A stretch of 64,000 nt of DNA from Sphaerochaetaceae bacterium (GCA_024405015.1 JAKSPE010000005.1:36149-100148); one strand, 5' to 3'; numbered from the stretch's first letter, positions 1 through 64,000 are shown. The notes: generated from the letters alone by a model not told the origin. A program made the numbers and translations.

Positions 1-2
1 AG

Positions 3-89
3 GTCCGATTTGAGACTATTCAGCGATACTATAGAGATGGTCGATATGAAAAACTTATGAATCGCATGAAAGAAATGAAATATATGTAA
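3..89 (+). CDS. 3' end of an unidentified CDS (partial, runs off the window start)
   Basis: Frame 3 is open from the window edge to TAA at 87-89 (VRFETIQRYYRDGRYEKLMNRMKEMKYM*). No family recognised. Confidence 0.3.
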   Translation, partial: VRFETIQRYYRDGRYEKLMNRMKEMKYM

Positions 90-220
90 ATAAAAAGGAC
101 GCGCCATTTGTTAAATGCAACGCGTCCAAATCGCAGAGCTACGAGCTCAATGATTAGTGGTTTTTTCATTATAGCGCGTAGCTCTTGCGATTTTCAATCT
201 ATATTCGCAGGAGAGCGTAT

Positions 221-919
221 ATGAAGTATCCTATCCGTTCAAATGTCACGTCAGGAATGTATCCGTCATATACGGATATGTTCAAAGCCTCAGAATTGAG
301 GGAGGCTCAGTTTTCAGTTCCCTATAACTTTCCACTGTTTGCAAGTGCGAATGTTGTTCCTAGGAAGCTGATACCGTTTGATAAGATCACCAAAACTAAG
401 GAGGAAGATTTTGATGCTTTTGTCCATTTCTATCTTCCTGATGTCTGTTTTGAACGATTTTGGAAAAATCCAACTAAGTATATTCCCATATTGAAAAAGT
501 TTGCGGGATGCATTCTTCCAGATTTCAGCCTATGTTATGATTTCCCATATCCTCTTCAGCTGTATAACTGTTATAAAAACAGAGTACTAGGCTATATCCT
601 TGCCAAAAATGAGATACCAGTGATTATGAATGTTTCATTTGCTGATTCTCGGACTTACGATTTCTGTTGTAATGGGATTCCCCATGGAAACATCATTGCG
701 ACTGGTAGCCTAGGAACAATAAAGAATCCTGAAAACCGCGAGTATTTTACTCGGGGATTGATATTCATTTTGGATAAATTGAAGCCGAGAGATTTGATTA
801 TTTATGGGTCAGTTACTGAAGAGATTCGTAATATATGCAGTTTGAAAGGTGTAGGGTTGCATGTGTTTTCTCCTACTTGGGATTCCTCATTTGTTACAAC
901 GGAGGCGATTTATGGGTAA
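221..919 (+). CDS. DUF4417-like protein (phage/accessory associated, function unknown)
   Basis: ATG at 221 follows an AGGAG at 209-213. The segment FVHFYLPDVCFERFWKNP...LPDFSLCYDFP...YKNR..G resembles my memory of the DUF4417 consensus. I trimmed the upstream extension of track ORF 185-919. Confidence 0.6.
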   Translation: MKYPIRSNVTSGMYPSYTDMFKASELREAQFSVPYNFPLFASANVVPRKLIPFDKITKTKEEDFDAFVHFYLPDVCFERFWKNPTKYIPILKKFAGCILPDFSLCYDFPYPLQLYNCYKNRVLGYILAKNEIPVIMNVSFADSRTYDFCCNGIPHGNIIATGSLGTIKNPENREYFTRGLIFILDKLKPRDLIIYGSVTEEIRNICSLKGVGLHVFSPTWDSSFVTTEAIYG

Positions 920-1331
920 AGGTAGCTATGGCTTTCCTGGTTTAAGAAACGTAAGTCGCACAGGTGTTCCAACGAACTACATCTCCAGTAACCTTAAGTC
1001 CATCGAAAGAAATTTTGGCTTGAATGCTTCTGGATACATTGCGAAAAAGTTCAAGAACACACCTAATAGGAGAACACACCTTTCCAGCGATCCTGTGGAT
1101 TCCGCAAAAAGACTTTTTCGGATACTCGGGCGTGGAGGGGTTCAGGTGCCCATCAGGAATAGAGATGGAATCATTAAGGGCTGGAAGCGTATTATGAAAG
1201 GCGGTGATGTTATCACCTATAGACCAAGAGAATCTTCAGATGGTAGTACTGTGGTTGATATAAACATCACAAGTAATCATTCTGGAGTAAAAAGCCAGAA
1301 GATTCATTTCTACAAAAAGGAGGCAAAATAA
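912..1331 (+). CDS. small basic hypothetical protein (toxin-like, 139 aa)
   Basis: GGAGG at 901-905 precedes ATG at 912, which overlaps the DUF4417 stop by 8 nt. The protein is rich in K/R, and its C-terminal VITYRPRESSDGSTVVDINI...KIHFY resembles C-terminal polymorphic-toxin modules. No family is identified. Confidence 0.5.
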   Translation: MGKGSYGFPGLRNVSRTGVPTNYISSNLKSIERNFGLNASGYIAKKFKNTPNRRTHLSSDPVDSAKRLFRILGRGGVQVPIRNRDGIIKGWKRIMKGGDVITYRPRESSDGSTVVDINITSNHSGVKSQKIHFYKKEAK

Positions 1332-1927
1332 TGGAAAGTATCGGATTGGATTTTGATTTTTTGGAAAAGTATGCAGAAAAGAAACTGATCTCCATTCAGT
1401 CTGCACCTCAGTGGCCGGCAATGGGAAACCATGTCAGTGATGAAGTTGCGTTGAACTTTGATGATGGTTCTCAATTAATCGTTTCCTCGTCTTTTGCAAA
1501 TGTGGACACATTCTTCGATGTCGATGAAGACGTTGTTTTTGGAATCCGAGAGGATTCGGGGTATGAACCATTTTGCAATATTGGAGAAATGAAAATGGAG
1601 TCAATTTTGGTAAATGAGGTTCCAGAATCGATTACTGTAGTCTTTGATGAGATTTCATACTGTGATAAATCGATTTCGGATAAATTGGTGGTTTTCCCTG
1701 TTGGATTGTTTATCAAAACCTCAACCAGAACAATAGGTATTTGTAGAGATATGCTGAACGCTGTTTGGCTTGATGCAAATTACTTCGATGCGAATTTCAA
1801 GTTAATGTATTCTCTTGATTCTCGTTGGGGTGATTTTGAGGATGTTGATTCGTTTATGGTAAGACGAATCGCAAAGGAATACTGTACAGGTACTGTTCTG
1901 CGTGTTGAGCAGAAGCAATTCTGCTAA
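1331..1927 (+). CDS. acidic hypothetical protein (immunity-like, 198 aa)
   Basis: Its ATG overlaps the upstream TAA (TAATG). The protein is D/E-rich, and a strong terminator follows. No family recognised. Confidence 0.55.
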   Translation: MESIGLDFDFLEKYAEKKLISIQSAPQWPAMGNHVSDEVALNFDDGSQLIVSSSFANVDTFFDVDEDVVFGIREDSGYEPFCNIGEMKMESILVNEVPESITVVFDEISYCDKSISDKLVVFPVGLFIKTSTRTIGICRDMLNAVWLDANYFDANFKLMYSLDSRWGDFEDVDSFMVRRIAKEYCTGTVLRVEQKQFC

Positions 1928-1944
1928 GTTTCTTGATCACTGAA

Positions 1945-1997
1945 GAAGGCTGCAACTTGAGGCTCTGTCTCTTATAGTTGCAGCCTTCTATTCTTTA
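1945..1997 (+). terminator. rho-independent terminator
   Basis: A 12-bp stem (GAAGGCTGCAAC ... GTTGCAGCCTTC) is followed by TATTCTTT. Confidence 0.6.
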
Positions 1998-2139
1998 GAT
2001 GAATGTCCTTTCAGGGTAGTTTTTTTGTTAATAATGAAAAAACAGTCCCCTGAAACGGCATTTAACGGTAGATACTTCGGTAAACTGCCAAACGAAAAAC
2101 CTGAGAATCAAAGAAGAGAAAGGCTCGATTTCCCGCCAT

Positions 2140-2970
2140 TCACAGGCAGATATGCTCTCCGATCTTCAGGGCCAGGGAATCGATGGAGTGACCCACCATG
2201 TGCGTTCTTGCGACAGGGATGTCGCTTCCCACAACATCGAGCACAAGTTTTTCTATGCAGTGTGGCCCTTCCTCCTTGTCCAGCTTTGTATACTGGCCGA
2301 CAATCAAGCCGGAAATCTTATCAAAGGTTCCCATGCTTTTGTGCTGGGCTAAAAGGGCACTGACGGAGTTGATGCTGTTGCCAAAGCCTTCGATGAAAAG
2401 CACCTTGCCTGTGAGATCTGGAAAGTATCTTGTTCCTGCAAGTTTCAGAAGACAGCGGATGTTTCCGCCAAGAAGGGTACCTTCCATGTGAGAACCCTGC
2501 AGGAAGGTCAGGTCCGAAGGGAGGTCAGAATTTTCCGTTTCTAGAAGAGCATTCATGTAGGAAAGCCTTTCGCTTCTGGCAAGCTGGGTTGCCTGCATGA
2601 GAAGACTGCTCTTGCCGGTCATGGCATAGATGGCATTGATGACACAAGTCAGGTCGCTGTAACCCCAGAATGTGGCATGTGAGGCGGCAATGGCAGAAAA
2701 ATCAAGATAGTCGATGCACTGGTTTGCCAGATCTCCTCCGCTGATGTCCATGACAGCTTTGACCTGTGGGTCTTGAAACATGGCGTTGGCAAAGGCTGCG
2801 CGCTCTTGTGCACTTGCGCTTTGAAGACCACGTTCCTGATAGAGCTTTGGGAAAACCACAGGCTCAAAGCCCAAAGTCTGTACCATAGAGATCGTCTTAT
2901 CAATCATGTCCTTTTCGTTTGGAAAACGGCCATCAGAAAGGCAACAGAGTGCGACTTTCGCTTTGCTCAT
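2140..2970 (-). CDS. LD-carboxypeptidase / peptidase S66 family (MccF/LdcA-like)
   Basis: 276-aa ORF. The N-terminal VALCCLSDG..., GYSDLT (nucleophile Ser region) and C-terminal VGHS are typical of the S66 family. An SD (AAGGAG) lies upstream. Confidence 0.8.
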   Translation of the reverse strand: MSKAKVALCCLSDGRFPNEKDMIDKTISMVQTLGFEPVVFPKLYQERGLQSASAQERAAFANAMFQDPQVKAVMDISGGDLANQCIDYLDFSAIAASHATFWGYSDLTCVINAIYAMTGKSSLLMQATQLARSERLSYMNALLETENSDLPSDLTFLQGSHMEGTLLGGNIRCLLKLAGTRYFPDLTGKVLFIEGFGNSINSVSALLAQHKSMGTFDKISGLIVGQYTKLDKEEGPHCIEKLVLDVVGSDIPVARTHMVGHSIDSLALKIGEHICL

Positions 2971-3128
2971 GCATAATGTCTCCTTATATAGACAAAGTAT
3001 AGCACAGATTGTGTTTTTGGTATTTCCTTGATTATGGCAACGATTCTTTTGGAATATCTCAAAAATGAAAACAGAACTTGCACGAAATGAAAAGTCTATG
3101 TAGAATTTAACTGGAGTGGAATGGGATT

Positions 3129-3533
3129 ATGCTTATATCAACAAAAGGACGTTATGCAATACGAATTCTCGTAGATATCGCTGAGAACTCAAAGGGTGGG
3201 GTCATTTCCCTTTCTGGTGTTTCCGAACGACAAGAAATCTCCTCCAAGTATATGGAAATCATTGCCCATATGCTGGTTGATGGAGGAATCCTCGTCGGTT
3301 TCCGAGGAAAGAACGGTGGCTACAAACTGGCCAAGGCTCCAGAAGAGATCAGCATTCTCGAAGTCCTGGAACTGACAGAGGGTACCGTTGCACCTGTGCA
3401 TTGTCTGGAAAAATGTGACAATGTATGCCCAAAGAAGGCAACCTGCCGCACTGTAGGCATGTGGACGGAGGTCGGAACACTGATTTCTGAGTATTTCGGT
3501 TCCAAGACCATTCGTGATCTGATGAAGGTTTGA
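3129..3533 (+). CDS. Rrf2 family transcriptional regulator
   Basis: MLISTKGRYAIRILVDIA... is the Rrf2 wHTH signature. C-terminal Cys residues (CLEKCDNVCPKKATC) suggest a cluster-binding subtype. Confidence 0.85.
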   Translation: MLISTKGRYAIRILVDIAENSKGGVISLSGVSERQEISSKYMEIIAHMLVDGGILVGFRGKNGGYKLAKAPEEISILEVLELTEGTVAPVHCLEKCDNVCPKKATCRTVGMWTEVGTLISEYFGSKTIRDLMKV

Positions 3534-3535
3534 GA

Positions 3536-4243
3536 TCAGATATACTGCTCTGAAATGGAGGCTGTGGTCTTCTTTGCCGGCTGTGGGATTCCGTGCTTGC
3601 AGCTTCTTCCGAATTTCCAAAGTTTTTCAAGTTCTCTCTGTGAAAGGTCGTTGCTTCTGTTCGGGAACAGCTGTCTGTTGATGGTGTAGGTCCTAAGAAC
3701 CAGTTCCAAAGTGGAGCATTTGCTGCTTGCGTCGCAAAGGTCCTTTCCGACAGAGACGACTCCATGGTTCTCCAAAAGCAGAGTGTCGTAGTCGACAAGT
3801 TCCTTTGACATTCCCTTGTAAATGGCATGTGTTCCAGGCTCACCGTAAGGAATCACAGGGACTTTTCGGTAGAAGATGGCGAACTCTGCGCTGTTTCTGA
3901 TGTCAACAGGCTCGCCTGACATAGCGAAAGCGGTACAGTAAGGGGAGTGGGTGTGTACGATAGCCGTCACATCCGGTCTCATCTTGTACATGGCAACATG
4001 CATGGCGGATTCGGAACTTGGCTTATGAGGTCCACCAATCCAGTTTCCCTCGAGGTCAAGCACTGCCATCTGCTCAGGCTGAAGCTCATCCTTTGCCATT
4101 GCGGACGGGGTGATGAGAATCACATCTCCGACCTTGCAGGAAAGGTTTCCTTCCTGCGCGCCGATGACTCCAGCCTTTGTGAGTTTCTTGCCGTATTTGA
4201 TGATTTCCTTTGCTGCTTCAATGAGTTTGCTGTTCTGATCCAT
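3536..4243 (-). CDS. class II aldolase/adducin family protein (FucA/AraD-like)
   Basis: Has GNLS..., the HTHSPY.TA metal-ligand motif and LLENHG. The start is set at the internal MDQNSK (cat at 4241-4243); the upstream extension to 4372 was rejected. Confidence 0.8.
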   Translation of the reverse strand: MDQNSKLIEAAKEIIKYGKKLTKAGVIGAQEGNLSCKVGDVILITPSAMAKDELQPEQMAVLDLEGNWIGGPHKPSSESAMHVAMYKMRPDVTAIVHTHSPYCTAFAMSGEPVDIRNSAEFAIFYRKVPVIPYGEPGTHAIYKGMSKELVDYDTLLLENHGVVSVGKDLCDASSKCSTLELVLRTYTINRQLFPNRSNDLSQRELEKLWKFGRSCKHGIPQPAKKTTASISEQYI

Positions 4244-4434
4244 GGTCCTAACTCTCTCTAAAGTATTTAGTGTCATCAGGACAAAATATATCAATATGTT
4301 GAAGCGGGGCAAATGAAAAAAAAGTCCACTTTTTTCGATCTTCTGTTTGTGCGGAAACAAAAATCGGGCCAAATCTATTTACTTTAGTGTGATAAAGTGG
4401 TAAATTGCAGCCATATTTTGGTAAGGAGCTTCCT

Positions 4435-4719
4435 ATGGACAAGATAGACGCAAAGGTTGCCGATCAGTTCTATTCGGCAATCCTATCCCTCAAGACAAAA
4501 GAGGAGTGCATGGCATTTTTCGATGACATCTGCACAATCAAGGAACTTCAGGACCTGAGCCAGAGACTGCAGGTTGCACTCATGCTCGACAAAGGAATGA
4601 ACTATCAGGAGATCTCCAGACAGACAAGCGTTTCAAGCGCAACAATCTCCAGAGTGAACCGATGTCTGAACTATGGTGACGGCGGATACCGCACCGTGCT
4701 AGATAGGATGGACAAGTGA
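4435..4719 (+). CDS. YerC/YecD (TrpR-related) family DNA-binding protein
   Basis: AAGGAG lies 7 nt upstream of ATG 4435. ...ELQDLSQRLQVALML..G..YQEI...T.VS.ATISRV.RCL.YG.GGY is the YerC/TrpR-like signature. Its stop overlaps the hisZ start. Confidence 0.8.
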   Translation: MDKIDAKVADQFYSAILSLKTKEECMAFFDDICTIKELQDLSQRLQVALMLDKGMNYQEISRQTSVSSATISRVNRCLNYGDGGYRTVLDRMDK

Positions 4720-5804
4720 TGGCACAGCGTAAGATTAGACTCAAGGGAGAGGAGAAGGTTGTCCAGGACCTTCGTGCCCTGTATCTCTCCTATGGATATT
4801 CCACCTATAAGATGAGCCGCTTCGAGGAATATGACCTGTATGCAGGTAACAAGGACTTTCTCGTTTCCGGCAACATCATCACCTTCACCGACACTGACGG
4901 AAGCCTTATGGCTTTAAAGCCGGACGTGACGCTTTCCATCGTCAAAAGCATCAAGAACAACGCATCCGGTGTTGCCCGTGTCTGCTACGATGAGAACGTC
5001 TATCGTGTATCTGACCGCTCAGGGACATTCCGCGAAATCATGCAGGCAGGTCTTGAGTGCATTGGTGACATCGGTCTTGTTGAACTTGGGGAAGTGGCAC
5101 TTCTTGCCCAGAAGAGTCTCAAGACCATTTCCGACAACAGCATTCTCACCATCTCCCACATGGGAATCGTCGAGGGCTTTGTGAATACGCTCTCCAGCGA
5201 AGAGGCCAAGACCAAGGCTCTGGAGTATCTTCAGGCAAGAAACCTCTCCGCCCTTGAGGCGATGCAAAAGGACTATCCATGTGATGCAGCTGTTCTGAAC
5301 AAGCTGGCATCTCTTGTGATGCTTGTGGGAACCAATGATGAGGTCTTTGCAAAACTCCAGGACCTTGGTGCCGATGAGGCCTCCATAAAAGAGCTTCGAA
5401 GCGTCGTATCCGTTTTGGATCCAAATGGCATGAGAATCGATTTCTCTGTTCTTGGTGAGATGAACTATTACAACGGTATCACATTGCGCGGTTACATCCA
5501 GGGTGTTCCAGGTTCTGTGATCTCCGGCGGCCAGTATGACAAGCTCATGGCAAGAATGGGCAAGAAGGCAAAGGCAATCGGCTTTGCCGTGTACATGGAC
5601 TCTCTGGAAAAGCTGCTTGAGACGGTCATTGAATATGATGTTGATACCGTTTTGGTCTATGACGATACCTGCTCCATGAAGGATGTTCTTGCGAAGGCCG
5701 ATCAGCTGCGAGAGAGCGGCAGTTCGGTTGCTGCTATGAAGAGCATTCCACAGAGTCTCAGATACCGGGAGACGGTCGTGATGGAAGGAGGTTGCAATGC
5801 TTAA
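4719..5804 (+). CDS. hisZ: ATP phosphoribosyltransferase regulatory subunit
   Basis: HisRS-paralogue-like sequence (YDENVYR, GLECIG) sitting immediately upstream of, and overlapping, a short-form hisG. Confidence 0.85.
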   Translation: MAQRKIRLKGEEKVVQDLRALYLSYGYSTYKMSRFEEYDLYAGNKDFLVSGNIITFTDTDGSLMALKPDVTLSIVKSIKNNASGVARVCYDENVYRVSDRSGTFREIMQAGLECIGDIGLVELGEVALLAQKSLKTISDNSILTISHMGIVEGFVNTLSSEEAKTKALEYLQARNLSALEAMQKDYPCDAAVLNKLASLVMLVGTNDEVFAKLQDLGADEASIKELRSVVSVLDPNGMRIDFSVLGEMNYYNGITLRGYIQGVPGSVISGGQYDKLMARMGKKAKAIGFAVYMDSLEKLLETVIEYDVDTVLVYDDTCSMKDVLAKADQLRESGSSVAAMKSIPQSLRYRETVVMEGGCNA

Positions 5805-6450
5805 TGTAGCACTTCCAAAAGGAAGACTTGGAGAAAAGGTCTATGCCATGTTCGCAAAGGCTGGCTTTGAATGCCCAGAGGCTTTAAGAGAATCCCGAAA
5901 GCTGATTTTTGAAAACAAAGAGGCTGGAGTCCGTTATTTCTGGGTCAAACCAAGTGACGTTTCCGTCTATGTCGAGCGTGGAGCTGCCGACATCGGCGTT
6001 GCCGGAAAGGACATCATCGATGAGTATGAGCCGGATGTGTATGAGATTTTGGATCTGAACACCGGAAAGTGCAGAATGGCTGTTGCTGCAAAGAAGGGCT
6101 TTCGGGACAATCCTGACACAACTCTTCGTGTCGCAACAAAATTTTCCAACATTGCCAAGTCATATTACTCCTCAATCGGACGCGATATTGATATTATACA
6201 CCTCAATGGTTCCATAGAGCTCGCACCAGTTCTCGGCATGTCCGATGTCATTGTGGATATCGTCGAGACGGGAACTACGCTCAAGGAGAATGGGCTTGAG
6301 GTCATTGAGAGCATCATGCCGATATCGGCAAGGGTCATCGTGAACAAGGCATCGTTTGAGTTCAAGAAGGGTGACATCATGAAGGTCCTCGGAAGTCTCA
6401 AGACCCAGGTCGAGGAGAAGCTTGCAAAAGAGATGGGAGAGCAGAAATGA
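5797..6450 (+). CDS. hisG: ATP phosphoribosyltransferase, short form
   Basis: MLNVALPKGRL...WVKP.DV..YVE.G.ADIG..GKD... 217 aa, with no C-terminal regulatory domain. Confidence 0.9.
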   Translation: MLNVALPKGRLGEKVYAMFAKAGFECPEALRESRKLIFENKEAGVRYFWVKPSDVSVYVERGAADIGVAGKDIIDEYEPDVYEILDLNTGKCRMAVAAKKGFRDNPDTTLRVATKFSNIAKSYYSSIGRDIDIIHLNGSIELAPVLGMSDVIVDIVETGTTLKENGLEVIESIMPISARVIVNKASFEFKKGDIMKVLGSLKTQVEEKLAKEMGEQK

Positions 6451-7739
6451 TCAGGATTATGAAATATGGGGTGGTCTCCGACAATGAGATATTCGCAAGA
6501 TCCACATCCTCAAGGGATGTCTCAGACGTTGTGTCTGCCATTCTCAAGGATGTGAAGGATCGCGGAGACGAAGCTCTTCGAGAGTACACGCTCAAGTTTG
6601 ATGGTGCTGCCATCGATGCCATTGAGGTCTCTAGGGAGGAACTTAAGGCTGCAGCCGATTCCATGGACCCGGAGTTTCTTCGTGTGCTTAACCGCGCCTC
6701 TGAGAACATTCGCAAGTTCCACAGCCACCAGGTGAGAAACAGCTTTGTCATCACCGAGGAAAACGGTGTTGTCATGGGACAGAAAGTTGTGCCTGTTGAA
6801 GTTGCCGGCATTTACGTTCCAGGCGGAACCGCAGCACTTTCCTCCACTGTTCTCATGGATACCATCCCAGCCAAGATTGCAGGTTGCAAGCAGGTTGTCA
6901 TGGTCTCTCCTCCAGGCAAGGATGGAAAGATCAATGCTGCTGTATTGGCTGCTGCCTATGTCGCTGGTGTTGACCGCGTGTTCCGCGTCGGCGGAGCCCA
7001 GGCCATTGCCGCCTTGGCCTATGGTACCCAGTCCATTCCAAAGGCTGACAAGATCGTCGGACCTGGTAACATCTTCGTTGCTGAGGCCAAGAAGGAAGTC
7101 AGCGGTTTTGTCGGAATCGACATGATTGCAGGACCAAGCGAGATTCTCATCATTGCAGACGGCGCCTCCAATCCAAGGGTTCTTGCCGCAGACATGCTCA
7201 GCCAGGCCGAGCACGACAGAAACGCATCAGCGGTTCTTGTCACAGACAGTGCGGAACTTGCACAGAAGGTCAGCGATGAGCTGGAAAAGCAGCTTGCCGT
7301 GCTTCCACGACAGGATATTGCAAGAGCCTCCATCGATGTGAACGGCAAGATCATCATCGTTGACGATCTGGAGACTGCCATCGCGGTCAGCGACAGAATC
7401 GCTCCGGAGCACCTGGAAGTCTGTGTAGACAGTCCGTTTGACTATCTGGATCGCATCCATAACGCAGGTTCTGTGTTCCTTGGTCGCAACTGTCCAGAGG
7501 CACTGGGAGACTACCTGGCAGGTCCGAACCACACATTGCCAACCAGTGGTACCGCACGTTTCAGCTCCCCGGTTTCCGTCGATGATTTTGTGAAGAAGTA
7601 CCAGTTCACCTATTACACAGAAAAGGCACTTGGCAACGTTGCTGACGACATTGCCCTGTTTGCCAGAATGGAAGGCCTTGAAGCACATGCCAGAAGCGCT
7701 CTGGTTCGTGGACAGGTCGCAAAGGAGAGCAAAGCATGA
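6447..7739 (+). CDS. hisD: histidinol dehydrogenase
   Basis: Has PGG.A...S.VLM...PA..AG, IAGPSE and SQAEHD motifs. 430 aa. Confidence 0.95.
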   Translation: MIRIMKYGVVSDNEIFARSTSSRDVSDVVSAILKDVKDRGDEALREYTLKFDGAAIDAIEVSREELKAAADSMDPEFLRVLNRASENIRKFHSHQVRNSFVITEENGVVMGQKVVPVEVAGIYVPGGTAALSSTVLMDTIPAKIAGCKQVVMVSPPGKDGKINAAVLAAAYVAGVDRVFRVGGAQAIAALAYGTQSIPKADKIVGPGNIFVAEAKKEVSGFVGIDMIAGPSEILIIADGASNPRVLAADMLSQAEHDRNASAVLVTDSAELAQKVSDELEKQLAVLPRQDIARASIDVNGKIIIVDDLETAIAVSDRIAPEHLEVCVDSPFDYLDRIHNAGSVFLGRNCPEALGDYLAGPNHTLPTSGTARFSSPVSVDDFVKKYQFTYYTEKALGNVADDIALFARMEGLEAHARSALVRGQVAKESKA

Positions 7740-8803
7740 GCCGATTCTTCTCTTCCAAATATGCAGCACTTGAGCCGTACACACCAGGTGAGCAGCCGAT
7801 GGATATGGACCGCTATGTGAAACTGAATACCAACGAGTCCCCATTTCCACCATCCCAAAAGGCTTTGGACTATGCTGCAAACAACACCAGAACCCTGAAC
7901 CTTTACAGTGACCCGAATTCCTATGATCTGACCTGCGCTATTGCCAAGACCTACGGCGTGGACAAGGATATGGTTCTTGCCACAAACGGCTCGGATGAGA
8001 TTCTGAACTTCGCCTTCATGGCCTTCACGGACCAGAAAACACCGGCACTGTTTGCCGACATCACATACGGCTTTTACCCAGTCTATGCACAGCTGAACAA
8101 TTCGGCTGTAGAGATTGTGCCGCTTCGTGAGGACTTCTCCCTGAATGTCGATGACTACATCGGAAAGAAGGGAACTGTGTTCATCGCAAACCCGAATGCT
8201 CCGACAGGAACCGCCATCCCGGTTTCCGAGATTGAGCGTCTGGTTGCCAGTGACCCAAACAGGGTCGTTGTGGTGGATGAGGCCTATGTGGATTTCGGCG
8301 GTGAGAGCAGCGTATCTTTGGTCAAGAAGTATGAGAACGTTCTGGTGTGCCAGACCTTCTCAAAGAGCAGAAGCTTCGCAGGTGGACGATTGGGTTATGG
8401 TATCGGAAGCAAGACACTGATCTCCGATCTCAATACCGTCAAGTATTCCACCAATCCATATAACATCAACTCTATGACAAGCGCCATGGGAATCGGAATC
8501 CTGTCAGATCCTGACTACACAAAGGCCAACTGCAAGACCATCATGGAAAACAGAGCCTTCACCGTTGCAGGACTAAAGAAAATGGGATTCAAGGTGCTTC
8601 CTTCCAGTGCCAACTTCATCTTCGTCTCAAGCGACAGGATTGAAGGCGGCGCCTATTACCGAAGCCTCAAGGAGAAGGGTGTTCTTGTCCGCCATTTTGA
8701 CAAGGCCCGCATCTCCAACTGGTGCAGAGTATCCATCGGTACACGAGAGAGCATGCAGAAATATTTGGATGTGACAGAGCAGATTCTGAAGGAGAGAACA
8801 TGA
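7736..8803 (+). CDS. hisC: histidinol-phosphate aminotransferase
   Basis: Has LN.NESP...NGSDE and the TFSKS..(A)G.R.GY PLP-lysine motif. Confidence 0.9.
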   Translation: MSRFFSSKYAALEPYTPGEQPMDMDRYVKLNTNESPFPPSQKALDYAANNTRTLNLYSDPNSYDLTCAIAKTYGVDKDMVLATNGSDEILNFAFMAFTDQKTPALFADITYGFYPVYAQLNNSAVEIVPLREDFSLNVDDYIGKKGTVFIANPNAPTGTAIPVSEIERLVASDPNRVVVVDEAYVDFGGESSVSLVKKYENVLVCQTFSKSRSFAGGRLGYGIGSKTLISDLNTVKYSTNPYNINSMTSAMGIGILSDPDYTKANCKTIMENRAFTVAGLKKMGFKVLPSSANFIFVSSDRIEGGAYYRSLKEKGVLVRHFDKARISNWCRVSIGTRESMQKYLDVTEQILKERT

Positions 8804-9387
8804 GACGATCAGAGATTGTAAGAAAGACAGGCGAGACAGACATCAGACTTACCCTGGACCTCGACGGACAGGGAACAAGTGAAATCGCAACAGGAGTCGG
8901 TTTTCTGGACCACATGCTCACACTGTTTGCCCGCCACGGCAGATTCAACCTCTGCGTCAGCTGCAAGGGCGACACCTATGTCGATGACCACCACAGCACC
9001 GAGGACATTGCCATAGCCCTTGGTCAGGCCTTCAAGGAGGCTCTGGGCGACAAGCGTGGCATCAAGCGCTATGGAGACATCACACTTCCGATGGACGAGG
9101 CTCTGATTCTTGCTGCTGTGGATGTCTCTGGTCGCGGTATGCTTTGCTACAACGCAAATTTCCTGACCGAGAAGGTTGGAACCTTTGACATGGAGCTTGT
9201 TGAGGATTTCTTCATTTCTCTTGCCACCAATGCAGGTATGACACTTCACATCAAGCAGCTTGACGGAAGAAACTCCCACCACATCGCCGAGGGTATGTTC
9301 AAGGCCGTAGCCCGTGCGCTCAGAACTGCAGTCTCCATCGATGAATGCGCAAAGGATGAGATTCCATCCACAAAGGGAGTTCTCTGA
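8800..9387 (+). CDS. hisB: imidazoleglycerol-phosphate dehydratase
   Basis: R.TGETDI...GFLDHML..F..H, DDHHS.ED and NSHH..E motifs. The ATGA overlap with the hisC stop sets the start at 8800. Confidence 0.95.
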   Translation: MRRSEIVRKTGETDIRLTLDLDGQGTSEIATGVGFLDHMLTLFARHGRFNLCVSCKGDTYVDDHHSTEDIAIALGQAFKEALGDKRGIKRYGDITLPMDEALILAAVDVSGRGMLCYNANFLTEKVGTFDMELVEDFFISLATNAGMTLHIKQLDGRNSHHIAEGMFKAVARALRTAVSIDECAKDEIPSTKGVL

Positions 9388-9998
9388 TGACCGCCATTAT
9401 CGATTACGGGGTAGGTAACCTCTTTTCGCTCAAAAGCTCCTTTTCCGCCATTGGGGAAGAGGCTGTCATCACAAAGGACATTTCTGTCCTCGAGCGTGCT
9501 GACCGCCTGATTTTGCCAGGTGTCGGTGCTTTTCGCGATGCCCGAAAGGCCTTAAGCGAAAGCGGCCTGGAAGAGAAGGTGCTTGAACTGGTGAAAGGCG
9601 GAAAGCCGATGATGGGCATCTGTCTTGGCATGCAGCTTCTATTTGAGAAGGACTATGAGGACGGCGAATATGACGGTCTTGGACTCATTCCAGGCGAGGT
9701 TCGTCCGATTCGTGAGAAAATCGGTGACTCTCTGAAGATTCCACAGATCGGCTGGAACGCCCTGATCTACAAGAACCCTTCCAAGATCTTCAAGTACATC
9801 AAGGAAGGCGACTTTGTCTACTTTGTCCATTCCTACCACGCTACAGGCTGTGAGACTTACACAACCGCAGTGACCGAATATGGTGCCAACCTCACGGCAA
9901 GTGTGGAGAACGGCAACGTCTTTGGTTGCCAGTTCCATCCGGAAAAGAGTGGTGATGTGGGCCTGAACATCCTCAGGGCCTTTGTGGAGATGAAGTGA
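9387..9998 (+). CDS. hisH: imidazole glycerol phosphate synthase, glutaminase subunit
   Basis: IIDYGVGNL.S, LPGVGAF, GICLGMQLL and FHPEKS motifs. Confidence 0.95.
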   Translation: MTAIIDYGVGNLFSLKSSFSAIGEEAVITKDISVLERADRLILPGVGAFRDARKALSESGLEEKVLELVKGGKPMMGICLGMQLLFEKDYEDGEYDGLGLIPGEVRPIREKIGDSLKIPQIGWNALIYKNPSKIFKYIKEGDFVYFVHSYHATGCETYTTAVTEYGANLTASVENGNVFGCQFHPEKSGDVGLNILRAFVEMK

Positions 9999-9999
9999 T

Positions 10000-10713
10000 A
10001 TGGTTCTGTTTCCTGCAATCGATATTCTGGATGGAAAGGCCGTAAGGCTTTTCAAGGGTGACTACAACCAGGTGACAATTTACAGTGAGCGCCCATGGGA
10101 GTTTGCTGAGGACTTTGTGGCCAAAGGCTGTTCTGCCATCCACATTGTGGACCTTGATGGTGCAAAGACCGGCCAGACCGTGAACCTTGAGACGGTCAGA
10201 CGCATCGCTCAGGTCAAAGGACTATACAGTGAAATCGGCGGAGGAATCCGCAACATGGAGACAGTCGAGCGCTACCTGGAAGCCGGAATTGACCGTGTCA
10301 TTCTCGGAACTGCAGCCCTCAAGGACCCTGATTTTCTCAAAGCTGCTGTGAAGCAGTATGCAAACAGAATCGCTGTCGGCGTTGATCTGAACAATGGAAA
10401 GGTCGCAGTCAAGGGCTGGCTTGAGACCACCCAGAAGGATGGCATCGAGTTCATGAAGGAACTTGAGGATCTTGGTGTGGAATCTGTCATTGTCACAGAC
10501 ATCTCTCGTGACGGTGTCATGAAGGGTACCAATCTTGACCTGTACAAAAGACTTTCCCAGGAGGTCTCTCTGAAGGTGACCGCCTCTGGTGGCGTTTCCA
10601 CCTTGGACGATGTGAAAGCTCTCAGGGCTCTGAATGTCTATGGTGCCATCATCGGAAAGGCCTATTACACAGGTGCTGTCAAGCTTGAAGAGGCTTTGGA
10701 GGCTGCAAAATGA
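10000..10713 (+). CDS. hisA: 1-(5-phosphoribosyl)-5-[(5-phosphoribosylamino)methylideneamino]imidazole-4-carboxamide isomerase
   Basis: PAIDILDGK.VRL.KGDY, VDLDGA, SGGV and IIGKA.Y motifs. Confidence 0.95.
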   Translation: MVLFPAIDILDGKAVRLFKGDYNQVTIYSERPWEFAEDFVAKGCSAIHIVDLDGAKTGQTVNLETVRRIAQVKGLYSEIGGGIRNMETVERYLEAGIDRVILGTAALKDPDFLKAAVKQYANRIAVGVDLNNGKVAVKGWLETTQKDGIEFMKELEDLGVESVIVTDISRDGVMKGTNLDLYKRLSQEVSLKVTASGGVSTLDDVKALRALNVYGAIIGKAYYTGAVKLEEALEAAK

Positions 10714-11474
10714 TCACAAAACGAATCATACCTTGCTTGGATGTGCGAAACGGAAGAGTTGTCAAAGGCACAAACTTCGAAGGTCTTAGGGATGTCTCAT
10801 CTCCTGTGGATCTTGCCGACTACTACTCCCGCTGCGGAGCCGATGAGCTTGTCTTTTACGACATCACAGCTTCCTCGGATGGCAGAAAGCTTTTTACCGA
10901 CATCCTTCGTGAAACCGCTTCCAGAGTTTTCATTCCACTGACTGTCGGTGGTGGCATCAACACGGTCGATGACTTTGACCGCGTGCTCAAATGTGGCGCA
11001 GACAAGGTCAGCGTCAACTCCGGTGCCATCCGCAACCCGAGTCTTGTCAAAGAGGCAGCACTCAAGTACGGAAGCCAGTGCGTTGTCATCTCGGCAGATG
11101 TCAAACGTGTGAACGGCGAGTTTCGCGTCTTTGCCAAGGGTGGAAGAGAGGATACTGGTCTTGAGGCGATTTCGTGGATCTGCCGTTGTGTCGACAACGG
11201 TGCCGGTGAGGTTGTCCTGAACAGCATTGATACCGATGGGGTGAAGAAGGGCTTTGACCTTGAGATGCTCAAGGCGGTCTCTGATCGTGTGAATGTCCCT
11301 GTCATCGCAAGCGGCGGTGCAGGTTGCATCCAGGACTTCATTGACCTGTTCAAGACACTTCCAAGAGTTGATGCCGGACTTGCTGCCTCCATTTTCCATT
11401 TCGGAGAGGTGAAGATCGCAGATCTCAAGCATGAAATGGCCAAAAACGGCATTCCTGCCAGGGAGATACTCTAA
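10710..11474 (+). CDS. hisF: imidazole glycerol phosphate synthase, cyclase subunit
   Basis: [27 protein letters not shown]...G.D and ASGGAG motifs. Confidence 0.95.
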
Positions 11475-11809
11475 TGGTGAACATCGACGATCTTCGATTT
11501 GATGACAGAGGTCTGATTCCTGCCATTGTGGTGGACAGCAAGACAAAGCAGGTTCTGACATTGGCTTACATGAACCGTGAGTCCCTTGGCATCTCCATGG
11601 AAAAGGGGCTGACCTGTTTCTGGTCTCGCTCAAGGAAGGAACTTTGGCTCAAAGGTGCCACCAGCGGCAACTATCAGCACATCGTCTCCATTACAAGCGA
11701 TTGCGACGACGATGCTCTTGTGGTTGAGGTGGAGCCTGACGGACCTGCCTGCCACACAGGAACTTTCTCCTGCTTTACCCATACACTCTACAAGAGAGAA
11801 GAGAACTGA
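11474..11809 (+). CDS. hisI: phosphoribosyl-AMP cyclohydrolase (monofunctional, no HisE domain)
   Basis: LIPAIVVD......LTLAYMN.ES, WSRSR..LW.KG.TSG, DCD.D and CH.G..SCF motifs. The protein is only 111 aa. Confidence 0.9.
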
Positions 11810-11823
11810 GTAGGCTTTTTTCC

Positions 11824-12519
11824 ATGAACGCACAGAATGTGATCATCGCTGATAGACATTGCACTCTTGTGACCGCAGAAGTCCAGAAGGAAAGCTGTCC
11901 TACCATTTTGTGCTGCATGCACGAAGGTCTTGGCACCGATGAGGGAAGACTAGAGGATGCCAAAGCTGTTGCTTCTCTTATGGCAGAGATGACAGCAAAA
12001 CCGTTCAACCTGCTGTGTTTTGATGTGGCTTCCTGGGACCGCTTTCTGTCCCCGTGGCCTTATGAGAATTTCACAGGAGAGGCCGGTGACACCTTGTCCT
12101 GGATCTCCGAGCAGGGGATTCCATACCTTTCATCCATTGGCCTTACCGGCAAGACCCTGATTGCAGGTTACTCGCTTGCAGGTCTTTTTGCCTTATGGGC
12201 TGCCCGTATCACAACCCTGTTTGAAGGCTGTGCCAGCTGCTCCGGATCTCTGTGGTATCCACATTGGGCGGAATTCTCAAAATCCCATCCTCTGAAGCAA
12301 AACAATATTGTTTACCTCAGCCTTGGTGGCAAGGAGGCAAAGACTTCCCATCCTGTGATCTCTACCATTGAGGTGTGCACAAAAGAAGAATTTGCCCGCA
12401 TCCAAAGTGACCCACATGTCAAAAAATCCACCTTCGAGATGAATGCCGGCGGCCATTTCACAAAGACACTGTGGCGCCTAGCCAAGGGTATGGCATGGCT
12501 GGTGAATGGTCTTGGTTGA
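11824..12519 (+). CDS. alpha/beta hydrolase (putative esterase family)
   Basis: GYSLAG nucleophile elbow (GxSxG). 231 aa. Substrate unknown. Confidence 0.6.
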   Translation: MNAQNVIIADRHCTLVTAEVQKESCPTILCCMHEGLGTDEGRLEDAKAVASLMAEMTAKPFNLLCFDVASWDRFLSPWPYENFTGEAGDTLSWISEQGIPYLSSIGLTGKTLIAGYSLAGLFALWAARITTLFEGCASCSGSLWYPHWAEFSKSHPLKQNNIVYLSLGGKEAKTSHPVISTIEVCTKEEFARIQSDPHVKKSTFEMNAGGHFTKTLWRLAKGMAWLVNGLG

Positions 12520-12535
12520 TTATTGTTTTAATGGT

Positions 12536-13870
12536 CTAGAAATCTACTTTGGACAAGTATCGTTTCAGGAGAAATAGGCAGAAATATGGGAATGTATGAA
12601 TATTGTTCTCATATCCAATATTGCCATTAGTGAACTTGATGCCAGTTGTGATGTCAGAATATTTTTCGCTAGTAATCAAAGTTCTCAAGGATTTCGCTCT
12701 GTTATTCGTTGACTTGATTTCCACTGGGACAAGAGATTTCTTTGTGCGCACAAAGAAATCCTGTTCGAGAGTAGAGTCTTCTCGTTTGTAGTAGAACAAG
12801 CCAAATCCTTGCTTGCTTAGGCTTTCTGCCGCAATGTTCTCATACAGGGCTCCTTTGTATACGTTCATATTTCTGTTTGCCCGCAGATCCTCTTGGGACT
12901 CTGCATCAAGGGAGGCAATCAGAAGACCGGTATCCCTATAGTAGATTTTGTACTTGCTCTCATCATAATTTCCCTGCAAAGGAAGGTCTGCCGTATGAAG
13001 ACAATAGCAGAGGTTGATCATGCCTGCATCATTCAGCCATTCAATGCAACCCCAATAATCCTTGAACCTGGCTCCTGATGCAACTTTTGATATCTGGAAT
13101 TTCTTATTTTCTTTTGCAAGTTGGACCGGAATATGGTTAAAAACATTCAGAACCCTGGTTTTATCGATTCCTTCAACGTATTTTTTGACATCTTCCTTAT
13201 AGTCGTTCAAGAGTTCTTTCTGGATATCTAAAGTACCTTCAAAAGAACCTTTCTCTATGAATGTACGCACAACAGCAGGCATTCCTCCAAGGAGGCAATA
13301 ATCCAAATACAAGGACATGAAGGTTTCCATTGTCGTCTGATTGAATGTTTTGTCTTGGAGCATGTGGTCCAACAAATCTGTGATGGTGTCTTCCCCATAA
13401 CCCTTTGCCCAAAGGAATTCTTCAAAATCCATTGATTGCATGTCAAACTCTGTCTTATATCCGACACTGTTGCTTTGGATCCTTTGGTAATTGATGCCAA
13501 GCATGGAGCCGGAACAAATGACATCAAATCTCTTGTCGATGCAGAACGCCTTCAAAGAGGTGGCTATTTCTGGATAATCCTGGATTTCATCAAAAAGAAT
13601 GAGTGTATGACCATCAATGAATCGTTTGGAAGGATCGATCAGGGAAATGTTTCGGATGATGCTTTGAACATCATATCCATCTTCACAGATGGTCCTATAT
13701 TTATTCTCCAATGCAAAATTGATTTCGACAAAGCTTTCGTATCTTGTTGAGAAATGCTCAATGGAAGCTGTCTTTCCAATTTGTCGAGCACCTTTGACAA
13801 TCAGAGGTTTCCTGGCGTCAGAGTTTTTCCATTCGTTTAGAAATTCATCGATCTTTCTTTTCAAATACAT
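12536..13870 (-). CDS. AAA+ ATPase with DUF4143 domain (ATP-binding protein)
   Basis: Walker A GARQIGKT and Walker B LILFDEIQ, with a C-terminal DUF4143-like region. The start is set at MYLKRKIDEF (cat at 13868-13870); the 30-codon upstream extension was rejected. Confidence 0.8.
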   Translation of the reverse strand: MYLKRKIDEFLNEWKNSDARKPLIVKGARQIGKTASIEHFSTRYESFVEINFALENKYRTICEDGYDVQSIIRNISLIDPSKRFIDGHTLILFDEIQDYPEIATSLKAFCIDKRFDVICSGSMLGINYQRIQSNSVGYKTEFDMQSMDFEEFLWAKGYGEDTITDLLDHMLQDKTFNQTTMETFMSLYLDYCLLGGMPAVVRTFIEKGSFEGTLDIQKELLNDYKEDVKKYVEGIDKTRVLNVFNHIPVQLAKENKKFQISKVASGARFKDYWGCIEWLNDAGMINLCYCLHTADLPLQGNYDESKYKIYYRDTGLLIASLDAESQEDLRANRNMNVYKGALYENIAAESLSKQGFGLFYYKREDSTLEQDFFVRTKKSLVPVEIKSTNNRAKSLRTLITSEKYSDITTGIKFTNGNIGYENNIHTFPYFCLFLLKRYLSKVDF

Positions 13871-13885
13871 GAGTCCAGTATAACA
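13868..13885 (-). promoter_or_regulatory. extended -10 promoter abutting the start codon (candidate leaderless mRNA)
   Basis: The minus strand reads TGtTATACT, then 6 nt (GGACTC), then ATG. No SD is present. Confidence 0.45.
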
Positions 13886-13899
13886 CAGAAAACAAAAAA

Positions 13900-13975
13900 A
13901 TGAGGGAATATTTATGAAAACTTTGCAAAAGATGAGGGAATATATGGTAAATCGTTGCAAAAGATGAGGGAATAT
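13900..13975. repeat. three direct repeats (core ATGAGGGAATAT; longer unit TTGCAAAAGATGAGGGAATAT) with 32-nt period
   Basis: Core copies lie at 13900-13911, 13932-13943 and 13964-13975, read directly from the sequence. They lie just upstream of the DUF4143 ATPase promoter. Confidence 0.7.
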
Positions 13976-14107
13976 TGTCTATCCGTCAATACTTTCTGTT
14001 ACATGAAATGTTCGTGAGAAGAGTATTGGAATAGCAGCCATCTCAGTTATATCTTGCAATCCACGATACAATGCCTTATAGTAAATTTTGTCAAAATATT
14101 AGAAAAG

Positions 14108-14126
14108 TGATATAATTTACAATATG
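14108..14126 (+). promoter_or_regulatory. extended -10 promoter abutting the start codon (candidate leaderless mRNA)
   Basis: TGaTATAAT at 14108-14116, then 7 nt, then ATG at 14124. No SD is present. Confidence 0.45.
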
Positions 14127-14792
14127 GGAAAAGATGCTGCATTGAATTTGCCAGAAGGAATCATTGATTCGAAGAGACTCGCCTCTATGATTGAATCCAA
14201 ATCCGTTTACCGGGAAATTGGCAAACTCATTCAAGACAACAGAATCACCCGTCTTGGTCGTGGTCAGTACATCGCAGGTAGTAAATCTAAGTATGACTAC
14301 ACTCCATCTGAAGACCTTAAGAAAGTTGAGAAGGTTATTCGGAAGCAGTTTCCAGATCTTGATTTCAGAATCGGGGAGGCCTACCAGTTGAACTGGTTTG
14401 TCAATCACCAGATTTCAAGAAATGTAATCATTGTTGATGTTGAGAAGATGTTGGCGGAATCTGTTTTCTTCACCTTGAGGGAGAAATTTCATACTTTGCT
14501 AAGGCCTGGCATGAAGGAAATGGCAAACTACATCCAAGATGGAACTGTGATTGTTCAAAACCTTGTTTCTGGATCTCCAAGCACAAAAGACAGCAATGTT
14601 GCACCATTGGAAAAGCTCCTTGTCGATATCGTTTGTGACAAGAAATATTTGAACTTCATCCAAAAATCGGAATTTTCTGGCATTTATGAAAATGCATTTG
14701 CATCGTACAATATCAACAGAGCGGCAATGCTTCGGTATGCCGGTAGGCGTAGTTGTAGGGAAGAGGTGGAAAGTTTGATGGAGAATCTATGA
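14124..14792 (+). CDS. AbiEi-like antitoxin / transcriptional regulator partner of AbiEii (DUF6577-like)
   Basis: The N-terminal segment ...IGKLIQDNRITRLGRGQY resembles the AbiEi wHTH R.G.Y motif. Its stop overlaps the start of an AbiEii gene (ATGA). Confidence 0.6.
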   Translation: MGKDAALNLPEGIIDSKRLASMIESKSVYREIGKLIQDNRITRLGRGQYIAGSKSKYDYTPSEDLKKVEKVIRKQFPDLDFRIGEAYQLNWFVNHQISRNVIIVDVEKMLAESVFFTLREKFHTLLRPGMKEMANYIQDGTVIVQNLVSGSPSTKDSNVAPLEKLLVDIVCDKKYLNFIQKSEFSGIYENAFASYNINRAAMLRYAGRRSCREEVESLMENL

Positions 14793-15832
14793 TAGATCCA
14801 AGAACGTATTCCATTGAACATATCAAGGAACTTCAGAAGAAAACAAAGAGTGATCCTCAGCTGATCGAACGAAGTCTTCATGCGTTTGGTCTCCTGGAAG
14901 CTCTTGTAACTGTAGACACTCCTCTGATTTTTAAAGGTGGCACTTGTCTAATGATCCTTTTGGATTCTCCAAAAAGGTTCTCAACTGATATTGATATCAT
15001 TGTGGCCCCTGAAACTGATTTGCAGACATATCTTGAAAAGGCTTCAAAGATCATTCCGTTCAAACATTTTGAGGAACAGACCAGAACCTCAACGACGGGG
15101 ATTGTCAAAAAGCATTTCAAGTTCTTCTATGATTCTCCTCTGACGGGGCAGGAATTCTTTATTATATTGGATTCCGTATTTGAAACGAATGTTTATTCCC
15201 AAATCGTCGATACCCCAATTGATAACAGTTTTATCATACTCAACGGTGAGCCAACGCACGTTCATACTCCAAGTGTTGATAGTCTTCTCGGTGATAAACT
15301 TACTGCTTTTGCTCCCCATTCAAGTGGGATCCTCATCAATACTGGAAAAGCGCAGGAAATAATCAAGCAGCTGTTTGATTGTGCAAACTTGTATGAGAAG
15401 ATGAATTCCTTCGAGACAGTAAAGGCAACGTATAGGAGAGTATTGGAGAAGGAACTGTTATATAGGTCTTCTGCTAGCACTTTCAGTAATATTCTTGATG
15501 ACACCATAGGAGCTTGTTTCTCTATAATTAGCAAAGGTCTTCTGAATCCTGAGGATTACAAAGAGTATCTTCTTGGCATACAGGCCGTAAGTTCACATGT
15601 GATATCGCAGAAATATAATCCTGACTACGCACTAAAGCAGGCTTGTCGAGTGTTGTTCTTGGCTGTCTCAATAAAACATGATTTGCCTGAGTGCAAACTC
15701 GCTAAGAAAGGTACGATGATTGAAAACCCTGCTTATTCCAAACTGAACTTCATTAGGAAAATTGATCAGAAGAGCTTTGAGTATCTCATCAATGCGATGG
15801 AGTTGCTACAGGTGTCTTTCAGTAGCCTGTAG
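14789..15832 (+). CDS. nucleotidyltransferase AbiEii/AbiGii toxin family protein
   Basis: FKGGTCLMILLDSPKRFSTDIDIIV matches the GGTAL...R.S.DID nucleotidyltransferase motif of DUF1814/AbiEii. Confidence 0.8.
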   Translation: MIDPRTYSIEHIKELQKKTKSDPQLIERSLHAFGLLEALVTVDTPLIFKGGTCLMILLDSPKRFSTDIDIIVAPETDLQTYLEKASKIIPFKHFEEQTRTSTTGIVKKHFKFFYDSPLTGQEFFIILDSVFETNVYSQIVDTPIDNSFIILNGEPTHVHTPSVDSLLGDKLTAFAPHSSGILINTGKAQEIIKQLFDCANLYEKMNSFETVKATYRRVLEKELLYRSSASTFSNILDDTIGACFSIISKGLLNPEDYKEYLLGIQAVSSHVISQKYNPDYALKQACRVLFLAVSIKHDLPECKLAKKGTMIENPAYSKLNFIRKIDQKSFEYLINAMELLQVSFSSL

Positions 15833-15838
15833 GTGTTC

Positions 15839-16081
15839 TTAGTTGATTTCCTGTTCCAATGAATTGAAAGCCTCTGTGTCAAAGAACTCTGCTAGTGTGA
15901 TTTCAAATCCATCGCAGAGTTTCTTCAGTGTGACGACTCCTGGATTTTTGCTTTCTCCGTTGAGAATGCTTTTGATGGTTGACTGGGAAACTGCAGAGAT
16001 ATTGGCAAGTCCATTGGGAGTGATTCCTTTCTGCTTGCATAGTTCAAGTATCCTTTCTGCGACGATTTCTCTAGTCCCCAT
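15839..16081 (-). CDS. XRE family HTH transcriptional regulator
   Basis: 80 aa. ...LCKQKGITPNGLANISAVSQSTIKSILNGESKNP is a Cro/C1-type HTH. Confidence 0.85.
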   Translation of the reverse strand: MGTREIVAERILELCKQKGITPNGLANISAVSQSTIKSILNGESKNPGVVTLKKLCDGFEITLAEFFDTEAFNSLEQEIN

Positions 16082-16096
16082 AGTTTCCCTTTTTTA

Positions 16097-16160
16097 AGTG
16101 ATATGTCACTGAAAAGTATGGTATTTAGGATTAGAGTGTGATATTAGTGATATATCACTA
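16097..16160. promoter_or_regulatory. two palindromic operator candidates in the XRE/PEGA divergent promoter region
   Basis: AGTGATATGTCACT at 16097-16110 is an imperfect palindrome. TAGTGATATATCACTA at 16145-16160 is a perfect 16-bp palindrome that overlaps a TGnTATAT -10-like box. Confidence 0.5.
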
Positions 16161-16212
16161 ACATAATAAAAAACTTGTAAGTTAATGCACTTACTTACAG
16201 AAGGGGAGAAAA

Positions 16213-16590
16213 ATGAAAAAGACGATGTTGTTTATTCTCGCGGTTGTTTGCGTTCTTGTACTTTCAAGTTGTGCGACAATGTTTTCAGACGATTATGAAA
16301 CAGTCACATTTAGCTCTGATCCAAGTGGAGCTACTGTGAAAATTGATGGTGCAGAAAGAGGTACGACTCCAACGGCACTGGTTTTGAGAACAGATAGGAC
16401 TTATGTTGTTGAGGTCTCAAAAGAAGGGTATCGTCCACAGATTGCGACAATAAGTAAAAATGTTAAGTGGGGATGGCAGCTTGTAGATTTCTTTGTGTGG
16501 CCAGTAATCGGGAACGTTGTGGATTTTATTAATGCTGACGGTTACACATTAGACCCAACTAATGTAGTTGTTTACTTGCCTAAGGAATAA
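16213..16590 (+). CDS. PEGA domain lipoprotein
   Basis: Signal peptide with lipobox LSSC. VKIDGAERGTTP...VEVSKEGYRP is a PEGA-type motif. Confidence 0.75.
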   Translation: MKKTMLFILAVVCVLVLSSCATMFSDDYETVTFSSDPSGATVKIDGAERGTTPTALVLRTDRTYVVEVSKEGYRPQIATISKNVKWGWQLVDFFVWPVIGNVVDFINADGYTLDPTNVVVYLPKE

Positions 16591-16618
16591 TTTAGAAATT
16601 GTTCAAGGAGCAATGAAA

Positions 16619-17188
16619 ATGAAAAAATTATCAATTGTATTGGTTTTACTATTGATTGTCGGAGCTTTTGCTTTCTCTTCTGACGATTTTTACAAGTGCT
16701 CTAGTCTTATTGATAAGAAATTGGATAATTCCAAGGTCTCAATGATTCAGACATATTCTGCAAATCTTACAGAGCTTGAAAGATATAATCTTTATGAAGC
16801 TAATAAATCGTCCACCGGAGTTCCATTACTGTGTAACTTACTTCTTGGTGCTGGTATTGGATCTTACATACAGGGTGATACCGTTGGTGGAACTGTTTTC
16901 CTCTGCGGCGAATTGGCATCTGCTATTCTTTATGGTGCAAGTTATATGAGAATGGTTTTTGCGGAGACAGAATCAGAGTTTGAGAATGCTGCAGCCCAAG
17001 CTACAATTTGGAGTATAGCTCTTTTGGGTGTTCGAGTCGCAGAATGTATCAGACCTTTTACTTATGCAAAAGAGTATAATAAGCGACTTTCAAATGCTCT
17101 TTATGGAGTTCCATCAATAGCAGCTATACCAACCATCAATTCTGATGGACAAACTGGACTTATGCTGAGTGCAAGAATAGATTTGTAA
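16619..17188 (+). CDS. hypothetical membrane protein with signal peptide
   Basis: AAGGAG lies 8 nt upstream of ATG 16619. It has an N-terminal signal, and Gly-rich hydrophobic segments (LLLGAGIGSYIQGD, FLCGELASAILYG). No family assigned. Confidence 0.6.
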   Translation: MKKLSIVLVLLLIVGAFAFSSDDFYKCSSLIDKKLDNSKVSMIQTYSANLTELERYNLYEANKSSTGVPLLCNLLLGAGIGSYIQGDTVGGTVFLCGELASAILYGASYMRMVFAETESEFENAAAQATIWSIALLGVRVAECIRPFTYAKEYNKRLSNALYGVPSIAAIPTINSDGQTGLMLSARIDL

Positions 17189-17597
17189 ATAATTTTGTTT
17201 TCTAGGCTGAGAGGCTGCAACGTATGTTGTGGCCTCTTCTTTTATCTGGATCATACCCAGATAAAAAAACAGATGCTTGGGAGTGAAGAAGGTTCCCAAG
17301 CATCTCACACTAAAAGGAGGTATGAAAAAAACTGTTGCTCTGCCTAATTAATAGCAAGTACCGTGCCAACTTCTGTTTTTGGCCTGAAAAAATTTCAAAA
17401 CAGCAGTTTTTCATCCTACTTTTGCCTAAAATTGTCGTAACTCATTGTCTTTGGCCTTCTTCTGGGGTGTGCAGAAAATGCACAGATGTGAAGAAAATGA
17501 AATGGGTGTGAAATTTTTGCACACTGGTATGGTCTCCTGTCTTGACAGATTGGAATAAAAGGCAATTTGCAATATGCTAAGGACAACGGAGAATCCT

Positions 17598-18245
17598 ATG
17601 GACAAAGCATGTGTCATTTTCGATATGGATGGAACATTGATCGATTCAATGCCTTATTGGAACATCAGTGTGGAAGAGGTTGTCGCCAAGCGTGGAGTCA
17701 CCAAGATCCCAAAGGCATTGCGTGACAAGACTGTCGCAATGACCGTCATCGATTCCTGCAACCTGTTCATCAAGGAATTCGGTCTGGATTGCGATGCCCA
17801 ACAGATGATGGACGACGTCTACAAGATGATGGAGTACCACTATGTCCATGACGTACCGCTTAAGCCAGGTGTCCCGGAGTATCTTGAGGCTTTGAAGAAA
17901 AAGGGCATCAAGATGTGTACCGCCTCTGCCACCCGTGAGGACCAGCAGGCAATTGCGCTCAAGCGATTTGGAATCTATGACTATTTTATCGACACGGTCT
18001 CTGCCGAGCGAGTTGGTGTGAGTAAGAGCGATGGCCCTGACATTTACGACTATTGTGCAAAGCTCATGGGCTGTGACCGAACAAACGCTGCCGTCTTTGA
18101 GGATTCCTATGTTGCCGCAAAAACCGCAAAGGATGCCGGCTATTATGTTGTTGGCTGCTGTGATGAGGTCTCACAGGATACTTGGAAAGACCTGATTTCC
18201 GTGACCGACGAGCACTTTGAGGACTGGAGAACGCTTAATGCCTAG
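17598..18245 (+). CDS. HAD family hydrolase (beta-phosphoglucomutase/phosphatase-like)
   Basis: DMDGTLIDS motif I and a later FEDS..... motif. Start at MDKACVIFDMDG. Confidence 0.8.
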   Translation: MDKACVIFDMDGTLIDSMPYWNISVEEVVAKRGVTKIPKALRDKTVAMTVIDSCNLFIKEFGLDCDAQQMMDDVYKMMEYHYVHDVPLKPGVPEYLEALKKKGIKMCTASATREDQQAIALKRFGIYDYFIDTVSAERVGVSKSDGPDIYDYCAKLMGCDRTNAAVFEDSYVAAKTAKDAGYYVVGCCDEVSQDTWKDLISVTDEHFEDWRTLNA

Positions 18246-18864
18246 GTGCGTCATCGTCGCAGGTGGAGAGATCTCAGACTATGCTCATGTGCGCTCTTAT
18301 CTCAAAGCGGAAGACTATGTCGTGTACTGCGACTGTGGTTTGAGACACCTTGCACATCTGAACGCCAAGGCAGACCTTGTGGTCGGTGATTTCGATTCTT
18401 TTGAAAAGCCTTCGATTGATGTTGAGGTCATTGCCCTTCCGCGAGAGAAGGATGACACCGATTCCCTTTATGCTATCAAAGAATGCCTTTGTCGTGGCTA
18501 TGATGAATTTCTTCTTGTCGGCATGCTGGGCGGTAGGGTAGACCATTCTCTTGCCAACATCTATTGTCTTCTGTTCCTCTATGAGAAGAACTGCAGCGCC
18601 ATGCTTGTCTCCGACACCCAGGAGATGTGGATGGTGGAAAAGGATATCTGCTACATCGATGACAACTGTAAGTATTTCTCCCTAGTGAACATCTCCGGCA
18701 TCGCGCGGGGCATCACTATAAGAAACGCCAAGTATGAACTGGAGAATGCGGAAATCCAAAGCAGTTTCCAGCTGGGAATCAGCAATGAGGTGCTTTTAGG
18801 CAAAACCGCAGAGGTCTCTGTTCAGGAAGGTTGTGTCCTTTTGATCCGAACCCTCACTGAATGA
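18238..18864 (+). CDS. thiamine diphosphokinase
   Basis: VIVAGGE......D.VV.CD.G, VGDFDS, KDDTD and G..GGR.DH motifs are typical of the ThiN/TPK family. It overlaps the HAD stop. Confidence 0.8.
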   Translation: MPRCVIVAGGEISDYAHVRSYLKAEDYVVYCDCGLRHLAHLNAKADLVVGDFDSFEKPSIDVEVIALPREKDDTDSLYAIKECLCRGYDEFLLVGMLGGRVDHSLANIYCLLFLYEKNCSAMLVSDTQEMWMVEKDICYIDDNCKYFSLVNISGIARGITIRNAKYELENAEIQSSFQLGISNEVLLGKTAEVSVQEGCVLLIRTLTE

Positions 18865-18938
18865 GTTTTTTCAACAGTATGGTAAGTCTTTGACTTGTTA
18901 TGAATTGTTACAAAATTCCCACTTTTTTCTGTAGTTTG

Positions 18939-18967
18939 TTGACACATCCATAAATAAAAAATACAAA
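18939..18967 (+). promoter_or_regulatory. candidate sigma-70 promoter for ddh
   Basis: TTGACA at 18939-18944, a 17-nt spacer, then TACAAA at 18962-18967, about 25 nt upstream of the ddh start. Confidence 0.4.
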
Positions 18968-18992
18968 TTTCACCAGAAGTGAGGTTTCCCAA

Positions 18993-19979
18993 ATGAGTAC
19001 AAGAATCGGTATTTACGGATATGGTAATCTCGGTCGCGGTATCGAGTGTGCAGTCAAGCAGAACAAGGATATGGAACTTGTTGCTGTCTTTACAAGAAGA
19101 GATCCATCAAGCGTCAAGATCCAGACACAGGGTGTTCCTGTCGTCGCATCAAGCGATGTTGAGTCCTGGGTCGGAAAGATTGATGTTCTGGTCATCTGTG
19201 GCGGAAGTGCAACAGACCTGCCAACCATGACACCAAAGCTTGCAGCCATGTTCAACGTCATCGATTCCTTCGATACACACGCACGTGTTCCAGAGCACTT
19301 TGCAAATGTCGATGCAGCAGCAAAGCAGAACAATAAGGTTGCCGTCATCTCCTGTGGTTGGGACCCAGGTATGTTCTCTCTCAACAGACTGTATGCCAAC
19401 TGCGTTCTTCCATGCGGAAGCGACTACACCTTCTGGGGCAAGGGCGTCAGCCAGGGCCACTCCGATGCCATCAGACGCATTGAGGGTGTTCAGGATGCAC
19501 GACAGTACACCATCCCTGTCCAGGAAGCACTGGATGCTGTAAGAAGCGGAAAGAACCCAGAGCTCACCACTCGCCAGAAGCATACCAGAGAGTGCTTTGT
19601 CGTTCTCAAGGAAGGTGCTGATGCAAAGAGAGTCGAAAACGAGATCGTCACCATGCCAAACTACTTCTCCGACTATGACACAACCGTCCATTTCATCAGC
19701 CAGGAAGAGCTTGATTGTGACCACAAGGGAATCCCACACGGTGGCTTTGTCATCCGCTGTGGCAAGACCGGTTGGAACGAAGAGAACACACACGTCATCG
19801 AGTACAGCCTCAAACTTGACTCCAACCCAGAGTTCACAACCTCTGTCATCGTTGCCTATGCCCGCGCCATCGCAAGACTTGCCAAGGAAGGCTCCTATGG
19901 CTGCAAGACAGTCTTTGACATCGCTCCAGCATATCTTAGCCCTCTGAGCGGCGAAGAGATCAGAGCTCATCTTCTGTAA
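18993..19979 (+). CDS. ddh: meso-diaminopimelate D-dehydrogenase
   Basis: IGIYGYGNLGRG.E.A, VFTRRDP, CGGSATD, SCGWDPG and WGKGVSQGHSDA motifs. 328 aa. Confidence 0.9.
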   Translation: MSTRIGIYGYGNLGRGIECAVKQNKDMELVAVFTRRDPSSVKIQTQGVPVVASSDVESWVGKIDVLVICGGSATDLPTMTPKLAAMFNVIDSFDTHARVPEHFANVDAAAKQNNKVAVISCGWDPGMFSLNRLYANCVLPCGSDYTFWGKGVSQGHSDAIRRIEGVQDARQYTIPVQEALDAVRSGKNPELTTRQKHTRECFVVLKEGADAKRVENEIVTMPNYFSDYDTTVHFISQEELDCDHKGIPHGGFVIRCGKTGWNEENTHVIEYSLKLDSNPEFTTSVIVAYARAIARLAKEGSYGCKTVFDIAPAYLSPLSGEEIRAHLL

Positions 19980-19996
19980 TTGGAGAAATGCTGACA

Positions 19997-20035
19997 AAAG
20001 GCTTCGTTCCAAAGCGGTTCGGAGCCTTTTTCTGT
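19997..20035 (+). terminator. rho-independent terminator after ddh
   Basis: Stem AAAGGCTTCG ... CGGAGCCTTT followed by TTTTCT. Confidence 0.6.
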
Positions 20036-20064
20036 AAAAACGAATGCTATTTGCAAAGGATAAT

Positions 20065-20082
20065 TGCTATAATCAGCCTATG
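20065..20082 (+). promoter_or_regulatory. extended -10 promoter abutting the lysA start codon (candidate leaderless mRNA)
   Basis: TGcTATAAT at 20065-20073, then 6 nt (CAGCCT), then ATG at 20080. There is no SD before either candidate start. Confidence 0.4.
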
Positions 20083-21384
20083 ATCACAAACATCGCAGAC
20101 AACATCAGTTCAAAAGACGGACATCTCACATTTGCAGGACAGGATACTGTTGAACTTGCAAAGAAATATGGAACTCCACTTTATCTTCTGGACGAGGATA
20201 AGATCCGGGAGAACTGCCGCACCTACACCGCAGCCTTCAAGAAGTATTTCGGTGAAGGATCCAGACCTCTCTATGCTTCCAAGGCCAACTCCTTCAAGGG
20301 CATCTACCGCATCATGCAGGAAGAGGGTATGGGCATTGATGTCGTTTCCCCAGGTGAGATCTATGTCGCAAAAGCCGCAGGCTACGACCTGTCCCAGGCC
20401 TATTTCCACGGCAACTGCAAGACGGATGCTGACATCGCCTTTGCTTTTGACAACGGTGTTGGCGTCTTTGTCGCAGACAACCAGGAAGAGGTGATTGCGG
20501 TGGAGGCCGAAGCTGCAAAGCGCGGCGTCAAGCAGCGTGTCATGATTCGTGTGACTCCAGGCATTGACCCACACACCTACGAGGCAATCTCAACAGGAAA
20601 GGTCGACTCCAAGTTCGGAAGTGCCGTCGAGACAGGCCAGGCCGATGAGATTGTGGCACTGACACTCAAGCAGCCACATCTTGAGCTTGTCGGTTTCCAT
20701 TGCCATGTTGGCTCCCAGGTCTTTGCTGAGGATGTGTATGAGAGAACCGTCATCGTCATGATGGAGTTCGCTGCCGACATGAAGAGAAAGTATGGCTATG
20801 AGCTGACTGAACTTGATCTTGGTGGTGGTTTTGGTGTCCCTTATGTGGATACTGACGGACGCTTTGACATTGACCAGAAGCTTTCTGAGATTGCAAAGAC
20901 ACTCGAGGACGTCTGTGCAAGACTTGGCATCAGAAAGCCACTGTACCACATGGAACCAGGTCGCTCTGTCGTTGCTGCAGCCGGTATGACACTGTACACC
21001 GTCGGCTCCACAAAGAGAATTCCAGGTTACAAGAACTATGTTGCCATCGATGGCGGAATGACCGACAACCCACGCTATGCTTTGTACGGCTCCAAGTACA
21101 CATGCTTTGTCGCTTCCCGCATCGACGAACAGAAGGACCTTGAGGTTTCCATCGTCGGTCGCTGCTGTGAAAGCGGAGACATCATCCAGCGTGATGTCAT
21201 GGTTCCATCCACTGTACAGAGAGGTGATATCGTTGCTGTCTGTACCACAGGTGCCTACAATTACGCCATGGCATCCAACTACAACAAGATCCCATATCCT
21301 GCCATGGTGCTGCTCAAGGACGGGGAGAGCAAAATCGCCATCAAGCGCCAGTCCTATGCTGACCTTTGCATGAATGATGTCTGA
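20080..21384 (+). CDS. lysA: diaminopimelate decarboxylase
   Basis: YGTPLYLLDE, the YASKAN PLP-lysine motif, LDLGGGFGV, EPGR and CESGD motifs. Start 20080 gives the usual distance of about 30 aa to GTPLY. Confidence 0.9.
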   Translation: MITNIADNISSKDGHLTFAGQDTVELAKKYGTPLYLLDEDKIRENCRTYTAAFKKYFGEGSRPLYASKANSFKGIYRIMQEEGMGIDVVSPGEIYVAKAAGYDLSQAYFHGNCKTDADIAFAFDNGVGVFVADNQEEVIAVEAEAAKRGVKQRVMIRVTPGIDPHTYEAISTGKVDSKFGSAVETGQADEIVALTLKQPHLELVGFHCHVGSQVFAEDVYERTVIVMMEFAADMKRKYGYELTELDLGGGFGVPYVDTDGRFDIDQKLSEIAKTLEDVCARLGIRKPLYHMEPGRSVVAAAGMTLYTVGSTKRIPGYKNYVAIDGGMTDNPRYALYGSKYTCFVASRIDEQKDLEVSIVGRCCESGDIIQRDVMVPSTVQRGDIVAVCTTGAYNYAMASNYNKIPYPAMVLLKDGESKIAIKRQSYADLCMNDV

Positions 21385-21406
21385 TAAAGTTATCGCTTCG
21401 ATATGA

Positions 21407-21440
21407 AAAATCCCGCAGGACTCTGCGGGATTTTCTGTTT
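21407..21440. terminator. bidirectional rho-independent terminator
   Basis: AAAATCCCGCAG-GACTC-TGCGGGATTTT is flanked by A and T runs and lies between convergent genes. Confidence 0.7.
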
Positions 21441-21453
21441 AAGAAGTATGTTC

Positions 21454-21852
21454 TCAGTTGTTGTCGAACATTCCCTTCTTCTGCTCGAGGTACCACATGA
21501 TTACACATGTGATTGCGCAGTTGAGGAGGCAGGAGAGAAGTCCTCCGAAGCTGAATCCGCCACGAACGGTTCCGACGATGAAGTTGAGAATTGTCCAGGC
21601 AATGTTCACCAGGTTTGTCAGCTGCAGAAGCTTTCTGCCGTTTTCACGGAAGAATGCTGCATTGTAGGCGCCAAGAAGCTGAACAGCTGCGATGGCAAGG
21701 CCAAGAAGTGACATGATGCCGAAACCTGCGAACAGGTTGATCAGTGAAATCAGTGCCATGAGTGGGAACCACACGAGGATGACTGCGGCGAGAATGTTCA
21801 TTGACTCACCGTTCTTTTCTGTATTGAACTTGAGAAGGAAATTGAAATCCAT
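21454..21852 (-). CDS. hypothetical small membrane protein
   Basis: 132-aa ORF with about four hydrophobic helices. No family recognised. Confidence 0.55.
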   Translation of the reverse strand: MDFNFLLKFNTEKNGESMNILAAVILVWFPLMALISLINLFAGFGIMSLLGLAIAAVQLLGAYNAAFFRENGRKLLQLTNLVNIAWTILNFIVGTVRGGFSFGGLLSCLLNCAITCVIMWYLEQKKGMFDNN

Positions 21853-21994
21853 AATATACTCCTTTGAATTGGACTTTCTGCATGATAGTCAAAACAAATG
21901 ATTCTTACAACACTATATATGTTTATGAACAATTCAATTTACGATTCTTTTCAATTGTGCTAACATGACCTTTGCCCATCATTTGGAGGTTTCT

Positions 21995-22519
21995 ATGAAA
22001 AAAGTTGAAGATTACATCATCACAATCCCAGATTTCCCGGAGCCTGGAATTATGTTCCGCGACGTCACCGGCATTCTTGAGAGTGCTGATGGTCTTAAGC
22101 TTGCCATCGATGAGCTCGTGAAGCTCCTTGATGGAGTGGAGTTCGATGCCATCGCTGGTGCAGAGTCTAGAGGTTTCATCCTTGGTATGCCAATTGCATA
22201 TCTTCTTCATAAGCCTTTCATCCCTGTCAGAAAGGCCGGAAAGCTTCCAAGAGAGGTTGTCCGAGAATCCTATGACCTTGAGTATGGAAAGGCAACCATC
22301 GAGATCCACAAGTCCTCTGTCAAACCTGGAGACCGCATCGTTCTCATCGATGACCTGATTGCTACAGGCGGAACAATGGCCGCAGCAATCAAGCTTGTTG
22401 AGCAGCTTGGCGGAAAGGTCCAGAAGATCATCGCTCTCATCGAACTCAAGGGCCTTAACGGCAGAGCCGCAATGCCAGGTTATGACATTGAGAGTGTCAT
22501 TGCCTACGACGGAAAATAA
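21995..22519 (+). CDS. apt: adenine phosphoribosyltransferase
   Basis: GGAGG lies 5 nt upstream. DFP.PGI.FRD.T and the VLIDDLIATGGT PRPP motif. Confidence 0.9.
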   Translation: MKKVEDYIITIPDFPEPGIMFRDVTGILESADGLKLAIDELVKLLDGVEFDAIAGAESRGFILGMPIAYLLHKPFIPVRKAGKLPREVVRESYDLEYGKATIEIHKSSVKPGDRIVLIDDLIATGGTMAAAIKLVEQLGGKVQKIIALIELKGLNGRAAMPGYDIESVIAYDGK

Positions 22520-22595
22520 TAGAACTGTACGATTGCATGACATTTCACTATATTTGGTGAAGTGCAGGGGAAGTATCCCCGTTTGGAGTATATAA

Positions 22596-23927
22596 ATGGC
22601 TGTAGTTAAGAAACAGAAGACACCTATCACACTGCTTTGCGGCTATCTTGGCGCCGGAAAGACAACCCTGATGAACAAGGTCCTGACAAACCAGCAGGGC
22701 TATAAGGTTGCAGTTATCGTCAACGATATCGGAGAGATCAACGTCGATGCCTCTCTCATCGCAAAGGGTGGAAACATAACAGATACCAGTGACATCGTCC
22801 CACTGACAAACGGATGCATCTGCTGCACCCTCAAGAGCCAGATGGCCAAGGACATTGAGAAGCTCATCAAGACCGGTCGATATGACTATATCATGATTGA
22901 GGCTTCCGGAGTCTGTGAACCAATGCCAATTGCACAGGAGCTTCAGCTGATCAAGAACGGCAAGCTCGACAACGTTGTTGGTGTTGTTGATGCTGCAAGA
23001 CTTGTCGATGAGTTCGCAGGTGGAGACAACCTTCTCAAGAAGGATTCCATTGATGAAGAGGATATCGAGAGCCTTCTCGTTCAGCAGATTGAGTTCTGCT
23101 CAACTCTGATCATCAACAAGTGTGACCTCGTTTCCGAGTCTGACCTCAAGAAGGTCCGCAAGGTCGTTGAGGCACTGCATCCAGGTGCAAAGGTCATCGA
23201 GACAAGCCATGGCGACGTTCCTGTTGCTGATGTTCTTGCAACCGGATCGTTTGATTTCGATGAGGTCTATGCTGCCGCAGGTTGGTGTAGAGCTCTCGAG
23301 GAAGGTGAACTCGGCGATGAGGAAGATGATGATGACGATCACGACCATGACCATGAAGATCATGACCATGAGGAGCATGAGCACCATCACCACCATCATC
23401 ATGACCATGACGATGATGACGACGATGACGAAGATCATGATCACGAGCATCACCATGACGATGACGACGATGATGACGATGACCACGACCATGAGCACGA
23501 GGGACACGAGCACCATCATCACCATCACCACGAGCACAAGCACGAAGGCGAGAGTGAGGATGAGTATGGAATCGGAACCTTCATTTACTACAGAAGAACT
23601 CCTTTCGACAGAGAGAAGCTCAGAAAGTATGTCAATGACTTCCCAAGAAACATCATCCGCAGCAAGGGTCTTGCCTGGTTCAGCGATGAGTACAACACAG
23701 CCTACGTCTTTGAGACTTCCGGCCGCCAGGTCCTTTGCGGTCCTTATGGAATGTGGATTGCATCCGCTCCAGCTGCACAGAGAAAGGAGATTCTTGCAAA
23801 CAATCCTCAGATCAGAGCAGACTGGGATGACAAGGTCGGTGACAGAATGGTCAGACTTTGCATCATCGGAAAGAATCTTGATAAGAAGAAGATTGCAGCA
23901 GAGCTTGATGCTTGCCTTGCAAAGTAA
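22596..23927 (+). CDS. COG0523/CobW-family metallochaperone GTPase with an 83-aa Asp/His/Glu-rich insert
   Basis: GYLGAGKTTL P-loop, GCICC metal motif, IEASG and NK.DL. The D/H/E tract is encoded at about 23316-23564 and is followed by a CobW_C-like domain. Confidence 0.85.
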   Translation: MAVVKKQKTPITLLCGYLGAGKTTLMNKVLTNQQGYKVAVIVNDIGEINVDASLIAKGGNITDTSDIVPLTNGCICCTLKSQMAKDIEKLIKTGRYDYIMIEASGVCEPMPIAQELQLIKNGKLDNVVGVVDAARLVDEFAGGDNLLKKDSIDEEDIESLLVQQIEFCSTLIINKCDLVSESDLKKVRKVVEALHPGAKVIETSHGDVPVADVLATGSFDFDEVYAAAGWCRALEEGELGDEEDDDDDHDHDHEDHDHEEHEHHHHHHHDHDDDDDDDEDHDHEHHHDDDDDDDDDHDHEHEGHEHHHHHHHEHKHEGESEDEYGIGTFIYYRRTPFDREKLRKYVNDFPRNIIRSKGLAWFSDEYNTAYVFETSGRQVLCGPYGMWIASAPAAQRKEILANNPQIRADWDDKVGDRMVRLCIIGKNLDKKKIAAELDACLAK

Positions 23928-23950
23928 GTTTCACGAAATTGTGAGTACAG

Positions 23951-23983
23951 AGGGTGTGACGAAAGTTGCACCCTTTCTTTTTG
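23951..23983 (+). terminator. rho-independent terminator
   Basis: AGGGTG...CACCCT stem followed by TTTCTTTTT. Confidence 0.7.
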
Positions 23984-23987
23984 TCCG

Positions 23988-24127
23988 CTCATGTGCATAT
24001 GCCGTGTAAGACCTGGTCATACCCCTTTTTCAAGGACGCCATGCCATGGACTGCGCCAGGGCTTTGTGGCCCGCTTGCCATTTGGCAGGCTGGAATGCAC
24101 AAGCATCACACCGCCTGCCCACAATCG
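23988..24127 (+). repeat. intergenic repeat family A, copy 1 (inverted partner at 61120-61254)
   Basis: A by-eye alignment of CTCATGTGCATATGCCGTGTAAGACCTGGTCATACCCC...GCCCGCTTGCCAT...CAGGCTGG...CACAATCG against the reverse complement of 61120-61254 shows mostly matching bases with several small indels. Confidence 0.7.
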
Positions 24128-24164
24128 CAGTTCTAGGGTCTAAAAGAGTAAAGGACTTCAGGTA

Positions 24165-24350
24165 CTAGCTTTTCCCGAACTTTCCGTGAAGAACCATACT
24201 TTTTGCAATTTCCCAGGAAAGTAGGGTGTGCACTACATACCATTCGATGGTTTCCCTAGACGGTTTGTAGTCATTCAAACAGGAAGCAACTTTCCCTATG
24301 TTCTTATAAGAAAACAGGGACCATTGCAAAGCAACAGTCCCTGTTTTTTT
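24165..24350 (+). repeat. intergenic repeat family B, copy 1 (direct partner at 44655-44830), ending in a terminator hairpin
   Basis: It shares the CCCGAA anchor, GTAGTCATYCARACARGA, and the hairpin GGGACCATTGCA.A.GCAACAGTCCC with 44655-44830. The hairpin here is flanked by A and T runs, so it acts as a bidirectional terminator and serves uxaB. Confidence 0.65.
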
Positions 24351-24365
24351 GTGTTCAGATTACGA

Positions 24366-25865
24366 TCAGAGGCAGCTCTTGTAAGCCTCGAGTGCTCCCT
24401 TTTCTCTGATGAGAGTGACATTCTTGACTGTGAGCTCCTCGAAGCCTTCGATCTTTGTGAGATCCTGACCCCACATCTGCTCGTTTGTCATGACGGCGTG
24501 GACAAGGTCCTTGACGCTGTCGTTCTTGTGAGCATAGTAGAACTCGAGAACCCATCTGTCGTCGGAGATGAGGTACTCGTTGCCAGCTGGGCGCTTTGCG
24601 ACAAGACCCTTCTCATTGAGCTCCTGGAGGTCATTTGAGAAGAATGCGATGTATGCAGCATAACCCATGGAGATGCAGGTTGGGAGCTTGCCGTTCTTCT
24701 CGACATACTCGAGGAAGGAAGGCATGCAGCGTGCGCGCCACTTGGAAGTGGAGTTGAGTGAGATGCTCATGAGCTCGTGGTTGACGAATGGGTTGTTGAA
24801 ACGGTCCTGGACAGCAGCGGCGAAAGCCTTGCAGTCATCCTGTGGGAGTGGAAGGATAGGGACTGTCTCCTCAAGAAGCATCTTGTTCATGTAGCCGAGG
24901 ATTGTGCTGTCGTGCATGCAGTCTCTGACAATGTCATAACCGCCAAGGTAAGCACCAAGAACGAAACCTGTGTGTGCACCATTGAGGATTCTGACCTTTC
25001 TCTTCTTGTATGGTGTCATGTCAGCTGTGACAAAGACGTTCTTCTCAAGACCAGCCTTCTTGAATGGAAGTCTGTCGTTGAGCTCTTCTGGTCCTTCGAT
25101 GACCCAAAGACCAAAGCACTCACCAACGTCGAGAAGTGGGTCAGCATAGCCGTGCTTCTCTTCGAGCTCTGCAACTTCCTTTGGATCTCTGATTCTACCT
25201 GGAACGATTCTGTCGACGAGGGAACCGCAGAAAAGGCACTTGTTGTTGACATAGTCGCAGAAGTCAGCCTCGAGGCCCCACTGCTCAATGTACTTGTTGA
25301 CGCACTTCTGGAGCTCTTTACCGTTGTTGTCAATCAGCTCACATGCAAGGATTGTGACAGGAGCCTTCTTGGCCATCCAACGTCTGTAAAGGACCTGTGT
25401 CATCTTTGCTGGGAAGCTTGATGGTGGAACGTCGTCCTTCTGGCAAGCTGGATCGTAGACGATACCGGCTTCTGTTGTATTGGAAACGATGATCTCGAGG
25501 TCGTCGCTGACTGCAACTTCCATCATCTTCTCATAGTCGTCCTTCTCGTACGGATTGAGACATCTGGAGACACTTGAGATGACGCGCTTTGCATCAACTT
25601 TCTGTCCGTTCTCGCTTCCGCGGAGATAGAGAGTGTAAAGACCTTCCTGTGCATTGATCATCTTTGCAAGGCCTGGAGCGATTGGCTGAACGAGAACGCA
25701 CTTTCCGTTCCAGTTTGCCTTCTCGTTTGCAAGGTCGAACCAGTAGTCAACGAAAGCTCTGAGGAAGTTTCCCTCACCAAACTGGAGAACCTTCTCCGGT
25801 GCATCCTTGAGAATGTATCCGTCATAGCCGGTCTTGGCCAGGACATCATAGTTAAGTGTTTCCAT
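24366..25865 (-). CDS. uxaB: tagaturonate reductase (altronate oxidoreductase)
   Basis: VLQFGEGNFLRAF.D......N.......G..V.VQP mannitol-dehydrogenase-type N-terminus. It is 499 aa and lies adjacent to uxaA. Confidence 0.85.
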   Translation of the reverse strand: METLNYDVLAKTGYDGYILKDAPEKVLQFGEGNFLRAFVDYWFDLANEKANWNGKCVLVQPIAPGLAKMINAQEGLYTLYLRGSENGQKVDAKRVISSVSRCLNPYEKDDYEKMMEVAVSDDLEIIVSNTTEAGIVYDPACQKDDVPPSSFPAKMTQVLYRRWMAKKAPVTILACELIDNNGKELQKCVNKYIEQWGLEADFCDYVNNKCLFCGSLVDRIVPGRIRDPKEVAELEEKHGYADPLLDVGECFGLWVIEGPEELNDRLPFKKAGLEKNVFVTADMTPYKKRKVRILNGAHTGFVLGAYLGGYDIVRDCMHDSTILGYMNKMLLEETVPILPLPQDDCKAFAAAVQDRFNNPFVNHELMSISLNSTSKWRARCMPSFLEYVEKNGKLPTCISMGYAAYIAFFSNDLQELNEKGLVAKRPAGNEYLISDDRWVLEFYYAHKNDSVKDLVHAVMTNEQMWGQDLTKIEGFEELTVKNVTLIREKGALEAYKSCL

Positions 25866-25899
25866 TATGTTTTTTTTCTCCTTAAAGAATTATCTAAGA

Positions 25900-27414
25900 T
25901 TAAAGGATGACTCCATCCTTGAAGAGTGAGATTTCACGGTAGCCGTTGATCTCGTTCTTTGTATGCTTCTCACCGTTTGCGAACTGGACGAGAAGGTCAA
26001 TGAAATCGGAAGTGACCTCTTCAGCGTCACGCTCAAGAAGCTGACCTGCATTGAAGTCGATCCAGTTTGCCTTCTTCTGGGCAAGTGGGGTGTTTGTTGC
26101 GACCTTGACGGTTGGAACCGGAGATCCCAGTGGAGTTCCACGGCCTGTTGTGAACAGGATCATGTTACATCCGGAAGCGGACATTGCTGTGGTTGAGACA
26201 ATGTCGTTACCTGGACCGAGAAGCAGGTTGAGACCTGGCTTTGTCACCATGTCACCGTAACCGAGAACGGCCTCGACAGGAGCTCTTCCGCCTTTCTGGA
26301 CACAACCGAGGCTCTTGTCCTCGAGTGTTGAGATTCCACCAGCCTTGTTACCTGGAGAAGGGTTCTCGTAGACAACCTGGTTGTGGGCGACAAAGTACTC
26401 CTTGAAGTTGTTGATCAGATCGACTGTCTGGTTGTAGACGTCCTCTGTGACGCAGCGGTTCATGAGCATCTGCTCTGCACCGAACATCTCTGGAACCTCT
26501 GTGAGGATTGCTGTTCCGCCCATTGCGGTAAGAGCATTGCAGAAGCGACCGACCAGTGGGTTTCCTGTGATACCGGAAAGACCGTCAGAACCACCGCACT
26601 TGAAACCGACGACGAGTCTGGACATTGGAGCCTGAGTTCTCTTGTCACCTGCCATAGCGCTTGCAATCTGCTTGAGAAGCTCCTTGGCATCCTCAACTTC
26701 ATCGACGCTCTCCTGGCTGACGAGGAACTTCACTCTGTTTGTATCCACTTCGCCGACAAGCTGCTTGAAGGAATCCATGGTGTTGTTCTCACAACCAAGT
26801 CCAAGAACGAGGACTCCACCTGCATTTGGATGGTGGACGAGGTCAGCAAGGATTCTTCTTGTGTTCTCGTGGTCTGTTCCCATCTGTGAGCAGCCGTATG
26901 GGTGTGTGAAGGCATGAACGCCATCCTCGAGTCCGAGAACTTCGTTTGCCCAGGCCTCAAGACGCATGGCAACTCTGTTGACACAACCGACGGTTGGAAT
27001 GATCCAAAGTTCGTTTCGGATTCCGACCTTGCCGTTGGCTCTCTCGTAGACGTTGACCATTGGAACCTTTCCTTCCCACTTGGCCTTGTCCTGCTTTGCC
27101 ATTTCCATGCAGTCCACTGCAGTCTGTCTGTCGTATGTGTATTCTGCAGTCTCTGAGAGGCAGGTGTGGATGTTGAAGGCATGTACATGGGAACCCATTG
27201 CAATGGCCTGCTTGGCAGCGCCGATAGGGTAGCCGTACTTGATGACCTTCTCCTCAGCCTCAAGATCCTTGAGTGCGATCTTGTGACCTGCCGGGATGTC
27301 TGTGACTGCTGTGACCTGGATGCCTTCCACTTCAATCGTCTCTCCCTTTGTGATAGGGGCGATGGCGACTGCTACGTTGTCAAGGCTGTTAATTCTGATC
27401 AGTTTGCTTTCCAA
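25900..27414 (-). CDS. uxaA: altronate dehydratase
   Basis: N-terminal SAF domain (INSLDNVAVA...I..G), then a UxaA/GarD family body (HPYGCSQ, LGLGCE). Confidence 0.9.
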   Translation of the reverse strand: MESKLIRINSLDNVAVAIAPITKGETIEVEGIQVTAVTDIPAGHKIALKDLEAEEKVIKYGYPIGAAKQAIAMGSHVHAFNIHTCLSETAEYTYDRQTAVDCMEMAKQDKAKWEGKVPMVNVYERANGKVGIRNELWIIPTVGCVNRVAMRLEAWANEVLGLEDGVHAFTHPYGCSQMGTDHENTRRILADLVHHPNAGGVLVLGLGCENNTMDSFKQLVGEVDTNRVKFLVSQESVDEVEDAKELLKQIASAMAGDKRTQAPMSRLVVGFKCGGSDGLSGITGNPLVGRFCNALTAMGGTAILTEVPEMFGAEQMLMNRCVTEDVYNQTVDLINNFKEYFVAHNQVVYENPSPGNKAGGISTLEDKSLGCVQKGGRAPVEAVLGYGDMVTKPGLNLLLGPGNDIVSTTAMSASGCNMILFTTGRGTPLGSPVPTVKVATNTPLAQKKANWIDFNAGQLLERDAEEVTSDFIDLLVQFANGEKHTKNEINGYREISLFKDGVIL

Positions 27415-27456
27415 AAGAATCCTCCCTTATCTTCCTGGTGCCGACTTGGCAGATGG

Positions 27457-27484
27457 AAAATAATGAAACCTTGTTTCATTTTAG
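27457..27484. promoter_or_regulatory. KdgR-box-like palindrome upstream of uxaA
   Basis: AATGAAAC-CTT-GTTTCATT at 27462-27480 is a perfect 8-bp inverted repeat. It resembles the published KdgR consensus AAATGAAACAnTGTTTCATTT and lies about 50-65 nt upstream of the uxaA start. Confidence 0.5.
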
Positions 27485-27588
27485 AGATAGTGGGCCTGAT
27501 TGTCAAAGACTAAACAGTCCTTAACTATATTATTGGGGTGGATTTTGAGGATTTTTCCTTTCTTTTTTTGGACAGAACTTACCTTGAC

Positions 27589-28236
27589 TTAGAAGAGACC
27601 TTCGATTTCTTCGATCTTGGCAATCAGAAGATTCTCATCAACACCTGTGGCCAGAAGCATCTCTTTGGACCTGGAGCCCCATGTGAGAATCCTGTAATCG
27701 GCATTGGCGTTGCGGGCAGTCCTATAGTCCACATCACTGTCGCCGACGTAGAGAATGTCTGTCATTGTAAGACCAAGTTGGTCGCAGAAGGCATGCACTG
27801 CCTGGGCTGATGGCTTTGGTTCATATTTGCCGTGCCAGCCGGCTTCAAAGCAGAAATCGATGTCCGGAAAACAGATGGAAAGTACAGTCTCCACGAGGTC
27901 CTGATCCTTGTTGGAGTAGACGCCAAGGGCGATGCCTTTGCTCTGAAGTCTTCGCAGAAGGTCATGCACGCCAGGATAAGGTTTGGTGTAGCGCACCGGA
28001 ACCTGTCGGTAGGCTACATCAAGGCGTTTTTTCGCTGCATCCACAGCCTCGTCAGACGTTTCAAAACCAAGCTCCTTCATGGCATTGATGACGGCGTTTC
28101 TCAGACCATGACCGATGAATCGGTTAACCTGTTCATAGGTGAAAGTCGTGCCTAAGGCTGTGCCAAGGGCAAGACCGATGTCATTGGAGGTATCAAGGAT
28201 TGTTCCGTCAAGATCAAATAAGACTGCTTTCTTCAT
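27589..28236 (-). CDS. HAD family hydrolase (phosphoglycolate phosphatase-like)
   Basis: FDLDGTILDT motif I, S.K and GDSD.D motifs. Confidence 0.8.
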   Translation of the reverse strand: MKKAVLFDLDGTILDTSNDIGLALGTALGTTFTYEQVNRFIGHGLRNAVINAMKELGFETSDEAVDAAKKRLDVAYRQVPVRYTKPYPGVHDLLRRLQSKGIALGVYSNKDQDLVETVLSICFPDIDFCFEAGWHGKYEPKPSAQAVHAFCDQLGLTMTDILYVGDSDVDYRTARNANADYRILTWGSRSKEMLLATGVDENLLIAKIEEIEGLF

Positions 28237-28367
28237 GCCTTGGATTATAGCCGCTAGAGGAATTTGAATACAGATGGTTTGCCTGGAAAGCGAATTGTTT
28301 TCAAAAACAATTCTGTTGCATCCTGTTGCAGATGTGAAGTAGAATCCAATCAGATAAGAGGTTAGAC

Positions 28368-29393
28368 ATGAAGCTGCTCAGAACTCAGGATGCTGTAGGA
28401 CAGGTACTCTGCCACGACATCACACAGATCATCAAAGGCGAAAAGAAAGGACCGGTGTTCCGAAAGGGTCACATCATCACAGAAGAGGACATTCCTGTGC
28501 TTCTGAGCGTGGGAAAGGACCATGTCTACATCTGGGAAAACGATGAGAACACGCTTCATGAGAACGATGCGGCAGAGATTCTGAGACAGATTTGTCAGGG
28601 TGAGAACCTCACTTCCACAGCACCAAAAGAGGGGAAGATCGAACTTGTGGCCTCCTGTGACGGTATGCTGAAAATCAATGTGGAGGCACTTCGCCGTCTG
28701 AACTCCTATGGCCAGATCATGTGTGCGACACTCCCTTCGGGCTTTACCGTCAAACAGGGACAGCACGTCGCAGGTACCAGAATCATTCCCCTTGTGATCG
28801 AGAAAGCCAAGATGGATCAGGCAAAGGCCGACGCAGGTGATGTGAAGATCGTCAATGTGCTGCCGTACAAGCCAAAGAAGGTTGCCGTCATCACTACCGG
28901 AAACGAGGTCTACTACGGCAGAATCAAGGATACCTTCACCGATGTTATCGTCGCAAAACTTGCAGAATACAATTCCGAAATGGTTTATCACGCAATCTGC
29001 AATGACGATGACAAGATGATCACCGGTGAAATCAATAAGGCTCTTTCGTTGGGGGTTGATATGGTCATCTGCACCGGTGGCATGAGTGTGGACCCGGACG
29101 ACAAGACGCCACTTGCCATCAAAAACAGTGGTGCCAATATCGTTTCCTATGGCTCACCAGTTCTTCCTGGTGCCATGCTGTTGGTCTCTTACATGGAAAA
29201 CGGTATTCCAGTACTTGGTCTTCCAGGTTGTGTCATGTATGCAAGAAGAACCGTCTTTGACCTGATTCTTCCGTATCTTTTCACAGATACGCCGATTACG
29301 GCAGATCATCTGGCAGGACTTGGTCATGGGGGATATTGCAGAAACTGTGAAGTCTGCTCCTTCCCGAACTGTTCTTTTGGCAAAGGCTACTGA
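28368..29393 (+). CDS. molybdopterin-binding (MoCF_biosynth domain) protein
   Basis: N-terminal segment LRTQDAVGQVLCHDIT and a central TTGNE......D MoCF-type domain. It lies next to mog/modABC. Confidence 0.7.
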   Translation: MKLLRTQDAVGQVLCHDITQIIKGEKKGPVFRKGHIITEEDIPVLLSVGKDHVYIWENDENTLHENDAAEILRQICQGENLTSTAPKEGKIELVASCDGMLKINVEALRRLNSYGQIMCATLPSGFTVKQGQHVAGTRIIPLVIEKAKMDQAKADAGDVKIVNVLPYKPKKVAVITTGNEVYYGRIKDTFTDVIVAKLAEYNSEMVYHAICNDDDKMITGEINKALSLGVDMVICTGGMSVDPDDKTPLAIKNSGANIVSYGSPVLPGAMLLVSYMENGIPVLGLPGCVMYARRTVFDLILPYLFTDTPITADHLAGLGHGGYCRNCEVCSFPNCSFGKGY

Positions 29394-29462
29394 TAAGGAA
29401 GGTGCTTTCGAGCAAATACTGTGTCGCGCACTCGAGCTGAAAAGGAAAAGGAGTTTTGGAAA

Positions 29463-29957
29463 ATGCGAATTGTTTTCATAAACATGTCGGATAGATGCTA
29501 TCGGGGAGAGGCTGTGGACCTCAGTGGAGACAAGGCTGTCCAACTGATGCAGGATGCAGGCTTTCCGATTACGGAGCGCCATACCTTGCCAGATGAGAAA
29601 TCTATGCTGGAAGAGCTTCTTATCCGTCTTTGCGACGAAGGTTCCGATCTGATTCTTACAAGCGGTGGTACAGGCCTTTCCCCTCGCGACATCACTCCGG
29701 AAGCTACACTGGCAGTGGCGGACAGGCAGATTCCAGGCATTTGTGAGGCAATGCGTGCAGAGGGACTCAATCACAAGCCAAGCGCAATGCTTTCAAGGGC
29801 TGTTGCCGTTCAGCGGGGTAAGACCGTGATTGTCAACCTTCCGGGAAGTACAAAGGCTGTCGAGGAGAATCTTGGTGTTCTGATTCCTGCCTTGGACCAT
29901 ATGTTTCACATGGTGTCTGGGGAAGGCCATAGCCATGAAGCATATCTAAAGAGGTGA
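29463..29957 (+). CDS. MogA/MoaB family molybdenum cofactor biosynthesis protein
   Basis: D.SG......L......D..ILTSGGTG.SPRD.TPEA...NLPGS motifs. The start is set at MRIVFI. Confidence 0.8.
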   Translation: MRIVFINMSDRCYRGEAVDLSGDKAVQLMQDAGFPITERHTLPDEKSMLEELLIRLCDEGSDLILTSGGTGLSPRDITPEATLAVADRQIPGICEAMRAEGLNHKPSAMLSRAVAVQRGKTVIVNLPGSTKAVEENLGVLIPALDHMFHMVSGEGHSHEAYLKR

Positions 29958-29971
29958 AAGGAGTCTGAAAG

Positions 29972-30760
29972 ATGAAAAGAATCACTGCAGTTTTGTTGGT
30001 TTTCGTTTCCATTTTCGCACTTTTCGCACAGGCTGCCACTGAGGGAAGGACCAATCCGACAGATCTCATTGTCTTTGCTGCGGCCTCCATGACTGAGACG
30101 ATGACAACGATCAAGGGGCTTTATGAGGCTTTGAATCCGAATGTGAACATCATCTACAACTTTGATTCTTCCGGAACACTCAAGACACAGATCGAAAACG
30201 GAGCCGACTGTGACATCTTCATCTCGGCAGCAGTCAAGCAGATGAATGCTCTTACAGATCTTGGTATGGTTGATGCAGATACCCGAGTTGACCTTCTAGA
30301 GAACAGGACAACCTTGGCAGTACCAGCAGGAAACCCAAAGGGAATCACCGGTTTTGACCAGCTTGCAGAGCTTCTTGAACAGGGGAATGTGTTCCTTGCA
30401 GTCGGCAATTCAGATGTTCCTGTCGGACAGTATACACAGAAGATTTTTGCATACTATGGCATTGATGAGGCTGCGATTACAAAATGCCTGACCTATGGAT
30501 CCAACGTAAAGGAAGTCACAACACAGGTGGGTGCCGCTTCTGTTGACTGCGGAATCATCTATGCCACTGATGCATTCAGTGCGGGCCTTACGGTTGTTGA
30601 CACAGCAACATCGGAAATGACGGGTGGTAGGGTGATCTATCCTGCAGCCATTCTCAATGCAAGTAAGAATCTTGATGCCGCACAGGCCTTTCTGGAATAC
30701 CTGAAGGATACTGACGCCATGGCTGTGTTCGAGTCTGTCGGTTTTGCAAAGGCCCTATGA
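29972..30760 (+). CDS. modA: molybdate ABC transporter substrate-binding protein
   Basis: Signal peptide, then FAAAS......Y..SG.L..QIE.GA..D.F.SA, which is ModA-like. Confidence 0.85.
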   Translation: MKRITAVLLVFVSIFALFAQAATEGRTNPTDLIVFAAASMTETMTTIKGLYEALNPNVNIIYNFDSSGTLKTQIENGADCDIFISAAVKQMNALTDLGMVDADTRVDLLENRTTLAVPAGNPKGITGFDQLAELLEQGNVFLAVGNSDVPVGQYTQKIFAYYGIDEAAITKCLTYGSNVKEVTTQVGAASVDCGIIYATDAFSAGLTVVDTATSEMTGGRVIYPAAILNASKNLDAAQAFLEYLKDTDAMAVFESVGFAKAL

Positions 30761-30802
30761 TTGGGGTTATGCGAAAGCCGCATTTCATGCTTTAATTGTG
30801 TC

Positions 30803-31462
30803 ATGGACCTGTATCCGCTCTACAACTCGCTGAGAATCGCATTCTTCAGCACAATCATCATATTCTTCTCGGGGATCTTCTTTGCCTACTATGTGGCAAA
30901 GCTGCCAAGGCTTGTGAAAGGCATCTTGGATGTTGTGCTGACCCTTCCGTTGGTTCTTCCTCCAACGGTAGTCGGATATTTTCTGATTCTGGTTTTCGGC
31001 GTTCGTACCCCAATCGGAGGTTTTCTCAACCGATTGGGCATCCGGGTTGTCATGACCTGGTATGGTGGAATCCTTGCTGCCAGTGTGGTTGCGTTTCCGC
31101 TTATGTACCGCACCGCACGTGGTGCCTTTGAGGCCTTCGATGAGAATCTGTCCCATGCAGGTAAGACCTTGGGACTTTCCAATTCCTACGTCTTCTGGCA
31201 CATCCGTATGCCAGCTTGTCGAGATGGAATCATTGCCGGGGTGGTCCTTTCCTTCGCTCGTGCTCTGGGTGAGTATGGTGCCACTAGCATGCTCATCGGT
31301 TATACACCTGGAAGAACAGCGACGATCTCAACAACCGTGTACCAGCTTTGGAGAATCAACGATGAGAGATCTGCATTCATCTGGGTACTGGTCAACCTCG
31401 CAATCTCTGCAGTGGTTCTTTTGGCTGTGAACCTCCTTGAGGACAAAAGGAGGAGAAGATGA
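30803..31462 (+). CDS. modB: molybdate ABC transporter permease
   Basis: LPLVLPPTV.GY and the EAA-loop-like A..LG.S....F motifs. Start at MDLYPLY. Confidence 0.85.
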   Translation: MDLYPLYNSLRIAFFSTIIIFFSGIFFAYYVAKLPRLVKGILDVVLTLPLVLPPTVVGYFLILVFGVRTPIGGFLNRLGIRVVMTWYGGILAASVVAFPLMYRTARGAFEAFDENLSHAGKTLGLSNSYVFWHIRMPACRDGIIAGVVLSFARALGEYGATSMLIGYTPGRTATISTTVYQLWRINDERSAFIWVLVNLAISAVVLLAVNLLEDKRRRR

Positions 31463-32202
31463 GTCTTTGTGTGGACATCAGAAAGGATTTCGGCAATTTC
31501 AGTTTGGCTGTGAACTTTGAGACACAGGACCTGATCACAGGTCTTTTGGGTGCATCCGGCGCTGGAAAGAGCCTGACTCTCAAGTGCATCGCAGGCATAG
31601 AGAGACCGGACAGTGGCAGAATCGTGTTGAATGGTCGTGTGCTGTTCGATTCCCAAAAGGGCATAGACCTTAGGGTTCAGGATCGCAAGGTCGGATATCT
31701 GTTTCAGAACTATGCCCTGTTTCCGACAATGAGCGTGAAAAAGAATATCCTTGTAGGTCTTCACAACGAGAAGGACAAATCCGTGAAGGAAACCCTCTAC
31801 AACCAGGTCGTTGCAATGCTGCATCTCGAGGAAATCCAGGACCAAAGACCTGCAACCTTGTCTGGCGGACAGGCTCAGCGCGTGGCTCTTGCCAGAATCC
31901 TTGTGAACCGACCTGATGTGATTTTGCTGGATGAGCCGTTCTCCGCTTTGGATTCGGATCTGAAGGCGGAACTGGAGCCTCAGCTTCTGGACCTCCTGAA
32001 AGATTATGGCAAACCGGTTGTCATGGTTACCCATAATAGGGACGAGGCGTCGTTTCTGTGCAGTCATGTGGCAACCATCCAGGACGGCAGGATTACCGCC
32101 TTCGGCAAGACCGATGACCTGATTGATATCGGTCTTCGTGGCAATCTGACCCGGGAGGATCTGAAAGTTCTGCTTTCAGCCTTCTACAAACAGATGCTTT
32201 GA
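31459..32202 (+). CDS. modC: molybdate/sulfate-type ABC transporter ATP-binding protein (no C-terminal Mop/TOBE domain)
   Basis: GASGAGKS Walker A, LSGGQAQRVALAR signature and LLDEPFSALD Walker B. It overlaps the modB stop. Confidence 0.75.
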   Translation: MSLCVDIRKDFGNFSLAVNFETQDLITGLLGASGAGKSLTLKCIAGIERPDSGRIVLNGRVLFDSQKGIDLRVQDRKVGYLFQNYALFPTMSVKKNILVGLHNEKDKSVKETLYNQVVAMLHLEEIQDQRPATLSGGQAQRVALARILVNRPDVILLDEPFSALDSDLKAELEPQLLDLLKDYGKPVVMVTHNRDEASFLCSHVATIQDGRITAFGKTDDLIDIGLRGNLTREDLKVLLSAFYKQML

Positions 32203-32256
32203 TTGCGCTTTCATGAATGCAATTTTATGCTATCATAGCAATAAGGAGCAAAAGAG

Positions 32257-32871
32257 ATGGAATACAGTAGCGTCAATCTGGAACTTCAGCAGGTACCATA
32301 CAAGGATTTCACCAGCTATGATGCACAGTCTATCGCCGACAAGTTCAGACAGGTCATTGAGGGTGAAGGCCCTGTCGTCGATGATTTTCTGGAACTCAAG
32401 GTTCTCAAGTCGTATTCGATTTTCCAACGAGGCAGTCTGATTGCTCCATTCTTGCGTGGAATTCTCCTTTCCTTGTGCGCTGTGACCACCGTCCAGCTGG
32501 ACTGTGACGGGCAGGAGCATTTTGTGTTCTGGCCTGAACGTTTTCGCGGCCATGAATCTGAGATTGAAGCTCTGTCATTTCCGGAATTCGCAGAGTACCG
32601 AACCTCCGGCCAGAAAGAGGAATTGGAGGATGGATGCTTTCGCTCCATCGCAGACTATCCGCAGCTTGAGATCTTCAATGCCATGAAAGAGCAGCTTTCC
32701 AGCGGTGAGCCTGTCGACCGGGAAGAGCTTCTGACTCTCACAAACCACGCACTTGGCTTTCTGGTCAAAGGTCGTCAGATTCGTGAAACCTTGGAGATGG
32801 TTCTCAAAGCCGGTGTCGCCAATGGGGCTTTTGTGTATAACCGCCGTGGCAGAACCATCAGGCTCAGATAG
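32257..32871 (+). CDS. stand-alone DUF3320-like protein
   Basis: The 204-aa sequence (EGPVVDDFL...R) resembles the C-terminal DUF3320 module of very large helicase-related proteins. This is by-eye recognition only. Confidence 0.5.
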   Translation: MEYSSVNLELQQVPYKDFTSYDAQSIADKFRQVIEGEGPVVDDFLELKVLKSYSIFQRGSLIAPFLRGILLSLCAVTTVQLDCDGQEHFVFWPERFRGHESEIEALSFPEFAEYRTSGQKEELEDGCFRSIADYPQLEIFNAMKEQLSSGEPVDREELLTLTNHALGFLVKGRQIRETLEMVLKAGVANGAFVYNRRGRTIRLR

Positions 32872-32882
32872 GGTGGATTGCT

Positions 32883-33827
32883 ATGAACTTTCTTCACATG
32901 AAATATGCGGTGTCCGTTGCGGAGACCCAGTCACTGAACAAATCAGCCTTGCTTCTCAATGTCGGCCAGCCAAATCTCAGTAGAGCCATCAAAGAGCTTG
33001 AGTCCAACCTCGGTGTTGTGCTCTTTGAGCGAAGTCCACGAGGCATGACACTCACCCCAGAGGGTGCACAGTTTGTTCAGTATGCTCGCTCGATTCTGAA
33101 GCAGGTCGAACAGGTAGAGGATGCCATGAAAAGCAAGAAGGCTCCTAAGAAAACCTTCTCTGTAGCAGTCCCTAGAGCCAGTTACATGTGCGATGCCTTT
33201 ACCCGCTTTGTCAATGACATCCCAGCCGATGAGGAGATTGACCTCTTTTATCGAGAGACCAATGCGGCCAGGGCCATTCGAAACATCATCCGTGACGATT
33301 ATCAGATGTGTATCCTGCGTTATGCGAAGAACTATGACCAGTATTACAAGGACATGATCAAGGAAAACGGCCTTACCTATGAGGTGATCGCCGAGTTCCG
33401 CTATGTGCTGATGATGAGTCGCGACTGTCCACTAGCACGCCAGAGCTCCATCAAGTACAGTGACCTTTCGTATTACACCGAAATTGCCCATGCCGACCCA
33501 TATGTTCCGTCACTTCCGTTCTCGGTGGTCCAGAAGGACGAGCTTCCGAACAACACCAAACAGCGTGTCTTCGTCTTTGAGCGTGGAAGTCAGATGGAGC
33601 TTCTCAGCCAGAACACAGAATGCTTCATGTGGGTATCGCCAAGTCCTCAGTATATGCTTGATAGGTATAACCTCGTGCAGATTCCGTGCGCAGAAAATAA
33701 TAGGATTTATCGCGATGTATTAGTGTACAGAAACGATTATCTTCTGACGAAATACGACAGAATGTTCATTTCTCGACTAAATGAGGTAAAAAAGGAGATT
33801 ATTGACCCATTTTCTCCTTTAAATTGA
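32883..33827 (+). CDS. LysR family transcriptional regulator
   Basis: MNFLHMKYAVSVAETQSLNKSALLLNVGQPNLSRAIKELE is the LysR HTH. Confidence 0.85.
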   Translation: MNFLHMKYAVSVAETQSLNKSALLLNVGQPNLSRAIKELESNLGVVLFERSPRGMTLTPEGAQFVQYARSILKQVEQVEDAMKSKKAPKKTFSVAVPRASYMCDAFTRFVNDIPADEEIDLFYRETNAARAIRNIIRDDYQMCILRYAKNYDQYYKDMIKENGLTYEVIAEFRYVLMMSRDCPLARQSSIKYSDLSYYTEIAHADPYVPSLPFSVVQKDELPNNTKQRVFVFERGSQMELLSQNTECFMWVSPSPQYMLDRYNLVQIPCAENNRIYRDVLVYRNDYLLTKYDRMFISRLNEVKKEIIDPFSPLN

Positions 33828-34044
33828 CCAGTTTTCACATAAATGGAAATTGCCTATCTCATTGTATGTAAATAAGTTGTATCAAAATAAATATGGTATG
33901 CAATTTTGATATAACATAATGAAAAACTCGTATTTCACAAATCTCTCCATTTTTGATACACCTTAAGCAGGACAAATAAATCCTTCAGACGCAAGAATGT
34001 GTCGATGAATCGATTATAAGTTCCCTTTTGTTTTTTTGCCTTTT

Positions 34045-34076
34045 CGGATCCTGCAATATCGGGATCCGTTTTTTTA
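34045..34076 (+). terminator. orphan rho-independent terminator in a 345-nt intergenic region
   Basis: CGGATCC-TGCAATATCG-GGATCCG followed by TTTTTTT. It lies about 220 nt downstream of the LysR stop. Confidence 0.6.
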
Positions 34077-34104
34077 TTCGAGGTCCTCATAGATTGTCAT
34101 GTGT

Positions 34105-34159
34105 GCGGAATAAAGTCGGAATAAAGGTCGGTATAAATTGACATTTGGGTCGGTATAAG
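34105..34159 (+). repeat. four direct repeats of G(T)CGGWATAA upstream of the AlbA_2 gene
   Basis: GCGGAATAAA 34105-34114, GTCGGAATAAA 34115-34125, GGTCGGTATAAA 34126-34137 and GGTCGGTATAAG 34148-34159. Confidence 0.65.
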
Positions 34160-34172
34160 TTATTCTTGATGC

Positions 34173-35588
34173 ATGACTGAAGAACAGATTTCAAAAATGC
34201 TATCCTTGGGTGAATCCTCTACCGTTGAATTCAAGCGTTGCGGTAATGGCTTTGAGGCCGATACCTATGAGACCGTGTGCTCATTTTCCAACCGATTCGG
34301 TGGTACCATCTTGTGTGGTGTGCAGGATGATGGAACTGTCATCGGACTTCCTGATTCCAATACCACTAGCATGGTTCGCAATTTCATTACCGTGCTTTCC
34401 AATCCGAATCTGTTTCAGCCGACCTTGGCTCTTGATCCTGAAGTGATCTTCTACAAGGGTAAGACCATCATCGCTATTCATGTGCCGGTTTCTGCGGAGG
34501 TCCATTCCTATAAGCATGTCGTCTATGACAGGGTGGGAGACTGCGACATCCGTAGCGTCTCAACATCGAATCTTGCTGACATGTATATCCGAAAACGAAA
34601 CGTTTTCACGGAGCAGAAGATCTATGAATATGTTGGCCTGGAGGATCTCAGACCTGATCTGATTTCCCTTTGCCGAAAAAGGGCTGTCAACAAACGCTCT
34701 GACCATCCATGGAAAAACCTTGATGATCTGGAGCTTCTCAAGAGCGCCAGACTGTATGCAAAGGACTATGAGACCGGAAAGCAAGGCCTTAACCTTGCTG
34801 CAGTTCTTCTTTTGGGTAGGGATGAAGTAATCGGTTCCATCTGTCCTGCATACAAGACCGATGCCATTCTTCGCAAGTACAATGTTGACCGCTATGACGA
34901 CCGGGAAACCATAAGCACGAATCTTATTGATAGCTATGATCGGCTGATTGCATTCTCCCATAAGCATCTTTGGGACAAGTTCTGCCTGGAGAATGACCAA
35001 ACCATAAGTCTTAGGGACATTATCGTCAGGGAAATGGTATCCAACATCCTGATCCATCGAGAGTACTCAAGCACATTCGTCGCTAGGTTTGTCATTGAGA
35101 ATACTCACATGTACACGGAAAACGCATGCAGGGCTACAAGACAGGAGCAATTGACTCCAGAAAACCTGGTTCCTGTTTCAAAGAATCCTATCATTGCATC
35201 GTTCTTCTCCACCATCGGAAATGCTGATGAACTTGGCTCGGGAACAAGGAATCTGTTCAAGTATTCCAAACTGTACTCCGGAAAGTGCCCAACCATGATG
35301 GAAGACGATATCTTCAAGTTGGATGTGCCACTTGATGATTCCTATTCCTATGCAATTGGCAGACAAGGTGGCAGTTTTGTTGGAGAAAAGGCCCCTGCAT
35401 ATTTGACCAGCAACCAGCGAAAAATCGTTGCGGCAATGGCATCCGATGGCTCTGTTACAGCGGCAAGGCTTTCTGAGATTGTTGGAATCTCCACCCGCAA
35501 GGTCGAGGAGAACATAAGGACTTTAAGGGAATCAGGCATCATCCGACGCGAAGGTTCCAATAAGAGTGGTAGGTGGGTGGTCCTGTAG
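34173..35588 (+). CDS. AlbA_2 (Schlafen-like) DNA-binding domain plus HATPase_c_4 plus C-terminal wHTH protein (RecG-like putative regulator)
   Basis: ESSTVEFKR... is the AlbA_2 N-terminus. The middle region REMVSNILIHREY is HATPase_c_4-like, and the C-terminus has a wHTH (IVGISTRKVEENIRTLRESGII). Confidence 0.75.
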   Translation: MTEEQISKMLSLGESSTVEFKRCGNGFEADTYETVCSFSNRFGGTILCGVQDDGTVIGLPDSNTTSMVRNFITVLSNPNLFQPTLALDPEVIFYKGKTIIAIHVPVSAEVHSYKHVVYDRVGDCDIRSVSTSNLADMYIRKRNVFTEQKIYEYVGLEDLRPDLISLCRKRAVNKRSDHPWKNLDDLELLKSARLYAKDYETGKQGLNLAAVLLLGRDEVIGSICPAYKTDAILRKYNVDRYDDRETISTNLIDSYDRLIAFSHKHLWDKFCLENDQTISLRDIIVREMVSNILIHREYSSTFVARFVIENTHMYTENACRATRQEQLTPENLVPVSKNPIIASFFSTIGNADELGSGTRNLFKYSKLYSGKCPTMMEDDIFKLDVPLDDSYSYAIGRQGGSFVGEKAPAYLTSNQRKIVAAMASDGSVTAARLSEIVGISTRKVEENIRTLRESGIIRREGSNKSGRWVVL

Positions 35589-35702
35589 TCGAACGTGGCT
35601 CAAGTTTCTGAGCAGGTGCGCTTTATCACATCTTATCGATGCGAATAAAAAAACCGCACCTGGAAGATTCCTGATGCGGTTTCTCATATTGCTTTTTTGT
35701 GA

Positions 35703-36014
35703 TTACAGCTCAATCAGAATATGAGCGGCTACCAAAATGGCGATCTGAAGGATTGCCATGACAGGGAAGAAGAGGGCGAAGTACCAGTGCTTGGTCTTGT
35801 GTCTCTTCAGATACATGCCAAGGCATCCGCCGATTCCACCGAAAAGACCTGTCATGAGAAACAGCTTCTTCTCTGGGACTCTTGTCTCTGGGTGGCAATG
35901 GCCCTTGTCTTTCTGTGCCTGCTTCTTGTCATGTGCCATCCAGCAGAAGGCATTGATGTTCATGATCAGAAGAACAGCTGCAATCACGAGGTTTACAATC
36001 ATTTTTGTCTCCAT
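35703..36014 (-). CDS. DUF1294 family membrane protein
   Basis: AHDKKQAQKDK....RVPEK.L......GG.GG..GMY..RHKTKH is DUF1294-like. Confidence 0.75.
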   Translation of the reverse strand: METKMIVNLVIAAVLLIMNINAFCWMAHDKKQAQKDKGHCHPETRVPEKKLFLMTGLFGGIGGCLGMYLKRHKTKHWYFALFFPVMAILQIAILVAAHILIEL

Positions 36015-36112
36015 ATTACAACTCCTGCACTGAATCTATCACATTTGCAAAACACATGGCTAGAAGTCTTTTCGCTATTGACGGAAAAACGGATTTTGAT
36101 TAGTTTTACAAT

Positions 36113-36129
36113 ATACCCCCAGGGGGTAT
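36113..36129. promoter_or_regulatory. CsoR operator (GC-tract palindrome)
   Basis: ATACCCCC-A-GGGGGTAT is a perfect inverted repeat 23 nt upstream of the csoR start. It matches the known CsoR-type TACCC...GGGTA operator pattern. Confidence 0.7.
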
Positions 36130-36151
36130 CTGATATGTGATGGGAGGCAGT

Positions 36152-36460
36152 ATGCCGGAAACATGTTGCTGCTGCAGCAGTGAAAAGACGACAACCAGAA
36201 CCGACGACCAGAAAAAGCTTCTGGTCAACAGGCTCAAACGCATAGAAGGCCAAATCCGTGGCATCCAGACAATGGTCCAGGACGATGCTTATTGCAACGA
36301 TATTCTCGTGCAGGCGGCAGCAGTCAGTGCCGCACTCAACTCCTTTTCCAAAGAGGTGCTTGGTGCACACATCCACGGTTGTGTGGCAAGGGATATCCGC
36401 GACGGCAAGGATGAGGTCATTGACGAGCTTATGACGACCATCCAGAAACTGATGAGGTGA
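36152..36460 (+). CDS. csoR: CsoR family metal-sensing transcriptional repressor
   Basis: L..RL.RIEGQ.RGI..M......C.DIL.Q..AV..AL motif (DUF156). GGGAGG lies upstream of ATG 36152. Confidence 0.85.
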   Translation: MPETCCCCSSEKTTTRTDDQKKLLVNRLKRIEGQIRGIQTMVQDDAYCNDILVQAAAVSAALNSFSKEVLGAHIHGCVARDIRDGKDEVIDELMTTIQKLMR

Positions 36461-36462
36461 AT

Positions 36463-38973
36463 ATGGAGCAGTACAATGTAAAAGGAATGAGCTGTGCCGC
36501 CTGCCAGGCTAGGGTCGAGAAGGCTGTTTCCAAGGTGCCGGGCGTCACATCCTGCTCGGTGAGCCTATTGACCAATTCCATGGGTGTGGAAGGCACTGCA
36601 ACAGAGGCCTCCATCATCAAGGCTGTGCGCGATGCAGGCTATGATGCCAGCAAAAAAGGTGGTGAGACAAGCAGTGCTTCTTCAGTAAGTTCGGAGGAAC
36701 TTGCCGACCACGAGACCGGAAAGCTCAAGATGCGCCTTGGCATTTCCGTGATCTTCCTGATTGTCCTCATGTATTTCTCCATGGGCCACATGATGTGGGG
36801 ATGGCCGATTCCTTCCTGGTTTGAAGGTAACCACGTGGCAATGGGCCTTGTGCAGCTACTGCTTTCTGCCATCATCATGGTCATCAACCAGAAGTTCTTC
36901 ATCAGCGGATTCAAGAGCCTGTTCAAGGGCTCTCCGAACATGGATACCCTTGTTGCGTTGGGCTCCAGTGCCAGTTTTCTGTGGAGTGTCTATATTCTGT
37001 TTGCCATGACAGGCGCACAGACAAGAGGTGATATGGAATCGGTCATGGTCTACATGGACCAGTTCTACTTCGAGTCTGCCGCCATGATTCTGACATTGAT
37101 TACTGTAGGAAAAATGCTGGAATCCCGCTCCAAGGGTAAGACCACTGATGCTCTGAAAAGCCTCATGGATCTTGCGCCAAAGACGGCAACGCTTCTGAAG
37201 GATGGCCAGGAGGTTGAGGTTCCGATCCATATGGTGAAAAAGGGTGATGTCTTTGTGGTGCGCCCTGGCGACAGCATTCCTGTGGACGCCATAGTACTGG
37301 AGGGTGTCAGCGCCGTCAACGAATCGGCTCTCACCGGTGAAAGCATTCCTGTAGACAAGACTGTGGGCGATAGCGTATCGGCTGCTACCATCAACCAAAG
37401 CGGTTATCTCAAGTGCGAAGCCACTCGTGTCGGTGAGGATACGACCCTGTCACAGATCATCAGAATGGTCAGTGATGCTGCTGCCACCAAGGCCCCGATT
37501 GCAAAGATCGCCGACAAGGTCTCCGGCGTCTTTGTTCCGACGGTCATCTCCATCGCCGTTGTGACAACCTTGGTTTGGCTTGTCATCGGTAAGCCGTTTG
37601 GCTACGCCCTTGCACGTGGAATCTCCGTTCTGGTCATCAGCTGTCCTTGTGCTTTGGGTCTTGCAACGCCAGTTGCTATCATGGTGGGTAGCGGTGTGGG
37701 TGCCAAGAACGGGGTGCTTTTCAAGACAGCTGCTTCCCTGGAGGAAACGGGAAGAATCCAGATTGTCGCACTAGATAAGACGGGGACCATCACAAGTGGA
37801 AACCCAGAGGTGACCGATGTGATCCCTTGCGATGGTGTAGACAGCATTGTGCTTTTAGGTCTTGCAGGTTCTGTGGAAAGCCGAAGTGAACATCCGCTTG
37901 CTAAGGCCATTGTCAAAAAGGCACAGGAAGATGGTGCTTCTCTCACTGATGTGGAGACTTTCAAAGCCCATGTCGGTAGCGGTGTGTCCGCAGTCGTTGA
38001 CGGTAAGCTTGTGAAGGCAGGAAGCCTTTCCTATATGGAAAAGCAGGTTTCCATTCCCCAGAGCATGAAGGACAAGGCCAATGCATTGTCCCTTCAGGGT
38101 AAGACTCCGATTCTGTTCTCCTGTGACGATGTTCTTGTCGGTATGGTCGGTGTTGCCGACACCATAAAGGCAGACAGCCCGCAGGCGGTGAAGCAGCTTC
38201 AGGGAATGGGCATCCGCGTCATTATGCTTACCGGAGACAACGAGAAGACCGCAAAGGCAATCGGATTGCAATCTGGTGTGGATGAGGTCATAGCCGGTGT
38301 GCTTCCGGATGGAAAGGAGGCGGTGATCCGAAAACTCATGATGCAGGGAAAGGTCGCTATGGTCGGCGATGGCATCAACGATGCTCCTGCTCTGACAAGA
38401 GCCGATATCGGAATTGCTATTGGAGCTGGCTCGGATGTGGCCCTGGATGCGGCAGATGTTGTTCTGATGAAAAGCAGCCTTTTGGATGTGCCTGCTGCGA
38501 TTCGCCTAAGCCGATCTACGCTTCGAAACATCCATCAGAACCTTTTCTGGGCCTTCTTCTATAACACCATAGGAATCCCATTGGCTGCAGGATGCTTTGT
38601 GGCTCTGGGTCTGACGCTGAACCCGATGTTCGGCGCGGCGGCAATGAGCCTGTCCAGCTTCTGTGTCGTTTCCAATGCATTGAGATTGAACCTCTGCAGA
38701 ATCCACGATTCGGGCAGAGACAGAAAGATAAAGCAAAACAAAGGAAAGGAGAATGATATGCCAACCGTACGTAACATGGAAATCAGCGGAATGATGTGCC
38801 CACACTGCGAGGCCAGAGTCAAGAAGACACTTGAGGGAATCGAGGGTGTTGTGAGTGCAGAAGTCAGTCACGAGAAGGGAAGTGCAGTTGTCACTCTTGG
38901 TGCAGCTGTCTCTGATGAGACCCTCTCAAAGGCTGTCACCGATGCAGGATATGATGTCATTTCTGTCAAATAG
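36463..38973 (+). CDS. copA: copper-translocating P1B-type ATPase with N-terminal and C-terminal HMA domains
   Basis: N-terminal GMSCAAC, the CPC TM6 motif (SCPCALGLATP), DKTGT, GDGIND and a C-terminal GMMCPHC HMA domain. The start could be GTG 36457 or ATG 36463. Confidence 0.9.
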   Translation: MEQYNVKGMSCAACQARVEKAVSKVPGVTSCSVSLLTNSMGVEGTATEASIIKAVRDAGYDASKKGGETSSASSVSSEELADHETGKLKMRLGISVIFLIVLMYFSMGHMMWGWPIPSWFEGNHVAMGLVQLLLSAIIMVINQKFFISGFKSLFKGSPNMDTLVALGSSASFLWSVYILFAMTGAQTRGDMESVMVYMDQFYFESAAMILTLITVGKMLESRSKGKTTDALKSLMDLAPKTATLLKDGQEVEVPIHMVKKGDVFVVRPGDSIPVDAIVLEGVSAVNESALTGESIPVDKTVGDSVSAATINQSGYLKCEATRVGEDTTLSQIIRMVSDAAATKAPIAKIADKVSGVFVPTVISIAVVTTLVWLVIGKPFGYALARGISVLVISCPCALGLATPVAIMVGSGVGAKNGVLFKTAASLEETGRIQIVALDKTGTITSGNPEVTDVIPCDGVDSIVLLGLAGSVESRSEHPLAKAIVKKAQEDGASLTDVETFKAHVGSGVSAVVDGKLVKAGSLSYMEKQVSIPQSMKDKANALSLQGKTPILFSCDDVLVGMVGVADTIKADSPQAVKQLQGMGIRVIMLTGDNEKTAKAIGLQSGVDEVIAGVLPDGKEAVIRKLMMQGKVAMVGDGINDAPALTRADIGIAIGAGSDVALDAADVVLMKSSLLDVPAAIRLSRSTLRNIHQNLFWAFFYNTIGIPLAAGCFVALGLTLNPMFGAAAMSLSSFCVVSNALRLNLCRIHDSGRDRKIKQNKGKENDMPTVRNMEISGMMCPHCEARVKKTLEGIEGVVSAEVSHEKGSAVVTLGAAVSDETLSKAVTDAGYDVISVK

Positions 38974-39002
38974 TTAGAAATCATCATTCGGTTTTGAATA
39001 GA

Positions 39003-39060
39003 CGCTTGGTCAATGGATTCACTTTGGTTAGTAATGACTATTGCCAAGCGCTTTTTTTTA
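39003..39060 (+). terminator. rho-independent terminator after copA
   Basis: CGCTTGG ... CCAAGCG stem followed by a T run of 8. Confidence 0.7.
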
Positions 39061-39120
39061 TAGTATCTTATTTTTGACAAAATTAAGATTACTGTCAAAA
39101 AAGAGCAAAGGGGACATCCG

Positions 39121-40797
39121 ATGATCACGATCAAAGAATACACTGTTACTTCCATTCTTGACGAATCTGCCGTTCGATTCGCGAATCTTCAGGCAGTTGC
39201 CACATGGAGAGAAAAGGGAAGTGAGATGACATATGCCACTTTGAAGGCAAGGTCTCAAAGTGTAGCCCGCTATCTTGTCTCCATCGGTATCGAGAAAGAT
39301 GACAAGGTTGCCATTCTTGGCGAAAGCAGCCACAACTGGGCTCTTTCCTATTTCTCCATCAACCGTGCAGGTGCCATCGCTGTTCCTATTTTGCCGAATT
39401 TCAGCAAGCACGAGGTGAAGGATATTCTGACCCATAGCGACTCAAAGGTCGTCATCGTCAATGCCAAGCATGCAGATAAGGTCATGGACCTGGGTCTTGA
39501 TGTGATTCGCATGGAGGACATGTTCCACATTCACAAGGACTCTTTGAGCCTGTATGACGGTAAGAACTTCAAGGACCTCAGTGGATATGACACAAAGGGC
39601 ACGATTCTCTCTGAGAACGACAAGAAGGTTCTAGCATCCAGAAGACCAAAGGAAGAGGACCTGGCATCCATCATCTACACAAGCGGAACAACAGGAACAC
39701 CAAAGGGTGTCATGCTCACCAACAAGAACATCTGTTTCAATGCCTATGAATGCTCGTTCCCATTCATCAAGATCCACAGTGGTTGGCGTGCACTTTCCAT
39801 TTTGCCAATGAGCCATGTCTATGAATTCACAATTGGACTGATTCTGCTGATTCTCAACGGAATCCAGATCACATATCTTGGCAAGGCCCCAAGCACAGAC
39901 TCCCTTTTGCCTGCTATGAAAGAGGTCCAGCCTGAGGTCATGCTCTCCGTTCCTCTTCTGATTGAGAAGATCTATCGTCGTGCTCTTCTGCCAAAGTTCA
40001 AGGAGGGCACAAAACTGGGCAAGTTTGCCAAGAACAGACTAACCGCTCCGATTGTCTACAAAATCATCGGAAAGAAGGTCAAGACCATCTTCGGAGGAAG
40101 ACTCAAGTTCTTCGGAGTCGGTGGAGCTGCCTTTGACAGTGAGGCAGAGGCCTTCTTCCACAGAATCAAGTTCCCATATGCTTTGGGATATGGTCTTACA
40201 GAGACCTCTCCACTGATTGCAGGTTGCGGACCTAAGGATCAGGTTCCTTGCACCATTGGACATGTCCTTGACAGCCTTTCCGTCAAACTCGACCCTGAAA
40301 CACGCGAAATCATGGTCAAGGGTCCTTCCGTCATGAGAGGCTACTACAAGAACCAGGCATTGACAGAAGAAGTCTTCACAGAAGACGGCTATTTCCGAAC
40401 CGGAGACATCGGTGAGTTCTCAAAAGACGGACGTCTTGCCCTCAAGGGTCGAATCAAGACCATGATCTTGGGCCCTGCTGGTGAGAACATCTTCCCGGAG
40501 AGCATCGAGTTTCTCATCAATGCCGAAGAGGATGTCGTGGAAAGCCTTGTCATTGCCGATGAGCACGGTCAGCTTCTGGCAATGATCCGCTTGGACATCC
40601 GCGCCCTCAAGAGAAAGGGTATCGTTGCTGTCGGAGAGATTGAGAACTACCTTTCCCAGATCAAGGATCGTGTCAACGAGAAGCTTTCCTCCTTCAGCAA
40701 GATCCGAACCGTCGAGATCCAGAACGAACCGTTTGAGAGAACCCCTTCCGAGAAGATCAAGCGATTCCTTTATCAGAGAAAGAAGACAAACAAATAA
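39121..40797 (+). CDS. AMP-binding long-chain fatty acid--CoA ligase
   Basis: IIYTSGTTGTPKGVML AMP-binding motif, GYGLTETS, and TGD.G......L.GR.K. Confidence 0.85.
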   Translation: MITIKEYTVTSILDESAVRFANLQAVATWREKGSEMTYATLKARSQSVARYLVSIGIEKDDKVAILGESSHNWALSYFSINRAGAIAVPILPNFSKHEVKDILTHSDSKVVIVNAKHADKVMDLGLDVIRMEDMFHIHKDSLSLYDGKNFKDLSGYDTKGTILSENDKKVLASRRPKEEDLASIIYTSGTTGTPKGVMLTNKNICFNAYECSFPFIKIHSGWRALSILPMSHVYEFTIGLILLILNGIQITYLGKAPSTDSLLPAMKEVQPEVMLSVPLLIEKIYRRALLPKFKEGTKLGKFAKNRLTAPIVYKIIGKKVKTIFGGRLKFFGVGGAAFDSEAEAFFHRIKFPYALGYGLTETSPLIAGCGPKDQVPCTIGHVLDSLSVKLDPETREIMVKGPSVMRGYYKNQALTEEVFTEDGYFRTGDIGEFSKDGRLALKGRIKTMILGPAGENIFPESIEFLINAEEDVVESLVIADEHGQLLAMIRLDIRALKRKGIVAVGEIENYLSQIKDRVNEKLSSFSKIRTVEIQNEPFERTPSEKIKRFLYQRKKTNK

Positions 40798-40916
40798 GTG
40801 ACATATGGGCAACAGAAAGGGCCATCTGTGAGCAAACCTCGCGGGTGGTCTTTTCATCTCTTGCCCTTTTGCCTGCGTGATTGTATGTTTAAGAGGGCAT
40901 AGCCAAGGAGAGAAGT

Positions 40917-41339
40917 ATGAACATTGTCGTCATCGATGGACAGGGTGGAAGAATCGGAAAGGCAATCATTGAGCAGATCAGAGCATGTTCCATCAACTGT
41001 GAAATCACCGCAATCGGTACGAACTCCCTTGCCACCTCAGCAATGCTCAAGGCTGGAGCTGACAACGGTGCAACCGGTGAGAACCCAGTTGTCATCGCCT
41101 GCAGAAAGGCCGACTACATTGTAGGCCCTATCGGAATCGTCATCGCAGACTCCATGCTTGGTGAAATCACACCGAAGATGGCAGAATCTGTAGGACAGAG
41201 CGATGCCCGCAAGATTCTCATTCCGGTGAACAAATGCATCTCTGTCGCTGGTGTGCAGGAGATGACCTTGAGCCAGTATGTCGCCAATGCCGTGCAGATG
41301 ATTGTTGACAAGAAGGCCTCAAACGGATTAACTGTCTAA
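40917..41339 (+). CDS. DUF3842 family protein
   Basis: MNIVVIDGQGGRIGK......GTN..AT..MLKAGA by-eye match to DUF3842. Confidence 0.65.
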   Translation: MNIVVIDGQGGRIGKAIIEQIRACSINCEITAIGTNSLATSAMLKAGADNGATGENPVVIACRKADYIVGPIGIVIADSMLGEITPKMAESVGQSDARKILIPVNKCISVAGVQEMTLSQYVANAVQMIVDKKASNGLTV

Positions 41340-41408
41340 CAACGGCGGTCATGAAGGCCCCATCCAAAACGAATTTCCGTAAAAACTGAACGTAGGCCAT
41401 GAAGGTCT

Positions 41409-42068
41409 GTGGAATCCCAGAAGGGAGGCCATGGAGAAAGTGTGTCCAAAGGTTCTGCCATCACAATAGACAATCTGACAGTCAAATACTCCAACAAGAC
41501 CGTTCTTGATCACTTTTCCCTTTCTGTGAAAAGCGGTGAGAATGTGATCATCGCAGGTCCGAACGGCTGTGGAAAGACCACTTTGCTCAAGGCCCTTATG
41601 GGGATGGTCCGACCAGATGGTGGTACCATTGAAATCACAGACCGACGCAAAGGCAGCATCGCCTACTGCGGGCAGGAGAAGGCCAGTTCAGACTTTCCGA
41701 TCTCCGTCAGAGAGGTTCTGAAACTCGGAATCCCTGCCTCATGTAGTGCAGAGCAGGCCAAGCACAGAATCCAAGAGGCTCTTGGCATGACCCATTGCTC
41801 CAGCCTTGAGAACCGCAATTTCTTCTCACTTTCCGGTGGAGAGAAGCAGAGGGTGTCCATTGCCCGCTGCCTATGCCAGGACCCAAGTCTGATTCTGCTG
41901 GATGAACCTTCCACCTACCTGGATGCCAACGGAAAGGATGAGCTTTTTGCCATTTTGGACCGCCTTGCCAAATCACCGCTTACCATTCTCATGGTCACCC
42001 ATGAGGCCGAGCTTTTTGAGCATTTTGCAACTTGGAACCGGGTTCAGCTTCCGAAGGTGGGTGCCTGA
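41409..42068 (+). CDS. metal (Zn/Mn-type) ABC transporter ATP-binding protein
   Basis: GPNGCGKTTL, LSGGEKQRV and LLDEP motifs. The start is uncertain: GTG 41409, or GTG 41442 after GGGAGG. Confidence 0.8.
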   Translation: MESQKGGHGESVSKGSAITIDNLTVKYSNKTVLDHFSLSVKSGENVIIAGPNGCGKTTLLKALMGMVRPDGGTIEITDRRKGSIAYCGQEKASSDFPISVREVLKLGIPASCSAEQAKHRIQEALGMTHCSSLENRNFFSLSGGEKQRVSIARCLCQDPSLILLDEPSTYLDANGKDELFAILDRLAKSPLTILMVTHEAELFEHFATWNRVQLPKVGA

Positions 42069-42886
42069 TGCAGAGACTTCTTTTCCTGTTTTCCCTCAAA
42101 CCGATTATCTATGGCCTTATCGGCATGCTGATTGCCGGTGCCTCCTTTCCGCTTGCTGGTGTCATCATTTTGAGAAATGGTCTGATTCCACTTCGCTACA
42201 TGCTTATGCACGGGGTGATTCTTGGTGGAACGCTTTCCATTGCATTCCATTTGCCTATGGTGCCGGTGGTGGCTGCTTTGAACATCCTTTTGGTGTTGGT
42301 TCTGATGGCAATGAAGGGTCGAACCAGCACTCTCTCGGTTGCAAGTACGGCTATGATGGTTCTGACGATGGGCCTGGCATCGATGCTGTCCCATGTCTTT
42401 GATGTTCCATCCAAGGATACCCTAGAGCTGCTTTGGGGAAGCCCGTTTGCTTTGAAAGTGTCGGACCTTTGGATGCTCTTTGGTGTATGTCTGATTCTTG
42501 TTTTGTACTGCATCATCTTTTTCCGACCGATGACCGCCATCTTCTTTGATACGGATGTCGCATCTTCCTTGGGTGTGAATGTGAAGCTGCATCATACGGT
42601 CATGGTTCTTGTCACAGCACTTGTCATAGCGCTTTCCATGAAGATCATGGGAGCTCTTCTGATGGATGCGCTTGTCATTCTTCCTGTGCTCAGTGTCTCC
42701 AGAAACAGCACCTCCATGAAGGGGGCTTTCCTCAAGAGCTCCATCTGTGGCCTTGTGCTGTCTCTTCTGGGCTATTTCTTCGCCGTTCTTTGGAATTTGC
42801 CGGTCAGTGGAACGCTTTCCATTTTGGCCGTTGCCTATTATCTGTTGTCTTTCCTGATTCAGAAGCTTAAGCGTCTGGGATCCTGA
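42068..42886 (+). CDS. metal ABC transporter permease (ZnuB/TroCD-like)
   Basis: Polytopic ABC-3 type membrane protein. Its start overlaps the ATPase stop (ATGA). Confidence 0.8.
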   Translation: MQRLLFLFSLKPIIYGLIGMLIAGASFPLAGVIILRNGLIPLRYMLMHGVILGGTLSIAFHLPMVPVVAALNILLVLVLMAMKGRTSTLSVASTAMMVLTMGLASMLSHVFDVPSKDTLELLWGSPFALKVSDLWMLFGVCLILVLYCIIFFRPMTAIFFDTDVASSLGVNVKLHHTVMVLVTALVIALSMKIMGALLMDALVILPVLSVSRNSTSMKGAFLKSSICGLVLSLLGYFFAVLWNLPVSGTLSILAVAYYLLSFLIQKLKRLGS

Positions 42887-42901
42887 AGACTTGGGGGTTC
42901 T

Positions 42902-43681
42902 ATGAAAAAAGCAGTTGCTTTTATCGCAAGCCTTGTTCTTGCATGTGTCGTGTGCACAGGCCTTTTCGCCAGTGCAGTCTCTGAGGTTCCATCTTCACCA
43001 AAGTATGTGGCATCCACAAGCTGGGTCGCAGCAATCGCTGAACTTGCAGGTCTGGACGATGTCGTCACCATTGCTCCTGCAAACCTCAAGCATCCACCAG
43101 AGTACGAGATCACAGCCGATGATCTTGCCACCGTCATGAAGAGCGAGCTGTTTCTGTATGCAGGTTATGAGCGCATGATGGAAAGCATCAGGAGCGCAGC
43201 AGGTCTTGATGAGAATGCATCCATCAAGTGCAAGACCCAGAACAATCTCAATGTCCTTTCCGGCCTTGTCAAAACCATCAGCGAAAAGGCAGGAACCCAG
43301 GAAAAGGCTGCCCAGCGCTATGGAGCCTACGAGGCAATGATTGTTGAGGCCCGAGCAAAGGTCAAGCAGCTTGGCATCGACCAGATTCCGGCTTATGTGA
43401 ACACAAACCAGACTCCTTTGGCAGAGGACCTTGGACTGAACATCGTCGCCATCTTCGGAGCAGGGGACCTGACCTCTGACCAGATTGCTGATGCTGCCAA
43501 GAACCAGTATGCCCTGATCATCGATAACGTACACGCCATCGTGACAGAGCCTCTTAAGACCGTCTGCCCGGATTCCACCATCCTCATCTGGAGAAACTTC
43601 CCTGAGTACACAGGAAACAACGCTCTTTATACAGTTGTGGAAGAGAATCTGAAAATGCTTTTTGACGCTTTTGGCAAGTAA
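42902..43681 (+). CDS. metal ABC transporter substrate-binding protein (short ZnuA/TroA-like)
   Basis: Signal peptide and its position in the operon. It is only 259 aa, and I could not place the usual His ligands by eye. Confidence 0.6.
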   Translation: MKKAVAFIASLVLACVVCTGLFASAVSEVPSSPKYVASTSWVAAIAELAGLDDVVTIAPANLKHPPEYEITADDLATVMKSELFLYAGYERMMESIRSAAGLDENASIKCKTQNNLNVLSGLVKTISEKAGTQEKAAQRYGAYEAMIVEARAKVKQLGIDQIPAYVNTNQTPLAEDLGLNIVAIFGAGDLTSDQIADAAKNQYALIIDNVHAIVTEPLKTVCPDSTILIWRNFPEYTGNNALYTVVEENLKMLFDAFGK

Positions 43682-43711
43682 GACTTATAATGCTGGCCAT
43701 GGAGGCACTCT

Positions 43712-44581
43712 ATGTTGCATGAAATCGTTTCAGACCAAGGCCTTGTTGTGAATGTCGCAGAGCGCGGTGCAGAGCTCAATCGTATCTTTGATAGCCGCGA
43801 AGGTGTCGATTACCTTTGGGATGCAAACCCTGAAATCTGGGCAAGACATGCACCTGTGCTGTTCCCGTTTGTCGCAAGACTCTGGGAAGGCAAATACGAG
43901 TACAAAGGCATCCAGTACGAGATGACTGCCCATGGCTTTGCTCCAACTTCTGACTTCTGTGTTGACGCAAAGACAAGCGATAGCATAACGCTGTCCATCA
44001 GCGGTGTGCGCGACAACTGGCCGTTTGACACGAAATTCAGCGTTACCTACAAGGTGGTGGGAAAGACGCTTGATGTCACATACAAAGTCGACAATCGGGA
44101 TTCCAAGACCGTCTACTTCGCCATTGGAAGTCACCCAGGTTTCAATGTGCCGCTGGAGAAGGGGCTTTCCTTTGAGGACTACTACGCCTATTTTCCGGAG
44201 TCGGGAGATGTGAACAAAGTTATCTTCTCAGAGAGGGTGTTCGATTCCGGTGAGCGTGTGAAGGTTGAGCTGCCGGATCACAAGATTGCGCTTCGCCATG
44301 ACTTGTTTGACAACGATGCCATCGTCATGGACAACACCGGAAGCGTTGTGGTGATCAGAAGCGACAAGGGTAGGCATGGCGTCGAGGTTCGATACCCAAA
44401 CACCCATTGGTGCGCCCTGTGGCATAAGGTGAAGATGCAGGCTCCGTTTGTATGCGTCGAGCCTTGGTCCTCGCTTCCAGCAAGGGATGGACAGCTTGTC
44501 GATGTTGAGACAAAGGGTGACCTCATCGCTTTGGCACCTGGTGCATCCTATGAGCAGAAGCTGATCATCACCGTGTTCTGA
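43712..44581 (+). CDS. aldose 1-epimerase family protein
   Basis: LFP.V.R, the GSHPGF motif and EPW are typical of the YeaD/galM-like mutarotase fold. Confidence 0.8.
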   Translation: MLHEIVSDQGLVVNVAERGAELNRIFDSREGVDYLWDANPEIWARHAPVLFPFVARLWEGKYEYKGIQYEMTAHGFAPTSDFCVDAKTSDSITLSISGVRDNWPFDTKFSVTYKVVGKTLDVTYKVDNRDSKTVYFAIGSHPGFNVPLEKGLSFEDYYAYFPESGDVNKVIFSERVFDSGERVKVELPDHKIALRHDLFDNDAIVMDNTGSVVVIRSDKGRHGVEVRYPNTHWCALWHKVKMQAPFVCVEPWSSLPARDGQLVDVETKGDLIALAPGASYEQKLIITVF

Positions 44582-44602
44582 TATTGGATTTCTGATTTTT
44601 GC

Positions 44603-44637
44603 AAACCCGCTACAGCCTAGCAGAGGCGGGTTTTTTC
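44603..44637 (+). terminator. rho-independent terminator
   Basis: AACCCGC ... GCGGGTT stem followed by TTTTTT. Confidence 0.75.
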
Positions 44638-44654
44638 ATGTCCTTTAGGCATAC

Positions 44655-44830
44655 ATAGGAACCCGAAAAGGTGAAGGTTCTACGATTGGCATTCATTTTT
44701 CGTTGTATCGTAGTCTTTTACTACGATTGACCTTTATTCTTGGAAGAATCGTAGTCATCCAGACAAGAGACATCGATTCCAAATCCCATAAACAATGAAG
44801 GGACCATTGCAGATGCAACAGTCCCTGATA
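44655..44830 (+). repeat. intergenic repeat family B, copy 2, containing two tandem CTACGAT-N20-ATCGTAG units
   Basis: By eye it is homologous to 24165-24350. The 34-nt units lie at 44680-44713 and 44721-44754, with the hairpin GGGACCATTGCAGATGCAACAGTCCC at about 44800-44826. Confidence 0.65.
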
Positions 44831-44849
44831 AGCAACAGTTTGAAAGGAT

Positions 44850-46244
44850 TTACTTTACTGCAGCCTGATTGTCGAAATAGTCTTTGTTCATCTTGACGAC
44901 TTCGTTGGAGAGGAGAATCAGACCAATGAGGTTAGGGATGATCATAAGACCGTTGAATGTGTCGGCAAGATCCCAAGCGAAGCCGAGTGTTGTGACGGAA
45001 CCCACAAATACGAACACAACCCACAGTGCTTTGATGACGACTTTGCTCTTCGGTCCGAAAATGAACTCTGCTGCACGCTCAGCGTATGTGTAGTAGCTGA
45101 TGATGCAGGAGAAGCCGAAGAGGATGACACAACCCAGACATACGATTCCACCGACGCTTCCCAGTGTAGCCTGGAAGGAGTGCATGGTAAGGACCGCACC
45201 GTCCAGACCCTCTGTGTTGTTCCACAGACCGGAAAGGACGATTGCCAGAGCGGTGATGGTACAGATGACAACTGTATCAAGGAAAACCTCAACAGGTGCC
45301 CAGATGGCCTGCTCGATCGGATCGTCGACCTGAGCGCCGCAGTGGATCATGGCTGCTGTTCCGAGACCTGCTTCGTTGGAGTAGATACCTCTTGCGAAAC
45401 CGTAGCGGATTGCGATGAAGATGGATCCGATTGCACCACCTGTGACAGCTCTAGGTGCAAATGCTGATTTGAAGATCAGAGCGATTGCACTTGGAACGTG
45501 GGTTATGTTGATGAGGATGATGAGAATTCCGCAGATGATGTAGGCTCCACCCATGAATGGGGAGATGACTTCACAGACGTGACCGATTCTCTTGATTCCA
45601 CCGAAGATAACGATTGCTGTAAGCACTGCAAGAACGGCACCGACGATCATTGGGTTGATTCCAACCTTGTCAGCGATTGTTGATGAGATTGTGTTACTGT
45701 CAACGATAGGTGAAATGACGAATGCGAATGGGAGGACGAGAACGGAGAAGAGAACTCCGAGCCATCTTGCATGAAGACCTTCGGAAAGGTAATACATGGC
45801 ACCACCGGAGACGGTTCCGTCTTCGTGGACCTGTCTGTACTTCATACCAAGGGCGATCTCGGCGAACTTTGTTGCCATTCCGACACAAGCGGCGAGAATC
45901 ATCCAGATGAGAGCTCCAGGACCTCCAGCAATGAGGGCTGTTGCAACACCGGCAATGTTTCCGGAACCGACGATTGCCGATACGGAGACCATTGCGGCCT
46001 GGAAACTGGTCAGCTCACCAGGTGCGGTTACAGTGTCCTTCTTCTTGAAAGCTTTGATGACGGTGTTCTTCCAAAGATATCCAGGTCTACGGAACTGTAG
46101 AAATCCCAAGCGGATGGTAAAGAACACACCCGTTCCGAAAAGGAGTACCAGAACAGGTACACCCCAGACGATTCCATTGATGAAATCGTTAGCAGCGACA
46201 ATGGCATTGCCTATTGTCTGAAAAAAAGCAGAAAAGGAATCCAT
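44850..46244 (-). CDS. alanine/glycine:cation (sodium) symporter, AGCS family
   Basis: 464-aa polytopic protein with GE.TSFQA...S.....G.GNI.GVA.A...GGPGA..WM, the AGCS signature. Confidence 0.9.
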   Translation of the reverse strand: MDSFSAFFQTIGNAIVAANDFINGIVWGVPVLVLLFGTGVFFTIRLGFLQFRRPGYLWKNTVIKAFKKKDTVTAPGELTSFQAAMVSVSAIVGSGNIAGVATALIAGGPGALIWMILAACVGMATKFAEIALGMKYRQVHEDGTVSGGAMYYLSEGLHARWLGVLFSVLVLPFAFVISPIVDSNTISSTIADKVGINPMIVGAVLAVLTAIVIFGGIKRIGHVCEVISPFMGGAYIICGILIILINITHVPSAIALIFKSAFAPRAVTGGAIGSIFIAIRYGFARGIYSNEAGLGTAAMIHCGAQVDDPIEQAIWAPVEVFLDTVVICTITALAIVLSGLWNNTEGLDGAVLTMHSFQATLGSVGGIVCLGCVILFGFSCIISYYTYAERAAEFIFGPKSKVVIKALWVVFVFVGSVTTLGFAWDLADTFNGLMIIPNLIGLILLSNEVVKMNKDYFDNQAAVK

Positions 46245-46507
46245 GATGGGCTTCCCCCTTTGTAAAAAAATGAATTTGTTTTTTTTGTGGTGACCTTGTT
46301 ATAAGGTATTTGAGGGGTAGGGACAATAGTTTTTAGCCGGATTTTTGACACTATTTGAAGTTTAGTTTAAATGATGACGGTTTGTACTTGTGACGCTTTT
46401 TGCATGCCAAAGGGTGTATTGCGACAATAAGCATCCAAAGGTGCGTTTTAATATAATTTGATTCACATTATATATAAAAATACATGCGCTGAAATGGCGC
46501 CACTTCG

Positions 46508-46560
46508 TTGACTAGAAACATTAAAAGATAGATACTAACTGTGTTTAGGTCTGACCTAAA
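46508..46560 (+). promoter_or_regulatory. candidate promoter plus 17-bp palindrome upstream of the six-module gene
   Basis: TTGACT at 46508-46513, a 17-nt spacer, GATACT at 46531-46536, then the perfect palindrome TTTAGGTC-T-GACCTAAA at 46544-46560. Confidence 0.35.
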
Positions 46561-46598
46561 TATCATTTTGGCTACTATTTTTTTAGGGAGATAAGAAA

Positions 46599-49550
46599 AT
46601 GAAGAAATTCATCGTTTTCGCTCTTGTCCTCGCTCTCGCAATGACATCCGTTTTCGCAATGGGTCTTGCTGAAGATATGAAGGCACAGGAAGCTGCAGCA
46701 GCTGCTGTCGTTGAGACTCCAGTTGTTGAAACAGTTGCTCCAGTTGTTGCTGGTCCTGCAACTTACACATTCGGAATGGGAATCACATTCGATGATGAAC
46801 AGTCCAACGACACAACAGCAGCTTACGATGCAGTTGTCGCAGCAGTCGTTCTCGACGCTGAGGGAAGAATCGTTGCAGTTCAGATCGATGACGCTCAGAA
46901 CAAGATGACAAAGGACGATGTCGACCCAGAGAAGACATTCAAGTCCAAGTATGAGCTCCAGTATGACTACAACATGGTCAAGTTCTCTGAGGCAACAAAC
47001 GAGTGGTTCGAGCAGGCAGCTGCATTCGAAGACTACTGCGCTGGCAAGACTGCTGCAGAGATTGCTGATCTCGCAACAAGAGTCAGAACAGAGGCTGAGC
47101 CACATCCAGGCTACGTCGTCACAGCTGACGAGGAGCTTTTCGCATCCTGCTCCATGTCCATCACAAGCTTCAAGGAAGCAGTCGTGAAGGCATGTGCAGA
47201 CACAAAGGCAAAGACATTCACAACAGATGCTCCATTCTGTGTCGGACTCAAGGTCAGCACAACAGCTGAGGAGTCAACAGATGAAGTCATCAAGATGTAC
47301 GCAAACTTCGGTGCAGTCGTCGTAGACGAGAACGGAGTCATCCTTGCTGCTCTCCTCGATGCAATCCAGCCACAGTTCAAGGTTGAGGATGATGCATTCA
47401 CATTCAAGGGCACAAAGAAGGAGCTCGAGTTCGGCTACAACATGGTCAAGTTCTCCGAGGCAACAAACGAGTGGTTCGAGCAGGCAGCAGCATTCGAGGA
47501 TTACTGTGCAGGTAAGACAGGTGCTGAGGTTGCAACACTCGCAACAAGAGTCAGAACAGCAGACGAGCCACATCCAGGCTACGTCGTCACAGCTGACGAG
47601 GAGCTTTTCGCTTCCTGTTCCATCCAGATTGTTGAGTTCAAGTCCGTCCTCGCACAGGCAGCCGGTGCTGAGCCAGTTGTTGAAGCAGTTGTTGAGGGAC
47701 CTGCAACATATACATTCGGAATGGGTATCACATTCAGCGATGAGCAGTCCAACGAGACAACAGCAGCATACGACGCAGTCACAGCAGCAGTCGTCCTCGA
47801 CGCTGAGGGAAGAATCGTTGCAGTTCAGATCGATGACGCTCAGAACAAGATGACAAAGGACGATGTCGACCCAGAGAAGACATTCAAGTCCAAGTATGAG
47901 CTCCAGTATGACTACAACATGGTCAAGTTCTCTGAGGCAACAAACGAGTGGTTCGAGCAGGCAGCTGCATTCGAAGACTACTGCGCTGGCAAGACTGCTG
48001 CAGAGATTGCTGATCTCGCAACAAGAGTCAGAACAGAGGCTGAGCCACATCCAGGCTACGTCGTCACAGCTGACGAGGAGCTTTTCGCATCCTGCTCCAT
48101 GTCCATCACAAGCTTCAAGGAAGCAGTCGTCAAGGCTTGCAACGATACAAAGGCAAAGACATTCACAACAGATGCACCATTCACAGTCGGACTCAAGATC
48201 AGCACAACAGCTGAGGAGTCAACAGACGAGGTCATCAAGATGTACGCCAACTTCGGTGCAGTCGTTGTAGACGAGAACGGCGTCATCCTTGCAGCACTTC
48301 TTGATGCCATCCAGCCACAGTACAAGGTCGAGGAAGAGGCATTCACATTCAAGGGAACAAAGAAGGAACTTGAGTTCGGTTACAACATGGTCAAGTTCTC
48401 CGAGGCTACAAACGAGTGGTTCGAGCAGGCAGCAGCATTCGAGGATTACTGTGTAGGTAAGACAGGTGCTGAGGTTGCAACACTCGCAACAAGAGTCAGA
48501 ACAGCTGACGAGCCACATCCAGGCTACGTCGTCACAGCTGATGAGGAGCTTTTCGCTTCCTGTTCCATCCAGATCGTTGAGTTCAAGTCTGTTCTCGCAC
48601 AGGCTGCTGGCGCTGAGGCTGTTGCTCCAGCTACATACACTCTCGGTATGGGAATCACATTCGATGATGAGCAGTCCAACGAGACAACAGCTGCTTACGA
48701 TGCAGTTGTCGCAACAGTCGTCCTCGATGCTGAGGGCAAGATCGTTGCAGTCCAGATCGATGACGCTCAGAACAAGATGACAAAGGACGATGTCGACCCA
48801 GAGAAGACATTCAAGTCCAAGTATGAGCTCCAGTATGACTACAACATGGTCAAGTTCTCTGAGGCAACAAACGAGTGGTTCGAGCAGGCAGCTGCATTCG
48901 AAGACTACTGCGCTGGCAAGACTGCTGCAGAGATTGCTGATCTCGCAACAAGAGTCAGAACAGAGGCTGAGCCACATCCAGGCTACGTCGTCACAGCTGA
49001 CGAGGAGCTTTTCGCATCCTGCTCCATGTCCATCACAAGCTTCAAGGAAGCAGTCGTCAAGGCTTGCAACGATACAAAGGCAAAGACATTCACAACAGAT
49101 GCTCCATTCTGCCTCGGTGTTGCAGTCAATACAAAGGCTGACGAGTCTACAGATGAAGTCATCAAGATGTATGCTGAGTTCGGTGCTGCAGTTGTTTCCG
49201 CTGATGGAACAGTTCTCGCTTGTCTGACAGATGCTATCCAGCCACAGTTCAAGGTTGAAGATGATGCATTCACATTCAAGGGCACAAAGAAGGAACTCGA
49301 GTTTGACTACAACATGGTCAAGTTCTCTGAGGCAACAAACGAGTGGTTCGAGCAGGCAGCTGCATTCGAAGACTACTGCGCTGGCAAGACTGCTGCAGAG
49401 ATTGCTGATCTCGCAACAAGAGTCAGAACAGAGGCTGAGCCACATCCAGGCTACGTCGTCACAGCTGATGAGGAGCTTTTCGCTTCATGCTCCATGCAGA
49501 TCACAGGCATGAAGGCTGTCATCTCCAAGGCTGCTAACAACGCCAACTAA
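46599..49550 (+). CDS. secreted six-module repeat protein (FMN_bind-like modules with A-S-C-S in place of S-G-A-T)
   Basis: GGGAG SD. Sec signal peptide (…MTSVFA/MG) with no lipobox. Six modules of 152-159 aa make up the rest of the protein. The gene ends 8 nt before apbE. Confidence 0.85.
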   Translation: MKKFIVFALVLALAMTSVFAMGLAEDMKAQEAAAAAVVETPVVETVAPVVAGPATYTFGMGITFDDEQSNDTTAAYDAVVAAVVLDAEGRIVAVQIDDAQNKMTKDDVDPEKTFKSKYELQYDYNMVKFSEATNEWFEQAAAFEDYCAGKTAAEIADLATRVRTEAEPHPGYVVTADEELFASCSMSITSFKEAVVKACADTKAKTFTTDAPFCVGLKVSTTAEESTDEVIKMYANFGAVVVDENGVILAALLDAIQPQFKVEDDAFTFKGTKKELEFGYNMVKFSEATNEWFEQAAAFEDYCAGKTGAEVATLATRVRTADEPHPGYVVTADEELFASCSIQIVEFKSVLAQAAGAEPVVEAVVEGPATYTFGMGITFSDEQSNETTAAYDAVTAAVVLDAEGRIVAVQIDDAQNKMTKDDVDPEKTFKSKYELQYDYNMVKFSEATNEWFEQAAAFEDYCAGKTAAEIADLATRVRTEAEPHPGYVVTADEELFASCSMSITSFKEAVVKACNDTKAKTFTTDAPFTVGLKISTTAEESTDEVIKMYANFGAVVVDENGVILAALLDAIQPQYKVEEEAFTFKGTKKELEFGYNMVKFSEATNEWFEQAAAFEDYCVGKTGAEVATLATRVRTADEPHPGYVVTADEELFASCSIQIVEFKSVLAQAAGAEAVAPATYTLGMGITFDDEQSNETTAAYDAVVATVVLDAEGKIVAVQIDDAQNKMTKDDVDPEKTFKSKYELQYDYNMVKFSEATNEWFEQAAAFEDYCAGKTAAEIADLATRVRTEAEPHPGYVVTADEELFASCSMSITSFKEAVVKACNDTKAKTFTTDAPFCLGVAVNTKADESTDEVIKMYAEFGAAVVSADGTVLACLTDAIQPQFKVEDDAFTFKGTKKELEFDYNMVKFSEATNEWFEQAAAFEDYCAGKTAAEIADLATRVRTEAEPHPGYVVTADEELFASCSMQITGMKAVISKAANNAN
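46752..49547 (+). repeat. in-frame tandem repeat: three super-units of about 930-945 bp, each with an A and a B half (6 modules)
   Basis: Module boundaries are A1 46752-47219, B1 47220-47696, A2 47697-48164, B2 48165-48623, A3 48624-49091 and B3 49092-49547. Blocks of more than 250 nt (for example from 46918, 47863 and 48790) are essentially identical at the nucleotide level. Confidence 0.9.
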
Positions 49551-49558
49551 TTGATGAT

Positions 49559-50746
49559 ATGCAAAGAAAGACAATAGTGTCGGGCATCGCCATTGTGGTG
49601 ATGCTCGGCATCCTTTCTATTACAGGTTGCACAAAGGCTGCCTCTGAAAAACCTTCAGAGGCAGTTTCTGCGTCTAAAGAACAGATTGTCGTGGCCGTTT
49701 CCGAGCCTGTGACATCTGCGGAAAAGACACAGCCTGTTGTGGAGAAGGAACCTGAAAAGCCTGTAAAGGAGACTGCCCCAGTGCAGAACCCAAAGGGCCG
49801 AGGTAAGGTCTATTACAATCTCTTTGATACTGTTTCCTATGTCTACAGCTATGCCGGAGACAGCGACGACAGATTCCTCGGAATCTGCGACCAGGTCTAC
49901 GACATTCTGAACGACTATCACATGATGTTTGACATCTACTATGAGTATTCTGGCGTCAACAATCTCAAAACCATCAACCTCAACGCTGGTGGAGAACCGA
50001 TTGCTGTGGACGCAAGGCTCATAAAGTTCCTTCAGTATGCAAAGGAACTTTATGAACTGACAGGCGGCGAGATGGACGTCATGATGGGTTCTGTTCTCTC
50101 TATCTGGCACGAGGCTCGAAACGCATCTGTCCCATATGTACCTTCCACGGAGAAACTGGAAGAGGCAAACAGATTCGTTGGATTCGACTACCTCGAGATA
50201 GATGAAGAGAATGGAACTGTAAGAATTACAGATTCCAGAGCATCACTTGATGTTGGTGCACTCGGAAAGGGCTATGCGACGGAGATGGCTGCAAGGTACC
50301 TTGAGAAAATCGGTGCTGAGCACTATGTCCTGAACATAGGAGGCAACATCCGCATCGTCGGCACAAAGGTCGATGGAAGTGGATGGGTGACAGGAATCCG
50401 AAATCCGAAGGACCCTGATAACTCATTCTCACTGAAGGTCAATATCAGTGATTGTGCATGTGTCACAAGTGGTAGCTATGAGCGATATTTCACCGTCAAT
50501 GGCGTGAAGTACCCTCATATTATCGATAAGGATACCCTGCAGCCTGCCCGTTATTATGAATCACTGACCGTCATCACAAAGGACAGCGGTCTTGCGGATG
50601 CCTTGTCTACCGCACTGTACTGCATGCCTTATGAGGATGGCCTGAAGCTTGTGGAAAGTCTGAAAGACGTGGGGTGCGTCTGGATCTTCTCAAACGGAAG
50701 TATCCGATATACTCCAAATCTGAAAGACGTCGTCATTAATGTCTGA
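49559..50746 (+). CDS. apbE: FAD:protein FMN transferase (ApbE/Ftp) lipoprotein
   Basis: Lipobox LSITGC, a long Pro/Glu/Lys linker, then the ApbE motifs DVGALGKGYA, TSGSYERYF, HIIDK.T and ADALSTAL. Confidence 0.9.
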   Translation: MQRKTIVSGIAIVVMLGILSITGCTKAASEKPSEAVSASKEQIVVAVSEPVTSAEKTQPVVEKEPEKPVKETAPVQNPKGRGKVYYNLFDTVSYVYSYAGDSDDRFLGICDQVYDILNDYHMMFDIYYEYSGVNNLKTINLNAGGEPIAVDARLIKFLQYAKELYELTGGEMDVMMGSVLSIWHEARNASVPYVPSTEKLEEANRFVGFDYLEIDEENGTVRITDSRASLDVGALGKGYATEMAARYLEKIGAEHYVLNIGGNIRIVGTKVDGSGWVTGIRNPKDPDNSFSLKVNISDCACVTSGSYERYFTVNGVKYPHIIDKDTLQPARYYESLTVITKDSGLADALSTALYCMPYEDGLKLVESLKDVGCVWIFSNGSIRYTPNLKDVVINV

Positions 50747-50783
50747 TCATTAAAAAGGAAAACAATATAAGGAGGCATGTTAA

Positions 50784-52076
50784 GTGCTTTTCAGTAAGAA
50801 GATTTCAGCAGTACATGTACCGCATTGCAAGTCCACACAGGACAAGCATTCCGTACGCATTGCACCACCTGAGTCTGTAACAATTCCTATGTCAATGCAC
50901 TCTGGTGCACCAGCAGTTCCAGTTGTAGCTGTCGGTGACCACGTTTACATTGGCCAGCTGATCGCAAAAGAGGGAGAGGGCAGAGTCTCTTCTCCAATCC
51001 ATGCATCAATCTCCGGAACTGTTTCAGCTGTTGGTGAGAAGTCCATCTCCATCAAGTCTGATGGAAAGATGGAGATCGATCCTCAGATGAAGGCTCCAAA
51101 GCTCGAGACTTTGGATGACTTCCTGGATGGTTGCCGCAAGAGCGGTATCGTCGGTCTCGGTGGAGCAGCATATCCTCTTCACGGTAAGTGGGAAGCTGTC
51201 AGAAAGAACAAGATTGAGACTGTTCTCATCAACGGTGCTGAGTGTGAGCCATATTGTACAGCTGACAACAGAACCATGGTTGAGGACTATGATCATATCA
51301 AGCAGGGTATCGAGATTCTCAAGAGATTCGTAGGTGCAAAGGAGTATGTCATCGGTATCGAGGCAAACAAGCCAGAAGCCATCAAGCTCCTTACAGACCT
51401 CTTCAAGGATGACAGCTCTGTCATCGTCAAGTCCCTTGAGTCCGTCTACCCACAGGGTGCAAAGCAGGTTCTTCTTTGGAACGCAACCGGAAAGGTTGTC
51501 GCTGCTGGTCAGAGACTTGCATCCCTCGGTGTCATCATCACAAACGTCACAACACTCGCAAAGATGGCTCTCTACTTCGAAACCGGTATGCCACTTGTTG
51601 ACAAGTGTGTTTCTGTTGACGGTTCTGCCATCAAGGAGCCAAAGAACATCATCGCTCCAATCGGAACCAGCTACGGTTACTGCATTGAGCAGTGTGGTGG
51701 TTTCAGCTGTGAGCCTGGTCGTGTCATTGAGGGTGGTCCTATGATGGGTCGCACAATCGCATCTCTCGATGAGCCTGTCATCAAGGCTACCAACGGTCTT
51801 GTTGCCATGAGTCAGGCCGATTCCGTCATCCTTGAGCCAACTGCATGTCTGCATTGCGGAAAGTGCGTTGAGGCATGTCCACTGGATCTCAACCCAGTTG
51901 CATACTCCGATGCTCTTGATATCGATGATGAGGACAAGAGAGAGCTGATTCTCAAGAAGGAAGATGTCCCACAGTGCATGGAGTGCGGATGCTGCGCATA
52001 CGTATGTCCAGCTCACAGACCTCTCGTCGCAAACAACAGGGCTGCTAAGAAGTTCCTGAGAGGAAGGAGAAAGTAA
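50784..52076 (+). CDS. rnfC: Rnf complex subunit C
   Basis: AAGGAGG lies 8 nt upstream of GTG 50784. GLGGA..P, NGAECEPY and two 4Fe-4S motifs (CLHCGKCVEACP, CMECGCCAYVCP). Confidence 0.9.
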   Translation: MLFSKKISAVHVPHCKSTQDKHSVRIAPPESVTIPMSMHSGAPAVPVVAVGDHVYIGQLIAKEGEGRVSSPIHASISGTVSAVGEKSISIKSDGKMEIDPQMKAPKLETLDDFLDGCRKSGIVGLGGAAYPLHGKWEAVRKNKIETVLINGAECEPYCTADNRTMVEDYDHIKQGIEILKRFVGAKEYVIGIEANKPEAIKLLTDLFKDDSSVIVKSLESVYPQGAKQVLLWNATGKVVAAGQRLASLGVIITNVTTLAKMALYFETGMPLVDKCVSVDGSAIKEPKNIIAPIGTSYGYCIEQCGGFSCEPGRVIEGGPMMGRTIASLDEPVIKATNGLVAMSQADSVILEPTACLHCGKCVEACPLDLNPVAYSDALDIDDEDKRELILKKEDVPQCMECGCCAYVCPAHRPLVANNRAAKKFLRGRRK

Positions 52077-53017
52077 TGGCAAACAACTATAATCTCATTA
52101 CAGTATCATCACCTCATTTCCACAACGGTTCATCCGGAAGAAGAATCATGCTCGATGTCATCATCGCTCTGATTCCTGCTGCAATCGCTGCTGTGGTGAT
52201 CTTTGGTATGAAGTCCCTTGCTCTGATGGCAACCTGTATCATTGCTGCAATCGCCGCAGAGTCCCTGTTTGACGTCATCGTCAAGAAAAAGAATACCGTT
52301 GGTGACCTTTCAGCTATCGTTACAGGTCTTCTTCTTGCACTGAACCTCGGTACAGAAGTCGCCCTCTGGGAAGCTGCAGTCGGTAGCGTATTCGCAATCG
52401 TATTCGTCAAGTGCATCTTCGGTGGCCTTGGAAAGAACTTCGCAAACCCAGCAATCACAGGTCGTGTCTTCATGATCATCGCCTTCGGTTCCGTCACATC
52501 ATTCGTCAATCCGAAGTGTGTAGAGCTCGTCTCATCTGCTACACCTCTTGCAAACCTTGCACAGGGTGCAATGGATCAGCTCCCAACTGTTGGACAGATG
52601 CTTCTGGGTCTCCATGGTGGTACAATCGGTGAGACATGTATCATCGCTCTTGTCCTCGGATGGGTCTATCTCTCAGTCAGAAAGGTCATCAAGTGGTACG
52701 TCCCAGCTGCATTCATCGCAACAGTCTTTGTTCTGTTCCTGGTCTTCACTGGATCTCCAGTGGTCGCATTCTATGAGATTCTCTCCGGTGGTCTTTTCCT
52801 CGGTGCAATCTTCATGGCAACCGACTACGTCTCAACTCCTATCACAGTCAAGGGTAAGGTCGTCTTCTGCATCTGCTGTGGTATCATCACATTCATCATT
52901 CGTAAGTTCTGTGCTCTTCCAGAAGGTGTCTCATTTTCCATCCTGATCATGAACATCCTCACTCCATGGGTAGAGAAGCTTACTCACAATGTTCCACTTG
53001 ACAGGAGGGGAAAGTAA
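52076..53017 (+). CDS. rnfD: Rnf complex subunit D
   Basis: Polytopic NqrB/RnfD family protein. The SSATPL segment corresponds to the known (S/G)GAT flavinylation site. Confidence 0.9.
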   Translation: MANNYNLITVSSPHFHNGSSGRRIMLDVIIALIPAAIAAVVIFGMKSLALMATCIIAAIAAESLFDVIVKKKNTVGDLSAIVTGLLLALNLGTEVALWEAAVGSVFAIVFVKCIFGGLGKNFANPAITGRVFMIIAFGSVTSFVNPKCVELVSSATPLANLAQGAMDQLPTVGQMLLGLHGGTIGETCIIALVLGWVYLSVRKVIKWYVPAAFIATVFVLFLVFTGSPVVAFYEILSGGLFLGAIFMATDYVSTPITVKGKVVFCICCGIITFIIRKFCALPEGVSFSILIMNILTPWVEKLTHNVPLDRRGK

Positions 53018-54966
53018 TGGCAACCAAGAAAGCTACACAGTTAATTCTCCTCATTGCAACAGTCATCGTCTTCGCAGGCATCCTTGTTGCACTGAACACA
53101 GTAACCGGCCCAAAGATCCTCGCAAACCAGAACAGTGCCGTATTCGAGCCACTGTTCGCGGTCATGCCTGAGGCAAAGGGATTCACAGCTCTTGATCTTG
53201 CTGCAGCTGATACAGTCAAGGCTGCATGGAAGGAGACAAGCGGCAAGGGTTACGTCATCCAGCTCGCTACCAACAAGGGTTACACACACGAGGATATCGA
53301 TATCACAGTTGCTATCGCAGCTGACGGAAAGATCTCTGCTGTAAACCTTGAGTCCTATCCAGAGACAAAGGACTTCGGTAAGGAAACCTACCCAGCAACC
53401 TACATCGGACAGGATTCCACTCTTGCAAATGTCCAGCTCGTAGCTGGTGTCACATTCTCCTCCAAGGCATTCAAGGGTGCCATCGAGGATGCATTTGCAC
53501 TTCTCATTGACAACGGCCTTATCGGTGCTGGTGTCAAGGAGGCAAGCCAGGTCATTACAGAGATGATTCCAGTCGTGAACGCAGACATGTGTTCCGAGAC
53601 AGGCATGCTCCAGGCTAAGGAAGTTGAGGTCAAGGGTGCCAAGAAGGCTTGGGCTTCCGACAGCGGAAAGTCTGTTGCATTCTGGCTCGAGAACGGTGGT
53701 GACTTCCTTGCAATCGTTGACAACACTGGAAAGGTCACAGCATATGACCTCGATGGTAATGACGTCACATTCGCAAAGAACCCAGTCGTCACACTTGCTG
53801 AAGCAGCTTATGACGAGTACCAGAGCGTCCTCAATGCCAAGGATATTGAAGAGATCATGTCTCTCATCCCTGGTGCTGTCGGATTCAGAAAGCTCGCCGT
53901 TGAGGCTCCAGACACCGTCAAGAGCGTTTGGGCAGAGACAAGCGGTCTCGGTTATGTCGTCAGAAGCGCAACAAACAAGGGCTTCACACACGAGTACATC
54001 AACCTCTCTGTTGCATTCACAGCAGATGGTAAGATCTCCAACGTCGTTCTCGAGTCCTACCCAGAGACAAGAGACTTCGGTGCTGATTATCCAGCAACTT
54101 ACATCGGTCAGGATTCCACACTCTCTGGTGTCCAGATCATCGCTGGTGTCACATACTCATCCACAGCATTCAAGGGTGCAGTCAATGATGCATTCACAGT
54201 TCTCACCTCAAACGGTCTCGTTGTTGAGGCAGTCAAGGAGCCAAGCCAGGTCATCGATGAGATGATTCCAGAGAAGGCTACTGCACTGATCAACCCACAG
54301 GGCATCTTCCAGGGTGAAGAGATTGAGGTTAAGGCTGACGGCGTCGTCAAGGCTTGGAGAAACCCAGCCAAGAGCGTTGCCGCTTACTGGATGAACAATG
54401 CTGACGGTGACTTCCTTGTTCTTGCAAACGCATATGGCTGTGCAACCGTCTATGACCTTAAGGGTAACGATGTCACAGGCTCTCAGAAGGCTCTTTCTGA
54501 TGCAGCTCTTGCTAACAGCACATCTGTTCTTGCCAAGGCAACATCCAAGGAGATTGCAAAGGTCACAAAGCTTCTCCCAGCAGGTTCTACTGCTGTTGAG
54601 GTCGCTTGCGACATCTACACATCTGTTGCTGACATCGTCAAGGCCGAGACAGCGGACGGCGTCTACTATGGTTTCCTCTGCCACACTTATGGCTTCGGTA
54701 ACCACGAGATGACCTACTACGTTGCAATCGATCCAAACGGAAAGATCTCTGGTCTTAACACAAGTACACTCATCATCGAAGCTGAGTATTACCCACAGGC
54801 ATCCGTCAAGAAGGCTGACTATGTCGCAGCCCTTACAGGTGTCACAGCAGACTGGACAGGAGAGGAGGCACTGATTGCCAATGCAACTCTCACAACACAG
54901 TCCACACAGACTGCTCTCAACGAGGCATTCGCAGCCTTCGAGCTTCTCACAGGAGGTGCAAACTAA
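53017..54966 (+). CDS. rnfG: Rnf complex subunit G, expanded (649 aa, three FMN_bind-like domains)
   Basis: N-terminal TM helix and the usual position between rnfD and rnfE. The FMN_bind-like C-terminal segments are VAGVTFSSKAFKGAIEDAF (Thr146), IAGVTYSSTAFKGAVNDAF (Thr379) and IANATLTTQSTQTALNEAF (Thr624). Confidence 0.8.
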   Translation: MATKKATQLILLIATVIVFAGILVALNTVTGPKILANQNSAVFEPLFAVMPEAKGFTALDLAAADTVKAAWKETSGKGYVIQLATNKGYTHEDIDITVAIAADGKISAVNLESYPETKDFGKETYPATYIGQDSTLANVQLVAGVTFSSKAFKGAIEDAFALLIDNGLIGAGVKEASQVITEMIPVVNADMCSETGMLQAKEVEVKGAKKAWASDSGKSVAFWLENGGDFLAIVDNTGKVTAYDLDGNDVTFAKNPVVTLAEAAYDEYQSVLNAKDIEEIMSLIPGAVGFRKLAVEAPDTVKSVWAETSGLGYVVRSATNKGFTHEYINLSVAFTADGKISNVVLESYPETRDFGADYPATYIGQDSTLSGVQIIAGVTYSSTAFKGAVNDAFTVLTSNGLVVEAVKEPSQVIDEMIPEKATALINPQGIFQGEEIEVKADGVVKAWRNPAKSVAAYWMNNADGDFLVLANAYGCATVYDLKGNDVTGSQKALSDAALANSTSVLAKATSKEIAKVTKLLPAGSTAVEVACDIYTSVADIVKAETADGVYYGFLCHTYGFGNHEMTYYVAIDPNGKISGLNTSTLIIEAEYYPQASVKKADYVAALTGVTADWTGEEALIANATLTTQSTQTALNEAFAAFELLTGGAN

Positions 54967-55544
54967 TGATGGAAAAGGATATTATCAGCAAGAATCCTGT
55001 AATGGTTCTTTTTCTTGGAGCCTGTCCTGCTCTGGCTGCAACAACCACAGCAACAGCTTCCGTTGGAATGGCAGTTTCCGTTTGTCTGATTCTGGTTCTC
55101 TCATCAGTTCTCATGTCCCTCATGAGAAAGGGTGTTGGTGATGCCATCAGACTTCCTCTTGCAATCGTCATCAGCGCAGGATTTGCTTCCATCGCACAGA
55201 TGGTCATGGCAGCTTACCTTCCTAAGGTCTATGCAATGCTTGGTGTTTATCTTGCAATCGTTGCAGTTAACGCAATGGTCGTGACACACCAGCAGAACAC
55301 AGCTTCCCAGGAAGGCTTCGGAGCTTCTCTGAAGCAGGCTGTCATCACAGGAATCGAGTTCTGCGCTCTCGTGATTGTCATGGGAATCGTCAGAGAGATT
55401 CTCGGCAACGGAACATGTTTCGGTGCAAAGGTCCCATTCTTCGCAAACCACACAATCGCAGTTTTCGGTAAGGCAGGCGGTGCATTCATCGTATTCGCAA
55501 TTCTCCTTGCAGTTGCCGGATGCTTCAGAAAGGAGGCAAAGTGA
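54966..55544 (+). CDS. rnfE: Rnf complex subunit E
   Basis: NPV.V..LG.CPALA.TT is the RnfE/NqrD signature. 192 aa. Confidence 0.9.
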   Translation: MMEKDIISKNPVMVLFLGACPALAATTTATASVGMAVSVCLILVLSSVLMSLMRKGVGDAIRLPLAIVISAGFASIAQMVMAAYLPKVYAMLGVYLAIVAVNAMVVTHQQNTASQEGFGASLKQAVITGIEFCALVIVMGIVREILGNGTCFGAKVPFFANHTIAVFGKAGGAFIVFAILLAVAGCFRKEAK

Positions 55545-56095
55545 TGTCAGCTAAGGAAGTTATCGCAATCATGTTTGCCTGCATTCTCGCAAACAACTAC
55601 GTATTCCAGAATTTCTTCGGTGTTGAGGCTGTCGCTCTCGATTCTGAGAAGGGTATCAAGTGCATGCTCTTCAACGGACTCACAGTCACAGCAGTCCTCA
55701 TCGTCTCCACACTCATCACATGGCCAATCAACGCCATGCTCGCCAGTGCAAGCTACCTTCAGACACTTGTCTTCGCAATCGTCACAACAGCTGTTGTCTA
55801 CGTTGCAGACTTCGTCGCCAAGAAGGTTTGCAAAGAGAACAAGTGTTCTGTCCTTTCCATCGCCATCAACAGCGTCGTCATGGGTGCATGCCTTGTAAAC
55901 GCTGCTAACGGTTACGGATTTGGAACTTCTGTTCTTGCATCTGTCGGTGTCGGACTCGGATACCTTCTGGCAACATTCGTTGTCGCTGGTGTCAGAGAAA
56001 GAGTCAATGAGAAGTTCATTCCAAAGGCATGGAGAGGCGCTCCAATCCTTGCTGCTGAGATGGCTATCATCGCTCTTACACTGTTCGCTCTCTGA
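55544..56095 (+). CDS. rnfA: Rnf complex subunit A
   Basis: ILANNYVFQNFFG... is an RnfA/NqrE-like six-TM protein. Its start overlaps the rnfE stop (ATGA). Confidence 0.85.
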   Translation: MSAKEVIAIMFACILANNYVFQNFFGVEAVALDSEKGIKCMLFNGLTVTAVLIVSTLITWPINAMLASASYLQTLVFAIVTTAVVYVADFVAKKVCKENKCSVLSIAINSVVMGACLVNAANGYGFGTSVLASVGVGLGYLLATFVVAGVRERVNEKFIPKAWRGAPILAAEMAIIALTLFAL

Positions 56096-56469
56096 TGAAG
56101 AGTACTAGCAAAAAGGCACGGATCCTGAGGGATCTGTGCCTGATTTTTGCATTGGTCATCCTTGGTTTGGCTTCTCTTGTGATCATGCGAAGCCGAGGAA
56201 CCGAGGGTGCCTATGCGATTGTGCAGGTCAATGGCATTGAGATTTCACGCCATTCCTTGCATATGGAAGGAACAATTCCAGTAAACGGTGGTACCAATCT
56301 CCTGGAGATCAAGGGAAACCGTGCAAGACTTGTTGATGCAGATTGTCCGGACAAGCTCTGTGTGAGACAGGGTTGGATCCAGTACACCGGACAGTGCATC
56401 ACCTGCCTCCCGAACAAACTTACTGTTACGATTTCGGGTGGCGACGATTCAGTTGAACTGATTCTGTAG
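56095..56469 (+). CDS. NusG domain II-containing protein (DUF1312)
   Basis: N-terminal TM helix, then ...VDADCPDKLCVRQGWI...CITCLPNKL, typical of DUF1312/NusG_II. Confidence 0.8.
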   Translation: MKSTSKKARILRDLCLIFALVILGLASLVIMRSRGTEGAYAIVQVNGIEISRHSLHMEGTIPVNGGTNLLEIKGNRARLVDADCPDKLCVRQGWIQYTGQCITCLPNKLTVTISGGDDSVELIL

Positions 56470-56477
56470 AGGAATAG

Positions 56478-57008
56478 ATGGAAACGAGAAAGATCGCACA
56501 GATGGGACTTCTGATTGCCCTGGCAATGATCCTGTCCTATGTGGAAAGCAGAATACCAGCCTTTGTGGCCATACCTGGAATCAAGATGGGTCTGGCAAAC
56601 ATTGTCGTGGTTTTCGCTTTGTACCGACTGGGGTTCAAAGAGGCTCTTGTCATCACAGCGCTTCGAGTCGTTTTGGCATCTCTGCTTTTCGGATCGGTTC
56701 TTTCCATGGCCTATTCGGCCTCTGGAGCACTGCTTTCACTTGTCGGAATGACACTTCTGAAGAAAAGCAGACTTTTCGGTACGGTTGCGGTCAGCGTAAC
56801 AGGTGGAGTGCTTCATAATCTTGGACAGATTGCCACAGCTTGTCTCATCCTTGAGACCAATGCAATTGCATATTACATACCGTTTCTCATCATCAGCGGT
56901 GTTGTCACAGGAATTGTAATCGGCTTGGCTGCAGCTATAGTGATCAACAGACTCGATCCTGACAGAAAGGTCAAGGACGACGAGGAAGATGATGAAGAAG
57001 GAGTATGA
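56478..57008 (+). CDS. Gx transporter family protein (Hpre_diP_synt_I; ECF S-component-like clan)
   Basis: RKIAQMGLLIALAMILSYVE...IPG.K.GLANIV.......G is typical of PF07456. It has an acidic C-terminal tail. Confidence 0.8.
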   Translation: METRKIAQMGLLIALAMILSYVESRIPAFVAIPGIKMGLANIVVVFALYRLGFKEALVITALRVVLASLLFGSVLSMAYSASGALLSLVGMTLLKKSRLFGTVAVSVTGGVLHNLGQIATACLILETNAIAYYIPFLIISGVVTGIVIGLAAAIVINRLDPDRKVKDDEEDDEEGV

Positions 57009-57460
57009 AAATGGCTGAAGATAAGTTTTCACCAACCGGAATGAACGGAAAAGACAAGAACTTCTCACCAAAGTTCTTTGAGACAGAAGGCAAGATGGGT
57101 GCTTTCCAGAAGGGAATGCACTGGGTAACCTCTGTTCTTGAGACAATCCTTGCAATTGTGCTTGTTCTTGGTATTCTGTTCTCATTCGTACAGATGCCTG
57201 AAAAGCTTCTGGACATCATCAGCGGTGGTTCCAGCACATTGCTTGAGCTTGTCGAGTACATTGCTCTCATCATCATCGCCATCGAGCTCATCCATGTGAT
57301 CATGGTGCAGAACCTCGATTCCGTCATTGAGATTCTCATGATGGCATTTACTCGAGAACTTGTCATCAAGGAGTGGGCTATGTGGGAGCTTCTGCTTGGT
57401 GTTCTCGTCATTGCCGGACTTTTCGCCATCAAGAAATATCTGCTCAGCAAGGAAGATTGA
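57005..57460 (+). CDS. PsiE-like (phosphate-starvation-inducible E family) membrane protein
   Basis: Four-helix membrane protein. LLELVEYIALIIIAIELIHVI resembles the PsiE family. It overlaps the upstream stop (ATGA). Confidence 0.6.
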   Translation: MKMAEDKFSPTGMNGKDKNFSPKFFETEGKMGAFQKGMHWVTSVLETILAIVLVLGILFSFVQMPEKLLDIISGGSSTLLELVEYIALIIIAIELIHVIMVQNLDSVIEILMMAFTRELVIKEWAMWELLLGVLVIAGLFAIKKYLLSKED

Positions 57461-57468
57461 CATCTGCA

Positions 57469-58326
57469 ATGCCACTGATTGAAGTCGACAATGTAACATT
57501 CTCATACCCTGCCAAAGATGGTGGGGTCAATGCACTGACCGGTCTGAACCTGAAGGTTGAGGCCGGTTCGTTTGTTACTGTCCTCGGCTCAAACGGAAGC
57601 GGAAAGTCCACGTTGGGAAAGCTTCTGAATGCTCTTCTTGTCCCACAGAGCGGACGCGTGGTTGTCGATGGTCTTTGCTCTTCTGACAAGGCCAATGTAT
57701 ATGAGATCCGAAAAAGGGTGGGAATCGTATTCCAGAATCCGGACAACCAGATTGTCGCAGATACAGTGGAAGACGACGTTGCTTTCGGGCCTGAGAACAT
57801 TGGTCTTGCACTTGATCAGATGAAGGTTCGCATCGCTGACAGCCTTGCATCTACTGGCATCTCTGACCTTGCTTTGACTAAGCCGGAAAAGCTTTCCGGA
57901 GGCCAGAAACAGCGAGTTGCCATCGCAGGTGTCATGGCGCTGGAGCCGAAGTGCATCGTTTTGGATGAGTCCACATCCATGCTCGATCCAAAGGGTAGGA
58001 CAGAGGTCCTAGGTGCCATCCAGAAACTTCGAATGGAGAAGGGTATCGCTGTGATTCTCATTACCCATTACATGGAGGAGGCCGTGGATGCCGACTATGT
58101 CTATGTTCTGGATAAGGGAAGTGTGGCGTTGGAAGGAACGCCTTCTGAGGTGTTTTCCGATGCAGATACTCTGGAAGCCCTTGGCCTTGAACTTCCTCCT
58201 GCTGTTAAAGTATGGCAGATGCTTCGTGCAAAAGGGGTTGTCGTTTCCGTCCCTGTTCTGACCGAAGAGGACCTGGTCTCTGCGCTTTCCAAGCTGATGC
58301 GTCAGAAAGGGGGTGCCTCATGCTGA
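57469..58326 (+). CDS. ecfA1: ECF transporter ATPase component
   Basis: GSNGSGKSTL, LSGGQKQRVAIAG and LDESTSMLD motifs. The N-terminus (LIEVDNVTFSY) is EcfA1-like. Confidence 0.85.
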   Translation: MPLIEVDNVTFSYPAKDGGVNALTGLNLKVEAGSFVTVLGSNGSGKSTLGKLLNALLVPQSGRVVVDGLCSSDKANVYEIRKRVGIVFQNPDNQIVADTVEDDVAFGPENIGLALDQMKVRIADSLASTGISDLALTKPEKLSGGQKQRVAIAGVMALEPKCIVLDESTSMLDPKGRTEVLGAIQKLRMEKGIAVILITHYMEEAVDADYVYVLDKGSVALEGTPSEVFSDADTLEALGLELPPAVKVWQMLRAKGVVVSVPVLTEEDLVSALSKLMRQKGGASC

Positions 58327-59078
58327 AGGATGTGACCCTCGGACGCTACTATCCAATCGAATCTCCACTTCATGAGCTGGATCCTAGAACCAAGATGGTT
58401 GCGATTCTCATTTACATTGTGACCACCTTTCTTGCCTCTACACCAATTACCTGTGCACTGACATTTCTTGTTCTTTGTCTTCTGATCCACCTTTCCAAAG
58501 TGCCGGTACGATACATGGTCAAAGGTCTCCGGGCGGTAGTCATCATTGTTGTGATTACTGATCTGATCAACATTTTCTTTGTGGAGAATGGCCTTTGGAA
58601 GGCTTTCATTGTGACGCTTCGAATGATTGAGATTGTCCTTGGTTCGAACATCCTTTCCCTTACCACTAAGCCTAAAACCATGGCAGCCGGAATCGAGAAA
58701 GGCTTGGGCTGGATGAAGAGACTCCATGTTCCAGTGCACGATTTTGCCACAATGATCTCCATTGCCTTCCGTTTCCTTCCGATTCTGACGCAGGAAGCCG
58801 ACAAGGTCATGGAAGCCCAGAAGGCACGTGGTGCTGATTTTGAAAGCGGAAATCTGCTGCGTCGAGCAAAGGCTCTGATGCCGATCCTGATTCCTCTGTT
58901 TGTGTCCGCATTCCGAAGAGCAGATGAACTTGCGCTTGCTATGGATAGCCGTCTCTATGGTTCTGGAGAGCCTACCAGTTTGCACCCTCTGAAGTACAAC
59001 ACCTCCGATGGCGTTTCCTATCTTCTTGCTTTTGCCTACCTGGCACTGGTGATTGTTCTCAAGGTGGTGCATGTATGA
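58320..59078 (+). CDS. ecfT: ECF transporter transmembrane (T) component
   Basis: LGRYYP..SPLH.LDPR.K and A...ARG are EcfT/CbiQ motifs. It overlaps both flanking ATPase genes. Confidence 0.85.
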   Translation: MLKDVTLGRYYPIESPLHELDPRTKMVAILIYIVTTFLASTPITCALTFLVLCLLIHLSKVPVRYMVKGLRAVVIIVVITDLINIFFVENGLWKAFIVTLRMIEIVLGSNILSLTTKPKTMAAGIEKGLGWMKRLHVPVHDFATMISIAFRFLPILTQEADKVMEAQKARGADFESGNLLRRAKALMPILIPLFVSAFRRADELALAMDSRLYGSGEPTSLHPLKYNTSDGVSYLLAFAYLALVIVLKVVHV

Positions 59079-59890
59079 TTGAAATCAGAGATCTTTGCTA
59101 CCGTTACGATGTAGGTACCCCTTTTGAGAAGGTCGCTGTGCAGAATGTGTCATTCACCATTGAGGATGGAGCATTTCTTGGTATCGCTGGAAGCACAGGA
59201 AGCGGAAAGTCCACACTCATCAAACATCTGAATGGTCTACTTAGGCCGACATCCGGTACGGTTCTGCTCAATGGAGAGGATATCTTCGCATCGACCTATG
59301 ATCGAATCGCCCTTCGTGGAAAAGTGGGTCTTGTGTTTCAGTATCCGGAGTACCAGCTCTTTGAGGAGACTGTCCTTCGCGATGTGATGTTTGGTCCTAA
59401 GAACATGGGACTTTCCGACAAGGATGCAAAGCAGAGAGCAAAGGATGCCCTTTCGCTTGTCGGTCTTGGCAAAGAGTATTACAAAAGATCTCCATTTGCC
59501 CTCTCTGGAGGTGAAAAGCGCAGAGTCGCAATTGCTGGAATGCTTGCCATGCAGCCGCAGGTTCTGGTTCTTGATGAACCTGCAGCTGGTCTTGATCCGA
59601 GAATGCACAACGAAATCTTCAGCCTTCTGAAGCGTCTGAACGAAGAGGGTACCACCATCGTTGTCGTGTCTCACAGCATGGAAGACATTGCCCAGTATTG
59701 CACCACAATGGCTCTTATGGACAACGGAAGGCTTGTGGACTTTGGAAAACCTGCAGAGGTGTTCGCCAAAGACCATGTGTCCAAGCCTTTTGCTGCAAGA
59801 GTTGCCCAGATGCTTGGTGACTTCGGTTGTGATCTTTCCGGCGTCTGCACCATTGAGGATCTTGTGGAGCGAATCTGCAAAGAGATGTGA
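59075..59890 (+). CDS. ecfA2: ECF transporter ATPase component
   Basis: Y..GTPFEK.A...VSF.IE.G.F.GI.G.TGSGKSTLI.HLNGLL.PTSG is EcfA2-like, with LSGGEKRRVAIAG. Confidence 0.85.
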   Translation: MIEIRDLCYRYDVGTPFEKVAVQNVSFTIEDGAFLGIAGSTGSGKSTLIKHLNGLLRPTSGTVLLNGEDIFASTYDRIALRGKVGLVFQYPEYQLFEETVLRDVMFGPKNMGLSDKDAKQRAKDALSLVGLGKEYYKRSPFALSGGEKRRVAIAGMLAMQPQVLVLDEPAAGLDPRMHNEIFSLLKRLNEEGTTIVVVSHSMEDIAQYCTTMALMDNGRLVDFGKPAEVFAKDHVSKPFAARVAQMLGDFGCDLSGVCTIEDLVERICKEM

Positions 59891-59903
59891 ATCTTCAAGT
59901 GGG

Positions 59904-60698
59904 TCAAAGGAAATGCTCTTTGATGAACTGCATCAGGTATTCTTCGTTCAACGGATGTTTTCGTGATTCAAAGGTCATTACCAGGTTTTTTCCGGAAATA
60001 ATTCCCTTTTTTGCGTAGAGCTCAATTTTCCTAAGAAAACTTTTGTCGACGTAATCTTCGTCATCCAACCTTCCAAAGTGCTCATAGACGTATTCCTTTC
60101 CTGTTCGAACATTCAAAACAAGGAAATCTGGATACAATCGTTCGTCTTCAACAGTGATTGGGTATTCAAATATGTATGGGATTCTGAGATCCTCGAATAT
60201 GTTGACAATGATTTCTTCTGTCTTTGATCTTACTCTAAGTCCGTTTCTTGCAACTATGACTCTTTCGTCAAAGGCGAAACCAAGCTTTCTGTAAGGAGGC
60301 CGTGTCTTCCACTTTTCGATGTCTGTGGCGGAGATGGATGTCTTCGTCACATATTCTCTGCGAATAGCAGATAAGTTGTCATAGATATCTTCAGGATCTT
60401 GGCAACGGCTCAATAGCTTAATGCACTTTTGAAGTTCAATGACAGTCTTCTTTGAACAATTGATGACAGAATCATCGTAATCCTGTTGAGCAAGAGCTTT
60501 GATGGTGTTGATTTTAGATTTGGGGAGGTATGTGCCATTTGTTTTGGCAGGATCATTTTTCCAATAGAATCTTACAATTCCTTTTTCGTTTCTGACACTC
60601 AAAGACCCTGGAATTCGACTTGTCTGCTTCTTGTTGATGAATTCAGACAGCTTCTCACAATACTTTTCGATTATTTCAACAATGTATGATGTTCTCAT
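59904..60698 (-). CDS. PD-(D/E)xK superfamily nuclease-like protein (TnsA-N/Vsr-like core), orphan
   Basis: RSKTEEII....L.IPY..EYP......LYPDFLVLN....KEYVYEHFG has an E...PD...E.. arrangement like TnsA_N or DUF559-type endonucleases. The start is set at MRTSY (60696-60698). Confidence 0.55.
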   Translation of the reverse strand: MRTSYIVEIIEKYCEKLSEFINKKQTSRIPGSLSVRNEKGIVRFYWKNDPAKTNGTYLPKSKINTIKALAQQDYDDSVINCSKKTVIELQKCIKLLSRCQDPEDIYDNLSAIRREYVTKTSISATDIEKWKTRPPYRKLGFAFDERVIVARNGLRVRSKTEEIIVNIFEDLRIPYIFEYPITVEDERLYPDFLVLNVRTGKEYVYEHFGRLDDEDYVDKSFLRKIELYAKKGIISGKNLVMTFESRKHPLNEEYLMQFIKEHFL

Positions 60699-60713
60699 GC
60701 CAACTATATACCA
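60696..60713 (-). promoter_or_regulatory. extended -10 promoter abutting the start codon (candidate leaderless mRNA)
   Basis: The minus strand reads TGgTATATA, then 6 nt (GTTGGC), then ATG. No SD is present. Confidence 0.4.
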
Positions 60714-60899
60714 GCAAACTGTCAATAATATTTTTTGTGACAGAACTTCGTGTTCTATAGATTTTCAAAAAATAAAAGAAAGCATAGTGAATGTACTATG
60801 ATTATGAAAAAAACTGGTTGAAACATGGAACAAATGAATCTGGTATCGATGAAAGTTCTATGCATTTTGGAAGAAATTGGATTTCAATAGTGAAAACAC

Positions 60900-61254
60900 T
60901 ATGATTTCGAGAAATGAGACAAAAAAAATAGAATATATGCACGGACTGTCTGATGAAATGTGTTCATGTGTATGGGTCGTGCATAGCCTGATGCATGCTT
61001 CCCTTCGGGACCGCAGCCAGCCAAAAGACGACGCCGGGCTATCCTGCCCGCGCGCTCTTGGCCCACGGCTCCTAGAAAGCACAGGCTACGCGACAACCAA
61101 TCCACAATCACACAGTTTTCGATTGTGCCAGATGCTGTGGGATGCCTGTTCAGACCAGCCTGCATGGATGGCAAGCGGCCCCTAAGCCTGGCGCGCCATC
61201 GCATGGCGTCCTGAAAGGGGTATGATCAGGCCTTACATGGCATATGCACATGAG
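60900..61254. other. GC-rich, hairpin-dense non-coding block (candidate structured RNA); its right-hand 135 nt is repeat family A copy 2
   Basis: By rough count it is about 60% GC, set against a very AT-rich flank (60730-60900). Local hairpins include CACAATC-N11-GATTGTG (61102-61126), CGGGC-TATCCT-GCCCG and CCC-UUC-GGG. The 61120-61254 part is the reverse complement match of 23988-24127. Confidence 0.5.
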
Positions 61255-61258
61255 AAAC

Positions 61259-62443
61259 TTATGCTTTTTCAATGACAAAGTTAACTAAAGCATCCCTTTC
61301 TTCAAGGGTGTCTGCTTTGATCAAAAACACATGGTTTCCGATTTCTGGGATGGCGAGCTCTGGAGCATCGATTTCCATGACGATGTGGTTTCCAAGATGG
61401 GCTCTGATTTCGTCATTTGAGTGCGTGTAGGCGATACTGTCTCTTCGTCCGATGTGGGTGACATAGTGTCGGAAGTTGCAGTCCATGAAACTTCTGTCGT
61501 AGATGATGGAATCCGCCCAGATGGTGTACACATCAGAATCGGTGGCGTAGTTCATCTGATCTGGAATCCAACCGCCTGGAACGCGCATGTTCACTTCAAG
61601 GCCGATGATGTCTCCCTTTCTGCCAAGACCTTTCTTGGAGTGGTCCATGCGGAAGAACTCAAAGTGGAAGAATCGGTTGCGCACGCCAAATTCCTTGAGA
61701 ACCGCTTCTCCTGCTTTTCTGAGGTCTGCAGGAACGCTTTCACAATGGGAGATCGATTCGGTCTGGTTTGTGACAACTTCAAGTGGTGGAATTGGCTGAT
61801 TGGAGCTCAGGGCGACAAGTATTTCACAGTTGCTGTCTGTAATGCCATCGAAGGTCACAATGTGGCCTGGGATGAACTCCTCTTCGATGAACTGGATGCC
61901 AAAGCTGTTGTTGAAAATATCAGTCAGCTGGGCTCTGTCGCGGATTTTCCAGGTGTTGGCAGCGCCGACACCTCTGTCTGGTTTGAGAATGACAGGGTAA
62001 CCGACCTCTTCGGCAAAGGCTGTGGCCTGATCCAGATTCTGAGGGAGTGCCCAGCGAGCAGTCTTGACGCCTGCTGCGGCATAGGCCTGTTTCATAAGTG
62101 ACTTGTGGGTCATGCGCTCAATGTCGGAAGGCCATGGACCGCTTGGGATGTTGAAATCCTGTCGAAGTCTTGCATCCAGTTCAAGCCAGTATTCGTTCTG
62201 GCTTTCGATGTGGGAGATTCTGCCATAGCGGGCAATGAACTGTGCGACAGCACGATAAACACTGTCGTAATCGGAAAGCTGAGGCACACAGATGTAGTCG
62301 CAAAGGCTGTCCCTACAAGCGGAAGAGAGGGAATCCCAACTTGCATCGCCGATACCAAGAACATTGACTCCACGATCTTTGAGTCGTTTTGTGAACTGGA
62401 AGTAATGGGAAGGGTAGTTTGGGGAGATGAAGATGAAATTCAT
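61259..62443 (-). CDS. ATP-grasp domain protein
   Basis: K...K......GV.T......VGYPVILKPD.GVGA and E.N.R..GG are ATP-grasp motifs. 394 aa. Confidence 0.8.
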   Translation of the reverse strand: MNFIFISPNYPSHYFQFTKRLKDRGVNVLGIGDASWDSLSSACRDSLCDYICVPQLSDYDSVYRAVAQFIARYGRISHIESQNEYWLELDARLRQDFNIPSGPWPSDIERMTHKSLMKQAYAAAGVKTARWALPQNLDQATAFAEEVGYPVILKPDRGVGAANTWKIRDRAQLTDIFNNSFGIQFIEEEFIPGHIVTFDGITDSNCEILVALSSNQPIPPLEVVTNQTESISHCESVPADLRKAGEAVLKEFGVRNRFFHFEFFRMDHSKKGLGRKGDIIGLEVNMRVPGGWIPDQMNYATDSDVYTIWADSIIYDRSFMDCNFRHYVTHIGRRDSIAYTHSNDEIRAHLGNHIVMEIDAPELAIPEIGNHVFLIKADTLEERDALVNFVIEKA

Positions 62444-62527
62444 AGGGCGCCTCTAGGAATCATGTTACTATATACAGAAAAATCGTTCAATGAATCCAAA
62501 ACCCTTTTCGTGTGCTATACTACTGGC

Positions 62528-63280
62528 ATGAAGAAAGAATATGTCAAACACCACAGCACAAGCTTGGACTATGAGATGGAAGTTGCCATCTACGGTCATG
62601 ATGGTCTTCCGATCATCGCATTTCCAACCCAGAACTCAAAAGCCAGAAACTATGAGGATTTCGGCATCGTCAATGAGATTTCCTGGGCAATCGAGAGCGG
62701 AATGGTGCAGATGTTTGTGGTTGACACAATCGATGAGCAGAGCTGGTCTTTGGAAAACGGAGAAAACAGTTGGCGAAGTGCACGACAGGAGCAGTATTTC
62801 CATTTCATCGTGGATGAACTGTATCCGTTTGTGAAGCAGAAGAACGGTACAGGGAAGCTTCCTGTCACCTATGGTTGCAGCATGGGTGCAAACCATGCGC
62901 TGAATGTGTTTCTCAGACGTCCTGAACTCTTTTCCGGCGTCCTTGCCCTGTCTGGTGTCTATGACAGCGGATGCTTCTTTCAAAACGGCTGGTGTGACCG
63001 AAACCTCTATGACAATTCCCCTGAGATGTATCTCAGAAACATGGACATGAACCATCCATACATCGATATCTACAATTCAAAGCGCATCATCATCTGCGTC
63101 GGTCAGGGTGGCTACGAGGAGCAGGGCATCCGAACACTCCGATACCTGGAAGAGACCTTCCGACTCAAGGGCATCCATGCTTGGTGTGACTTCTGGGGCT
63201 ATGATGTGAACCATGATTGGCCATGGTGGTTCAAACAGACGAATTATTTCTTGCCATATCTTTTGGGCGATCGAGACTGA
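62528..63280 (+). CDS. esterase family (alpha/beta hydrolase) protein
   Basis: GCSMGA nucleophile elbow. The start is set at MKKEYVKHH (ATG 62528); the long upstream extension is antisense to the ATP-grasp gene and was rejected. Confidence 0.7.
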   Translation: MKKEYVKHHSTSLDYEMEVAIYGHDGLPIIAFPTQNSKARNYEDFGIVNEISWAIESGMVQMFVVDTIDEQSWSLENGENSWRSARQEQYFHFIVDELYPFVKQKNGTGKLPVTYGCSMGANHALNVFLRRPELFSGVLALSGVYDSGCFFQNGWCDRNLYDNSPEMYLRNMDMNHPYIDIYNSKRIIICVGQGGYEEQGIRTLRYLEETFRLKGIHAWCDFWGYDVNHDWPWWFKQTNYFLPYLLGDRD

Positions 63281-63283
63281 CCT

Positions 63284-64000
63284 ATGGTTTTGTGCATCGT
63301 TCTGACTTTGGCTTTGCTTGCCTTGGGTGTGGTAGAGTCCATAGTACATCAGAAGAATCTCAAACGGATCAAAATCCGCATTCTCGTCAACGGAACACGA
63401 GGAAAGACCACAACGGCGAAGCTTCTTGTGGCAGCAATGAACGAGGGTGGAATCCGAACCTTGGGAAGAACAACCGGCTCGGAAGCCCAGATTCTGTTTC
63501 CGGATGGCCACGTGGAGCCTTTTGTGCGTAAGCGCGGTGCCAGTATTCTTGAGATGAAAAGTCTTTTTCGTCTTGCCGTAAAGGAGAATGTGGAGGCTGT
63601 TGTGGTTGAGTGTATGGCGCTGAGGCCTGAAAACCAGAGCGCAATCGCAAAGACTCTGGTCAAACCGACACATGTCGTCATCACAAACACATACATTGAC
63701 CACATTCCGGAAATGGGTGACAGCATCAAACAGACTGCCTATGTCATGGGTCTGAGTGTTCCTGCTGGGGCAAAACTGTTTGTCACAGAGCCCCATTATG
63801 AAAATCTGAAGGCGGAAATCCATCAGGTTGAAGCTTCACAGAAAACCATCGAAGGCAGTGTCCCGATCCATGCAGAGAACTATGCGCTTGCGAAGGCTGT
63901 TCTGGATAGTCTGCACATTGGACCTGAGGCACTGGAAAATGGGGCAAAGACAATTGTTCCAGATGTGGGACTTCATGAGTCGTTTACCGCAAAAGGCGGA
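63284..64000 (+). CDS. pgsB: poly-gamma-glutamate synthase PgsB/CapB (Mur-ligase-like), 5' partial, runs off the window
   Basis: My own translation shows 239 codons with no stop. It is absent from the ORF track because no stop is reached. It has an N-terminal TM helix, HQKNL..I.IRILVNGTRGKTTT (P-loop) and VVECMAL.PE.Q, which parallels my recollection of B. subtilis PgsB. Confidence 0.85.
   Translation, partial: MVLCIVLTLALLALGVVESIVHQKNLKRIKIRILVNGTRGKTTTAKLLVAAMNEGGIRTLGRTTGSEAQILFPDGHVEPFVRKRGASILEMKSLFRLAVKENVEAVVVECMALRPENQSAIAKTLVKPTHVVITNTYIDHIPEMGDSIKQTAYVMGLSVPAGAKLFVTEPHYENLKAEIHQVEASQKTIEGSVPIHAENYALAKAVLDSLHIGPEALENGAKTIVPDVGLHESFTAKGG

Follow-up and report, generated by a model that had tools for sequence, protein, structure and literature searches.

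Until the work on EetB of Listeria, it was an open question by what route FAD gets to the outside of the membrane, where ApbE uses it. Rivera-Lugo et al. (2023, mBio 14:e03085-22; PMC9973259) identified the PF07456 proteins as EetB, which serves as the ECF-S subunit in an exporter of FAD for ApbE. The Listeria protein binds FAD, is modelled with an ECF-S-like fold and is needed for both FAD export and flavinylation of PplA (PMC9973259). Its direction is strictly outward and fixed by the S subunit (PMC9973259). The Listeria exporter consists of EetB (S), FmnA, which is a second T paralogue, and the ATPases EcfA and EcfA', which are shared and encoded elsewhere; EetA and FmnB (ApbE) act with it, and RibU is the S component of the importer (PMC9973259). 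The RibU/FmnA/EetB arrangement to which the original prediction compared the present locus does not match this composition. Across genomes, eetB was found colocalised with eetA in 3,328 genomes, with apbE in 2,169, with ECF-A/A' in 796 and with ECF-T in 291, as well as with Rnf in 572 Clostridia, and fusions of EetB to ECF-A or ECF-T have been published (PMC9973259).

Two other systems are close to the locus studied here. Group II ECF importers combine S components such as RibU, FolT, ThiT or BioY with an EcfA-EcfA'-EcfT module (PDB 5KBW, 3P5N, 4HUQ and 4RFS). In Treponema pallidum, likewise a spirochaete that has Rnf, ApbE-type flavinylation takes place in the periplasm, where FAD is needed; flavin trafficking in this species, reportedly described by Deka and colleagues in 2015, is said to involve the Ftp/ApbE protein TP0796 and the importer RfuABCD.

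In this work we analysed an operon within a 64,000-nucleotide window (JAKSPE010000005.1:36149-100148) of the Sphaerochaetaceae bacterium assembly GCA_024405015.1, which is 85% complete. Flavin export by EetB with an ECF module is already published (PMC9973259) and is not a new idea. The new feature is a small conserved PsiE-like protein, designated X, encoded in the operon; otherwise existing knowledge is confirmed and not extended.

Layout of the operon and identity of its genes

The genes that the original prediction placed between positions 56478 and 59890 were all found, on the plus strand. They close a single packed operon in the order apbE, rnfCDGEA, a NusG_II gene, the PF07456 gene (called Gx in that prediction), X, ecfA1, ecfT and ecfA2, all in the same orientation. 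The predicted overlaps between genes are real: between apbE and ecfA2, neighbouring genes are spaced by -7 to +37 nt, and the majority of junctions are overlaps of 1, 4 or 7 nt. No terminator signal above chance was detected inside the block, the promoter and terminator scan performing no better than on shuffled sequence. Pfam and NCBIfam profiles gave family matches above the curated cut-offs for all exporter and ECF parts except X.

Upstream of the block, a 983-aa secreted protein of several domains (46599-49550, plus strand; signal peptide MKKFIVFALVLALAMTSVFA), encoded 8 nt upstream of apbE, is a probable client of ApbE flavinylation. The apbE gene (49559-50746, plus strand; PF02424, E = 8.5e-63) codes for an FAD:protein FMN transferase, a lipoprotein whose lipobox (...LSITGC) lies at residues 19-24. 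It is followed by rnfC, rnfD, a long rnfG, rnfE and rnfA (50784-56095, plus strand), matched by Complex1_51K/RnfC_N, NQR2_RnfD_RnfE, FMN_bind and, twice, Rnf-Nqr. These genes are joined by 1-nt overlaps and make up an Rnf without RnfB, in which subunits G and D require covalent FMN. Genes for Ndh2, PplA and DMK synthesis, the Listeria clients, are absent beside eetA and eetB, where the operon has rnfCDGEA and the 983-aa secreted protein instead.

The NusG_II gene (56095-56469, plus strand; PF07009, E = 8.2e-28) encodes a single-pass membrane protein. Since its K/R-rich N-terminal stretch precedes the transmembrane helix, the NusG_II domain would be extracytoplasmic. The family PF07009 is labelled EetA in Data Set S1 (PMC9973259). 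The gene ends 8 nt upstream of the PF07456 gene (56478-57008, plus strand; E = 6.5e-40, 137 bits against a cut-off of 30), whose product covers profile positions 1-145 of 147 and is encoded by the only such gene in the genome. The PF07456 gene shares its operon with apbE, and it is partnered with eetA and apbE in all related loci that extend far enough upstream. The Gx protein is an EetB orthologue, and the upstream gene, which the original prediction left out of its transporter, encodes EetA, its usual partner.

The idea that this protein is an unconventional S component was further supported by its predicted fold. The AF2 model (pLDDT 84.6, pTM 0.79) was compared with the PDB using Foldseek, and the top 15 matches were all ECF S components, RibU being the best; the matches of high probability were exclusively structures of RibU, ThiT, FolT, PanT and BioY. 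With TmRibU (5KBW) the TM score was 0.68-0.73 and the rmsd 3.3-4.0 A over about 170 residues. The eetB product is an ECF-S-type subunit with a six-helix fold resembling RibU, and is predicted to carry FAD for export.

The energising module is complete. The ATPase gene ecfA1 (57469-58326, plus strand) scores 357 bits with TIGR04520 against a cut-off of 315; its longest reading frame starts at 57373, and the MPLIEV start agrees with the family model. The product has intact motifs (Walker A GSNGSGKS, signature LSGG, Walker B IVLDE and H-loop TH), as has that of ecfA2, or A' (59075-59890, plus strand; TIGR04521, 335 bits against 330), with GSTGSGKS, LSGG, VLVLDE and SH. Between them, ecfT (58320-59078, plus strand; PF02361, E = 1e-35, 124 bits) encodes the scaffold transmembrane subunit, with Arg-containing coupling motifs at residues 169-171 (ARG) and 210-212 (SRL), the second of which departs from the usual x-R-G form. 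The unusual order A1-T-A2 proposed originally is real and was kept in all related operons looked at.

The locus is thus similar to that of Listeria in having a PF07456 S-type gene beside PF07009 and apbE genes, an ECF T subunit with two ATPases, and a presumed role in supplying FAD for extracytoplasmic flavinylation. It differs in that one operon holds the T gene and both A genes, arranged A-T-A', in that a PsiE-like gene lies between the S and A genes, and in that the host is a diderm spirochaete. It resembles the group II importers in the S-component fold (TM up to 0.73), in ATPases above the EcfA1 and EcfA2 equivalog cut-offs, in the Arg-containing coupling motifs of EcfT, and in having a single module in the genome with BioY encoded elsewhere. 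Unlike in those systems, the S gene is in the operon, as in group I, the order is A-T-A' rather than A-A'-T, the presumed direction is outward, and the second coupling motif is SRL, without the terminal RG that is usual.

Conservation of the block and the nature of protein X

The block eetA-eetB-X-ecfA-ecfT-ecfA' was found in 38 GTDB species-representative loci and in other metagenome contigs of a Sphaerochaetaceae-like clade, and the order eetB-(X)-ecfA-T-A' is kept in more than 40 related loci. It follows apbE, with or without intervening rnf genes, in the 38 representatives and in loci L004-L008, L024-L026, L110 and L112. With 38 species-representative loci, this linkage is far beyond chance, and as the flanks differ between loci, the block itself is the retained unit. 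Among 29 other Spirochaetia genomes, none showed linkage of eetB to ecfT. Treponema genomes, in contrast to the present host, contain a long-form EetB of 365-395 aa that is unlinked to any EcfT. X has no orthologue in them; the one PsiE-like protein they have is fused to CorC_HlyC and encoded at a different genomic site. The C-terminal extension (about 200 aa) of the Treponema EetB was considered as an X-like domain and rejected (hhalign probability 0.15%).

The X gene (57011-57460, plus strand) encodes a four-helix membrane protein of 149 aa. A start at 57005 would give 151 aa; the Shine-Dalgarno spacing favours 57011, and the 149-aa form is on record (P0001, 99% identical). The AF2 model has four helices (pLDDT 70), and a PDB search with it gave no meaningful match (best E = 5). 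Direct assignment from Pfam or NCBIfam also failed: X matched no Pfam family even at E<=10, PF06146 included, and none of its 122 close homologues carries a Pfam domain. The designation 'PsiE-like' in the original prediction thus found no direct Pfam match, and was upheld through transitive and profile homology. A profile search with X collected 748 representatives at E<=1e-3, PF06146 (PsiE) was matched by 26 of the 46 distant homologues sampled (best E = 1e-7), a Treponema homologue matched PsiE at E = 7e-4, and hhalign of X against the distant homologues gave a probability of 99.95%. On this profile evidence X is a remote member of the PsiE superfamily. It shares with PsiE, a family of membrane proteins induced by phosphate starvation (PF06146; E. 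coli PsiE), a similar size, a four-helix membrane core and conserved Glu and Arg in the helices, and differs from it by the lack of a direct PF06146 match, by an N-terminal motif of its own, FSPxFF(E/D), and by orthologues confined to the ECF exporter operon.

Two readings of X have to be weighed. X may be a passenger that is co-transcribed with the exporter genes and acts apart from them, for instance in ion or stress physiology as other PsiE-family proteins do, with no role in flavin transport. We regard this as a serious possibility, a little short of even. It is favoured by the relative L111, whose equivalent operon lacks X, with ecfA beginning 30 nt after eetB, and by the distant homologues, which occur in unrelated contexts and also fused to CorC_HlyC. 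EetB-ECF clusters of other phyla are also without X, a Paenibacillus example showing none, and the portion of Data Set S1 searched contains no entry 'PsiE' (PMC9973259). These observations are opposed by the constancy of the X slot, which lies between eetB and ecfA in 38 of 38 species-representative loci and in other contigs at 48-82% identity, and by tight translational coupling at the locus. The FSPxFF(E/D) motif, invariant in X and missing from generic PsiE-like relatives, speaks against a passenger as well, as does the finding that X orthologues were detected in no other operon type, except for one paralogue group beside another ABC exporter.

The alternative is that X belongs to the exporter. 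As it is absent from the L111 operon, X is not required for the core function and would be an accessory part, that is, a clade-specific, non-essential accessory or modulatory subunit. A more specific proposal, which we put forward tentatively and consider rather doubtful, is that X forms a hitherto unrecognised fifth subunit, its cytoplasmic FSPxFF motif contacting the T/ATPase module or EetB and tuning or gating outward FAD transport. If so, it would give a first functional handle on the PsiE superfamily and would mean that accessory membrane subunits restricted to one lineage can be added to ECF transporters. The conserved X and the natural X-less relative L111 offer a clean comparison for the role of the PsiE-like protein. 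A literature search brought up no relevant work on PsiE or on EetB in spirochaetes.

The X-paralogue group lies in a cluster X'-ArsP_2-ABC exporter-Flavodoxin_4 that adjoins a rib operon. We considered this cluster as independent evidence for a link to flavins and judged it weak, the flavodoxin being without signal peptide and a riboswitch separating the cluster from the rib genes.

Direction of flavin transport

The locus probably encodes an ATP-driven FAD exporter that supplies ApbE for flavinylation of Rnf and surface proteins. It would form the exporting part of an operon for extracytoplasmic flavinylation. By analogy with Listeria, we infer that FAD is exported here as well. EetB would bind FAD at the cytoplasmic side and dock on EcfT, and ATP hydrolysis by EcfA1 and EcfA2 would move FAD across to the external side of the cytoplasmic membrane, so that the ECF transporter would run outward. 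With this FAD, the lipoprotein ApbE would then modify three products of the same operon covalently with FMN, namely RnfG, RnfD and the 983-aa secreted protein. EetA would act as the usual extracytoplasmic partner of EetB, and X, as a four-helix protein of the PsiE superfamily, might be an accessory or modulatory subunit. The earlier suggestion that the PF07456 protein is an ECF S component working with EcfA-T-A' to provide flavin for ApbE and Rnf agrees with the EetB work (PMC9973259). Diderm spirochaetes of gut and rumen would use the Listeria solution too, here in the most complete form of it, with S, T and both ATPases together with ApbE, Rnf and clients. With all parts in one operon, the cassette is self-contained and convenient for reconstituting export by an ECF transporter.

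An improbable alternative is that EetB and the ECF module take flavin up, or move it both ways, in an organism that appears to be a riboflavin auxotroph without RibU. Using tblastn with queries from a related contig, no match to ribE, ribBA or ribH was found in the genome, and ribD gave only a weak deaminase match; these genes may, however, sit in the missing 15% of the assembly. In the 85%-complete genome, neither Pfam searches nor tblastn with a RibU-like fragment detected a RibU- or FolT-type S component. EetB itself has its closest structural match in RibU, the S component of a riboflavin importer. Against import, the operon context is that of ApbE with flavinylated periplasmic clients, and the genome encodes two Bmp-family binding proteins, candidate parts of a flavin ABC importer resembling RfuABCD. 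Furthermore, in Listeria the direction depends strictly on the S subunit, and import is not supported by EetB (PMC9973259).

No FMN riboswitch or other RNA element was found in the interval 44000-64000 of the window or in the 300-700-nt eetB-X spacers of one sub-clade. FMN riboswitches were found only before the rib operons of L023 and L066.

Dedicated or shared use of the ECF module

The ECF module was originally proposed to be dedicated to the PF07456 protein. In favour of this, eetB is in an operon with its own A and T genes, in an order kept in more than 40 loci, and across this lineage eetB and the ECF module are linked genetically. The strict sense of the term is weakened by the presence of a sole EcfT (a single match in the 85%-complete genome) and of BioY on another contig (C1:149169-149645). 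BioY proteins can act alone; the module may also energise the single BioY and would then be shared rather than dedicated.

Further S components were sought with five Pfam families, with a Pfam scan that covered 23 small polytopic ORFs and with a RibU-like fragment as tblastn query; only BioY emerged. The Pfam family searches of the 85%-complete genome gave no PF12822, PF07155, ThiT or QueT S components, and the scan of the 23 concatenated ORFs gave no Gx-clan match beyond those known. The search for other ecfAAT copies and for ribU, suggested originally, thus yielded no second EcfT and no RibU at 85% completeness. A sole housekeeping module serving scattered S components, which the original prediction had set against its own reading, is seen in part, with a single EcfT and BioY elsewhere; scattered S components were otherwise not found.

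It is highly improbable that EcfA1-T-A2 is a general group II importer module for BioY, and possibly for undetected S components, lying beside an EetB not specially dependent on it: the single EcfT, the distant BioY and ATPases scoring as general EcfA1 and EcfA2 equivalogs (TIGR04520, TIGR04521) fit this, but the conserved gene order despite differing flanks, the S families not found, the published EetB fusions (PMC9973259) and the separate RibU-linked ECF of relatives stand against it. In L024, this second module lies about 3 kb downstream of the eetB-linked one. The EcfT of the window shares 50-57% identity with the eetB-linked EcfT proteins of relatives but only 24% with the RibU-linked one of L024. 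The module is orthologous to the eetB-linked modules of relatives that have both.

Gene content and identity of the Gx protein

ORF listing and profile searches revealed a single co-directional string of genes on the + strand. It starts with a 983-aa secreted protein carrying a signal peptide (46599-49550), followed by apbE with a lipobox (49559-50746), rnfC, rnfD, a long rnfG, rnfE and rnfA (50784-56095), a NusG_II protein (PF07009, 56095-56469), a Gx protein (PF07456, 56478-57008), a small membrane protein that we name X (ending at 57460, with its start at 57005 or, most likely, 57011), ecfA1 (57469-58326), ecfT (58320-59078) and ecfA2 (59075-59890). The true starts of ecfA1 and ecfT are internal to their longest ORFs. 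Spacing at the junctions is -7 to +37 nt, with overlaps of 1, 4 or 7 nt in the majority, and a scan detected no terminator signal above background within the operon. The gene arrangement on which the original prediction was built is thus borne out. Directly after the operon lies a convergent orphan gene (59904-60725, - strand, 273 aa), located in a low-GC stretch (0.37 versus ~0.49 around it) and matching no Pfam or NCBIfam family.

The Gx protein matched PF07456 with 137 bits, and its NCBIfam matches, weak and sub-threshold, were to ECF S families. Close homologues are annotated as 'Gx transporter family protein', some with overlapping precomputed PF12822 or PF09512 matches. When an AF2 model computed from 22 sequences (pLDDT 84.6) was searched against the PDB, the high-probability matches were ECF S components only. 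TmRibU 5KBW ranked first (TM 0.68-0.73), ahead of S. aureus RibU, ThiT, FolT, PanT and BioY.

In Listeria, the ApbE-type enzyme FmnB is supplied by an FAD exporter whose ECF-S subunit, EetB, binds FAD and is equated with PF07456 (Rivera-Lugo et al. 2023, PMC9973259). According to the same study, eetB colocalises with eetA in 3,328 genomes, with apbE in 2,169, with ECF-A/A' in 796 and with ECF-T in 291, as well as with Rnf in 572 Clostridia genomes. This literature settles the identity of the Gx protein as EetB. Data Set S1 of that paper labels PF07009 as EetA, so the gene directly upstream is eetA. The proposal that Gx is an ECF S component involved in flavin trafficking was therefore right in substance and is supported here, yet it had been anticipated by the 2023 paper, which also revised the older Listeria model (RibU/FmnA/EetB) used for comparison. 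The locus represents the known EetAB/ECF FAD exporter in a spirochaete version, and differs from the Listeria system in carrying the complete A-T-A' module within the operon and in having the conserved PsiE-like gene that encodes X.

Probable flavin export, possible flavin import and possible sharing of the ECF module

Our observations on the window are confined to gene identity, fold, operon structure and conservation; transport direction and substrate are assigned by analogy with the Listeria experiments. On this basis, EetB would take up cytoplasmic FAD and, together with the EcfT/EcfA1/EcfA2 module, move it outward, where ApbE would flavinylate RnfG, RnfD and the secreted multi-domain protein. 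EetA would help on the outer side and X may be a further helper. We consider this export scheme probable.

The main functional rival is flavin import by the same EetB-ECF complex. The assembly to which the window belongs comprises 2.03 Mb in 48 contigs and is 85% complete. In it, tblastn detected no ribE, ribBA or ribH, and no RibU-type S component was found; it may come from a flavin auxotroph. However, these absences refer to an incomplete assembly, and two binding proteins of the Bmp family (PF02608; C23:103174-104124 and C9:34432-35214) are candidates for RfuA-like binding of flavin or nucleosides and could belong to an RfuABCD-like importer. Relatives bear on the question of whether the ECF module is dedicated or shared. 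One of them (L024) carries the apbE-rnf-eetA-eetB-X-ecfA-T-A' operon and, ~3 kb downstream, a second ECF system (13896-16450) composed of a fused A-A' protein (444 aa), a T protein (249 aa) and a RibU-like S component (PF07155/PF12822). L032, L033, L035 and L059 likewise have an ATPase pair downstream; tblastn detected no such second system in the window's own genome. The window EcfT shares 50-57% identity with eetB-linked EcfT proteins of relatives versus 24% with the second EcfT of L024, and by this sequence criterion its module is orthologous to the eetB-associated lineage and not to the importer module.

The original prediction had named as its counter-case a sole ECF module serving many scattered S components. 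The module is indeed the only one in the 85%-complete genome, which contains exactly one EcfT and exactly one PF07456 protein, but the scattered S components were not borne out. In this assembly PF12822 had no match above cut-off, PF07155, ThiT and QueT were not detected, and scanning 23 more small polytopic ORFs with Pfam revealed no other member of the S-component clan. A single BioY is encoded on another contig, and the module may additionally serve it.

The small membrane protein X

X matched no Pfam family even at E<=10, none of its 122 close homologues carries a Pfam domain, and no solved structural relative was found. The N-terminal motif F-S-P-x-F-F and the polar helix residues E94, Q102, N103, E109, T116 and R117 are invariant in the alignment. 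The AF2 model shows four helices with moderate confidence, and from the distribution of charges both termini would face the cytoplasm. When 1.84 billion representatives were searched with the X profile, only ~6 clusters scored at E<=1e-30 and 748 at E<=1e-3, the distant matches lacking the N-terminal motif. Among sampled distant homologues, 26 of 46 contain PF06146 (PsiE) and 8 of 46 a C-terminal CorC_HlyC domain. The profile-profile probability between X and these proteins is 99.95%. On these results, the earlier label 'PsiE-like' holds at the superfamily level.

X is not an obligatory part of the operon, given that one relative (L111) has apbE-eetA-eetB-ecfA-ecfT-ecfA' without it, with just 30 nt between eetB and ecfA; its eetB and EcfT are 72% and 57% identical to those of the window. 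That X is a true subunit is unlikely, and that it is a passenger is somewhat more plausible, though still doubtful. A lineage-specific accessory is the best-supported reading.

The PsiE-like four-helix domain is fused to a C-terminal CorC_HlyC 'transporter-associated' domain in proteins of 218-222 aa (L021:8365-9033, - strand, in the 2,843,201-bp genome G284, and L022:8098-8754, - strand), the same architecture as in the 8 distant homologues. Paralogues of X are found in two further loci (L023:8001-15174 and L066:6947-10609). Upstream lies a 1554-aa lipoprotein-like protein, rich in Thr, Ser and Gly and without Pfam match; downstream come an ArsP_2-type permease, an ABC exporter of 572 aa and a cytoplasmic Flavodoxin_4. 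After the latter comes an FMN riboswitch (RF00050, 118 bits) in both; L066 ends within it, and L023 continues with ribD-ribE-ribBA-ribH. As evidence on X this proximity is suggestive and weak.

Conservation in spirochaetes

Homologues of X led to metagenome contigs bearing the same block after apbE, with rnf between or absent and with unrelated flanks. Among GTDB species representatives, X orthologues (48-68% identity) were present in 38 loci, all 38 keeping the order X-ecfA-ecfT-ecfA' as far as the contig extends. These representatives are gut and rumen MAGs recorded as Spirochaetales, Sphaerochaetaceae or Candidatus Ornithospirochaeta. Upstream, eetA-eetB is found wherever the contig extends, with two exceptions: L038 stops inside a spacer, and L042 carries an inserted, unrelated opposite-strand gene (54-1370, - strand, 439 aa) before it stops. 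PF07456 occurs in 170 of 401 sampled genomes of the wider phylum. Of 29 other Spirochaetia genomes in which eetB was located, none has an EcfT within 50 kb of it (the nearest is at 61 kb). Within the phylum, the joining of eetB and ECF in a single operon therefore characterises the clade described here.

One sub-clade has a non-coding eetB-X spacer of 300-700 nt without Rfam match (L025:7298-8001, L041:6282-7001, L043:586-959, L058:2036-2404, L062:6672-7001). In an rnf-less sub-clade, with apbE directly before eetA, the first ATPase has 246 aa and the second 196-197 aa (L004:10951-11544, L006:10942-11532, L008:10951-11544; also L051 and L067). The latter stops soon after the H-loop and thus is without the usual C-terminal domain of ECF ATPases. 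Directly upstream of apbE in this sub-clade, and overlapping it, lies an ABC importer (L004:2850-7072, L006:2819-7079, L008:2871-7082) made of a 401-422-aa binding-protein-like gene without Pfam match, a 601-aa double BPD_transp_1 permease and a MalK-like ATPase, with homologues in the window's own genome at C45:104097-107071 and on C5.

Treponema-type genomes (e.g. G102, G284, G085) encode a long-form EetB of 365-395 aa, in which an N-terminal PF07456 domain is followed by a ~200-aa extension that has no Pfam match and is not X-like. It is linked to no EcfT. In G102, a 1.14-Mb single-contig Treponema-family genome (L029:5961-7085, - strand, on contig C1), eetB has no adjoining NusG_II gene and neighbours an FKBP-type protein.

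Some contigs with the spirochaete-type operon are named Phocaeicola massiliensis, Comamonas kerstersii, Faecalibacterium, Ruminococcus, Clostridium, etc. They belong to the 'H07xxx/G02607-L1_cleanbin' series (L038, L039, L042, L047, L048, L049, L050, L052, L053, L055, L061, L064, L065, L068). These names look wrong and the bins mislabelled; their X proteins are 51-63% identical to that of the window.
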